From Phyllobates terribilis (Eukaryota): a stretch of DNA of 64,000 nucleotides. Shown here in pieces: positions 1 through 64,000 of this stretch; position 1 is the stretch's first letter; every line of letters starts with the position of its first letter. Location of the stretch: the NCBI RefSeq assembly GCF_046119375.1, contig NW_027362771.1, positions 226,424,001-226,488,000 on the forward strand, written 5' to 3'. The notes under the pieces are model-generated. The model worked only from the letters and a program-made list of their open reading frames with translations, did no database searches and was not told the origin of the DNA. The translations under genes and the position numbers were made by a program.

Positions 1-127
1 GGACGAACCTCCCACGAGGGACTCGCTGAAAGTCGAGTCTCAGGCCGGAACCTACCAGACCAAGGATCCAATTATTAGAAGAAATATTTGTCCAGGCAGA
101 TAAGAAGCCCAATAACCTCCCCCCTAC
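1..127 (-). CDS. DIRS reverse transcriptase ORF, N-terminal fragment (runs off window)
   Basis: Hand translation: VGGRLLGFLSAWTNISSNNWILGLVGSGLRLDFQRVPRGRFV, matching the GGRL..F...W motif that opens DIRS pol. Confidence 0.75.
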
Positions 128-139
128 CTGGGCCGCGAG

Positions 140-1725
140 TCATTGGCTCGGTTTTCGGGGGCCTTGGCTAGCAGAAGAGGATCCGAACAGGAGCCCTTTA
201 CCTTTCGGTCTACGGTCTTCCCATTTATCCTGACCCTTCTGGCGCTTATTACGTAAAAACCTTCTTTTCTGAAAAGGACGTTTGTACGTGGGGGCAGATA
301 GGTTAGGAAAGCCTCTTTTTGTGTCACTTGCTCTATCCAGTAGCTCATCCAGAACCGACCCAAAAAGATGTCCCCCTTCACAAGGGATAGCGCAGAGTCT
401 TGTCCTCGCATACATGTCCCCCGGCCAACATTTTAGCCACAAGGCTCTCCGGGCCGAGTTAGACATGGCGGCCGACCTTGCTGCTAATCTGACAGAATCT
501 GCCGATGCGTCCGCTAGAAAGGCTGCCGCCCCCTGAAGAACAGACATGTCCGCCAAGATTTCCTTCCTGGGGGTATTGTTTTTAAGATGGGCTTCATGCT
601 GGTCCAGCCAGATCATTAGGGACCTGGCGGTACAGGTAGCTGCCACCGCGGGTTTCAGAGCTCCCGCCGAAGTCTCCCAGGTCCCTCTAAGGAAAGAATC
701 AGCCTTCCTATCCAGGGGGTCTTTAAGAGCTCCCATATCATCAAACGGAAGGGAGGAACTCTTAGAGGCTTTGGAAATGGCCACATCTATCTTGGGGGCT
801 TTTACCCAGGAGGAAGAGGCCGATTCCTCAAAGGGGTACTTCCTTTTGAAGAATGGAGGTAGAGTGCCCTTCCTTTCCTTTTTTTTCCATTCACTAAGGA
901 TTAAGCCCTGAATCTTTTCGTTCAACGGAAAACTCCTTCTCTTCCTTTGACCCAGCCCCCCGAACATAACGTCCTGGACTGACTTCCCCTGCCTGGCCTC
1001 TGTGATGCCCATAGTGGACCGAACATTTTAATCAATCCGTTCACTTTACCAAGGGGGAAGCAATTTTGTCCCACACCACTATCAGAGGAGGAAGCTGAGG
1101 AAAAGGCTGCACTATCTGAATCCGACTCATAGGGAGAGGATAGGGGGTCATCCAAGACTAAGGGGATCTCACAGTCCGAGTTCACTTTCTCTTTAACTCT
1201 CTTGGAGAGGACCTTGTGAATCTCTGTTTTAACTAAGGTTTTTAAACCAGAAGTTAGAGCAGGACCCTCTTCTGCCAGTGTCTGGTTTATGCATAACTGA
1301 CATAGCTTTTTAGGGTATCCGTCAGGAAGAAGAGACTTGCATAGCGCACACTGTATATGCTTTGCCTTGGCGGTACATTTCTTCCCCTGTTAAAATTTAG
1401 AAGGGGAGAAGGGATACCATATTACTAAGTGAACTTACTCGAAGATCAGTTACCCAGGCGGCTCAGGAAGAAAAAACAGCTGGTACCGGATTGGAGGAAG
1501 GACCCTTCTCAGCCGGGGGACCTTCCCTAGAGGCTGCAGATTCGTCCGTTCTACCGGAGGTATGGTGACCAGACCTAGACCCCGAGCTACGTTTTCCTGA
1601 GGACCGGCTACCAGAACCACATGCGCGATGCGTTTTTTGGGGCTTCCCAGACAGCCGCTGAGATGGTGAAGATGGCGGCTGCTTCACCTGCTGCTGCTGC
1701 AACTGGACACCTTCAGACTCCATAA
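140..1725 (-). pseudogene. DIRS ORF1/gag (zinc finger plus LAP2alpha-like domain), probably spliced, one frameshift near 1030
   Basis: ORF 140..1012 (KAPKIDVAISK..LKDPLDRKAD..ARRALWLKCW..LFGSVLDELL) resembles amphibian DIRS gag. The frame 1386-1030 is open and joins it by a 1-nt shift (LIKM/VRSTMGI). The upstream ORF segment 1725-1487 joins in phase 0 across an intron-like stretch. Confidence 0.75.
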
Positions 1726-2051
1726 TGAAAGAATGAAGCTTTCGGAAGCACTGAGCCATGTTACCTGATAGTTTAAATAGGTATTGACTCCTCCCCTCTA
1801 GCAGCGCATCAGCACACTTTTTCCATTTTTTTTTTTTTTTTTTGAATTTCGCGCTCTTTTGACACCGGCACATGATCGCCGAGTCGCGGTGACGTCATCG
1901 GGCCGCGACTTACCGAAACCCGGAAGTACGTGCCGCACGAGCTTCACGCGAGGACGCATGCTGTCAGCGCTCCCTCAGGTAAGCCGCGCTTTAGCGATGC
2001 ACCGCGCTGCGTTCACCCAGGGCAGGGCGAGGGGACACAATCACCTTGGCC

Positions 2052-4982
2052 CTCGACTGCATACTTCTCCTCACCCTGATGCTCCTTCCTCCCACCATGC
2101 CGAGTGTCGTCAGACAGCAACTGATCCCACAGCAGGACACTCTGAAGAGCTGTTCACTGGTCCATTTCCATATTTGTGCCCCTCGCCTGCTCCGCTTGCA
2201 GTGGTGGAAGAGGAGATCCCATGTAGCGATACCCAAATATTTGAACAGCCACGGCCAGAGGAAGTCGATGCTGGCAATTTGTCACAAGAGGTGGACGATG
2301 ACGAGACAATTGCCACGAAGTGAGGAGGAGGATCGTGGTGCGCAAGTGGAAGAGGAGGAGGAGGTGGTGGATGATCTAGTAACTGACCCAACGTGGCAGG
2401 AGGACATGCAGAGCGAGGCCAGCAGCACACGGGGAGGGAGGCAGAGTACCCCAACAGGCAGGAAGAAGCAGTGTGGTGGCCGCACACAGAAGGCGGGCAA
2501 CAGTTCCCCGTAACACCAACACAAGGGACGCTGTCAGTACAACCAGTAGGTCTTCCAGAGTCTGGAATTTTTTTAAAGACTCTGCTGATAACCCAAAAAG
2601 GTCATTTGTACCACCTGCCATGCCAGCATCAGCAGGTGTGACAAAACTACCAACCTGACCACCACCAGCATGATCAGGCACATGTCAGCAAAGCACCCGA
2701 CTTTGTGGGGGCGAACCGCAGGGTCCACGACCAGTGTCTGCGGGTGTCACCACTGCTTCTTCTGCTGTTGTGCGTGTAAGAGAACCCCCTGTTGTGCGTT
2801 CAAGGCAATCCCCTGTCCATACTGCATGCAAAGATGCCCCCTCCTCTCAGTCTTCACTTGTTATGGCAGTTTCTCAAGAAACAGCATCAACGTCCACTTT
2901 CCACCGCAGCGTTCAATTGTCCATATCCCAGACCTTTGAAAGAAAGCGCATATTCGCAGCCAACGCCCCACAGGCCACGGTCCTAAATTCGCACATTTCA
3001 CGACTGCTTGCGTTGGAAATGCTGCCTTTTAGGCTGGTGGAGACGGAATCCTTCCGCAACCTTATGGCGGTGGCCGTCCCTCGGTACTCGGTCCCCAGCC
3101 GACAATATGTTGCCCGGTGTGCCATCCCCGCACTACACAAGCACGTGTCCCAAAACATCTGACGTGCCCTCAACAACGCAGTTACTGGGTGGAGTCGACC
3201 TGACAACGGACACATGGACAAGTGCTTGTGGCCAGGGACGGTACATCTCCCTGACGGCACACTGGGTAAACTTAGTGGAAGCCGGGACCCAGTCGGACCC
3301 TGGGACGGAACACATCCTCCCCACACCAAGGATTGCAGGCCCTATGTCAGTCAGAGTTGCCCCTACAGTGTACAGCTCCTGCGCATCATCCTCCTCCTCA
3401 TGTTCAGCCTCCATCTCAGATATCACCACATCAGTTACAAGCTGGAAGCACTGCAGTACTGCCTCAGCGAAGAGGCAACAGGCTGTGCAGAAACTCATAA
3501 GCTTAGGTGATAAACCTCTCAATGCTTGTGAGTTGTGGACAGCTGTGAAAAAGCAGGCAGATCTGTGGCTGAGACCGCTGAACCTACATCCAGGCATGGT
3601 CGTGTGTGACAATGGCCGTAACCTGGTGGCGGCTCTGAGGAGAGGCGAGATCACACACGTTCCATGCCTGGCTCATGCGCTTAACCTCGTGGTTCAGCGG
3701 TTTCTTAAATCGTACCCAGAGTTGCCAGATCTGCTCGTCAAAGTACGCCGCCTGTCAGCTCATTTTCGGAAGTCGGCTGCAGCTTCCGCCGCCCTTGCTG
3801 TGTTGCAGCAGCGTTTGCAGCTTCTGGCACACCGACTGGTGTGTGATGTCCCTACACATTGAAACTCTACCCTCCACAAGTTGCAAAGGATTTGTGAGCA
3901 GAAGAGAGCAGTTGTGGAGTACCAGCGGCAACAAGGCCATCGATATTCAGGTCAGACTCCACACATAAGACCTCAGGAGTGGACCTGGATGTCTGACATA
4001 TGTACCATCCTGACAAACTTTAAAGGAGTCCACCAAGATGGTGAGTGGCGATGACGCCATCATTAGAGTCAGCATCCCACTTGTCTGTCTTTTGCAACGC
4101 TCTCTGCAGAGAATTAAAGAGGAGGCATTGCAGCCAGGGTATGATATGGATCAAGAAGCCGTAACGGGCGATTACACACAGCCCAGCCTCATCTCATCCC
4201 AACGTGCATTGGGGGACAATGAGGGAGAGGAGGAGGAAGAACAGGAGCTGGTATCATGCACTGTAGATGGTAGTACCTGTACAACTGTCATACCGTCGGT
4301 TCAGCCTGGGTGGCCTGAGGACAGGGGGGAGGAGGAGGAGAGCATGGTCAGTCGTCATCTTGGTGAGGACACGGAAGTCTTGCCCGTTACCAGTCTGGCA
4401 CACATGGCTGACTTTGTTACGCTGCCTTAACAGTTACCCTCGCATTGTCAAAATGTTGGGTGACAGTCATTACTGGTTGGTGACACTTTTAGACCCCCGC
4501 AAAAAGGAGAACTTTCACTCTCTTATTCATGAGGTGGAGAGGTCTACAAAAATGTGGCAGTACCAGAAAGCCCTTGCTGCAGAACTGTTAAAAAAATTCC
4601 CATCTGAACACTCTAGCAGCAGAGGTCACAGTTAGTTGACCAACCAAGGCGTACAGGCGAGAGAGACGCAACTCCAATCCAGCAGAGGCAGGGGAACACT
4701 GTCAACATTCTGGGACAGTTTTCTGAGACCCGCCCTGAGTCCTCCGTGATTCCTCTGTGCCTTTTAATTATTGGGTATCCAAGCTGGACACTGGGAATGA
4801 ACTCGTTCTGTAGGCCTTGGAGGTCCTGGCCTGCCCTGCCGCTAGCGTGTTATCGGAGAGTGTTTTTAGTGCCGCTGGGGGAATTATAACTGACAATGCT
4901 GACAAGCTGACCCTTATCAAAATGAACAAGGGCTGAATTGGGCCAGACTTCTCATCACCACCAAATGACAGCAGAGTAACAA
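2052..4982 (+). pseudogene. hAT transposase pseudogene (ZBED-like), frameshifted
   Basis: BED finger VWNFF..C..CH..RHMSAKH, TTDTWTS, VCDNGRN, CLAH, and C-terminal ACPAASVLSE..FSAAG dimerisation motif, spread over several frames with stops. Confidence 0.9.
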
Positions 4983-5271
4983 AGTCAAATCCACTGTGTT
5001 ATTTCGGGAGGTGTATTCACATGCACCGCTTCACACCCACACATGGGTATACGCTTCCTCATTTCGGCTGTATTTTGCTCTTCTCCTTATTCTCAGCCTC
5101 CACCACCACTATACCACCAGGGTGACAGTGGTCCGTGTAGCCAGCATTGCAAGTTCCTCCGTCCTAATTTTTGGCAGCTTTTGCTTGGAAAGCATAGGCA
5201 AAGACGATGGGAGAACCACTCCCCAGTAATGGGAATAATGTTTTGAATATGCTGGACTGCATGGCTCTTGT

Positions 5272-5595
5272 AAGGGGCATTAAAATAGTCTTGTTAAGCT
5301 ACTGCGACCTCCACCACTCTTCCAAGAGGAATTGATATTGTCTTTTTATTCCACTGCAACCTCAACCACTCTTCCAAGGGGCATTAAAACAGTCTTGTTA
5401 AGCTACTGCGACCTCCACCACTCTTCCAAGGGGCATTAAAACCGTCTTGTTAAGCTACTGCGACCTCCACCACTCTTGCAAGGGGCATTAATACCGTCTT
5501 GTTAAGCTACTCTGAACTCCACAGCTCTTCCAAGGGGCATTAAAATGTTGTTTTTAATTACCGCTAACCTCCATGACTCTTCCAACGGGCATTGC
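5272..5595 (+). repeat. 52-bp tandem repeat, about 6 units, internal to hAT copy 1
   Basis: aaggggcattaaaaccgtcttgttaagctactgcgacctccaccactcttcc-like units start every 52 bp from 5272 to 5584. Confidence 0.9.
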
Positions 5596-5894
5596 ATTTC
5601 CTCCTAATTTTAGTCAGCTTTTGCATTTCAATGCCTAGGCGAACACTAAGGGAGACCCACTCCCCAATAATGGGTAGAAGGTTTTTAGTACGCTGTAATC
5701 CACGTGTTTCAAGGGGCATTGAAGTTAAAGGGCCGGCGTTTTGCTTATGTGAGCACTGTAGTCCACGGGAATCTGACTGAGAGCCAGTGAAAAGGATATT
5801 GCGGGCCAGTTGCTCCACACCCCAAAGTAACAACCTCCACTTAGTGTATACATAACATTATAGTCTATGGGTGATAGATGCCACTGTTAGGCAT

Positions 5895-6194
5895 TAGTGT
5901 TGAGCGAGTATGTTCTGTTAACCCTTTCGCCGAGTATGCTCAGGCCGAACTCCGAGTGTTTACAGCTGCTCGGTGATCAGGTTAAATCGCTCCCGTGTGC
6001 ATGATTTGCAACTGTTTGACAGCTTTATTACATGTGAGGAATGTCTATTTCTTACACATTCCTCACATGTAATTAGGCTGTCAAACAGTTGCAAATCATG
6101 CACACGGGAGCAATTTAACCTAATCACCGAGCAGCTGTAAATACTCGGAGCTCGGCCCGAGCATACTCGGACAGAACATACGCGCTCAACCCTA
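5895..6194. mobile_element. 300-bp palindromic hAT MITE
   Basis: TIR tagtgttgagcg...cgctcaacccta, 8-bp TSD ttaggcat (5887-5894 and 6195-6202), nearly whole-length inverted symmetry. The TIR matches that of the large hAT. Confidence 0.92.
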
Positions 6195-7544
6195 TTAGGC
6201 ATCAGTCACAGCCTCTATTTAGTATATACATTAGAGCTTTTATCGGAAGAGGCTTTTATTCTATAATGGATAGCTGTGAACACAACATCCCTTACCATCT
6301 GCATTGACAGAATAAAGGCCCTGATTCATCACTGGAGTTTTATACACCAGACTTTGAGAGGCGTTCAATTCTTAATGAACCCGGCACATCCTTCCTTCTG
6401 CTGCCGTACACCACTGCAAGAAATATACTGCAGCCAGGGACTGGAGAACATTTCTGTGGTCATTTATGCCATAAATCATCATGAATTTGTTGGCCACACC
6501 TCCTCCACCTGTACTTTTTAAAAAACAAGTGGTTATAAAATTCTGCCACACTTCAACCAGTTTTACCATAGAAATCTGGCATAAACTGCTTAATGAATCT
6601 GGGCTAAGGACTTTACAAACAATGCTTGTATTCTGATCTTTGTACCAGAACAACATCTTAGGGTTTTGATTTCCCCAAGAAAGCCCTACCCAGGCACCTG
6701 AATGAAGACCTCTTTTTTAACCCTGATTTTGCATGTAAACCAGTCACAAATTATAGATACTTTTATGTGAAAAAGCCACATTGCCAAAGTCTGGTCAGAA
6801 ACAATTTGAATGCAGAGAATCTAAAAAATATTGTTTACATATTGCTGTTACTGTAAGACTAGACGTACAAGGTGAAACGTGTTGCATTGCAAAATCCCAT
6901 CTAATGATTTCCTATGGCGGTGGAACTGCAACCTGCAACTGCGACACAATTCACAAAGATTTCCAAATATGTTGGATTTTCTGTCGCTGGTTGCAAGTGA
7001 CTCACCTGTCATACAGTTCAATATAAGTTGCATGTGACCATGACTTACCTGTTGCTTATCTGCGATTTGGCATATTTTTTACAGCAAAACCACATCTCTA
7101 AACAGACGAACAGCAGCAAGTCACAGACAAGTTGCACAGATGTTTTTTGTGGTGCAACTTGTCTAAGAAATGCTTTCGTGTGACATCTTCATGTGTAGCC
7201 CTAGTCTAAAACCTGACAATATACTGTATATAACCAAAGGAGCATTCAAAGGTAATTTATTATCAAAAAATATCATAGAATTTTTTCAGTATAAAATCAT
7301 TTTCTTTTAGGTGATAAGTAGATCCTCCAAAGAAATCAAGAGAAATATTAGATGGGGGAAAAAAAAAAACCTCTTTTCACATCGTTGGGGGACAGACAAT
7401 GCCATTGGATGCTCTAGAGTAGTCCAAAGGAGAGGAAACAAAAACAAAAAAGAATGAAAAAAAGACCTATACGTCTGTCTATAGCTCAGCTTACTTCACC
7501 ATCTCCAGTCAAGTGAGGAATCTGAGAATGCTGATACCTTATGG

Positions 7545-7705
7545 CAGTGTTCTCCAACTCAGGTCCTCAAGACCATCAGCAGGTCATGTTTTCAGGATTT
7601 TCTTACTATTACACAGGTGATGGAATTATTCCCTGTGCAATACTGAGGAAATCCTGAAAACATGACCTGTTGGTGGGCCTTGAGGACTGGAGTTGGGGAA
7701 CACTG
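7545..7705. mobile_element. 161-bp hAT MITE
   Basis: TIR cagtgttctccaac/gttggggaacactg, 8-bp TSD ccttatgg on both sides. Confidence 0.9.
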
Positions 7706-8355
7706 CCTTATGGTGTACTGTCTCAGGGCCAACTTGTTATTGAATGAGCCCTGACTCATATGGGGGGTTTCCAGACCTCAGCATGTAACCCCACCGAAAC
7801 AGCCAAAAGGATTTTATAAGCTTTGGAAGCCTTGGATGTCACAAGCCTCTTTTCGAGGATGATGAAAAAAAATGAATGACAGAAGGCGGTTATTTGGAAC
7901 TCCACATTCAGCTGATGTAGAGAATTTTACAATGGGAAAAGGAGGGTAAGAGAAAGGGGAGAACAGAATTCTTTGAAAAAGCGAGTGACAGCATACAGTT
8001 GCCAGTTTGGACACTCTTCTAATAAAAAATACCCCCCACAAAAAAAACACCTTGCAGGAAAGAAGGAGAAGGGGGCATCACACTGGAGGTTAAAAGAGGA
8101 ATGATTGCACAGCATTAAAGACCAAGTTTAGGGTCCAAGAGAACCATAGTGTTTTGGTAGGGAGTGGCTACATTGACAACCCTCAGAAAATGAATCACAT
8201 GTCAAGCATGCTATCTAAAGGTTTTTAAAACATGGCAGAGAGGAGAAATCTGACACTTAAGTGTACTAAAGACCATCTCTAGACAACCCTGAATGAGAAA
8301 GGAGATAGAAATGTAGACCTGCTTTTTGTTTCTTTTTAGGAGTGGTAGACTTTAA

Positions 8356-8706
8356 TGGGCATTTAGGATCAACCTGCCTAAGCCGTCTATATGGGTATGT
8401 AGGCCATAGAAAGGTGGATAATATGATTCCTTGATATCTGCTTTTTATTCCCAAGAACTCTATTATGCTTTTTTCATATGTAAATGAGCTGTTCTTGGAT
8501 ATCTGCAGGATATTAAGCTCGCTTTTATGAAATATAAGCTCTGGAGGAAGATTCTCATACAGATCAGTGTCCGGCTCATAGTCCGGAGTAGCTCATTTAC
8601 ATATAATAAAAACATGGAGAGATATCAAGGTATCATTTTATTCACCTTTCTATGGCCTATATGCCATATAGACGGCTTTGGACGGTTGATCCTATTGACA
8701 GATTCC
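8356..8706. mobile_element. TTAA-flanked (T2/Kolobok-like) MITE, left end decayed
   Basis: Long inverted arms (taggatcaacc..ggccatagaaaggtg / cacctttctatggcc..ggttgatccta), right end gacagattccTTAA. Confidence 0.6.
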
Positions 8707-8773
8707 TTAAAAGGAAGGAAGAGAATCACATTTATACTACATTTCTAAATGCAAGTATTTGCTAATATTATTA

Positions 8774-9690
8774 GGCTGTGTGCCCACGATGCAGAAATGC
8801 TCCGTTTTTTTCCTGAGCATTTCTGCATCTCCCTGGCAGAAAAACGCATGAGGATTGTACATGTGGATTGTACATGCGTTTTCCTGCCAGGGACAAGCGG
8901 ATGTGAAGCGTTCTTCACATGCATTTCCGCATGCGGGTTGTCAAGCGCTTTCCAAGCGATTTTAGCATCACTTGGAAAGTGCTTGACAACTTGGTCACAC
9001 TATATAAATCCATGCAACCGGCATGGATTTATATAGTGTAACAGTAAAAGAATATATTATACTTACCTTCTGATGGCCCCCCGGTGTCCTTTTCCGATGC
9101 GTCCGGTCTCCCCAGGGTATCATGGTTGTGTAAAAGGACCTGCCATGACGTCATTTAGTCATGTGACGGGTCAGGCGACCGCCGACGTCAGCGGTTGCGT
9201 GACCCGGCACATGACTAAATGACGTCATGGCAGGTCATTTTAGACCATCGAGAGCTGCCAGGGGAGCCAGGACGCATCGCTATGGAGACCAGGGGCCATC
9301 AGAAGGTGAGTATAATATTTATTTTTTATTTTAAATTATTTTTTTTTTACTGGTACTATGGTACCCGGGTCTGGATGAGAGTCTCCTCTTCTCCAGACCC
9401 GGGTACCATCCTCACATTGAATCGCTTAATATCCGCATGTGCACATTTAGTCATGCGAATATTAAGCGATTCAATGCAAGTCAATGGTGGCAAATACACT
9501 GCGATTACTCAAAATAATTGTTAGTGCTGCGGATTTTTCTGCAATGATAATCCACAGTGGAAATCTCCGCAGCATGTGCACAGCACATACGGATTATCAT
9601 TGGGGAACATGGCAGACCTTCTACCAAGCGTTTCTGCGGCGGAATTTGCGCTGCGGAAATACTTAAAAAACGCATAGTGGGCACGCAGCC
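8774..9690 (+). mobile_element. PIF/Harbinger-type non-autonomous element, about 920 bp (copy 1 of 3)
   Basis: TIR ggctgtgtgcccac/gtgggcacgcagcc, 3-bp TSD tta; same internal sequence as 31182-32099 and 34147-35077. Confidence 0.88.
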
Positions 9691-10496
9691 TTACACTCAC
9701 TGCATTTTGGGATCAGATCTTGGAATACCCCTTTAATTAATCTCAGGCATTCCAGCAATTATGCCATTGTTTTGGGCTTTTGTGGTTATGACATTCATTA
9801 CAAGGTAAAAATTACCTGCCAGTATGATATTTTTTTTTTTTTTTACAAAATTAAAAAGTAACAATAATAGGAGCTGTGTGAGCAGGCTTGCTTTTTGTGC
9901 TACGAGCTTGCAATTTTATGTTGGCGTACATATGTTTTTAATTGCTTTCTATTGCATTTTATTTTGTGGAGAGTGCAGTAACTCGAGTTTCGACTTTTTT
10001 CTTCTTTTCGTGTGTTTAACATATGGTTAGAAAACGTTCTCTTGATAGAGAACATAGTGGAACCACAAGCAGAGTTTCCCAGATCCATAGGAGGCATTCA
10101 GTATATGCAAAATTGAAGGTAACATGCAAAAGAAAAACAAGAAACTGTTCCCAGTGGAAGCAAACCGCTATACCCTGGGGCATGCACAGGAAGTCTAGAC
10201 AATCGGGAGTCAGGGAGTAGAATTAGCTGTGTTATTTTAGAGACGTATGTTGCAAGGTAAGCCACAAATTTCTAAATTTCCACGCCAAGGGTCCAATAGT
10301 ACTGTGTTTTATTAAGTAAGAATGTGTGCAGCCTAATAGGCTTGATGAATCCTAAAAGTTAAACTTCCTAGGAATTCTAGATTTAGGGATTTCTTGTATG
10401 ACGCGTCAGCGTATATAACATTCACTTCCAGTATAATAAGTTAATAAGAGTAATTCAGAGGAATACTATGAACAGTGTAAAGTCAAAATGGTTTAC

Positions 10497-10652
10497 CTCT
10501 AAAGATTTTGCAAGTTCCACATGATTATCATAAACCAAAATATCTATAGAAATGTTTTGTAGTTGACTGATAAAATCTCGGTTTCCTTTAAGTGCGTCAT
10601 CTTCTACAAATACCTTCCAGTATCGGGAAGCACATTTAGTACCATCCCAAAC
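10497..10652 (-). CDS. POT1: POT1 coding exon (156 nt, phase 0/0; OB2 domain)
   Basis: ttgcag|VWDGTKCASRYWKVFVEDDALKGNRDFISQLQNISIDILVYDNHVELAKSLE|gtaaac; aligns to human VWDGTRTPFPSWRV..TIDILVYDNHVHVARSLK with the same exon length. Confidence 0.97.
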
Positions 10653-11200
10653 CTGCAATGGGAAGAGACCATCCATAATTTAAAATACATTTCCAATATA
10701 AGTAAAGTCTACACACGAGAACTGCTAACTACATACAAGTGGATTAAGAAGGGGCATGATTTGTGTATTAAAGGCTTCTGGGCCACACTCTCTATAATAA
10801 ATATAAGATACATAACTGGATGTGCATCCAAAATACACAGCATTGACTACATTAACTATGTAACAAAGTGCAAATTGACTTAAAATAGTAGTCACAAAAG
10901 GAGAAAACAAATTAGCACACACAGGTATTACTTCAGTCAAATGGCAATTTGGGGTAATGATTGACTGATCAGCTTGCGGTAATGGGAGCTAAACTGCAGT
11001 ACCTGAGAGCAGCCACTACACAGAGTAAGGAGCTGTAGTGTTACACCTCACTACACTGAACTTCCGATGGCTAGAAGCATTAGCTGATCAGCAAGGGTGC
11101 CGGGTCTGCAAAGGGTAGGTTACTAGCATCATAGACCCAAACCACTTCTATAAAGCACCACTCCAATGTTTTTTTAGGTGTGCATTATGAAACCCTAGAG

Positions 11201-12758
11201 CAGGGGTCTCAAACTCGGCTGGGTATATGGGCCGCACATGGAAAAAATTTGAATTTGGGGGGCCGCATTCTTTGTTCAATGTGACATTTTTAGTGATACC
11301 ATTTTTTTTGTATACACCTTTTGAACATTTTTGCCGTGTTTATTTTTTTATGGCTTGGGTCGTTATGGATGTGGCGATAATAAACGTGCACTTTTTTGTG
11401 TTTACTTTAGTTTACATATAAAACAGCATTTTTAGTGCCCAATATTTTTTCATGCTTTATTTTATTTTTTATTTTTTTTACAATTTTATTTCCCCCAATT
11501 GGCCACATACAGTAATATTGTCTTACAATTAGCATCATATAGTAATAATGGAAAACATCTTGTAGTAATGTTCCCCATCCAAGTCCCCATCTTGTACTAA
11601 TGTGCCCCATCCAGGTCCCCATCCTGTGGCAACGTTCCCCATCCTGGCGCCCATCTTGTACTAATGTGCCTCATCCAGGTCCCCATCTTGGGGCTATGTG
11701 CCCCATCCAGGTCCCCATCCTGTGGCAATGTTCCCCATCCAGGTCCCCATCTTGTGGCTCTGGTCCCCATCTTGTGGCTCTGTGCCCCATCCAGGTCCCC
11801 ATCTTGTGGCTCTGTGCCCCATCCAGGTCCCCATCCTGTGGCTATGTGCCCCATCCAGGTCCCCATCCTGTGGCAACGTTCCCCATCCTGGCGCCCATCT
11901 TGTACTAATGTTCCCCATCCAGGTCCCCATCTTGTGGCTCTGTGCCCCATCCAGGTCCCCATCCTGTGGCAATGTTCCCCATCCAGGTCCCCATCTTGTG
12001 GCTATGTGCCCCATCCAGGTCCCCTCTTGTGGCTATGTGCCCCATCCCGGTCCCCATCTTGTGGCTATGTGCCCCATCCAGGTCCCCATCCTGTGGCTCT
12101 GTGCCCCATCCAGGTCCACATCCTGTGGCTATGTGCCCCATCCAGGTCCCCGTCCTGTGGCTATGTGCCCCATCCAGGTCCCCGTCCTGTGGCTATGTGC
12201 CCCATCCAGGTCCCCGTCCTGTGGCTATGTGCCCCATCCAGGTCCCCATCCTGTGGCTATGTGCCCCCTGTGCTGTTCTTCACACACATAAAATAGAAAA
12301 AAAAAAAGATGATTCTCACCTGTCCTCCGTTCCCTCGGCGGCCTTCCTGCAGATGTGGCCCGCAGGCACCACAGAGTCCGACCCCTTGACGATCCCGACC
12401 TGGTCCAGGAGGAGCCGCCGACAGCAGCGCTGCATTGCCGCACAGAGACTGTCTCCCAGCACAGCATTTTCAATGTCAGCCGCCGGCCAATCAGAGGCCA
12501 GCAGCTGACATCTGCATATGGCAATGACGTCATACTCGCTGCGCCGACACGCAGATATCAGCTGCTGGCCTCTGATTGGCCAGCAGCTGGCATTGGAAAT
12601 GCAGTGCTGGGAGACAGTCTCTGTGCGGCAATTCAGCGCTGCTGTCGGCGGCTCCTCCTGGACCAGGTCGGGATCGTCAAGGGGTCTGTGCCTGCGGGCA
12701 GCATAAAGCAGCCTCTGGGGCCGCATGCGGCCCGCGGGCCGCGTGTTTGAGACCCCTG
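11201..12758. mobile_element. hAT-Charlie-type non-autonomous element, 1558 bp, with internal tandem array and hairpin
   Basis: TIR caggggtctcaaac/gtttgagacccctg, 8-bp TSD ccctagag (11193-11200 and 12759-12766). Confidence 0.92.
11573..12267. repeat. About 32-bp minisatellite (gtgccccatccaggtccccatcctgtggctat), roughly 21 units
   Basis: Direct tandem periodicity; explains the repetitive ORFs at 11597-12508. Confidence 0.92.
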
Positions 12759-14206
12759 CCCTAGAGGAAATCCCTTCTACAATGTTTGTGTGGTATGCTG
12801 CTGGTTTTCTGGAGTAACAAATGTTGTACATAATTTCTAAATGGTGGAACCTGTGACGAGTCTCCTGCTACTTTCTAAACCATTCTGTATTTATGTTGCC
12901 TAGTCTTAATGAGTTTATCTTGGAAATATTTCTGTTTAGAATGTCACTTAAAAGAAAATAAGTATAATAGCATAAAACAAAGCAAAAAGCCATGCTTGCG
13001 GGCCATTTTGTTTTATGGTTTTCATCAGCACTGCAGCACATATGGCTTCAAAGATCACCCACTGAGCCAACATCTTACAGGAGAAAATCCTAAAGACAGT
13101 GCAACAGCGTGCGCCCTGCCGAATTATGTGAGACTCTAAAAGGAGTGGGAAATCAAAGTTGGTATTAAAACCTTTCAACTTTGTAAGCACACAATTTTGG
13201 AAAAAAAAACCTCTTGCAACTCACACAGCTTGAACATCAAAATAGAACAGTAAAGGAACACGCTCTTGTGTCAAAACGCTAAACATGTTTTGACAATTTA
13301 CTCTATATGCTCATTTAATACATTTATTGTAGATTTAACTATAAGGGAAAATAACAGGGGTGTATACTGCCCATTGCTAAATTATAAATTTACCAATGTC
13401 AGGATCATTTTTAATGCTCACCAGCATGTTAACCCCTTAGTGACCAGGCCAAATTTGTCACTTTACATGGCAATATCTCTGGAATGTTTCAACACATCCC
13501 AGTGATTCTAGACTGCTTTTCCGTGACAAATTATACTTTATGTTATTGTTGAATTTAGGTTGATATGTATTGCGCTTATTTATGAAAATATCAGAAATTT
13601 GGCACAAATTTAAATAGACTAGCAATTTTCAAACGTGGAATGTTTATACTTTTAATCCAGATAGTCATACTACACAAAATAGTTAAATAACATTTCCCTC
13701 ATGTCTGCTTTACACCAGCACTATTTTGTCAAATGTCTTTTTATTTTGTTAAGCTGTTAAACGGTATAATATTTAGCTCCAATTTTTCAAATTTTTTTAC
13801 TCTTGCTACTCTGTTTTGATGTGACTTTGGGGGACCTACCGTATTTTTCGGACTATAAGACGCACAGGAGCATAAGACGCACCCTAAATTGTGGGGTAGA
13901 AAATTGGAAAAAATATTTTTTATAAGATGGGGGTCAGTCTTCTAGTCCAAATACAGTTAGGTCCATATATATTTGGACAGAGACAACATTTTTCTAATTT
14001 TGGTTCTAGACATTACCACAATGAATTTTAAACAAAACAATTCAGATGCAGTTGAAGTTCAGACTTTCAGCTTTCATTTGAGGGTATCCACATTAAAATT
14101 GGGTGAAGGGTTTAGGAGTTTCAGCTCCTTAACATGTGCCACCCTGTTTTTAAAGGGACCAAAAGTAATTGGACAGATGAAATAATTGTAAATAAAATGT
14201 TCATTT

Positions 14207-16508
14207 CTAGTACTTGGTTGAAAACCCTTTGTTGGCAATGACTGCCTGAAGTCTTGAACTCATGGACATCACCAGACGCTGTGTTTCCTCCTTTTGATGC
14301 TCTGCCAGGCCTTCACTGCGGTGGTTTTCAGTTGCTGTTTGTTTGTGGGCCTTTCTGTCTGAAGTTTAGTCTTTAACCCCTTAAGCCCCGGAGCATTTTC
14401 CGTTTTTGCATTTTCGTTTTTGCTCCCCTTATTCCCAGAGCCATAGCGTTTTTATTTTTTGGTCAATATGGCCATGTGAGGGCTTATTTTTTGTGGGACG
14501 AGTTGTATTTTTCAACGCCATTACTAGTTTTACCATATCCTGTACGGGAAAACGGGAAAAACATTCCAAGTGCGGTAAAATTGCAAAAAAAAGTGCAATA
14601 CCACAGTTGTTTTTTATTTATTTTTTTACCACGTTCACTGAATGCTAAAACTGACCTGCCCTTCTTATTTTACAGGTCATTACGAGTTCATAGAAACCAA
14701 ACATATATAGGTTCTTTTATATTTAAGTGGTGAAAAAAAATTCCAAAATTTGGTAAAAAAAAATAAATAAAAAAAATAGCGCAATTTTCTAAGACCCGTA
14801 GCGTCTCCATTTTTCGTGATCTGGGGCTGGTTGATGGCTTATTTTTTGCGCACCGGGCTGACATTTTTATTGATAACATTTGGGGTAGATCCGATGTTTT
14901 GATCGCATTTTATTGCAATTTTGCGGCGACCAAAAAACGTAATTCTGGCGTTTAGAATTTTTTTCTCGTTACGCTGTTTACCGATCGGATTAATTCTTTT
15001 TTTATATTGATAGATCGGGCGATTCTGAACGCGGCGATACCAAATATGTGTATGTGGGGTTTATTTTTTATTATTTTATTTTGAATGGGGCAAAAGGGGG
15101 GTGATTTAAACTTTTATATTTTTTAATATTTTTAAAAACTTTTTTTTTACTTTTTGCATGCTTCAATAGTCTCCATAGGAGACTAGAAGCAGCAACTATC
15201 CGATCGCCTCTGCTACATACAGGGGACGAGCAGGTCCCCTGCATGCAGCAGAAATGGTCCTGTGCTATGGGCGCCGACCACTAGGTGGCGCTCATAGCGA
15301 CAAGATCATGACAACCACAGGCGTCTGCTGCAGACCCTGGGTTGTCATGCCCACCCATCGGCGACCCGCGATCACGTGACGGGGTCGCCGGTGGGTGGGG
15401 CTTATGACGCGCTACCCAGAAGCGCGCGTTAAATGTTGCTGTCAGAGATTGACAGCGGCATTTAACATGTTAACAGCCGCGGGTGGATCGCGATTCCACC
15501 CGCAGCTGTTGCGGGCACATGTCAGCTGTAAGAATCAGCTGACATGTGCTCCGTTCAGTGAGGGCTCAGCGCAGCAGCCCTCACTGAACGGGCAGTACGC
15601 AAATATGCGTACTAATACGTCCCCGGTATTTAAGGGGTTAACAAGTGAAATGCATGCTCAATTGGGTTGAGATCAGGTGACTGACTTGGCCATTCAAGAA
15701 TATTCCACTTCTTTGCTTTAATAAACTCCTGGGTTGCTTTGGCTTTATATTTTGGGTCATTGTCCATCTGTAGTATGAAACGACGACCAATCAGTTTGGC
15801 TGCATTTGGCTGGATCTGAGCACACAGTATGGCTCTGAATACTTCAGAATTCATTCGGCTGCTTCTGTCCTGTGTCACATAATCAATACACACTAGTGAC
15901 CCAGTGCCACTGGCAGCCATGCATGCCCAAGCCATCACACTGCCTCCGCAGTGTTTTACAGATGATGTGGTATGCTTTGGATCATGAGCTGTACCACGCC
16001 TTTGCCATACTTTTCTCTTTTCATCATTCTGGTAGAGGTTGATCTTGGTTTCATCTGTCCAAAGAATGTTCTTCCAGAACTGTGCTGGAGTTTTTAGATG
16101 TTTTTTAGCAAAGTCCAGTCTAGCCTTTTTATTCTTGATGCTTATGAGTGGCTTGCACCGTGCAGTGAACCCTCTGTAGTTACTTTCATGCAGTCTTCTC
16201 TTTATGGTAGATTTGGATATTGATGCGCCTACCTCCTGGAGAGTGTTGTTCACTTGGTTGGCTGTTGTGAAGGGGTTTCTCTTCACCATGGAGATTATTC
16301 TGCGATCATCCACCACTGTTGTCTTCCGTGGGCGCCCAGGTCTTTTTGCATTGATGATTTCACCAGTGCTTTCTTTCTTTCTCAGGATGTACCAAACTAT
16401 AGATTTTGCCACTCCTAATATTGTAGCAATTTCTCGGATGGGTTTTCTCTGTTTTTGCAGCTTAAGGATGGCTTGTTTCACCTGCATGGAGAGCTCCTTT
16501 GACAGCAT
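14207..16508 (-). pseudogene. Tc1 transposase split at codon LL|K by a 1261-bp insertion
   Basis: MLSKELS..GRPRKT..WTDETK..QMDNDPK..WPSQSPDLNPIE (34 residues between D and E). The C-terminus KTKLQTERPTNKQQLK..LQAVIANKGFSTKY* resumes at 14376-14207 with one frameshift. Confidence 0.93.
14377..15637 (+). mobile_element. Non-autonomous TTAA-target (piggyBac-like) element, 1261 bp
   Basis: TTAA|ccccttaa...ttaagggg|TTAA; the duplicated TTAA sits inside the Tc1 coding sequence. Confidence 0.88.
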
Positions 16509-17400
16509 GTTTACTTCACACCAAAACCTTCCAAATGCAAGCACCACACCTCAAATCAACTCCAGGCCTTTTATCTGCTTAATTGAGAATGACATAATGA
16601 AGGGATTGCCCACACTTGTCCATGAAATAGCCTTGGAGTCAATTGTCCAATTACTTTTGGTCCCTTTAAAAACAGGGTGGCACATGTTAAGGAGCTGAAA
16701 CTCCTAAACCCTTCATACAATTTTAATGTGGATACCCTCAAATGAAAGCTGAAAGTCTGAACTTCAACTGCATCTGAATAGTGCTTGTTCTCTTTGTTTC
16801 CTCTTATAGCGTTGGTGGTTTTAGGAGCTATTGATCGAATGCATTGGCTAAGATCATTCATAGTCCTCTATATGACTTCATGATCTCCTTGTAATGCTGG
16901 TGCCCATCCACACACACACACCTTGAAGTGTGAATGCACCTATTTAATTAGCATTTTTTATAAGGGGGGCATATACAGCGATTAAGGAGAGGTGTGACTG
17001 AACTCTCGATGCGCAACGTTTTTAAAGCACTGCTTATAAGCACGACTCTATGATTAAGTAACAACATACTACCTCAAATTTGGAACAAAGATCAAGTTTA
17101 ACTGTTCCAATTATGAACTGTGATTAACTTTAATTGCCTCTATCCGGTAAACACGCCAATTGGGGCCAATTTTACATATAAATAAATTATTTACCCTTTC
17201 AATAGTCTTGTCTGTTCTCTTAATAAGCTAAAGCACAAATAATATGTATTAGTTCGAATTTCCATTCCTGGACAAATTTGTGGTTATTGTTCTATTTGCT
17301 GCTAGCTTACAACACAGATACAAGCGAAACCATTTTTTATACATTTACATGGTAAATTTGATTTATTAACCATTTTGTTTGATATAACTATCTGATTTAA

Positions 17401-17946
17401 AGTGAATCTGTCACCCCTTGGGAGATATCAGACCTCTACTATGGGCATACAGGTTATAGAAAAGTAAATCTATACTTACCTGTATGGCCATAGTAGAGGT
17501 CTGATTGCTGAGAAAAGTGTTTTTATCAACTCGGTCTTGCACATACTTGGCGTCTCCCGGATGCCAAGATATCCCCGCCTATCTTCTTAGTAATCCCCGC
17601 TTATGTTTTTAGTTAGCATATTGCCCCCTCCCCTGCACGTCACAGGGCCCTGTGATGTGCACTGTTCTCCCTCAGCTTCTGCGCATGCGCAAAGCGCCTC
17701 TCACATAGAGTGCGCTTTGTTCCCTCCCGGCCACCTTTGTCTGCGCAATGCGCCGCAGGGTTCTATTGTACAGGCGCCGAGGAGTCACTGTGAAACCAAG
17801 CCTGTGCAAAACAGAGTTAATAAAAACACATTTCTCTGCAATCAAACCTCTACTATGGGCCATACAGGTATGTATACATTTACTTTTCTATACCCTGTTT
17901 GCCCATATTAGAGGTCTGATATCTCCCAGGGGGTGACACATTCCCT
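17401..17946. mobile_element. T2/Kolobok-like MITE with long TIRs
   Basis: TTAA|agtgaatctgtcacccc..gagatatcagacctct / agaggtctgatatctc..ggggtgacacattccct|TTAA. Confidence 0.85.
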
Positions 17947-18383
17947 TTAAGGGCATAAAAATAAAAAGTTTGAAAATTGAAACATTTTCGCCAAGCTTCC
18001 GATATTTTCACAGATAAATGCAAAAAATATCAACCTAAATTTACCACTAACATGAAATACAATTTGTCATGAAAAAAACAAACTCAGAATCACTGGGATA
18101 CGTTGAAGCGTTCCAGAGTTATTGCCTCATAAAGTGATACTGGTCAGGAATGGAAAATTTGGCCCAGTCAGGAAGGTGAAAATAGGCTTTGAGGTGAAGG
18201 AGACAAACATGATGTCCCCTGGAAGACTTGGACCCAGTTTATTTTTTTAATCTTTAGATTTCAAATATCACAAAATACTATTATATGTGTAATGCTCTAC
18301 AGAAGTTAGGGTAGATAACCAAGCTGCTGATTGTAGAGACAAAATAAAACATGGGGAAAAAAAAGTGCAGAAACATACATTAC

Positions 18384-18674
18384 CTTAAGGAGATACGAGG
18401 CTTTATCAAACTCAGCTTTTGCAACAAGCTGACAGATCAAATCGAAATATTGACCAGGCTGTACATCTGATAACTTCCGTCTTGAGCTAGAAAACTGCTG
18501 CAGTCCCATCTGCCAATGGCGTAAGATTTCTATGATTTTCTGGTCTTCTGTAGTAAAGCTATAACGCTCACTAGAAGTCCTTGGAACGAGTGGACCGTCA
18601 ACCGTACCTTCAAATACCAACGCTGAGAAACCACTACTACTAATACCTTGAAATTCATTGTTAAACTTTTGGAT
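18384..18674 (-). CDS. POT1: POT1 coding exon (291 nt, phase 0/0; end of OB1, start of OB2)
   Basis: ttttag|IQKFNNEFQGISSSGFSALVFEGTVDGPLVPRTSS..DVQPGQYFDLICQLVAKAEFDKASYLLK|gtaatg; matches human [42 protein letters not shown]. Confidence 0.98.
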
Positions 18675-19850
18675 CTAAAAGGAAAAAAAAATAAAAACTA
18701 TTCCAAAATTGTGCTTATTTGGTCAACGAGACAGATCATACAACCTATATCAATGTTGGGTAACAGCAATACTGTGTTCCAGGACAACCATTATACATTA
18801 ATATTGCAAGTTTCCAATAATGGAAGATTTTTTCTTGTCCTAACTTCATACCATCATCGTTCTTGCCATGCCAGGAGGAGTGCATGGATGAGGCTATGTG
18901 AAGCTCCCTGCTGGAAATCCCTATTTACCTGAAAACGTTGAGCCACTTAAGGAATTACCATACTTGAAAATGGGATTTAGACGTGCAGAACCATTATACC
19001 ATATTTAATTTGTACTAAGAGGGTATGTCTATACATAGTAGTTCCACTGGATTTTCTATCCAGAGTTGAGGGCAGAAAATTAGCAGTGGACTACGGTGGC
19101 AGCAAAGTAGATACCACTTCAATCGTCTGGATTTTCACCACCAATTTCACCCTTTGAATGAAATCTGTGTCAAATCCACAACATAATCCTCATGTGAAAT
19201 ATGCAGATTTTGCACCAGATTTACAAGGACTCTATGGTGAAATCCCCAACATCTTTCCTCTGTCCAAAGATACATGCAGAAGTACCCCAAGAGAGTAATG
19301 TGCATGCAATAGGCACACACTGCTGTGAGTTTTATATTGTACAGTATCAGGTGTCTGAATTATTTACCTGGATGCTGATGCTATAATCCTAAATGCCTTA
19401 TGGTCCCAGAAAGCAATTTCTATCATTTTTGATTTTGCATACACTGTCACTTTTTACTGTACTGTACATGCAGAAGACACAGTACAGAATCAATGCAGCA
19501 GTGCCTATATACTACATGGAACTGTATTAAGGTTACTATGGTACTGAATTATGCTAAATCTAATTTGCCATTTTACTAATGTTTAGCTTACAAATAACAA
19601 TTCATGAGAAACTTTGGGAGAGTATGGGTAAAGGGGAAGAACTGTCTACTATATACCTGGTTTAAATTCTGCAAAGTTGGGCATATTCACCCTGCGGGAA
19701 TTGTTCCTGGACATAAGTGTGCACTGTGCTCAAGAACGATGTCAAAGAGCATGCCAAAACTCTAACCCTTCTTTCCTCCCAAATTTGCTGGTTGCACTGT
19801 ATTTATAGTATACAGATATGAAAGACTTTTACATGGACTCAATAGCATAC

Positions 19851-19981
19851 CTTCATTCTATGAAATCGAACAATATCACCAATTTTATAAATTTTCGGAA
19901 GAGAAGCTTGACTTCCGCTGAAAAATGTGCACTTCAGCTTCACATTGGACTGGTCCACAATTGTAATAATAGAACAATAGT
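19851..19981 (-). CDS. POT1: POT1 coding exon (131 nt, phase 1/0; OB1)
   Basis: ttgcag|(D)[43 protein letters not shown]|gtatgc; human [33 protein letters not shown]. Not in the ORF track. Confidence 0.97.
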
Positions 19982-20435
19982 CTGCAATAAAAAAAAGAAT
20001 GCCAAGTCATCTTGCTACTTAACTATGCTGTAATCAGAACATTCAGGCTCTGGACACATATTCCAAAGATTACATTTCTGTAAAGGTTCGTGCAGACGAC
20101 CGTATTTTCGGTCTATGTGCGATCGAAAAAAAACATTGGATCGCATTCACACCAATGTTATTCTATGGGGACGTGCACATTTTCCTGTGACACATTCTGT
20201 TTGAGGGAAAAAAATACATCACGGCATGCACGATTTGCATTCGATAGTCGGCTAGCACTCGGCCATGCAAGTCAATGAGTCTGTGGGAAGAAAATAAAAA
20301 ACACACTCGGATGACATTTTAATAGATTGATGGTCAATTTTTTGGTCAATATGGCCGTCTGAGGGCTTATTTTTTGCGGGATGAGTTGTACTTTTGAACG
20401 ACATTACTGGTTTTACCATATCGTGTATGGGAAAA

Positions 20436-21616
20436 AGCTCCGGCGGTGAGCCCACACTGAACCGGGCACATGTCAGCTGATCCTTACAGCTGACATGTGC
20501 CTGCAACAGCCGCGGGTGGAATCGCGATCCACCCGCGGCTGTTAACTAGTTAAATGCCGCTGTCAATCTCTGACAACGGCATTTAACATCGCTGCGCCGG
20601 AAGCGCGTCACTTACCCCGCCCATCGGTGACCCCGTCACGTGATCGCGGGTCACTGATGGGTGGGCATGACAACCCTAGGTCTGCAGCAGACCCCAGTGG
20701 TTGTCATGTTCTGATCGCTATGAGCGCCACCTAGTGGTCGGCGCTCATAGCACTGGAGCATTTCTGCTACATAGAGGTGATCTGCTCATCAACCCTATGT
20801 AGCAGAGGCGATCAGACAAGTGCTGCTTCTAGTTTCCTATGGAGACTATAGAAGCATGCAAAAAGTGAAAAAAAAATGTTTTTAAAAATATGAAAGTTTA
20901 AATCACCCCCCTTTCGCCCCATTCAAAATAAAATAATAAAAAAAAAAAACATACACATATTTGGTATCGCCGCGTTCAGAATCGCCCGATCTATCAATAT
21001 AAAAAAAGAATTAATCCAATCGGTAAACAGCGTGACAAGAAAAAAATTCTAAACGCCAGAATTACGTTTTTTAGGTCGCCGCAACATTGCAATAAAATGG
21101 GCGATCAAAACATCGGATCTACCCCAAAATGGTATCAATAAAAACTTCAGCTCGGCGCGCAAAAAATAAGCCCTCACACGGCCCCAGATCCCGAAAAATG
21201 GAGACACTAAGGGTCTTGGAAAATGGCGCCTTTTTTTAGCAAAATTTGGAATTTTTTTTCACCACTTAAATAAAAAACAACCTATACAGGTTTGGTGTCT
21301 ACGAACTCGAAATGACCTGGAGAATAATAATGGCAGTTCAGTTTTAGCATTCAGTGAACGTAGTAAAAAAAACAAAAAAAAAACATCTGTGGTATTGTAC
21401 TTTTTTTGCAATTTCACCGCACTTGGAATTTTTTTCCTGTTTTCCCGTACACGATATGGTAAAACTAGTAATGGCGTTGAAAAGTACAACTCGTCCCGCA
21501 AAAAATAAGCCCTCACACGGCCATATTGACCAAAAAATAAAAACGCTATGGCTCTGGGAACAAGGGGAGTGAAAAATGAAAATGCAAAAACGGAAAATCC
21601 CAGGGTTGCAAAGGGG
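20436..21616 (-). mobile_element. Second copy of the TTAA non-autonomous element, inverted relative to 14377-15637, one end lost
   Basis: The reverse complement of 21530-21616 matches 14377-14470; ends aaagggg|TTAA. Confidence 0.85.
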
Positions 21617-24532
21617 TTAAAGAGTCACTTTACCTTTAATTTTTAATAATAATGAGGTAGAGCAAATGATTTTAATAATCTTTCAAATATACCTTATAAA
21701 TGAAATCCGAAAGAAAACCTTCTAGATATCCCTATATGTTGCTTCTGAAGCAAATCGTATTCAGTTCCACAGATACTGAATACGGCTTTCTAAGGGTGGG
21801 GGCAGAGCCTGAACAGTGTGCGCGCTCCTGGCTGGATCCCATGCACTGTATGTCAGTGCATCAGCAGGTTACCTCAGTCTTCAGCACAGTGCAGTAAAAA
21901 TAAAAAAAAAGAGTTACGCTTTAAGTTCACCTTCCCACCTACTTGTTTTCCCTCCATCTCTCCCTCTTCTTTGATTGACAGGTCTGGCTTCATAGAGCCA
22001 GAGAAGGAGGGTGACAGTAAACTAGCAGGCATGAAGGTGTAGTTAAATGATTGGCCCCGCCATGATGCACCGAGCGCCTGTACTTGAACGGTCATTCTGT
22101 GCTGACGAAGGGAACCTGCCATGTCCAATAACACCATTACTCTGCCTTTTTAGCACTGATGCAGTACTGAGTGAGCTGTCAGTCATTGCCGGGGTGTTCT
22201 TACAGCTGCTGCTTTCAGTTCTGTGAGCGATGACTGTAATTGATTTGGGCACACCGGCATGACGGAAAGCTACCAGCTCCCTGGAGAAACAAAGTTCATT
22301 TTTTCCCCGGTGCCACACTTTTAGTACAGCGGCCAGGCACCTTCATAACGCTTTTAACACCATATCTGGAGGTTAGTAGCATTATTGGACCTGACTGGTT
22401 CCCTTTAAAGCATTAATACACTGCTTATACTTAATCTTTTCTCATTAAACTATATCTCAATCTGCTCCGCTGCCCCTGCTCTGTAACAAGATGCCTGCAG
22501 ATTGGACAGTACTTTCATGGTGAAGGGTTTTTTCTACCTAGAAGCCTAACAGGCTGCTTTCATCCTGGTTTGGAAATTATTTGACAGAGGTTCATGTGTT
22601 ACAGCTTCTATGACTGAGGCAAGAACTTGCAATAATAGCCAACCATGTTTGCGGCAATGGAGAGAGGTTATTGGCCTTCTGATGGCATGCAAAAACCTTC
22701 TTTTCTTGTTCTTTTCAGTCCCTATTTGGTCAATCTTCTCCATGTTATTCCCACAGCTGTGCCCTTTTTTTTATCACTTTATGAGGAGCAAGCAATACTG
22801 AGTGCCTGAATGCTGACATGCTGCCTGCTAAGCAATGCAAGCTCTTGTCACTTTAAAGAAACACTCCCGCTAATTGTATTCCTTATACCTGTGTAACTGC
22901 TCGTGTAATGTATGGTGTGTGAATATAATCACCAATCGCCATCTTCTCCGGCATCCAGCTCCGTTGCACTCCACACTGCGCTCTACAGCCCCAAATTATC
23001 AAGACCAACGGATGTTCACACCAGTCTCGATGAGGGTTCGTGCTGGAGTCAGACGCTCCCGATTCATTAAGAGCTGCACGCCTCCTAATGAATCTGGCGT
23101 TTCTGAAAAGTGGCGTGCGCCACAAATCTTATTCCAGTTGGGGATTAGAGTAAGATTTGTGGCTTAATGAATGTCGCCGCTTGTCATGAATTTGACAAGC
23201 AGGGTTTGCCACGTCTCATCATCCCCCGTCCCACCCAGTTTGTGGGCGAACATGGCGTGAAAATGCCACACTTCTATGTGACTGAAGACATTTGACTCCT
23301 CACAGCGCACGCACTGCACACTATCAGGATTCTCCGATGCATACTTCAGACCACATTACAACTAGACATGAGCGGCCTCGCCCAATACAAGTGAATTGAA
23401 TGAAGCTGTGCACATTTAGTTGCCACTTGACCACATGTAAGCAAATCGCATATTTGCAGTCATGTGACCACCCACTTTTGCCGCCGACACCGGAAAGTCC
23501 TGACAGCGTGCGTTGCGCATTGAGTAATCCTGGAGAACTCTTTTAATGTAAAAGAGGGTAAGACTTGTGTGTTTTATATACTCAAATTTACATCCCCCAC
23601 TACAAATTTTCTAACAGCAAGAAAAAAAAATCCTTAGATTCTTCCCTTATGATTTTTTTTTTCTTTTAATATTGGAAATTGCTTGTGCAGTTCCAGCATT
23701 CTCACTAGTTAGAAGAGATGGAACTGCATTCTACCCATTTATGAACAAGGGGCAGGAGGAAATGACCCAGTAATGGACAATAGATCACACCATCTTCAGA
23801 CCAAGATGAAAGATATGGCCAGAGAAGTTTAGAGAGAAGAAAATTCACTGACTGGCTTACATCTCAATAAATAGAGAATATCCTACAGACGTATAAATGG
23901 AGCACCTAACATAATATGAAGCTTTTCATTCTATAGTCTATCCGGTCTACATAAATTCATACTGCTCTAAGTATACTAAAATGTACGTATAAGGATCATT
24001 TATTTATGTTCCTGCAAAGCTCTCATTATTTTGTAGCTTCAAGGGAAAGCTAGGTAATTTGGAATATTTAATTAGTTTTGCATTATTACTTGGTCCTTTA
24101 TTGAAAATGTATTATTAAGCAAAATTCTGTCTAACAAGACTCTTCTTGGAAGTAAAGATTATCTAATATGGAGCAGAGAGGGTTGTTTTCTCAGTGGAAG
24201 GCAAATGAAGAATCTATGGTAGGACATGTGCGCACGATACGAATTTGAAGCAGAAATTTCCTGAGCGTTTTTACATCTCCCTTGCAGAACAAAAACGCAT
24301 GCGGATTTTACATGCATTTTTGACAATTTTATTTCATGTTTTTTTTAAGCGTTTTTGTACATCAATGAATGCTTTGATGAACTAAATAAAAGTTATGTGG
24401 TGGGACACTGCTTAAACCCTTGGATTACCATAGAACTTGGGTGAGTATATTGGTTAATTTAAATGATTGTGTCTGAATGTGTTTGTCGTATTTCAAATAA
24501 AGTGTTTGCTCTGTGTCTGTGCGTTTACTTAA

Positions 24533-24885
24533 AGGGGTATTCCCATCTCCAAGATCCTATCCCAATATGTAATAGGTGTAATAATAATAACATTAGCAAA
24601 TACCTACAATTAGAAATGTAGTATAGCATTTTTGATTTGCTATGTCTTTTTCCTCATGTGCGGGCATTGCAGGACCTTAGGTATCGTCCACTGATAAAGT
24701 GGCAGTTAGTCAGCTAGCTGCTAGTGGTCGTAACTGTGGATACCTAAGGTCCTGTATTGCCTACACACGAGGCAAGTGGCAAAGCGAATCAAAAATACTA
24801 TACTACATTTCTAATTGTAGGCATTTGCTAATATTATTACACCTAATACATATTGGGATAGGATCTTGGAGATGGGAATACCCCT
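24533..24885. mobile_element. T2-like MITE
   Basis: TTAA|aggggtattcccatctccaagatcctatcccaatatg ... catattgggataggatcttggagatgggaatacccct|TTAA, perfect TIRs. Confidence 0.9.
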
Positions 24886-27827
24886 TTAACTCTTTACTTT
24901 ACTTTAATTAAGTTTGGTCATGAAAAGGTCTGATTGACACCTTGTCATCACCAAACAAAAGAGCTGGGTGTCAGCTAGTCCCACTCACCCAATCTTCATT
25001 AGAATTTCTATTCATGTAATTTATGCGGCTGCTGTGAGCTGTTATTTTTAGCCTAGGAAGGTGGCAACTGCAAACATTTTCCCTGGCCATAATTAACATC
25101 TCACAGCTGGTTCATTAGCCGCTACATCCCCAGGAACAGCACTAAGCAGCGCATTGGACACAACATATTTTTATTGCGTCCAAAACGCGATGTTCTAATA
25201 CCGCACTTTTGTTGTCGGTACATGTGAATCTATATAATGACACTTCAAATTGGTCAAAATCTGCAGCGGACACTAGCGTATTCATCTGATCAGCCCTGGT
25301 GACGTAACCACCGTGGGAGCATTCTTGCAAATGTTCCCAGAGTGAGAATCAGCTGACTGCCAGCGTGAGCAATCAGCTGATGGTCATGTGGCCATCAGCT
25401 GATCAGTGACATCACCGAAGGTCCTGGCAGCTCGGTATACTGCGGGGCGCGAGCCGCCGGGGAGAGAACATCGCCGGGGACCAGGAAGACACCGGGGGCA
25501 GCCGGACAGGTGAGTATAAAGGTTTATTTTTCCTTTTTTTTTTTTTTTGACAGTGGGCACGCGGGCTGGGAAGAACAGACTGCTGCTCCTCCCATCCACT
25601 TCACTCTCGCTGTTATCAGCGGGAACGGCGGTCGGATGTGAGGAGTAGCAGTCTCCTCTCCCGACCCGGGTACCACCCGCAGAGCATTTCCGCCGCAATT
25701 TCACACCCATTATCTTTCATTGATACCCAGCAAATCCACAGGTATAAATATTCTACCTGTGGGTTTGCTGCGATTCAATGTAAGTCAATGGGCGCGATAT
25801 CACTGTGGAATCGCGCAATAAATGGTCCTGCGTCGTTTTTTACCACAATGGTAACCTGGAGCGGAAATTTCCGCATCATGTGCACAGCACATCCTGATTA
25901 CCATTGCTATACATGGCGGACCTATTAACAAGTGGTTTTAATGTGTTTCCGCGGCGGAAAAACAGCCGTGGAAACGCATTAAAACCGCATCGTCTGCACA
26001 TAGCTGTACGTGGCAGAATCCAAAATAAGTACACTAACTTTATGCGTAAAAAATAAGCATGCAAAAAAAAAAAACAACGATAAAAGCAATGCCAGAAAAA
26101 CAGCTGAATATGTCTACAGCCAGCGTGATGATGATGATAAAACAAGATGTATGGTAAGAAAACCCTAACATTGGCCTCATATGGATTGAAGTGGCAAGTT
26201 TATTAAAGTATGACAAAATGAAATACTGCTACTTGACTCATTTCTGACTGTTGGGTAGAACTAAGATGTCTAGAAACAAGCAGAGAACCGCAAAGCTAAA
26301 ACAAGCGATAAAGTAGCAATGTCATATTAATCCCTTAGGGACCAGTCCACATTTTTCACATCTGACATGTGTCCCTTTATGTGGCGATAACGCTGGAATG
26401 TTTCAACATATTCCATTGATTTTTAGACTGTTTTCCCTGACACATTGTACTTTATGTTTACTCCTTCACACTGTGGACAATTTCAGTTTTTTTCCATATT
26501 TGTTCTTTCCTCCCCTTCTTCCAAGAGCCATAACTAAACGCTGGCTTTAACAGTACTATCGTAATGACAGGCACGGAGGCCGATGGGCATGTAGAATGAT
26601 GTGCCGCCCTGCTGGCATGTATGTCACAAAGGTGTTAATAGTAAATTTAGGTTGATATTTTTATAAATAAAAGCAAAACATAAAAAAATAGCAATTTTGT
26701 TCTGGTGTGCAGGCTCCTTGGCATCTAGTAGTGCGGGGATAGGTAAAATAGGAGGCAGAGAGGAGTGCAGGAGAAGCACCTAATGTATACCAGCTTCTGC
26801 ACAGGTAGGGAAAGCTTGTGATGTAGCAAAAATCAACCAATGTCAGAAACCCATGCAGCTTTTTCAGGAGATTTCAAGAGGTCTGAAGTGCTTTTCATCA
26901 TGGCTTTTAATGCATTTTTTGAATTGTGATTTTTTTTCCACGTTTTTTTTTTTTTAATTTTGTGATTTGACAGTGTCATGATTGGAAACAATGGAAAGGA
27001 TCAAAATTTTCTTCAGATACTCTTTGGGTATGTTCACAAAGAAGGGAATCCACTTCAGGCCATGTTCTCACGTAGTGTACATGCTTCATGTCAAAATATT
27101 CATTACTGTTTATTGCATTTTTTGGTGATTAACTTACTTTTTATGCAGAAACGCAACTATTTCGATGTTAAAAGCGCAATTACACTTTTGCGGATATTTT
27201 TTCAGGCTCCCCATATAAGTCTATAGGGCAATAACACCAAAAACGCCCAGCACCACAGCATATTTAAACGCACAGTCGGTATGAGCGGTCATGAAATGAC
27301 ATTCACTTTGCTTGAATGTTTAAATGCAGATTTTCTGATTGAAAAAAATTCAGCGCTTATGTTACTTGAGAACATGGCCTCAAAATTGCTTTAAAACTCA
27401 GGAAAAAAATAAGCTGGCACCCCTACAATGGTGTGGTCATCTGCACAAATGATGTGAAAATGTAAGGAGTCTAGTAACAAAGATACAAGAACAGAACTGT
27501 GACCAAAAATTCAGGAGAACATTAATTCCCAATCATTAGCCCTTGTAGACATACCGGTAATTGCCGAACAAATGAGCAAAACGCTTGTTTGGCAAGTGAT
27601 CAGATTGCTTATGCTGGTGTAAAATTGATTTTTCCACGGCAGTACATCACCCCAAGTATACAAGGGAAGAGCTGCTGGCAAAATGATGCTGTGTGGGTTC
27701 AGAACCATAATACTAACAATTGCTCTGTTCCCATTGATTTTCAACAGCCAATGTAAACTGGGCAGTAAACACGTTAGTATATAGGCGCTTTTTAAATGGC
27801 CGAGATCAGGCCCTATAAATGGAAAAA

Positions 27828-28586
27828 AAGGAACCCGTCATTAGATTTATGCTGCCAGAACCACAGGCAGCAGGAATCAGACACCGGCTGCATGATTGAG
27901 GCCAGGTATGCTTTACTCTGAAATGCTCTGGCAAAGGCATAGAGCCGAATCATCGGCGATGGTGGCAGACGCTCCTGACCCATGAAGAGATAAATGCCTC
28001 TCCAAGAATGAAGAGTGCCAGATGAGTGGCGTACACCTCTTTGTGCGTCTCACCCCAGATCCTGCTGGAGTAAGATTTGTGGTGTAGGGAAGTTGATGAG
28101 CGGCGGTCACCACAACCACATCCACTTTGTGGGAGCTAGGCGAAAATGGCGTAAGAACACCAAAAGTTGCACAACTTTAGCGCAGTCCCCAGTTGCACCA
28201 GAATTATGCGACTTTTCATTGCTTTTTACACCAGAATACTAGCATAAAAGCTTTGATGAACTGGGCCCATAGTTTGCAAATCTGGCAGGGGACTATAGGC
28301 AGAGACGTGACTTGCCAGTGAAGCCCCTTGTTGGTTTCTTCCTGCTTCGCTTCAGGTGATTGACAGGTATATCTTGTGTATACATAAGGAAAGACCTGTC
28401 AATCAGCTGGAGCGGAGAGAAGGCGTCCGGAGCGACATTGGACTAGTTAGGTCTGTGCCTACGGACCCCAGACTGGATTTTCAAACTATGTTTCCTCTAA
28501 AAAGCCAGCGCAGCTCAGAGTAAAACCTTTCTGGCTTCAATCACCCAACCTGGTTCTGGCATCATGAATCTGATGGCAGGTTCCTT
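27828..28586. mobile_element. T2-like MITE (probably with a nested insert) whose right TIR starts a tandem array
   Basis: Left end aaggaacccgtcattagatttatgctgccagaacca is the inverted match of right end tggttctggcatcatgaatctgatggcaggttcctt. Confidence 0.7.
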
Positions 28587-30405
28587 GCAGACTATCACTA
28601 TATGAGCTGGTAGATATCGGGTTGGATGTGACAAGTTCCCTGCAGACTATCACTATATGAGCAGGTAGATAGCGGTTGTGGAGATGGCAGGTTCCCTGCA
28701 GACTATCACTATATGAGCAGGTAGATAGCAGGTTGGAGGTGGCAGGTTCCCTGCAGACTATCACTATATGAGCAGGCAGATAGCGGTTGTGGAGATGGCA
28801 GGTTCCCTGCAGACTATCACTATATGAGCAGGTAGATAGCGGGTTGGAGGTGGCAGGTTCCCTGCAGACTATCACTATATGAGCAGGTAGATAGCAGTTG
28901 TGGAGATGGCAGGTTCCCTGCAGACTATCACTATGTGAGCAGGTAGATAGTTGTGGAGGTGGCAGGTTCCCTGCAGACTATCACTATATGAGCAGGTAGA
29001 TAGCAGTTGTGGAGGTGGCAGGTTCCCTGCAGACTATCACTATATGAGCAGGTAGATAGCAGTTGTGGAGACGGCAGGTTCCCTGCAAACTATCACTATA
29101 TGAGCAGGTAGATAGCGGGTTGGAGGTGGCAGGTTCCCTGCAGACTATCACTATATGAGCAGGTAGATAGCAGTTGTGGAGATGGCAGGTTCCCTGCAGA
29201 CTATCACTATGTGAGCAGGTAGATAGTTGTGGAGGTGGCAGGTTCCCTGCAGACTATCACTATATGAGCAGGTAGATAGCAGTTGTGGAGGTGGCAGGTT
29301 CCCTGCAGACTATCACTATGTGAGCAGGTAGATAGCAGTTGTGGAGGTGGTAGGTTCCCTGCAGACTATCACTATGTGAGCAGGTAGATAGCGGGTTGGA
29401 GGTGGCAGGTTCCCTGCAGACTATCACTATGTGAGCAGGTAGATAGCGGGTTGGAGGTGGCAGGTTCCCTGCAGACTATCACTATGTGAGCAGGTAGATA
29501 GAAGTTGTGGAGATGGCAGGTTCCCTGCAGACTATCACTATATGAGCAGGTAGATAGCGGGTTGGAGGTGGCAGGTTCCCTGCAGACTATCACTATGTGA
29601 GCAGGTAGATAGCGGGTTGGAGGTGGCAGGTTCCCTGCAGACTATCACTATATGAGCAGGTAGATAGCAGTTGTGGAGATGGCAGGTTCCCTGCAGACTA
29701 TCACTATGTGAGCAGGTAGATAGTTGTGGAGGTGGTAGGTTCCCTGCAGACTATCACTATGTGAGCAGGTAGATAGCGGGTTGGAGGTGGCAGGTTCCCT
29801 GCAGACTATCACTATGTGAGCAGGTAGATAGCGGGTTGGAGGTGGCAGGTTCCCTGCAGACTATCACTATGTGAGCAGGTAGATAGCAGTTGTGGAGATG
29901 GCAGGTTCCCTGCAGACTATCACTATATGAGCAGGTAGATAGCGGGTTGGAGGTGGCAGGTTCCCTGCAGACTATCACTATATGAGCAGGTAGATAGCAG
30001 TTGTGGAGATGGCAGGTTCCCTGCAGACTATCACTATGTGAGCAGGTAGATAGTTGTGGAGGTGGCAGGTTCCCTGCAGACTATCACTATGTGAGCAGGT
30101 AGATAGCGGGTTGGAGGTGGCAGGTTCCCTGCAGACTATCACTATGTGAGCAGGTAGATAGCAGTTGTGGAGATGGCAGGTTCCCTGCAGACTATCACTA
30201 TGTGAGCAGGTAGTTAGCAGGTTGGAGGTGGCAGGTTCCCTGCAGACTATCACTATGTGAGCAGGTAGATAGCAGGTTGGAGGTGGCAGGTTCCCTGCAG
30301 ACTATCACTATGTGAGCAGGTAGATAGTTGTGGATATGGCAGGTTCCCTGCAGACTATCACTATATGAGCAGGTAGATAGCAGGTTGGAGGTGACAGGTT
30401 CCCTT
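28574..30405. repeat. 53-56-bp minisatellite, about 33 units, in a POT1 intron
   Basis: Unit ggcaggttccctgcagactatcactat(a/g)tgagcaggtagatagc(gggttg/agttgtg)gag(g/a)t. Confidence 0.95.
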
Positions 30406-30684
30406 TCACGACCGTAGAGTGTGGCGCCATGCCAGATATCTGCCATTTGTGCATAAGAGCCACAAGGGACTTCCCTGGGTCATTTACTGGAGCTCACAGC
30501 CCTGTGGGGACACGTGAGGGTGATGGCCATACTGCGGCCACATCTGACCACACGCAGGAGCAGTCATGTGACCGTGCATGGATGGGGGCCTGATAACTTT
30601 ATGGGCGTATACAATGCATGTGGGCGGGGCTTTACTCGGCGCGGATCTCCCATCCTCACTACGTCACTGCTGCGTTGTACATAC

Positions 30685-30799
30685 CTGTCCCTTTACTACG
30701 ATATGGAAGCTTAAAAAACGTCACAACCCCGTACACATTGGCCACCGTGCTCTCCACCAGCTGGTCCAGCGGCGTGTAAGTGTACCTGTGCGCAGGAGC
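30685..30799 (-). CDS. POT1: POT1 coding exon (115 nt, phase 0/1; OB1 start)
   Basis: ttttag|[38 protein letters not shown](G)|gtatgt; human [38 protein letters not shown]. Phase 1 joins the 19981 exon. Confidence 0.96.
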
Positions 30800-30877
30800 C
30801 TAAAACATGAACACAGTGACATCATGTGACCACGTCCAGACAGGTACACACGTGTAGTCTACAGCTCAGACACATAC

Positions 30878-30883
30878 ACACAT
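30878..30883 (-). CDS. POT1: Candidate POT1 start exon coding part (ATG TGT, then gtatgt donor; 78-nt intron)
   Basis: gagaggATGTGT|gtatgt: A at -3, phase-0 donor, immediately downstream of the promoter-like region. The 115-nt exon has an in-frame TAG at its acceptor, so an upstream ATG exon is required. Confidence 0.45.
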
Positions 30884-31060
30884 CCTCTCGGAGCTTCACC
30901 ACTGCAACAAGGACACGTGATCAGCCGTGACAGCGCGCGGTTTTACTCCACAGCGCCCTCGCCGCTCACGTGACCGGAGGGGCGGGGCTTCGGCTCGGGA
31001 GGGCGGGAGGATGTGCTGCGTGAGCTGGCCAGTGCCACCATGCGCCAGTGACAATGTCAC
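30884..31060 (-). promoter_or_regulatory. Putative POT1 promoter (CpG-rich, GC boxes, E-boxes)
   Basis: GGGGCGGGGC at 30979-30988, GGGCGGG at 31001, TCACGTGA at 30966-30973, CACGTG at 30914; unique, CpG-rich sequence just 5' of the first coding exon. Confidence 0.65.
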
Positions 31061-31181
31061 TTTTCCCTATAGTCACACACGGATTATTTTATTTGAAGCT
31101 CTTGGCGTCATGAAGTGTTCATACACTGTCTCTACACTTCTCCTGATCCCTATGAGTTAACCCTTTTATAGAGAGCTTTAA

Positions 31182-32099
31182 GGCTATGTGCCCACGATGC
31201 AGAAATGCTCTGGATTTTTTCCGCATCTCCCTGGCAGAAAAAACGCATGCGGATTGTACATGCGGATTGTACATGCGGATTGTACATGCGTTTTTCCCGC
31301 CAGGTAGAAGCGTTTGTGAAGCGTTCTTCACTTGCACTTCTGCATGCAGGTTATCAAGCGCTTTCCAGGCGATTTTAGCATCACTTGGAAAGTGCTTGAC
31401 AACTTGGTCACACTATATAAATCCATGCAAACAGCATAGATTTATATACTGTGACCAAGTAATAGTTAAAAAACCAATAAAAATGGTAAAAAAAACATTA
31501 TACCCACCTTCCGATGGCCCTCAGTCTCCTTCTCCGGTCTCCCCGGTGTCTCGCGGTGGTGTAAAGGGAGCTTCCATTACGTCATTTAGTCATGTGACAG
31601 GTCACGAGACCGCCAACGTGAGTGGCGGTCTCGTGACCGTCATGTAAGGTCCTTTTACACCATCGCGAGCCACCAGGCAGCCAGGACGCACCATACCGGG
31701 GACCATCAGAGTATAATGTTTTTTTTAATTTTAATTCTTTTTAACTACAGGTACTATCGTACCCAGGTCTGGAGGAGAGTCTCCTCTTCTCCAGACCCAG
31801 GTACCATCCACACATTGAAACGCATAATATCCGCATGTTCACATGTAGTCATGCGGGTATTAAGTGATTCAATGCAAGTCAATGGCGGCAATGACGCTGC
31901 GTGCCCGCAAAATAATTGGTAGTGCTGCTTATTTTTCCGCAACGATAATCCGCAGCAGAAATTTCATCAGCATGTGCACAGCACATGCGGATTATCATGG
32001 GGGACCATGGGGCACGTATTACCAAGCGTTTTTTAAGCGTTTTCACTGCTGAAATTGCGCAGCAAAAACGCTTGAAAAACGGATAGTGGGCACGCAGCT
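31182..32099 (+). mobile_element. PIF/Harbinger-type non-autonomous element (copy 2)
   Basis: taa|ggctatgtgcccac...gtgggcacgcagct|taa. Confidence 0.88.
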
Positions 32100-33224
32100 T
32101 AACATTGATTTAACCCTAAATGTCTGTCTAATGTAATCCAACCGCTTTTCTAATACTTTAATTAGAAAGTTCCCTCACTACACTATCTAACTGCATTCTT
32201 TTTTATTTACTTTCTGTTAGATGACACTTTGCATGAGAGCCCCCAGAGCATGCTGTCATCAGGGGCTGAGGTGGCATCCTCTGTCCCCACCGTGAAACAA
32301 GGTGTCATCAGTGACGTCCTTTTCAGGGACTGAGCTAGTCCCTGCTCTACTGAGCATGCATTAGTTGTCAATTTCAACCTATGCTCAGTAGGATCTTGTC
32401 ACTTTGCAATATACTTTTTCATGCACAATGACAGTGCGCTCCCTAACCAGCTCTGGTGAGAAGTGACAAGTCAGCAAGAGAGCGCACTGTCACTGCACAT
32501 TGTAAGGAGAGAATCCAGCCAGCAGAAAAAGCAGAGACCAGCCCTGCCTGAGAAACAGACATCACTTTCGGAGGCGGGGCTGATCTCTGCTTTTCCTGCT
32601 GGTCGGGTTATTTTCTTGCAATGCACAATGACAGTGCGCTCTCTTGTTGACTTGTCACTGACCATAGAAAGTAATATCGCATAATGACAAGATTCTACTG
32701 AGCTTACATCGGACTTGACAACCAGTGCATGCTCAGTAGAGCAGGGACTAGCCCAGCTCCTGAAAAGGACGTCACGGTTGGCAATTGGTTTCAGGCTTGG
32801 GATAGAGGTTGTGGCAGTGACCACAGCCTCTGCTCCCGGATGACATCTCATTTGAGTATCCAAGCATGCACTGGTGTTTCTCAAACGAAATTTCATCAAG
32901 CAGGAGATTGGTAAATAAAGCAATTCGGTACAGTGAAAAGGGAACGATAGGGAATTTTTCACTAAAGTATCTTAGAAAAACAATTACATTATTACATTAA
33001 ATAGACATTTAGGATTAAATCAGTATTAGTTTCATACTACCCTGTCACCCTCATAACACCCATAGGAGTATGGCTGCAGTATGAATTGTAAATCAGGGCA
33101 ATGGAAAAGAAGAGCTGACCCTCTCTTCCTCCCAATCTCTCCACGTCCCCCCCGCTGTGATGCAGTCACATCCAGCGGTGGATTAAGAGTAGCAAGGGCC
33201 CCGGGCACTTTAGACGGCATGGCT

Positions 33225-33229
33225 CCCCC

Positions 33230-33287
<58 letters not shown>
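33225..33287. repeat. Compound poly-C/(AC)n microsatellite
   Basis: About 22 C followed by an AC run. Confidence 0.95.
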
Positions 33288-33290
<3 letters not shown>

Positions 33291-33504
33291 GCCTGATGTA
33301 TCACATGACTTGTCACATGATCCCCCTTTGATAGATCATGTGATAGTTCATGTGAAATTAATTCTGCACAATATTAATATATTAATTATAATTATTTTTT
33401 TTATATTAATTGTATGACTTAATATTGAGCACAAGTATGCTGACATCCCCCTATGTATGTAGGGTCTCATACTGTATAATTTGAGCTTTCACATAATCCT
33501 CCTA

Positions 33505-34092
33505 TACACAGCAGGAGGCCGCACGGCGCCACCCCCCAGATACAGCAGGAGGCCGCATGGCGCCACCCCCCAGATACAGCAGGAGGCCGCAAGGCGCCAC
33601 CCCCCAGATACAGCAGGAGGCCGCACGGCGCCCCCCCCAGATACAGCAGGAGGCCGCACGGCGCCCCCCCCAGATACAGCAGGAGGCCGCACAGCGCCCC
33701 CCCCAGATACAGCAGGAGGCCGCACGGCGCCCCCCCCAGATACAGCAGGAGGCCGCACGGCGCCCCCCCCAGATACAGCCGGAGGCCGCACGGCGCCCCC
33801 CCCCCCAGATACAGCCGGGGGCCGCACGGCGCCCCCCCCAGATACAGCCGGGATCCGCACGGCGCCCCCCCCAGATACAGCTGGAGGCCGCACGTTGCCC
33901 CCCCCCAGATACAGCCGGAGGCCGCATGGTGCCCCCCCCCAGATACAGCAGGAGGACGCGCGGCACTCCCCACAGACACAGCAGGAGGCCGCGCGGCGCC
34001 CCCCCCAGATACAGCCGGAGGCCGCGCGGCGCCCCCCCCAGATACAGCCGGAGGACGCACGGCGCCCCCCCCAGATACAGCAGGAGGCCGCA
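33505..34092. repeat. About 33-35-bp GC-rich minisatellite (agatacagcaggaggccgcacggcgccccccc), about 17 units
   Basis: Tandem periodicity with a variable C tract; explains the ORFs at 33467-34622. Confidence 0.92.
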
Positions 34093-34146
34093 CACACACA
34101 AACAAACATATACAGACATATACAAAGACAAATACATACACGCATA

Positions 34147-35077
34147 GGCTGCGTGCCCACTGTGCGTTTTTCAAGCGTTTTTGCCACGGAATTTCCGCAG
34201 CAGAAACGCTGAAAAAACGCTTGGTAATACGTGCCCCATGGTCTCCAATGATAATCCGCATCTGCTGTGCACATGCTGCGGAAATTTCCAATGCGGATTA
34301 TCATTGCGGAAAAAAACGCAGCATGTCCATTAATTTTGCGGACAAACGCAGCGTAATTGCCGCCATTGACTTGCATTGAATCGCTTAATATCCGCATGAC
34401 TACATGTGCACATGCGGATATTAAGCGATTCAATGTGCGGATGGTACCCGGGTTTTGAGAAGAGGAGGCTCTCATCCAGTTCCGGATACCATAGTACCTG
34501 TAAAAAAAAGAATTTAAAATAAAAAAAATAAAGATTATACTCACCTTCCGATGGCCCCCGGTCTCCTCAGCGATACGTCCGGTCTGTTGTATGCGTCGCG
34601 GTGGTGTGAAAGGTCCTGCCATGACGTCATTTAGTCATGCGACAGGTCACACGACAGCTGACATCGGCTGTCGCGTGACCTGTCACATGACTAAATGACG
34701 TCATGAAAGGTCCTTTCACACCACCGTGAGCCGCCCAACACACCGGATGCATCGCTGAGGAGACCCGGGGCCATCGGAAGGTAAGTATAATCTTTATTTT
34801 TTACCATTCTTATTCTTTTTTTTAACTATTACTTGGTCACACTATATATGCCGGTTGCATGGATTTATATAGTGTGACCAAGTTGTCAAGCACTTTTCCA
34901 AATGATGCTAAAATCGCTTGGAAAGCGCTTGATAACCCGCATGCGGAAATGCATGCAAAAACGCTTGACAAACGCTTCTACCTGGCAGGAAAAACGCATG
35001 TAAAATCTGCATGCGTTTTTCCTGCCAGGGAGAAGCGGAAAAAATATGCAGCATTTCTGCATCGTGGGCACTTAGCC
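34147..35077 (-). mobile_element. PIF/Harbinger-type non-autonomous element (copy 3, inverted)
   Basis: ata|ggctgcgtgcccac...gtgggcacttagcc|ata; reverse complement of copies 1 and 2. Confidence 0.88.
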
Positions 35078-35785
35078 ATAAACACATTTGAAACACAAAA
35101 ATACATATAAACAGACATATCACTCAATGATATCTGCACACATTGACACATCACTCGCTGTCCCCCTGCTCGGCTCCAGTCGTCCAGCTCCTCTATGGTG
35201 GTAAGAAGCAGTGCAGGGCACACTGCATGACGTCACGCTACCAGACACTGCCGTGCACAGGGCCGTGTCTTCAAGCTGTGATGCGGCCGGGCCAGCACAC
35301 GTGCGCACGCACGATATGCAGATATGCGCACAGACACATGCATACGTACATATCTTATAAACACATAAAACTGTCTTGTCCAGCAGCTCCTCAGGCATGT
35401 CTCAGTGCAGGGCCGCCGGCATGTCACAGACATGGCCCTGGACCATCAGAGGGGCCCACTCGCCGTTGGGACCTGGGCTGCTTCTACAGCATCTGTGTAG
35501 GACCTCTGGCGCTGCTTGATTGCCGGCACTTCACCTGACATGGCCGTGCGCTGTGCGGTTGTGTCTGGTAGTAATGGCGCGGCAGGGGCAATACACAAGC
35601 ACAATTATAGGCGCAGTGTCGCCCCTGCCGTGTCATTAATACCAGACACAGCCGCACAGCTCACGGCCATGTCAGGTGAAGTGCCAGCGGTCCTGCACAG
35701 GGGAAGCAGCCCGGGCCACGACAGCGAGTGAGCCCCTCTGATGGTCCACAAATACATAGATATAGATACACACATATACATACAT

Positions 35786-35791
<6 letters not shown>

Positions 35792-35838
<47 letters not shown>
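35792..35838. repeat. (AT)n microsatellite
   Basis: Perfect AT run. Confidence 0.95.
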
Positions 35839-35843
<5 letters not shown>

Positions 35844-37179
35844 CACACACTGCACATGGACTTACCCTTTCTGTACATGATGCAGGTTCTTCTATCTTCT
35901 CTGTGGGGCAGCCTCCCCTCCTCTTGAGGCCCGACTGCAGAGCTCTGGTGTAATTGCAGGGCAGGATGGGGAGAGCGGAGAGGTAACATTCAGAGCAGAG
36001 GAGGGGCCAGGGAGAGCAGTGGCCATGAAGTAATCTGGCTCTGTGCTCTGCTGGAGGCTGGAGCAGGTGGGCGGAGCCTCCTCTCCTGCACTTACACAGT
36101 CAGTTGCTGGTGAGTCATCCTTGCAGCGCCACCGGACACAGCAGAGCAGATTCCATCTTCCGACTCTCGGGCCCTCCTGTCACACATTATAATGAGGTAA
36201 ATCCGGCCACAGGCCCCTGGGAGCCCCGGGCCCCATGGCAGCCCCGGGCCCCGGGCTGTAGCCCGGATTGACCTCATTATAATCCGCCTATGGTCACATC
36301 CTGTGAGTGGTCAGTATGAATAGTAAACAGCTGGCTGATATGGTGACGCTGTGCAATTAGGTTCTTCCTGACTTCAAACAGCCACACAGAGCATTGGCTC
36401 AGACTAGTCAGAGCCATGTACCAGATATGAATATTAGTTTTTTGGGACAGGCGTAGGTCCTATAGATACGGGATATATATTTTCGGCATTGTGGCACAGT
36501 GCCGAATGAAATGCATTCACTTGCATTACTGTGCGGCCTACCTATTAGCCCCGAATTAATATTGGCCAGATGTATAAATTTGTATATGCCATGTTTCATA
36601 TGTATAGGAAGCTAAAATCATGTTAAGAAATATAGCATTAATATCTCCAGCCTGGGACCTCAAGGGGGGGGGCAGTTATCCTTAAGATTGGAGATCTCAT
36701 AATTTTTGGTACCCGAGCCTGCATCTCATTTACCGGCCCCCATCTGAGGTCACCAGGGGAAGTAGGTGGGAGTGGCTGTTACCTGGTAAAATGAGGTTCT
36801 GACTAAGAACCAATGTTCAGTACTGGGAGATACAGCCTGCTATAAGGACTGTGCCATTTTCTAAATAGAGTGCTCCCCTTCGCAAGATCTGCGCAATTAC
36901 TATGACATCAAGTCTAGTTACTTTCTTTTGTTTAAACCTTTTATTTTTTTATAACTATTGTCTTGTCCCCTTTTTAACATCTTCTGTATATTTTTAAAAG
37001 CACTGCCTAATTGTTGGATTAAATATATAACATTGAATAGCTTTGTTCCTTACTCTATAAACCGCACCTCTAAAGCCTCATGAGGCTCAACATTACCAAT
37101 AACGGGTGTCCAGTCGGCCTGTGATAAACGATTGGTGGTGGCAGCTAGTTTTTCTTTGGTTATTGCAGAGCTTGGTGGT

Positions 37180-37328
37180 NNNNNNNNNNNNNNNNNNNNN
37201 NNNNNNNNNNNNNNNNNNNNNNNNNNNNNNNNNNNNNNNNNNNNNNNNNNNNNNNNNNNNNNNNNNNNNNNNNNNNNNNNNNNNNNNNNNNNNNNNNNNN
37301 NNNNNNNNNNNNNNNNNNNNNNNNNNNN
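37180..37328. other. Assembly gap (149 N)
   Basis: Run of N. Confidence 1.
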
Positions 37329-37624
37329 CTGGACGGTTGCTGGTCAAGGGTGGAATTGGATGTGTACAGTATATACAGTACTATACATTCACTGTGAAAG
37401 CACCTGCCTAGTAGCAATAGTAGCCTTTGCCTCGTCTCTCATCATTCGATTATGTGATTGTCCTGAAAATTGGTGACAGCTATGGAATATCTTCATGATC
37501 TTCCTGACAATTTGGTGGCAGCGGTGAGATTGGCAGTGTCGGTCCTTGACAACTCCTTTAAGGACTGAGTAATTTTTAGTTTTTGCCTTTCGAGTTTTTA
37601 TCTTTCTGTCCACAAGACTTCTAA

Positions 37625-37816
37625 GGCCATGGCCCCACTATCAGTATTTGGTCAGTATTTTTTCTCAGGAGTGGGAGCCAAAACCAGGAGTGGGTGATAA
37701 ATGCAGAATTAGTGACTTGTTTCTATTATACCTTTTCTCTGATTGTTCCTTACCTGGTTTTAGCTCCCACTCCTGAGAAAAAATACTGACTGAATACTGA
37801 TAGTGGGGCCATGGCC
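37625..37816. mobile_element. 192-bp Harbinger-type MITE
   Basis: taa|ggccatggccccactatcagtatt...aatactgatagtggggccatggcc|taa. Confidence 0.88.
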
Positions 37817-38984
37817 TAAGGGCTAGTATTTTGTGGGACAAGTTATAGTTTCGAATAACACCATTTATTTTACCAAATAATGTACTGAAAAACAGGGAAA
37901 AATCGTGGTGTGGTGAAATGGTGAAAACATGCCACTGATTTTTGTTTTTTGTTTTCATGATTATTTTCGACGATGCCAAAAAAAGGGGTCATCATTTTCT
38001 GTAACTTTTTTATTTTTCTATTCAAGAAGCTGGGTATGGGCTTATTTTTTAGCTGACGTTTTTATCGATAACATTTTGGGGTACATAGGACGTTTTGATT
38101 GTACTTTTCTTAGGAAGTGCAGGAAGAAATGGCAATCCTTGTGTTCTATTTTTTTAGCATTTAACATACAGTTTAAATATTTTTATATATTGATAGACAG
38201 GACTTTTTGGGATACGAAATATATATTTTTTTATTTCTTTGTTTTTAATTGGTTGAGGGGGTGATTTAAACTTTTATATATTGTTTAAAAATATTTAAAA
38301 AAAAAACATTTTTTTTTACATCTTTACTAGTGTTGAGCGAGCATGCTCGACACTGCTCGGTACTCGCCCGAGCATCTCACTACTCGGGATGTTCGGCGAG
38401 CACCGAGCATTTCCGGGTTACTCGGGCGGGAGCTCGGGTCTCCGCCCTGCACGTTTGGCGCGCTTTACAGAGCCAATGAACATGCAGGGATTGCCAACCA
38501 GTCACTGGAATGCCGCAGCCATGTTGTTTGTGGGCATTACAGTGATTGGCTGGCCGCACAGCGTCACCTCGAGTATTTAAAACCGGCGCGGCCATCTTGG
38601 ACACAGTCGCTCCGGATCAGACAGTGTTGGGTCAGTGCTGCTGAGCTAGGGAGAGATTTATACTCCGAAATAGTTAGTGTAGGGTCTCTAAAGCCTGCAA
38701 AATCAAACAAACAGTCCTTCTCAGGACTAATATCCATCCCAGATATCAGGCAGGCAGGCAGGCTGTATAGGAGACGCAGTGGTTATACCAGCAAACGCTG
38801 CATTACAGTCCTGTGTGCTCCTGTTGGTCAAATTGCTAGACTTATCCCCCGGTCTCAGAGGCCAGGAAACATTTTTTTTTTCATCTAAATCAGACTGTTT
38901 TTTTTTCCTCAGTCAGACTGTACAAATACCCATCTTATTAACCTTTTGGTATTTTTTCCCCCTCCCAAAAACAATTGAGTGTGG

Positions 38985-40130
38985 CTGTGACTGTTCAGAC
39001 ACCAATATATCTGTTTAAAAGAGTCTGGTGTAGGCCAGAAAAATAGAACTGTGGTTTTGCAGTTCCACTGGTCATATCTCTGTATTATCCTGTTTTTGGC
39101 ATTTTTTGCCGTAAAAAAAACTGTAATAGTGTCTCCCTGACTGGTCAGACACCAATATATCTGTTTAAAAGAGTCTGGTGTACACTACATAACAATAACT
39201 GTGGTTTTGCAGTTCCACGGGTCAATTCTCTGTATTATCCTGTTTTTGGCATTTTTTGCCGTAAAAAAAACTGTAATAGTGTCTCCCTGACTGGTCAGAC
39301 ACCAATATATTTGTTTAAAAGAGTCTGGTGTACGCCACATAACTATAACTGTGGTTTTGCAGTTCCACGGGTCAAATCTCTGTATTATCCTGTTTTTGGC
39401 ATTTTTTGCCGTAAAAAAAACTGTAATAGTGTCTCCCTGACTGGTCAGACACCAATATATCTGTTTAAAAGAGTCTGGTGTACGCCACATAACTATAACT
39501 GTGGTTTTGCAGTTCCACGGGTCAAATCTCTGTATTATCCTGTTTTTGACATTTTTTGCCGTAAAAAAAAAACTATAATAGTGTCACCCTGACTGGTCAG
39601 ACACCAATATATCTGTTTAAAAGAGTCTGGTGTAGGCCAGAAAAATAGAACTGTGGTTTTGCAGTTCCACGGGTCAAATCTCTGTATTATCCTGTTTTTG
39701 GCATTTTTTGCCGTAAAAAAAACAGTAATAGTGTCTCCCTGACTGGTCAGACACCAATATATCTGTTTAAAAGAGTCTGGTGTAGGCCAAAAAAATAGAA
39801 CTGTGGTTTTGCAGTTCCACGGGTCAAATCTCTGTATTATCCTGTTTTTTGGCATTTTTTGCCGTAAAAAAACCTGTAATAGTGTCTCCCTGAGTGGTCA
39901 GACACCAATATATCTGTTTAAAAGAGTCTGGTGTAGGCCAGAAAAATAGAACTGTGGTTTTGCAGTTCCACGGGTCAAATCTCTGTATTATCCTGTTTTT
40001 GGCCTGTTTTACTTAAAAAAAAACAGTAATAGTGTCTCCCTGTCTGTTCAGTCACAAATATATCTGTTTAAAAGATTGTGGTGTAGGCCAGAGAAATAGA
40101 ACTGTAGTTTTCCTCTTCCACGGTTCTAAT
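38985..40130. repeat. 150-bp tandem repeat, about 7.6 units, inside the hAT upstream of the transposase
   Basis: accaatatat recurs at 39001, 39151, 39301, 39451, 39603, 39753 and 39903. Confidence 0.95.
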
Positions 40131-40192
40131 CTCCTTTTTATTACCCTTTTTTCATTGATAGCGCGAGTGTAAGCTATTTTATTTCATTTACA

Positions 40193-43183
40193 ATGGGCAA
40201 GGCGCGTGGCAAGGTACCTGGAACTGGACATTCTGGTGATGGTGCGTGTAGGGGACGGGGCCGTGGCCAAGGTGAAAATGTGCCACAACCAACAGCCACA
40301 TCTTCTCGCTCCCACTTCTTGACCGAATTACTAGGGAAGCACACTACAATACCAGTATTGCGAACTGATCAGTGTGAACAGGTTATTAATTGGTTAGCAG
40401 ATAATACTTCCAGTTACAGTTACCTGGGCACCACCACCTCCGGCCTGTCTTCCACATGGTCAAGATTTAGTAGCCGTGAGTCTCGACCGCATACTCCTCC
40501 TCACCCTGATGCTCCTTCCTCCCACCATGCCGAGTGTCGTCAGACACCAATCGATCCCACACTTGGACACTCTGAAGAGCTGTTCACTGGTCCATTTCCA
40601 TATTTGTGCCCCTCACCTGTTCCTCTTGAAGTGGAAGAGGAGATCTCATGTAGCGATGCCCAAATATTTGAACAGCCACGGCCAGAGGAAGTCGACGCTG
40701 GCAATTTGTAACAAGAGGTGGACGATGACGAGACACAATTGCCACGAAGTGAGGAGGAGGATCGTGGTGCGCAAGTGGAAGAGGAGGAGGTGGTGAATGA
40801 TCTAGTAACTGACCCAACGTGGCAGGAGGACACGCAGAGCGAGGCCAGCAGCACACAGGGGGAGGGAGACAGAGTACCCCAACAGGCAGGAAGAAGCAGT
40901 GTGGTGGCCGCACACAGAAGGCGGGCAACAGTTCCCCGTAACACCAACACAAGGGACGTTGCCAGTACAACCGGTAGGTTGTCCAGTGTCTGGAATTTTT
41001 TTAAAGACTCTGCTGATAACCCCAAAAAGGCCATTTGTACCACCTGCCATGCCAGCATCAGCAGGGGTGACAAAACTACCAGCCTGACCACCACCAGCAT
41101 GATCAGGCACATGTCAGCAAAGCACCCGACTTTGTGGGGCGAACCCCAGGGTCCACGACCAGTGTCAGCGGGTGTCACCACTGCTTCTTCCGCTGTTGTG
41201 CGTGTAATAGAACCCCCTGTTGTGCGTGCAAGGCAATCCCCTGTCCATACTGCATGCAAAGATGCCCCCTCCTGTCAGTCTTCACTTGTTATGGCAGTTT
41301 CTCAAGAAACAGCATCAACGTCCACGTCCACGTCCCACAGCAGCGTTCAATTGTCCATATCCCAGAGCTTTGAACGAAAGCGCAAATTCGCAGTCAACGC
41401 CCCACAGGCCACAGTCCTAAATTCTCACATTTCTCGACTGCTCGCAACCTTATGGCGGTGGCCGTCCCTCGCTACTCGGTCCCCAGCCGACACTATTTTG
41501 CCCGGTGTGCCATCTCCTCACTACACAAGCACGTGGATTGCTGGCCCTATGTCAGTCAGAGTTGCCCCCACAGTGTACAACTCCTGCGCATCATCCTCCT
41601 CCTCCTCATGTTCAGCCTCCATCTCAGATATCACCACATCAGTTACAAGCTGGAAGCACTGCAGTACTGCCTCAGCCAAGAGGCAACAGGCTGTGCTGAA
41701 GCTCATAAGCTTCGGTGATAAACCTCACACTGCTTGTGAGTTGTGGACAGCTGTGAAAGAGCAGGCAGATCTGTGGCTGAGATCGCTGAACCTACATCCA
41801 GGCATGGTCGTGTGTGACAATGGCCGTAACCTGGTGGCGGCTCTGAGGCGAGGCGAGATCACACACGTACCATGCCTGGCTCATGTGCATAACCTCGTGG
41901 TTCAGCGGTTCTTAAATCATACCCCGAGTTGCCAGATCTGCTTGTCAAAGTACGCCGCCTGTCAGCTCATTTTCGCAAGTCGGCTACAGCTTCTGCCGCC
42001 CTTGCTGTGTTGCAGCAGCATTTGCAGCTTCCGGCACACCGACTGGTGTGTGATGTCCCCACACGTTGGAACTCTACCCTCCACATGTTGCCAAGGATTT
42101 GTGAGCAGAAGAATGCAGTTGTGGAGTACCAGCTGCAACAAGGCCGTCGATATTCAGGTCAAACTCCACACATAATGCCTCAGGAGTGGACCTGGATGTC
42201 TGACATATGTACCATCCTGACAAATTTAGAGGAGTCCACCAAGATGGTGAGTGGCGATGACGCCATCATTAGCGTCAGCATCCCACTTGTCTGTCTTTTA
42301 CAACGCTCTCTGCAGAGAATTAAAGAGGAAGCATTGCAGCCAGAGTATGTTGAGATGGATCATGAACCCGTAATGGGCGATTACACACAGCCCAGCCTCA
42401 TCTCATCCCAACGTGCATTGGGGGACAATGAGGGAGAGAAGGAGGAGGAGGAGGAAGAACAGGAGCTGGTATCATGCGCTGTAGACAGTAGTACCTGTAC
42501 AACTGTCATACAGTCGGTTCATCGTGGGTGGCCTGAGGACAGGGGGGAGGAGGAGGAGGAGACCATGGTCAGTTGTCATCTTGGTGAGGACATGGAAGTC
42601 TTGCCCATTACCAGTCTGGCACGCATTGCTGACTTTATGTTACGCTGCCTTAACCGCAACCCTTGCTGCAGAACTGTTTAAAAAATTCCCATCTGAACAC
42701 GCTAGCGGCAGAGGTCACAGTTCGTTGACCAACCACGGCGTACAAGCGAGAGAGAGGCAGCTCCAATCCAGCAGAGGCAGGGGAACACTGTCAACGTTCT
42801 GGGACAGTTTTCAGAGACCTGCCCAGCTTACAGGCCCTGAGGCACGGGGTACTCTCACAAGGAGTGGAAAGTTTCAAAAGATGGTGAGGGAGTACCTTGC
42901 CGACCGTAACAGCGTCCTCCGTGATTCCTCTGTGCCTTTTAATTATTGGGTTTCCAAGCTGGACACTTGGAATGAACTCGCTCTGTACGCCTTGGAGGTC
43001 CTGGCCTGCCCTGCTGCTAGCGTGTTATCAGAGCGTGTTTTTAGTGCCGCTGGGGGAATTATAACTGATAAGCGCACTTGCCTGTCAACTGACAATGCTG
43101 ACAAGCTGACCCTTATCAAAATGAACAAGGGCTGGATTGGGCCAGACTTCTCATCACCACCAAATGACAGCAGAGTAACATAA
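40193..43183 (+). pseudogene. hAT transposase pseudogene (BED finger, DDE core partly deleted, dimerisation domain)
   Basis: MGKARG start, stop at 40709 (TCA in copy 1), BED finger SVWNFF..CTTCH..RHMSAKH, CDNGRN, CLAH, TRWNST, LACPAASVLSERVFSAAG; three internal deletions relative to copy 1. Confidence 0.93.
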
Positions 43184-46100
43184 AGTCAAATCCACTGTGT
43201 TATTTCGGGAGGTGTATTCCCATGCACCGCTTCACACCCACACATGGGTATACGCTTCCTCAATTCGGCTTTTTTTTGCTCTTCTCCTTATCCTCAGCCT
43301 CCACCACCACTATACCACCAGGGTGACTGTGGTCCGTGTTGCCAGCATTGCAAGTTCCTCCGTCCTAATTTTTGGCAGCTTTTGCTTGGAAGGCATAGGC
43401 AAAGACTATGGGAGACCCACTCCCCAATAATGGGAATAATGTTTTTAATATGCTGTACTGCATGGCTCTTGTAAGGGGCATTAAAACCATCTTGTTAAAC
43501 CACTCTGACCTCCACGTCTCTTCCAAGGGGCATTTAAACCGTCTTGTTAAGCTACTGCAACCTCCACGTCTCTTCCATGGGGCATTAAAACCATCTTGTT
43601 AAGCTAATCCGACCTCCACCACTTTTCCAAGGGGCATTAAAACCGTCTTGTTAAGCTACTGCGACCTCCACGTCTTTTCCAAGGGGCATTTAAACCGTCT
43701 TGTTAAGCTACTGCAACCTCCACGTCTCTTCCAAGGGGCATTAAAACCGTCTTGCTAAGCAACTGCGACCTCCACCACTTCTCCAAGGGGCATTAAAACC
43801 GTCTTGTTAAGCTACTGCGACCTCCACGTCTCTTCCAAGGGGCATTTAAACCGTCTTGTTAAGCTACTGCAACCTCCACGTCTCTTACAAGGAGCATTAA
43901 AACCGTCTTGTTAAGCTAATGCGACCTCCACCACTTTTCCAAGGGGCATTAAAACCGTCTTGTTAAGCTACTGCGACCTCCACCACTTTTCCAAGGGGCA
44001 TTAAAGCTGTCTTGTTAAGCTACTTTCACCTCCACGTCTCTTCCAAGGGGCATTAAAACCGTCTTGTTAAGCTAATGCAACCTCCACCACTTTTCCAAGG
44101 GGCATTAACACCATCTTGTTAAGCTACTGCGACCTCCACGTCTCTTGCAAGGGGCATTTAAACCGTCTTGTTAAGCTACTGCAAACTCCACGTCTCTTCC
44201 AAGGGGCATTAAAACCATCTTGTTAAGCTACTGCGACCTCCACCACTTTTCCAAGGGGCATTAAAACCATCTTGTTAAGCTTCTGCGACCTCCACCACTT
44301 TTCCAAGGGGCATTAAAGTTGTCTTGTTAAGCTACTGTAACCTCCACTACTCTTCCAGGGGGCATTTAAACCGTCTTGTTAATCTACTGCAACCTGCACG
44401 TCTCTTCCAAGGGGCATTGAAACCGTCTTGTTAAGCTACTGCGACATCCAACACTTTTCCAAGGGGCATTAAAGCTGTCTTGTTAAGCTACTGTGACCTC
44501 CACCACTTTTCCAAGGGGCATTATAACCGTCTTGTTAAGCTACTGCGACCTCCACCGCTCTTCCAAGGAGCATTAAAACCTTCTTGTTAAGCTAATGTGA
44601 CCTCCACCACTTTTCCCAGGGGCATTGATATTATCTTTTTATTCCACTGCGACCTCCACGTCTCTTCCAAGGGGCATTAAAACCGTCTTTTTAAGCTAAT
44701 GCGACCTCCACCACTTTTCCAAGGGGCATTAAAACCATCTTGTTAAGCTACTGCGACCTCCACGTCTCTTCCAAGGGGCATTTAAACTGTCTTCTTAAGC
44801 TACTGCAAACTCCACGTCTCTTCCAAGGGGCATTAAAACCATCTTGTTAAGCTACTGCGACCTCCACGTCTCTTCCAAGGGGCATTTAAACCGTCTTGTT
44901 AAGCTACTGCAAACTCCACGTCTCTTCCAAGGGGCATTAAAACCATCTTTTTAAGCTACTGCGACCTCCACCACTTTTCCAAGGGGCATTAAAACCGTCT
45001 TGTTAAGCTTCTGCGACCTCCACCACTTTTCCAAGGGGCATTAAAACCGTCTTATTAAGCTACTGCGACCTCCACCACTTTTCCAAGGGGCATTAAAGCT
45101 GTCTTGTTAAGCTACTTTCACCTCCACCACTCTTCCAAGGGGCATTTAAACCGTCTTGTTAAGATACTGCAACCTCCACGTCTCTTCCAAGGGGCATTAA
45201 AACCGTCTTGTTAAGCTAATGCGACCTCCACCACTTTTCCAAGGGGCATTGACACCATCTTGTTAAGCTACTGCGACCTCCACGTCTCTTGCAAGGGGCA
45301 TTTAAACCGTCTTGTTAAGCTACTGCAAACTCCACGTCTCTTCCAAGGGGCATTAAAACCATCTTGTTAAGCTACTGCGACCTCCACCACTTTTCCAAGG
45401 GGCATTAAAACCATCTTGTTAAGCTTCTGCGACCTCCACCACTTTTCCAAGGGGCATTAAAACGGTCTTGTTAAGCTACTGCGACCTCCACGTCTCTTCC
45501 AAGGGGCATTTAAACCGTCTTGTTAAGCTACTGCAACCTGCACGTCTCTTCCAAGGGGCATTGAAACCGTCTTGTTAAGCTACTGCGACATCCAACACTT
45601 TTCCAAGGGGCATTAAAGCTGTCTTGTTAAGCTACTGCGACCTCCACCACTTTTCCAAGGGGCATTAAAACCGTCTTGTTAAGCTACTGCGACCTCCACC
45701 GCTCTTCCAAGGAGCATTAGAACCTTCTTGTTAAGCTAATGTGACCTCCACCACTTTTCCCAGGGGCATTGATATTATCTTTTTATTCCACTGCGACCTC
45801 CACGTCTCTTCCAAGGGGCATTAAAACCGTCTTGTTAAGCTACTGCGACCTCCACCCCTCTTCCAACAGGCATTAAAACCATCTTGCTAAGCAACTGCGA
45901 CCTCCACCACTTCTCCAAGTAGCATTAAAACCGTCTTGTTAAGCTACTGCGACCTCCACGTCTCTTCCAAGGGGCATTTAAACCGTCTTGTTAAGCTACT
46001 GCAACCTCCACGTCTCTTCCAAGGGGCATTAAAACTGTCTTGTTAAGCTAATGCGACCTCCACCACTTTTCCAAGGGGCATTAAAACCGTCTTGTTAAGC

Positions 46101-47420
46101 TACTGCGACCTCCACCACTTTTCCAAGGGGCATTAAAGCTGTCTTGTTAAGCTACTTTCACCTCCACCACTCTTCCAAGGGGCATTTAAACCGTCTTGTT
46201 AAGCTACTGCAACCTCCACGTCTCTTCCAAGGGGCATTAAAACCGTCTTTTTAAGCTAATGCGACCTCCACCACTTTTCCAAGGGGCATTAAAACCATCT
46301 TGTTAAGCTACTGCGACCTCCACGTCTCTTCCAAGGGGCATTTAAACCGTCTTGTTAAGCTACTGCAAACTCCACGTCTCTTCCAATGGGCATTAAAACC
46401 ATCTTGTTAAGCTACTGCGACCTCCACGTCTCTTCCAAGGGGCATTTAAACCGTCTTGTTAAGCTACTGCAAACTCCACGTCTCTTCCAAGGGGCATTAA
46501 AACCGTCTTGTTAAGCTAATGCGACCTCCACCACTTTTCCAAGGGGCATTAAAACCGTCTTGTTAAGCTTCTGCGACCTCCACCACTTTTCCAAGCGTCA
46601 TTAAAGTTGTCTTGTTAAGCTACTGTAACCTCCACCACTCTTCCAAGGGGCATTTAAACCGTCTTGTTAAGCTACTGCAACCTCCACGTCTCTTTCAAGG
46701 GGCATTGAAACCGTCTTGTTAAGCTACTGCGACATCCAACACTTTTCCAAGGGGCATTAAAGCTGTCTTGTTAAGCTACTGTGACCTCCACCACTTTTCC
46801 AAGGAGCATTAAAACCATCTTGTTAAGCTACTGCGTCCTCCACCGCTCTTCCATCGAGCATTAAAACCATCTTGTTAAGCTAATGCGACCTCCACCACTT
46901 TTCCCAGGGGCATTGATATTATCTTTTTATTCCACTGCGACCTCCACGTCTCTTCCAAGGGGCATTAAAACCGTCTTGTTAAGCTACTGCTACCTCCACC
47001 GCTCTTCCAACGGGCATTAAAACTGTCTTGTTAAACCACTCTGACCTCCACGTCTCTTCCAAGGGGCATTAAAACCGTCTTGTTAAGCTACTGCGACCTC
47101 CACCACTTCTCCAAGGGGCATTAAAACCGTCTTGATAAGCTACTGTAACCTCCACCACTCTTCCAAGGGGCATTTAAACCGTCTTGTTAAGCTACTGCAA
47201 CCTCCACGTCTCTTCCAATGGGCATTAAAACCGTCTTGTTAAGCTAATGCGACCTCCACCACTTTTCCAAGGGGCATTAAAACTGTCTTGTTAAGCTACT
47301 GCGACCTCCACCACTTTTACAAGGGGCAATAAAGCTGTCTTGTTAAGCTACTGCGACCTCCACCACTTTTCCAAGGGGCATTAAAACTGTCTTGTTAACA
47401 CTAGAACTCCCTGAGGGGTC

Positions 47421-47843
47421 TGTTATGATCTGCTACAAGCACTAAGGAAAGAAAGGAGATCTTTCCCTACAATAGAACTAAGCTAGATCCCTACGATGTA
47501 ACGGGGAACCTGATCCTGCGATCAGACCAGCTAAAGTCCTCGGCTAGTCTGTACGAAGACCTATAGATGCAAGGGAGGGATCCCTACAAGAACTAGGGAC
47601 TGGGATAAAGTTGGACACCTCCTAGCAGAAATTGTAGCAGTAAAAGACAAACACACAACATAGAAAATAAAGGTCCGAAGACCTAGCTAAACTGACTGAA
47701 AAAGGTAACTAAGCACCAGGCTAACTTAAGAGTAGAAATTACAATGAAGTCCAGCAAGGCCAGGAGGGCGGAGCAGGATTAAATAGGCAAAAAAGGTCAT
47801 GTGACCAGCAAGATAGAAAAAACCTAACAGGAGAGTTCTAACA
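47421..47843. mobile_element. Solo LTR (423 bp) inserted in the piggyBac left end
   Basis: TGTTA...TAACA termini, 5-bp TSD gggtc (47416-47420 and 47844-47848). Removing it restores cactagaactccctgaggggtcattttgaccc. Confidence 0.88.
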
Positions 47844-48327
47844 GGGTCATTTTGACCCTTTTGCTATTTATTTTTCTTATAATTTCTAAAGTTTTAACAA
47901 ATGAGTTCTGAGTTTTTGTGACTTTTATTTATTCATGGTAGTGTATATTTTAGGACACAAAAATGAATTGTAATTTTTTCAGGGGCCCGGATTTTACAAT
48001 TCATACCTATAAGTACTGAAGGGGTCAATTTGACCCCATACATAAAAGTAGTAGTAGGCAAGTCACCTAATATTACAGAGTACAGAAATCACAGTGCTTC
48101 TCCCTAGTTGTAGAGTGTAATTGTGTCTTTGCATATCAGGGATGATTCAGCATTTTGTTTTGTCTAAACTTGTCTTAACATGTTTGATCCATGTCTCTTC
48201 TAGCGATTTCTGTCTGCACTTCAGTAGCAAACATTACAGTTGAAGCTATAACTCTGCATGTTTGTACAGTGTCGTTTTATTACTTCTGCGATCTTACAAG
48301 TCCCTTTTTGTGACGTATATTTGAAGC

Positions 48328-50140
48328 ATGAGTAAGCAGAGGGGTCTGACAAGTGATGAAATTTTGAAATGTCTTCAGAATTTATCTGAAAATGAGTCAG
48401 AAGAAGAAAATCAGGAACAAATCGACTCAGAGTCTGATGAAGAATATTTTCCTCATGATATTTCCGAAGAATCAGATTCAAGCAGTAACAGTGATATAAT
48501 TGACGATACCGAAGACTCTGGAGGGGATGATGGACGTCCTACTACGTCAACAAGATGTACGGCCACACCACAATTGCGTAGAGGTAGAGGAAGAGGGACC
48601 AAACCACAATATTTTGGATACGGAGGGAGAAAGAAAGGTACAGTGTACATTCCACCTGCTGTGGGTCATAAAGAGACTTGTCGCGATGGAACTGTGTGGG
48701 AAGTTGTCCCAATTGCTTCTGCATCTACTGGCTGACTGTCCCAACAAAACATTCTATGAGAAACACCTGGACCCACTCCTTATGCCAAAAGGGAGCTCAT
48801 CAATGGGAATGTATCAAGTGCATGGAGGTTGCTAGTTGATGAACCTATACTTCGCCACATAAAAAAGTGTACAGAAATGGAGGCTCGTCAGAAACTTGAA
48901 GATGATAAATGGACAGTTTCTCTAATCGAGCTTGATGCATTTACTGCAATATTATATGCGAGGGGCGCATATAATGCAAATGGTCTTTCTGTAAAAACCT
49001 TGTGGTCAAGTACTTGGGGTCCTCGCTTCTTTCAAGACACTATGCCGAGAAGTAGGTTCGAAGAATTGATGCGATTTGTACGATTTGACATCAAATCCAC
49101 CCGATCTGATACATTGAAGAATGACAAGTTTGCTTTATTTTCTGAAGTGTGGAATCGCTTCATTGGAAATTGTATACTGTGTTACAAACCTGGACAAAAC
49201 CTGACAGTTGATGAACAGCTTTTTCCAACTAAATCAAGATGTCCTTTCACCCAATATATAGCCAATAAGCCGGACAAATTTGGAATAAAATTCTGTCTGG
49301 TAGCTGACGTAGAATCCAAATACCTCTGCAACAGGTTTCCATATTTGGGAAAAGATGAACAACGACCGGCTGATCGGTCTCTTGCACAACACATTGTTCT
49401 CAAACTAATGGATCCATTTTTGAACAAGGGAAGAAATGTTACTACAGATAATTTTTTCACTTCATTGAAACTTGCCAATACACTGAAAGCCAAGAGAACA
49501 AGCATTGTGGGAATGATGAACCGTGCAAGAAAAGAGATTCCATCTTTGGCAAAAAACCTACGAACAAATACATATGAGACTACTCTGATGAAGAATGGTG
49601 ACATCACTCTTACAGTTTACCAAGGTAAACCAAATAAGAATGTCATTTTGCTCAGTAGTCTTCACAAAGATGTAGCAGTTGGAAACAACAAGAAAAAAAA
49701 ACGGAAACGGTAAAATTTTACAATAAAACAAAGGTTGGAGTGGACACAGTAGACCAGATGGCTCGAAAGTACACCACAAGATCTGGAAGCCGCCGATGGC
49801 CTGTTCAGGTGTTTTGTAATGTACTTGATTTAGCAGCTATAAACGCAACAATACTCTATAAAACAGCAACTAGGAGTCAAATTAGCAGACGGGAGTTCAT
49901 TCTTCAGCTGGCATTAGACCTTTCCAAGAATTATTTGGAATCAAGAAGTGGCCCATCATCCGCAATGTCTGAACCACAAACAAAAGGACAAGAAATCTGC
50001 AAGCGTCCAAAATGTGGAGTTGCAACGAAAACAAAACAATTAAAACTTGCTCAAGCTGTAACAAATTAGTTTGTGGAAAATGCACTGGGAAAGTGGAAGA
50101 AAGTACTGTTTGTGTTAACTGTTGGACACCGCACGCTATG
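48328..50140 (+). pseudogene. piggyBac transposase pseudogene (PGBD-like)
   Basis: Acidic N-terminus, TVDEQL, KPDKFGIK, TTDNFF, GVDTVDQM, RWP, Cys-rich tail. Two in-frame TGA (48733 and about 48754), a frameshift in the A-run near 49700 and another in the tail. Confidence 0.93.
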
Positions 50141-51159
50141 ACCATTTAAAAGGAAAATGCGTTTAAACTGCTGTACTTAACACTGTTCCTACTAAGTTAA
50201 AATAAATGTTCTTTAATTTGTTGGCAAAAAAAAAGTTATTTTTACTCCAGAGTCAGTACTTTTGAATGGGGGTCAAAATGACCCCTAATGGTAGTTATAG
50301 GTATTATGAAACATGCGGTAGTTCTATTGTTAAGCTACTGTGACCTCCACCACTCTTCCAAGGGGCATTAAAACCGTCTTGTTAAGCTAATGCGACCTCC
50401 ACCACTTTTCCCAGGGGCATTGATATTGTCTTTTTATTCCACTGCGTCCTCCACGTCTTTTCCAAGGGGCATTAAAACCGTCTTGTTAAGCTACTGTGAC
50501 CTCCACCACTTTTTCAAGTGGCATTGATATTGTCTTTTTATTCCACTGCGAACTCCACCATTCTTCCAACGGGCATTGCATTTCCTCCTAATTTTAGTTA
50601 GCTTTTGCTTTTCAATGCATAGGCGAACACTAAGGGAGACCCACTCCCCAATAATGGGTAGAAGGTTTTTAGTATGCTGTAATCCACGTCTGTTTCAAGG
50701 GGCATTGCAGTTCCTCATAATTATTGGAAAGCCTTCCATTCACTGCTTATGCCAACAGTGCACAGGAGACCCAGTTGCTATAAATGGAAAAAACGGTTTA
50801 GTTAAGACCCTCTGACCTCCATGTCACTTCCAAGGGGCATTGGAGTGCCTCAAAATTTTTGGTAGGCATTGCACTCACTGCATGCCCTATAACTGTGTAG
50901 CCGAACCTCTCCTTTTGGTACAGAAACATATCCTACTAGACATGTGTGGTTGACTGGCCTGATATTGATGTGAATGGTCCCTGTTCCTCCTGCTCTTTCT
51001 CCTTTGCCACCACCTCATCCATCATTCATCACCTGAAGCTTTGTTTTAACGGGAGTCTTAGATCTGGGATAGTAGCAGGAAAACATCCAGCAATCCTGGG
51101 AGGAGGTAGAATATGCGCCAAAACGCTGACCTCAGGCCTAGCCGCTACTACATACATGC

Positions 51160-52195
51160 GCTTGCATTCCAAGAAAAAGCAGATGCTAACTTCTATCATC
51201 ATCATCATGCTCCTCACCTTGGCACTCTCAACTCCCCTGATGGAGAAGCCAGGGCCCACCGGAGTAGTCTGGTTCTCTGGTGGGCTCGTCCAATGCTGCC
51301 CTAAAGCAGGCCGAGCTAAGAAAAGTGTGGGGGGATGTTCCAAGGAGAAATAGGGGCAGTTGGGGACTGTTAATGGACACCCGGCCGCCCCCAGGCGGCT
51401 GGGGACCGTGTGTGGACACCCGGCCGTGGGGCGGCTGGGGACCGAGTATGGACACCCGGCCGCCCCCTGGCGGCTGGGGACCGAGCGTGGACACCCGGCC
51501 GCCGGGCGGCTGGGGACTGATTATGGATACCAAGCCGCCGACACAGCCATGACATGGTGGCCGGCGTCTTCCTCCACATGCCTAAAAGGCCCAATTTCAA
51601 GTGCAAGCAAGCTAGCAGTATGGTATTGCAGCGTGGTGGTGGGTGGGTGGCAGGTTGCACACTTACGCTTGCATTCCAAGAAAACAAAGCAGATGCTAAC
51701 TTCTATCATAATCATCATCATGCTCCTCACCTTGGCACTCTCAACTCCCCTGATGGAGAAGCCAGGGCCCACCGGAGGAGTCTGGTTCTCTGGTGGGCTC
51801 GTCCAATGCTGCCCTAAAGCAGGCCGGGCTAAGAAAAGTGTGGGGGGATGTTCCAAGGAGAAATAGGGGCAGCTGGGGACCGTTTATGGACACCCGGCCG
51901 CCCCCAGGCGGCTGGGGACCATGGGTGGACACCCGGCAGCCGGGCGGCTGGGGACCGAGTATGGACACCCAGCCACCCCCTGGCAACTGGGGACCGAGCG
52001 TGGACACCCGGACGCCGGGCGGCTGGGGACTGAGTATGGATACCTCGCTGCCGAAGCAGCCATGAGGTAGTGGCCAGCTTCGGCCTCCTCCAAACTAAAA
52101 GGCCCCATTTCAAGTGCAAGCAAGCTAGCAGTATGGTATTGCAGCCTGGGGGTGGGTGGGTGGCAGGCTGCATACTTGCGCTTGCATTGCAAGGA
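51160..52195. repeat. About 510-bp tandem duplication with internal about 33-bp GC-rich repeats, in the hAT 3' region
   Basis: gcttgcatt(c/g)caag at about 51160, 51667 and 52180; paired ORFs offset by 513 (51343/51856, 51280/51793). Confidence 0.85.
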
Positions 52196-53799
52196 ATGGG
52201 GGAGGTACAGTTGAACACTGCCCCGGGACAAGGACCTGCACGGGGATAGTTGCAAGTCTGCATCTTCTGATGCGGAAAGGATCACTTCTGATGGGCACAC
52301 TTTTAGGCAGTGACCTGAGTGTCAGAGAGATGCTTCAAGGGGTCTTCCCCATGCTGTTCCCATGTCTTTTCAGCACTGTATGCATGTGTCACACAGCACA
52401 TGGCCAGATAAGATTGTAAAATGTTAAAATGGCATTTCCCGGTGAATGCATTTGTCACGGTTGAAAGCAATACAAAAGTGCAAAAACTCATAAAAAATGC
52501 TACTTGTGAGCATAGCCCAAGGTGTGGAGGAGTATTTTTGTTTTTGGTTATTTATTTTACCTTATACACAAGTCTTAAACTTGGAAAGGATGTTCCTTAA
52601 CATATTTCACAGGAAAACCATTTCAGTTTCGTTTTTGAACGTTTTTATTGTGAGCCCGTTAAAGTGGCTTGATACCTCTGACCACGTTGTTGACAGCAGT
52701 GACCTGGGGGTCAGAAATGCTTCCTGGGGCGATGCCCATGCTGTCCCCATGTCTTTTGAGCACAGTCACTATAGTTTTGGGCACTTTTTAGGCTTTCTAC
52801 AGACTGCCGGGGGTGCCGCCGCAAAAATGCTCGGGTCTCCCATAGACTAACATTGGGCTCGTTGCTCGGGTCGAGCACCCGAGTATCACGGCGAGCTCGG
52901 CCCGAGCTTCGAGCGCCCGAGCATTTTAGTGCTCGCTCAACACTAATCTTTACTTTATTTTTTAGTTACTTTAGTGGACTTGAACCTGCAATTATGTGAT
53001 CTCTTATGCTCTTATAATATATACTGCAATATGACAGTACTGACAATGATGTAATTTAAAGTATGAAGTCGGCTCAGTAACTGAGCCTGCTTCATACCAG
53101 GCAGATGTTGGCTGTATTACATAGCCCACGTTTTGTATGTAACTGCGGCGAGTGGACCTAGCTCCGATTGCTGCAGTTTAACCATTTAAATGCCACTGTG
53201 CAAACTAAATTATATTGCAATATTACATACAATGTTGGCCTGTAGGAACTCAATGGATATCATGCATCCAAAAAATTAGAGGTTGATAAAATATTAACAG
53301 TATTTGTGTTTTTGCAATTAAGATAGAAGTCAAGTTAACACCTTTCCATATGTTGCCAACTCCATTTTGCTAGCGATTGCAGTGCAGTACATTGCATGTG
53401 GTCAGGGGCAGGCAGGGCTGAGGGGCAGGGGGCAAATGCCCCTCAGGCCGCTCCCCCAGCAGCTGTGCAGGGCTGCCTGTTACATCTTCGGTGCTGCTTG
53501 ATGGCTGTCCCTTTAACAAACAGGGCCGTGCACAGTGCACTATGCGGCTATGTCTGCTAGCAGTGATGCTGCCGGACTGACACACAAGCAAAATTAAAGG
53601 CACAGTGCCGGCCCGGCTGCATCACAACTAGCAAACATGGCCGCATAGTGCACTGCCATTTCTGTTAAAGTGACAGCCATCAAGCAGCGCACCCTGCTCA
53701 GCCACATGCCCAGGAGGAGCTGGAAATGAGACAAGCTGGGGGGAGGTGAGCGAGGCTTGTTGCCGGCTTCCCCATATTAAAAAATATTTCTAATGTGTC

Positions 53800-56700
53800 T
53801 GTTTGTGTGAATGTATGATGTGTTTATCTATGTATGTCAGTGTGTATGCCTGTGTATATATTTCTGCCTGTTTATATGTATTTTTGTGAATTTGCCTTCA
53901 AATATGTATATGTGCGTATGCCTGTGCACTTATGTGTTTGTGTATATGTATGTCTGCGTACTGTGTGTACATGTATGCCTGTCTTTGTACTGTATGTGTG
54001 CATGTCTGCGTATTGTATGTATGCATGTCTGTGTACTGTATGTGTACATGTCTGCATATTGCATGTATGCCTGTCTTTGTACTGTATGTGTGCATGTCTG
54101 CGTATTGTATGTATGCATGTCTGCGTACTGTATGTGTACATGTCTGCATAGTGTATGTATGCATGTCTTTGTACTGTATGTGTACATGTCTGCTTAATGT
54201 ATGTATGCAAGTCTGCACACTGTATGTGTACAAGTCTGCATATTGTATGTATGCATGTCTGCTTACTGTATGTGTGCATGTCTGTGTATGTGTGTAAATG
54301 TCTGTGTACTTTATGTGTGCATGTCTGCGTACTGTATATATGCATGTCTGTGTACTGTATGTGTACATGTCTGCATACTGTATGTGTACATGTCGGCATA
54401 TTGCATGTATACCTGTCTGCGTACTGTATGTGTACATGTCTGCATATTGTATGTATGCCTGTCCTTGTACTGTATGTGTGCATGTCTGCGTGTTGTATGT
54501 ATGCATGTCTACGTACTGTATGTGTACATGTCTGCATATTGCATGTATGCCTGTCTTTGTACTGTATGTGTGCATGTCTGCGTATTGTATGTATGCATGT
54601 CTGTGTACTGTATGTGTACATGTCTGCATATTGCATGTATGCCTGTCTTTGTACTGTATGTGTGCATGTCTGCGTATTGTATGTATGCATGTCTGTGTAC
54701 TGTATGTGTACATGTCTGCATATTGCATGTATGCCTGTCTTTGTACTGTATGTGTGCATGTCTGCGTATTGTATGTATTCATGTCTGCGTACTGTATGTG
54801 TACATGTCTGCATAGTGTATGTATGCATGTCTTTGTACTGTATGTGTACATGTCTGCATATTGTATGTATGCATGTCTGCATACTGTATGTGTACATGGC
54901 TACATACTGTATGTATGCATATCTGCGTACTGTATGTGTACATGGCTGCATATTGTATGCTTGTACATGTCTGCGTACTATATGAGTGCATGTCTGCATA
55001 TTGTATGTATGCATGTCTGCGTACTGTATTTGTGCATGTCTGCATATTGTATGTGTTCATGTCTGTGTATGTGTGTACATGTCTGCGTACTGTATGTGTA
55101 CATGTCTGCATATTGTATGTATGCATGTCTGCGTACTGTATGTGCACATGTCTGCATATTGTATGTATGCATGTCTGCGTACTGTATGTGTACATGTCTG
55201 CATATTGTATGTATGCATGTCTGCATACTGTATGTGTACATGTCTGCATATTGTATGTATGCCTGTCTGCTCACTGTATGTGTACATGTCTGCATAGTGT
55301 ATGTATGCATGTCTGCGTACTGTATGTGTACATGTCTGCATATTGTATGTATGCATGTCTGTGTATGTGTGCACATGTCTGCGTACTGTATGTGTACATG
55401 TCTGCATATTGTATGTATGCATGTCTGCGAACTGTATGTGTACATGTCTGCATATTGTATGTATGCATGTCTGCGTACTGTATGTGTACATGTCTGCATA
55501 TTGTATGTGTGTACATGTCTGCGTACTGTATGTGTACATGTCTGCATATTGTATGTATGCCTGTCTGCCTACTGTATGTGTACATGGCTGCATATTGTAT
55601 GTATGCCTATCTACATACTGTATGTATACATGTCTGCATATTGTATGTATGCCTGTCTGCGTACTGTATGTGTACATGTCTGCATATTGTATGTATGCAT
55701 GTCTGCGTACTGTATGTGTACATGTCTGCATATTGTATGTATGCCTGTCTGCGTACTGTATGTGTACATGTCTCCATATTGTATGTGTGTACATGTCTGC
55801 ATATTGTATGTATGCATGTCTTCTTACTGTATGTGTACATGTCTGCATATTGTATGTATGCATGTCTGCGTACTGTATGTGTACATGTCTCCATGTTGTA
55901 TGTATGCATGTCTGCATACTGTATGTGTACATGTCTGCATATTGTATGTATGCATTTCTGCGTTCTGTATTTGTACATGTCTGCATATTTTATCTATGCC
56001 TGTCTGCGTACTATATGTGTACATGTCTGCATATTGTATGTATGCCTGTCTGCGTACTGTATGTGTACATGTCTGCATATTGTATGTATGCCTGTCTGCG
56101 TACTGTATGTGTACATGTCTGCATATTGAATGTATGCCTGTCTGCATACTGTATGTGTACATGTCTGCATATTGTATGTGTGTACATGTCTGCGTACTGT
56201 ATGTGTACATGTCTGCATATTGTATGTGTGCATGTCTGCGTACTGTATGTTCACATGTCTGCATATTGTATATATGCCTGTTTGCGTACTGTATGTGTAC
56301 ATGTCTGCATATTGTATGTATACCTGTCTGCGTACTGTATGTGTACATGTCTCCATATTGTATGTGTGCATGTCTGCGTACTGTATGTGTACATGTCTGC
56401 ATATTGTATGTATGCATGTCTTCTTACTGTATGTGTACATGTCTCCATTGTATGTATGCATTTCTGCTTTCTGTATGTGTACATGTCTGCATATTTTATC
56501 TATGCCTGTCTGCGTACTATATGTGTACATGTCTGCATATTGTATGTATGCCTGTCTGTGTACTGTATGTGTACATGTCTGCATGTTGTATGTATGCTTG
56601 TCTGCGTACTGTATGTGTACTTGTCTACATATTGTATGTGTGCATGTCTGTGTATGTGTGTTCATGTCTGCTTACTGCATGTGTACATGTCTGCATATTG

Positions 56701-59700
56701 TATGTATGCATGTCTGCGTACTGTATGTGTACATGTCTGCATATTGTATGTATGCCTGTCTGCGTACTGTATGTGTACATGTCTGCATATTGTATGTATG
56801 CATGTCTGCGTAATGTATGTGTACATGTCTGCATATTGTATGTGTGCATGTCTGCGTACTGTATGTGTACATGTCTGCATATTGTATGTATGCATGTCTG
56901 CGTACTGTATGTGTACATGTCTGCATATTGTATGTCTACATGTCTGCGTACTGTATGTGTACATGTCTGCATATTGTATGTATGCTTGTCTGCGTACTAT
57001 ATGTGTACATGTCTGCATATTGTATGTATGCCTGTCTGCGTACTGTATGTGTACATGTCTGCATATTGTATGTGTGCATGTCTGCGTACTGTATGTGTAC
57101 ATGTCTGCATATTGTATGTATGCATGTCTGCGTACTGTATGTGTACATGTCTGCATATTGTATGTATGCCTGTCTTCGTACTGTATGTGTACATGTCTGC
57201 ATATTGTATGTATGCCTGTCTGCGTACTGTATGTGTTCATGTCTGCATATTGTATGTATGCATATCTGCGTACTGTATGTGTACATGTCTGCATAGTGTA
57301 TGTATGCATGTCTGCGTACTGTATGTGTACATGTCTGCATATTGTATGTATGCATGTCTGCGTACTGTATTTGTGCATGTCTGCATATTGTATGTGTGCA
57401 TGTCTGTGTATGTGTGCACATGTCTGCGTACTGTATGTGTACATGTCTGCATATTGTATGTATGCATGTCTGCGTACTGTATGTGTACATGTCTGCATAT
57501 TGTATGTGTGCATGTCTGCGTACTTTATGTGTACATGTCTGCATATTGTATGTATGCATGTCTGCGTACTGTATGTGTACATGTCTGCATATTGTATGTG
57601 TGCATGTCTGCGTACTGTATGTGCACATGTCTGCATATTGTATGTATGCTTGTCTGCGTACTGTATGTGTACATGTCTGCATATTGTATGTATGCCTTTC
57701 TGCGTACTGTATGTGTACATGTCTGCATATTGTATGTGTGCATGTCTGCGTACTGTATGTGTACATGTATGCATATTGTATGTATGCTTGTCTGCGTACT
57801 GTATGTGTACATGTCTGCATATTGTATGTGTGCATGTCTGCGTACTGTATGTGTACATGTCTGCATATTGTATGTATGCTTGTCTGCGTACTGTATGTGT
57901 ACATGTCTGCATATTGTATGTGTGCATGTCTGCGTACTGTATGTGTACATGTCTGCATATTGTATGTATGCCTGTCTGCGTACTGTATGTGTACATGTCT
58001 GCATATTGTATGTGTGCATGTCTGCGTACTGTATGTGTACATGTCTGCATATTGTATGTATGCTTGTCTGCGTACTGTATGTGTACATGTCTGCATATTG
58101 TATGTGTGCATGTCTGCGTACTGTATGTGTACATGTCTGCATATTGTATGTATGCATGTCTGCGTACTGTATGTGTACATGTGTGCATATTGTATGTATG
58201 CATGTCTGGGTACTGTATGTGTACATGTCTGCATATTGTATGTATGTATGTCTGCGTACTGTATGTGTACATGTCTCCATATTGTATGTATGCATGTCTG
58301 CGTACTGTATGTGTACATGTCTGCATATTGTATGTATGCCTGTCTTCGTACTGTATGTGTACATGTCTGCATATTGTATGTATGCCTGTCTGCGTACTGT
58401 ATGTGTACATGTCTCCATATTGTATGTATGCATGTCTGCGTACTGTATGTGTACATGTCTGCATATTGTATGTATGCATTTCTGCGTACTGTATGTGTAC
58501 ATGTCTGCATATTGTATGTATGCCTGTCTGCGTACTGTATGTGTACATGTCTGCATATTGTATGTATGCCTGTCTGCGTACTGTATGTGTACATGTCTGC
58601 ATATTGAATGTATGCCTGTCTGCATACTGTATGTGTACATGTCTGCATATTGTATGTGTGTACATGTCTGCATACTATGTATGTGTACATGTCTGCATAT
58701 TGTATGTATGCATGTCTGCGTACTGTATGTGTACATGTCTGCATAGTGTATGTATGCATGTCTGCGTACTGTATGTGTACATGTCTGCATATTGTATGTA
58801 TGCATGTCTGCGTACTGTATTTGTGCATGTCTGCATATTTTATGTGTGCATGTCTGTGTATGTGTGCACATGTCTGCTTACTGTATGTGTACATGTCTGC
58901 ATATTGTATGTATGCATGTCTGCGTTCTGTATGTGTACATGTCTGCTTATTGTATGTATGCATGTCTGCGTACTGTATGTGTACATGTCTACATATTGTA
59001 TGTGTGTACATGTCTGCGTACTGTATTTGTACATGTCTGCATATTGTATGTATGCCTGTCTGCGCATTGTGTGTGTACATGTCTGCATATTGAATGTATG
59101 CATGTCTGCATACTGTATGTGTACATGTCTGCATATTGTATGTATACATGTCTGCATATTGTATGTATGCCTGTCTGCGTACTGTATGTGTACATGTCTG
59201 AATATTGTATGTATGCATGTCTGCGTACTGTATGTGTACATGTCTGCATATTGTATGTATGCCTGTCTGCGTACTGTATGTGTACATGTCTGCATATTGT
59301 ATGTGTGCATGTGTGCGTATTGTATGTGTATATGTCTGCATATTGTATGTGTCCATGTCTGCATACTGTATGTGTACATGTCTGCATATTGTATGTATGC
59401 CTGTTTGCGTACTGTATGTGTACATGTCTGCATATTGTATGTATGCCTGTCTGCGTACTCTATGTGTACATGTCTCCATATTGTATGTATGCATGTCTGC
59501 GAACTGTATGTGTACATGTCTGCATATTGTATGTATGCATGTCTGCGTACTGTATGTGTACATGTCTGCATATTGTATGTGTGTACATGTCTGCGTACTG
59601 TATGTGTACATGTCTGCATATTGTATGTATGCCTGTCTGCCTACTGTATGTGTACATGGCTGCATATTGTATGTATGCCTATCTACATACTGTATGTATA

Positions 59701-62700
59701 CATGTCTGCATATTGTATGTATGCCTGTCTGCGTACTGTATGTGTACATGTCTGCATATTGTATGTATGCATGTCTGCGTACTGTATGTGTACATGTCTG
59801 CATATTGTATGTATGCCTGTCTGCGTACTGTATGTGTACATGTCTCCATATTGTATGTGTGTACATGTCTGCATATTGTATGTATGCATGTCTTCTTACT
59901 GTATGTGTACATGTCTGCATATTGTATGTATGCATGTCTGCGTACTGTATGTGTACATGTCTCCATGTTGTATGTATGCATGTCTGCATACTGTATGTGT
60001 ACATGTCTGCATATTGTATGTATGCATTTCTGCGTTCTGTATTTGTACATGTCTGCATATTTTATCTATGCCTGTCTGCGTACTATATGTGTACATGTCT
60101 GCATATTGTATGTATGCCTGTCTGCGTACTGTATGTGTACATGTCTGCATATTGTATGTATGCCTGTCTGCGTACTGTATGTGTACATGTCTGCATATTG
60201 AATGTATGCCTGTCTGCATACTGTATGTGTACATGTCTGCATATTGTATGTGTGTACATGTCTGCGTACTGTATGTGTACATGTCTGCATATTGTATGTG
60301 TGCATGTCTGCGTACTGTATGTTCACATGTCTGCATATTGTATATATGCCTGTTTGCGTACTGTATGTGTACATGTCTGCATATTGTATGTATACCTGTC
60401 TGCGTACTGTATGTGTACATGTCTCCATATTGTATGTGTGCATGTCTGCGTACTGTATGTGTACATGTCTGCATATTGTATGTATGCATGTCTTCTTACT
60501 GTACGTGTACATGTCTCCATTGTATGTATGCATTTCTGCTTTCTGTATGTGTACATGTCTGCATATTTTATCTATGCCTGTCTGCGTACTATATGTGTAC
60601 ATGTCTGCATATTGTATGTATGCCTGTCTGTGTACTGTATGTGTACATGTCTGCATGTTGTATGTATGCTTGTCTGCGTACTGTATGTGTACTTGTCTAC
60701 ATATTGTATGTGTGCATGTCTGTGTATGTGTGTTCATGTCTGCTTACTGCATGTGTACATGTCTGCATATTGTATGTATGCATGTCTGCGTACTGTATGT
60801 GTACATGTCTGCATATTGTATGTATGCCTGTCTGCGTACTGTATGTGTACATGTCTCCATATTGTATGTGTGTACATGTCTGCATATTGTATGTATGCAT
60901 GTCTTCTTACTGTATGTGTACATGTCTGCATATTGTATGTATGCATGTCTGCGTACTGTATGTGTACATGTCTCCATGTTGTATGTATGCATGTCTGCAT
61001 ACTGTATGTGTACATGTCTGCATATTGTATGTATGCATTTCTGCGTTCTGTATTTGTACATGTCTGCATATTTTATCTATGCCTGTCTGCGTACTATATG
61101 TGTACATGTCTGCATATTGTATGTATGCCTGTCTGCGTACTGTATGTGTACATGTCTGCATATTGTATGTATGCCTGTCTGCGTACTGTATGTGTACATG
61201 TCTGCATATTGAATGTATGCCTGTCTGCATACTGTATGTGTACATGTCTGCATATTGTATGTGTGTACATGTCTGCGTACTGTATGTGTACATGTCTGCA
61301 TATTGTATGTGTGCATGTCTGCGTACTGTATGTTCACATGTCTGCATATTGTATATATGCCTGTTTGCGTACTGTATGTGTACATGTCTGCATATTGTAT
61401 GTATACCTGTCTGCGTACTGTATGTGTACATGTCTCCATATTGTATGTGTGCATGTCTGCGTACTGTATGTGTACATGTCTGCATATTGTATGTATGCAT
61501 GTCTTCTTACTGTACGTGTACATGTCTCCATTGTATGTATGCATTTCTGCTTTCTGTATGTGTACATGTCTGCATATTTTATCTATGCCTGTCTGCGTAC
61601 TATATGTGTACATGTCTGCATATTGTATGTATGCCTGTCTGTGTACTGTATGTGTACATGTCTGCATGTTGTATGTATGCTTGTCTGCGTACTGTATGTG
61701 TACTTGTCTACATATTGTATGTGTGCATGTCTGTGTATGTGTGTTCATGTCTGCTTACTGCATGTGTACATGTCTGCATATTGTATGTATGCATGTCTGC
61801 GTACTGTATGTGTACATGTCTGCATATTGTATGTATGCCTGTCTGCGTACTGTATGTGTACATGTCTGCATATTGTATGTATGCATGTCTGCGTAATGTA
61901 TGTGTACATGTCTGCATATTGTATGTGTGCATGTCTGCGTACTGTATGTGTACATGTCTGCATATTGTATGTATGCATGTCTGCGTACTGTATGTGTACA
62001 TGTCTGCATATTGTATGTCTACATGTCTGCGTACTGTATGTGTACATGTCTGCATATTGTATGTATGCTTGTCTGCGTACTATATGTGTACATGTCTGCA
62101 TATTGTATGTATGCCTGTCTGCGTACTGTATGTGTACATGTCTGCATATTGTATGTGTGCATGTCTGCGTACTGTATGTGTACATGTCTGCATATTGTAT
62201 GTATGCATGTCTGCGTACTGTATGTGTACATGTCTGCATATTGTATGTATGCCTGTCTTCGTACTGTATGTGTACATGTCTGCATATTGTATGTATGCCT
62301 GTCTGCGTACTGTATGTGTTCATGTCTGCATATTGTATGTATGCATATCTGCGTACTGTATGTGTACATGTCTGCATAGTGTATGTATGCATGTCTGCGT
62401 ACTGTATGTGTACATGTCTGCATATTGTATGTATGCATGTCTGCGTACTGTATTTGTGCATGTCTGCATATTGTATGTGTGCATGTCTGTGTATGTGTGC
62501 ACATGTCTGCGTACTGTATGTGTACATGTCTGCATATTGTATGTATGCATGTCTGCGTACTGTATGTGTACATGTCTGCATATTGTATGTGTGCATGTCT
62601 GCGTACTTTATGTGTACATGTCTGCATATTGTATGTATGCATGTCTGCGTACTGTATGTGTACATGTCTGCATATTGTATGTGTGCATGTCTGCGTACTG

Positions 62701-64000
62701 TATGTGTACATGTCTGCATATTGTATGTTTGCTTGTCTGCGTACTGTATGTGTACATGTCTGCATATTGTATGTATGCCTGTCTGCGTACTGTATGTGTA
62801 CATGTCTGCATATTGTATGTGTGCATGTCTGCGTACTGTATGTGTACATGTATGCATATTGTATGTATGCTTGTCTGCGTACTGTATGTGTACATGTCTG
62901 CATATTGTATGTGTGCATGTCTGCGTACTGTATGTGTACATGTCTGCATATTGTATGTATGCTTGTCTGCGTACTGTATGTGTACATGTCTGCATATTGT
63001 ATGTGTGCATGTCTGCGTACTGTATGTGTACATGTCTGCATATTGTATGTATGCCTGTCTGCGTACTGTATGTGTACATGTCTGCATATTGTATGTGTGC
63101 ATGTCTGCGTACTGTATGTGTACATGTCTGCATATTGTATGTATGCTTGTCTGCGTACTGTATGTGTACATGTCTGCATATTGTATGTGTGCATGTCTGC
63201 GTACTGTATGTGTACATGTCTGCATATTGTATGTATGCATGTCTGCGTACTGTATGTGTACATGTGTGCATATTGTATGTATGCATGTCTGGGTACTGTA
63301 TGTGTACATGTCTGCATATTGTATGTATGTATGTCTGCGTACTGTATGTGTACATGTCTCCATATTGTATGTATGCATGTCTGCGTACTGTATGTGTACA
63401 TGTCTGCATATTGTATGTATGCCTGTCTTCGTACTGTATGTGTACATGTCTGCATATTGTATGTATGCCTGTCTGCGTACTGTATGTGTACATGTCTCCA
63501 TATTGTATGTATGCATGTCTGCGTACTGTATGTGTACATGTCTGCATATTGTATGTATGCATTTCTGCGTACTGTATGTGTACATGTCTGCATATTGTAT
63601 GTATGCCTGTCTGCGTACTGTATGTGTACATGTCTGCATATTGTATGTATGCCTGTCTGCGTACTGTATGTGTACATGTCTGCATATTGAATGTATGCCT
63701 GTCTGCATACTGTATGTGTACATGTCTGCATATTGTATGTGTGTACATGTCTGCATACTATGTATGTGTACATGTCTGCATATTGTATGTATGCATGTCT
63801 GCTTACTGTATGTGTACATGTCTGCATAGTGTATGTATGCATGTCTGCGTACTGTATGTGTACATGTCTGCATATTGTATGTATGCATGTCTGCGTACTG
63901 TATTTTTGCATGTCTGCATATTTTATGTGTGCATGTCTGTGTATGTGTGCACATGTCTGCTTACTGTATGTGTACATGTCTGCATATTGTATGTATGCAT
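53800..64000. repeat. 46-bp satellite (two 23-bp halves: tgtatgtgtacatgtctgcatat / tgtatgtatgcatgtctgcgtac), more than 10 kb, runs off window
   Basis: 46-bp periodicity (e.g. 57481 and 57527); degenerate at the left edge, homogeneous internally. Confidence 0.97.

What the first reader, a model, noticed from the sequence alone, without database searches (positions are those of the whole stretch)
38328..52945. A complete hAT transposon that carries its own expandable satellite arrays
Seen: one TIR/TSD-bounded element holds a 150-bp array before the transposase, a 52-bp array after it, and a GC-rich 510-bp duplication near the 3' end. The independent copy at 2052-5726 has the same 52-bp array at the same position with about 6 units instead of about 80. 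The array is therefore part of the element and changes copy number by more than tenfold between insertions. Known: MITE-borne repeats (Xstir in Xmix) exist in Xenopus. Inference: this transposase-coding hAT family may seed satellite arrays genome-wide, and the arrays may affect its mobility or silencing.
Basis: partly seen in the sequence, partly recalled or inferred. Interest (0 to 1): 0.72.

Follow-up and report, generated by a model that had tools for sequence, protein, structure and literature searches.

The report
Decayed frog hAT carrying tandem arrays
A 14.6-kb cut-and-paste (hAT) transposon in a poison-frog-type genome has perfect ends but a broken enzyme gene, and it carries its own tandem-repeat blocks, one of which grew about 13-fold in this copy; this is a clear example of a known way that transposons spawn satellite-like DNA.

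Summary
There is an 8-bp target duplication (ATCTTTAC) and perfect 16-bp inverted ends at 38328/52945. A 150-bp array (7.6 units) lies before a BED/hAT transposase gene and a 52-bp array lies after it. A 510-bp duplication sits near the 3' end. A second copy at 2052-5726 has the same 52-bp array, between the same flanks, with 6.3 units.

Four corrections:
- The transposase is a pseudogene in both copies.
- The long array (80.3 units) is split by a nested 2.9-kb piggyBac-like element with a TTAA duplication.
- The second copy is a fragment without ends, so independent insertion is not shown.
- The 510-bp duplication consists of reversed transposase scraps.

New points:
- The 52-bp unit is a ~135-bp repeat that has lost 83 internal bases.
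- The long array grew by multi-unit block duplications (1144-bp period, 96-98% identity), which are younger than the 93% identity between the two copies.
- The 150-bp array lies in a 1.67-kb stretch with no sense-strand ATG that ends at a conserved start codon.

Notes from this scan report similar array-bearing hATs on other DNA of this genome. It is a new member of a known kind.

The parts
38320..38327 (.). Left target-site duplication ATCTTTAC
   Evidence: Read directly. Identical to 52946-52953. Fits the nTnnnnAn target pattern reported for the hAT element Hermes (PMC10368747).
38328..38343 (+). Left 16-bp terminal inverted repeat. CGAGC/GCTCG-type subterminal motifs follow within about 250 bp.
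   Evidence: One search finds 9 of 14 CGAGC and 8 of 13 GCTCG within 250 bp of an end.
38522..40192 (+). Sense-strand ATG-free span, a putative long 5' leader that contains the whole 150-bp array
   Evidence: 0 ATG against 29.7 expected. In the non-redundant 675 bp, 0 against 11.4 expected (P about 1e-5). The antisense strand has 19 CAT. The first ATG after the span (40193) opens the transposase frame.
38988..40133 (+). 150-bp tandem array, 7.6 units (also scored as a 302-bp dimer)
   Evidence: Its k-mers are absent from the rest of the window. It is unrelated to the 135-bp unit.
40193..43183 (+). hAT transposase pseudogene: an N-terminal extension starting MGKAR, a BED zinc finger, a catalytic core and the hAT dimerisation domain. 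It is broken by a TAA at 40709-40711, frame changes near 41440-41540, 41905-41959 and 42408-42761, and internal deletions.
   Evidence: Pfam zf-BED 4.7e-09 and Dimer_Tnp_hAT 2.2e-11. tblastn to P0003 and P0004. Frames. Translation. The N-terminus matches P0009 with the same MGKAR start.
43335..43465 (+). Degenerate ~135-bp 'long unit' L1 directly before the 52-bp array
   Evidence: 81% identical to 50573-50706. Alignment A4.
43466..47398 (+). 52-bp array, first part (75.6 units), with a higher-order period of 22 units (1144 bp)
47399..50329 (+). Nested piggyBac-like element (2,931 bp) with TTAA duplicated at 47395-47398 and 50330-50333, TIRs matching at 11 of 13 positions, and its transposase ORF in pieces
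   Evidence: DDE_Tnp_1_7 4.5e-53. Junctions read. Inverted repeat I8.
50334..50577 (+). 52-bp array, second part (4.7 units), in the same 52-bp register as the first part
   Evidence: With the insert and one TTAA removed the array is 4,177 bp (80.3 units) with no indel.
50561..50905 (+). Degenerate ~135-bp long units L2-L4. The 52-bp unit equals the first ~20 and last ~32 bases of such a unit.
   Evidence: Alignment A4. Sequence read.
50909..52297 (-). Reversed, decayed scraps of a hAT transposase, in N-to-C order on the minus strand. The BED-region scrap is present twice.
   Evidence: tblastn of P0003 and P0004. tblastn of the copies' own ORF pieces: 48% and 39% identity to copy 2 residues 79-149. 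Only 15-17-nt exact DNA matches to the forward gene.
51159..52193 (.). GC-rich tandem duplication of about 510-520 bp (51159-51680 / 51666-52193, 91%)
   Evidence: GC 0.58-0.60.
52930..52945 (-). Right 16-bp terminal inverted repeat
52946..52953 (.). Right target-site duplication ATCTTTAC
2052..5726 (+). Second, end-less fragment of the same family. It matches 40482-43746 and 50337-50712 at about 93% and has a 6.3-unit 52-bp array at 5265-5593. Its transposase is broken at other positions (frame changes at 3188 and 4024).

Best explanation
This is one structurally whole but coding-dead copy of a large hAT DNA transposon of a dendrobatid-type frog genome. It could now move only if another copy supplied transposase.

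Its layout, from left to right:
- left end;
- a 1.67-kb leader with no sense-strand ATG that contains a 150-bp minisatellite;
- the transposase gene;
- a 3' region built of degenerate ~135-bp repeats;
- reversed transposase scraps;
- right end.

One 135-bp repeat lost 83 internal bases. The resulting 52-bp unit was already tandemly repeated in the common ancestor of the two copies in this window (shown). In the large copy the array then grew to about 80 units by repeated duplication of multi-unit blocks, through unequal exchange or replication slippage (inferred). Later a piggyBac-like element inserted at a TTAA inside unit 76-77 (shown).

The arrays are passenger parts of the element that expand and shrink locally. 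Nothing here shows that they act on mobility or silencing.
For: - Ends: perfect TSD and TIR.
- hAT identity: BED and hAT dimerisation domains. Closest proteins are ZBED4-like hAT transposases of Phyllobates, Ranitomeya and Anomaloglossus.
- Dead gene: a stop, frame breaks and deletions that differ between the two copies.
- Array is part of the element: same flanks in both copies, a shared variant first unit and 'B' unit, and a unit derived from the flanking 135-bp repeat.
- Local growth: identity at a lag of 22 units is 0.911 against a background of 0.87. Blocks of 580-660 bp are 96-98% identical, against 93% between the copies.
- The array pre-dates the piggyBac: TTAA duplication, with the 52-bp register preserved across the insert.
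- Leader: the ATG-free span ends at an ATG that opens the transposase frame, with the same MGKAR start as relative P0009.
Against: - Only two copies could be examined, and one lacks both ends.
- That the 150-bp array, the reversed scraps and the 3' arm belong to the family is not shown here. It rests on the coherence of this one copy and on unchecked scan notes.
- No reads were available, so the array length is the assembly's word.
- Gene conversion inside the array could mimic recent block duplication.
- Loss of units in copy 2, rather than gain in the large copy, cannot be fully excluded.
Confidence: 0.8

Rival explanations
1. The two copies are related by a local segmental duplication or rearrangement, not by separate transposition. 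The unit-number difference would then be ordinary array instability at two paralogous loci and would say nothing about transposon-borne spread.
For: Copy 2 has no TIR or TSD. It lies 36 kb away on the same strand, and its homology starts inside the ORF and ends inside the repeat region.
Against: Homology ends sharply, with no shared flanks. The left break abuts a DIRS1-like gag ORF, which suggests interruption by another element. hAT elements are known for local hopping (established knowledge), so closeness is also expected under transposition. A 300-bp MITE with a related TIR and its own TSD at 5895-6194 shows that the family did transpose here.
Confidence: 0.2
2. The long 52-bp array is inflated or mis-built by the assembler.
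For: Repeats of 1144-bp period are hard to assemble, and no reads could be laid.
Against: Block copies differ by substitutions at 2-4% of sites, with no indel over 4,177 bp. That is unlike a stutter of identical sequence. A decayed piggyBac-like element with a clean TTAA duplication sits inside the array.
Confidence: 0.07
3. The arrays are working parts of the element. The 150-bp array would be a selected part of an upstream-ATG-free transposase leader, for example repeated regulatory sites. The 52-bp array and the reversed scraps would be a source of small RNAs that tune the family's activity.
For: Sense-specific absence of ATG over 1.67 kb, ending at the conserved start codon. Unchecked scan notes report the same layout in other hAT families of this genome.
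Against: An ATG-free leader shows selection on the leader, not on its repeat number. The 52-bp units are 13% diverged from one another. The scraps share only 15-17-nt matches with the gene. No Rfam family matches. There are no expression data.
Confidence: 0.1
4. The 14.6-kb unit is a composite: an outer non-autonomous hAT shell into which a 'transposase plus 52-bp array' module was inserted or captured.
For: Copy 2 matches only 40482-50712, not the outer 2.1 kb and 2.2 kb.
Against: The 40482 boundary lies inside the transposase ORF, which starts at 40193 directly after the ATG-free leader. The 50712 boundary lies inside a long repeat unit. No TIR or TSD is found at either boundary.
Confidence: 0.05

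Closest known systems
Xmix MITE / Xstir satellite of Xenopus laevis and miDNA4 MITE-driven satellite of X. tropicalis (listed in review PMC9659126; Scalvenzi and Pollet, cited in PMC12054243)
   Same: A frog DNA transposon whose internal sequence forms tandem arrays of variable length, so that the element can carry array seeds to new sites.
   Different: Those are short non-autonomous MITEs whose units became abundant satellites. Here the carrier is a full-size element with a decayed transposase gene, it has two unrelated arrays, and no array was seen outside the element.
Helentron CgHINE central repeats in Crassostrea gigas, DINE-1 central tandem repeats and Tetris TIR-220 in Drosophila (review PMC9659126)
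   Same: Tandem repeats built into a DNA transposon, with copy number varying among copies and arrays extended locally.
   Different: They belong to other superfamilies (Helitron/Helentron, foldback) and all are non-autonomous. The origin seen here, a 52-bp unit made by internal deletion of a 135-bp repeat, is specific to this element.
hAT superfamily elements such as Hermes, Ac and Tol2
   Same: 8-bp TSD of nTnnnnAn type, short TIRs, subterminal short repeats, and a transposase with a BED finger and a hAT dimerisation domain.
   Different: This element is much larger: 11.7 kb without the nested insert, against about 3-5 kb. About 5.3 kb of it is internal tandem arrays, and it carries reversed transposase scraps. 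Its transposase has a ~250-residue N-terminal extension before the BED finger.
Other array-bearing hAT elements noted by this scan in the same genome (s1-198884, s1-196784, s1-224837, s1-241555, s1-234841; AI notes)
   Same: The notes report arrays between the left end and the transposase start, an ATG-free leader, and reversed transposase scraps behind the gene.
   Different: Those notes describe 110-bp or ~149-bp arrays before the gene. A large array behind the gene, as with the 52-bp array here, is not described in them. I could not compare sequences.

Membership tests
hAT superfamily DNA transposon | 8-bp target-site duplication | tested here: met
   ATCTTTAC on both sides. The nearby MITE has the 8-bp TSD TTAGGCAT. 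Both fit nTnnnnAn (PMC10368747).
hAT superfamily DNA transposon | Short terminal inverted repeats | tested here: met
   16 of 16 positions complementary, starting TAG.
hAT superfamily DNA transposon | Transposase with the C-terminal hAT dimerisation domain | tested here: met
   PF05699, E 2.2e-11, in 42524-43183.
hAT superfamily DNA transposon | N-terminal BED zinc finger | tested here: met
   PF02892, E 4.7e-09, in 40718-42175.
hAT superfamily DNA transposon | RNase-H-like catalytic core with DDE residues | tested here: inconclusive
   The core region aligns at 48-62% identity to hAT relatives P0003 and P0004. The Pfam copy lacks PF27039, and the catalytic residues were not checked.
Autonomous (transposase-coding) element | Uninterrupted transposase reading frame | tested here: not met
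   TAA at 40709, several frame changes, and deletions of conserved coding sequence. Copy 2 is broken elsewhere.
piggyBac superfamily (nested insert 47399-50329) | TTAA target duplication, terminal inverted repeats, DDE_Tnp_1_7 transposase | tested here: met
   TTAA on both sides and TIRs matching at 11 of 13 positions. PF13843, E 4.5e-53. The ORF is in pieces.
Transposon-seeded satellite DNA | Tandem unit is part of the element in more than one copy, with variable unit number | tested here: met
   Same flanks and shared variant units in two copies, with 80.3 against 6.3 units.
Transposon-seeded satellite DNA | Arrays of the unit at many loci or free of the element (a true dispersed satellite) | not testable with these tools
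Metagenome scans found 0. In the window there are no unit k-mers outside the two copies.

The most novel reading that the evidence does not exclude
Large hAT families of this giant frog genome keep tandem arrays as selected parts of their transcription unit: a repeat-filled, ATG-free 5' leader and a repeat-filled 3' region. Because each insertion plants an expandable seed, they would be a main route by which new satellites arise across the genome.
Probability: 0.12. Interest if true: 0.6.

Novelty: new member of a known kind. Interest (0 to 1): 0.3.

Why it matters
The copy shows in one place the steps by which a transposon-borne repeat becomes a satellite-like array: an old 135-bp repeat, a 52-bp deletion derivative, a short array shared by two copies, and block-wise growth to 4.2 kb. 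A later piggyBac insertion gives a time mark. In 6-12-Gb poison-frog genomes, where hAT elements make up several percent of the DNA (3.91% of the Dendrobates tinctorius assembly, PMC11152451), such elements could account for part of the tandem-repeat load. As a single locus it adds an example, not a new principle.

Tried and rejected
There is therefore no depth, long-read or RNA evidence.
- Metagenome scans for the 52-bp core and for the TIR each found 0 loci.
- Scan-note look-ups by sequence and by relatives were blank.
- Rfam found no family in 37500-53500, so the units are not recognisably derived from tRNA, 5S or snRNA.
- The 150-bp unit is unrelated to the 135-bp long unit.
- I rejected the idea that 40482-50712 is a separate module with its own ends. 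Both boundaries fall inside functional or repeat units and have no TIR or TSD.
- I rejected a present-day long-hairpin silencer, because the scraps match the gene only over 15-17 nt.
- Higher-order phase across the piggyBac, from note s1-224981, cannot be affirmed. Units 77-80 match units 55-58 only at background level (0.73-0.90). The 52-bp register is preserved.
The first protein search could not see proteins longer than 849 residues, so it says nothing about full-length (~1000-residue) relatives.
Full report
**Observation**

Tandem Repeats Finder reports three arrays:
- a 150-bp array at 38988-40133 (7.6 units, 93% matches);
- a 52-bp array at 43466-47398 (75.6 units) that resumes at 50327-50577 (4.8 units);
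- the same 52-bp unit at 5265-5593 (6.3 units).

Reading the claimed ends shows ATCTTTAC immediately outside both ends and a perfect 16-bp inverted repeat at 38328-38343 and 52930-52945. With up to three mismatches the TIR pattern occurs four times in the window, against 0.61 expected. The other two hits bound a 300-bp MITE at 5895-6194 that has its own 8-bp duplication, TTAGGCAT. Both duplications fit the nTnnnnAn target pattern described for the hAT element Hermes (PMC10368747). CGAGC/GCTCG-type motifs cluster within 250 bp of both ends, as subterminal repeats do in hAT elements. The GC-rich duplication 51159-51680 / 51666-52193 is 91% identical.

**The transposase**

Pfam finds a BED zinc finger in 40718-42175 and the hAT dimerisation domain in 42524-43183. 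The nearest proteins are ZBED4-like hAT transposases of dendrobatid frogs. Partial Phyllobates terribilis models are 84-87% identical, and full-length Ranitomeya and Anomaloglossus proteins are 51-61% identical. The genome is therefore of poison-frog type.

The gene is not intact:
- The frame that opens at ATG 40193 meets a TAA at 40709-40711.
- tblastn against P0003 and P0004 needs frame changes near 41440-41540, 41905-41959 and 42408-42761.
- Relative to copy 2, the large copy lacks about 46, 182 and 134 bp. The 182-bp piece encodes residues that are conserved in P0003.

Copy 2 is broken at other places, with frame changes at 3188 and 4024. Both copies are therefore pseudogenes that decayed independently. 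'Complete' applies only to the ends.

**The second copy**

It aligns to 40482-43746 and 50337-50712 at about 93% and to nothing else in the element. Homology begins sharply inside the transposase ORF and ends sharply inside a 3' repeat unit. There is no TIR or TSD. To its left, at 140-1012 on the minus strand, lies an ORF with a LAP2alpha domain. This domain marks the first ORF of DIRS1-like retrotransposons (PMC4495291). Copy 2 may therefore be interrupted by a DIRS1-like element, with its 5' part lying beyond the window. Its independence as an insertion is plausible but not shown.

**The gap in the 52-bp array**

The 2,931 bp at 47399-50329 encode a piggyBac-type transposase in pieces (DDE_Tnp_1_7, E 4.5e-53). 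They are bounded by TIRs that match at 11 of 13 positions and by a duplicated TTAA taken from the repeat unit. For register analysis only, I removed the insert and one TTAA in silico. The array is then 4,177 bp, or 80.3 units, in perfect 52-bp register with no indel. The array therefore existed before the piggyBac arrived.

**Origin and growth of the array**

In both copies the array is flanked by degenerate repeats of about 135 bp: 43335-43465 and 50561-50905 in the large copy, and their counterparts in copy 2. In a MAFFT alignment the 52-bp unit matches the first ~20 and last ~32 bases of the long unit, with an 83-base internal gap. So the 52-bp unit is a deletion derivative of an older repeat of the element's 3' region.

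Both arrays start with the same variant unit (GT at positions 6-7). Both also contain a distinctive 'B' variant, found at units 23, 45, 67, 78 and 80 of the large copy and at unit 2 of copy 2. An array with several unit types was therefore present in their common ancestor.

Mean pairwise identity between units is 0.87. It rises to 0.911 at a lag of 22 units and 0.909 at a lag of 44. This confirms the 1144-bp period of scan note s1-224981. Three blocks of 580-660 bp are 96.0-97.9% identical. That is more alike than the two copies are in unique sequence (93.1-93.7%). Marker units show that other parts of the period are shifted by whole units. The simplest reading is that the large copy's array grew by repeated duplication of multi-unit blocks after the two copies separated. 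Gene conversion, or loss of units in copy 2, could contribute. The differences between blocks are substitutions, which argues against an assembly stutter.

**The 5' side**

From 38522 to 40192 the sense strand has no ATG, against 29.7 expected. Counting the repeat unit only once, there are 0 against 11.4 expected (P about 1e-5). The antisense strand has 19. The first ATG, at 40193, opens the transposase frame with MGKAR. The Ranitomeya relative P0009 has the same start and is 44% identical over the N-terminal 150 residues. The 150-bp array thus lies inside what looks like a long 5' leader free of upstream ATGs. This agrees with scan note s1-241555, made on other hAT families of this genome. 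It shows past selection on the leader, not on the number of repeats.

**The 3' arm**

On the minus strand, 50909-52297 carries decayed pieces of a hAT transposase in N-to-C order. The BED-region piece occurs once in each half of the 510-bp duplication. These pieces are 39-48% identical in protein to copy 2's own sequence. They share only 15-17-nt exact DNA matches with the forward gene. They are therefore old passenger debris, not a present-day hairpin.

**What could not be done**

- Two metagenome scans found nothing.
- As a result, the genome-wide claims are untested: other full copies, arrays outside the family, confirmation by long reads, and expression.
- Within the window, the commonest array k-mers never occur outside the two hAT copies. 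This is a weak test over about 46 kb.

**Comparison and verdict**

Tandem repeats carried inside DNA transposons that expand into satellite-like arrays are well documented. Examples are Xmix/Xstir and miDNA4 in Xenopus, Helentron CgHINE in oyster, and DINE-1 and Tetris in Drosophila (review PMC9659126). Most known carriers are non-autonomous, and this copy is also non-autonomous in practice. Notes of this scan report several array-bearing hAT elements on other DNA of the same genome. I list them as leads, not as evidence.

The finding is real and well resolved. It adds three things: a documented origin of the unit, a relative timing of the array's growth, and the ATG-free leader. It is a new member of a known kind. 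Interest is 0.3.

Noticed in passing
window 5895-6194: A 300-bp palindromic MITE with TIRs related to the large element (15/16 and 13/16 matches), subterminal CCGAG motifs and its own 8-bp TSD TTAGGCAT. It lies 170 bp after the end of copy 2. It shows that short derivatives of this TIR family were mobilised.
   Followed up: partly
window 140-1012 (minus strand): A 290-aa ORF with a LAP2alpha domain (E 5e-16), the mark of the first ORF of DIRS1-like retrotransposons. It abuts the left break of copy 2 and may have interrupted it.
   Followed up: partly
window 53991-63994: A 46-bp array of at least 217 units (over 10 kb, 90% matches, T/G-rich) starts about 1 kb after the hAT right end and runs to the end of the window. 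It is unrelated to the hAT arrays.
   Followed up: no
window 31177-35082, and 8773-9660: Two inverted arms of about 0.85 kb (31272-32101 and 34145-35013, 81%) enclose a GC-rich 33-bp array (33508-34093, 17.5 units). A third arm-like copy lies at 8773-9660. This is possibly another transposon family with a built-in array.
   Followed up: no
window 28574-30404 and 11556-12267: Two further tandem arrays: 55/111-bp with 33 units, and 32/64-bp with about 22 units. Tandem arrays of 30-150-bp units are frequent in this 64-kb stretch, whether or not hAT sequence is near.
   Followed up: no
window 15630-16547 (minus strand); 14370-15578 and 20437-21623: A Tc1/mariner-type transposase ORF (HTH_Tnp_Tc3_2, DDE_3). 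Next to it is a 1.2-kb inverted pair that is 87.5% identical.
   Followed up: no
window 37180-37328: A run of 149 N lies 1 kb before the left end of the element. It is outside the element, and I left it untouched.
   Followed up: no
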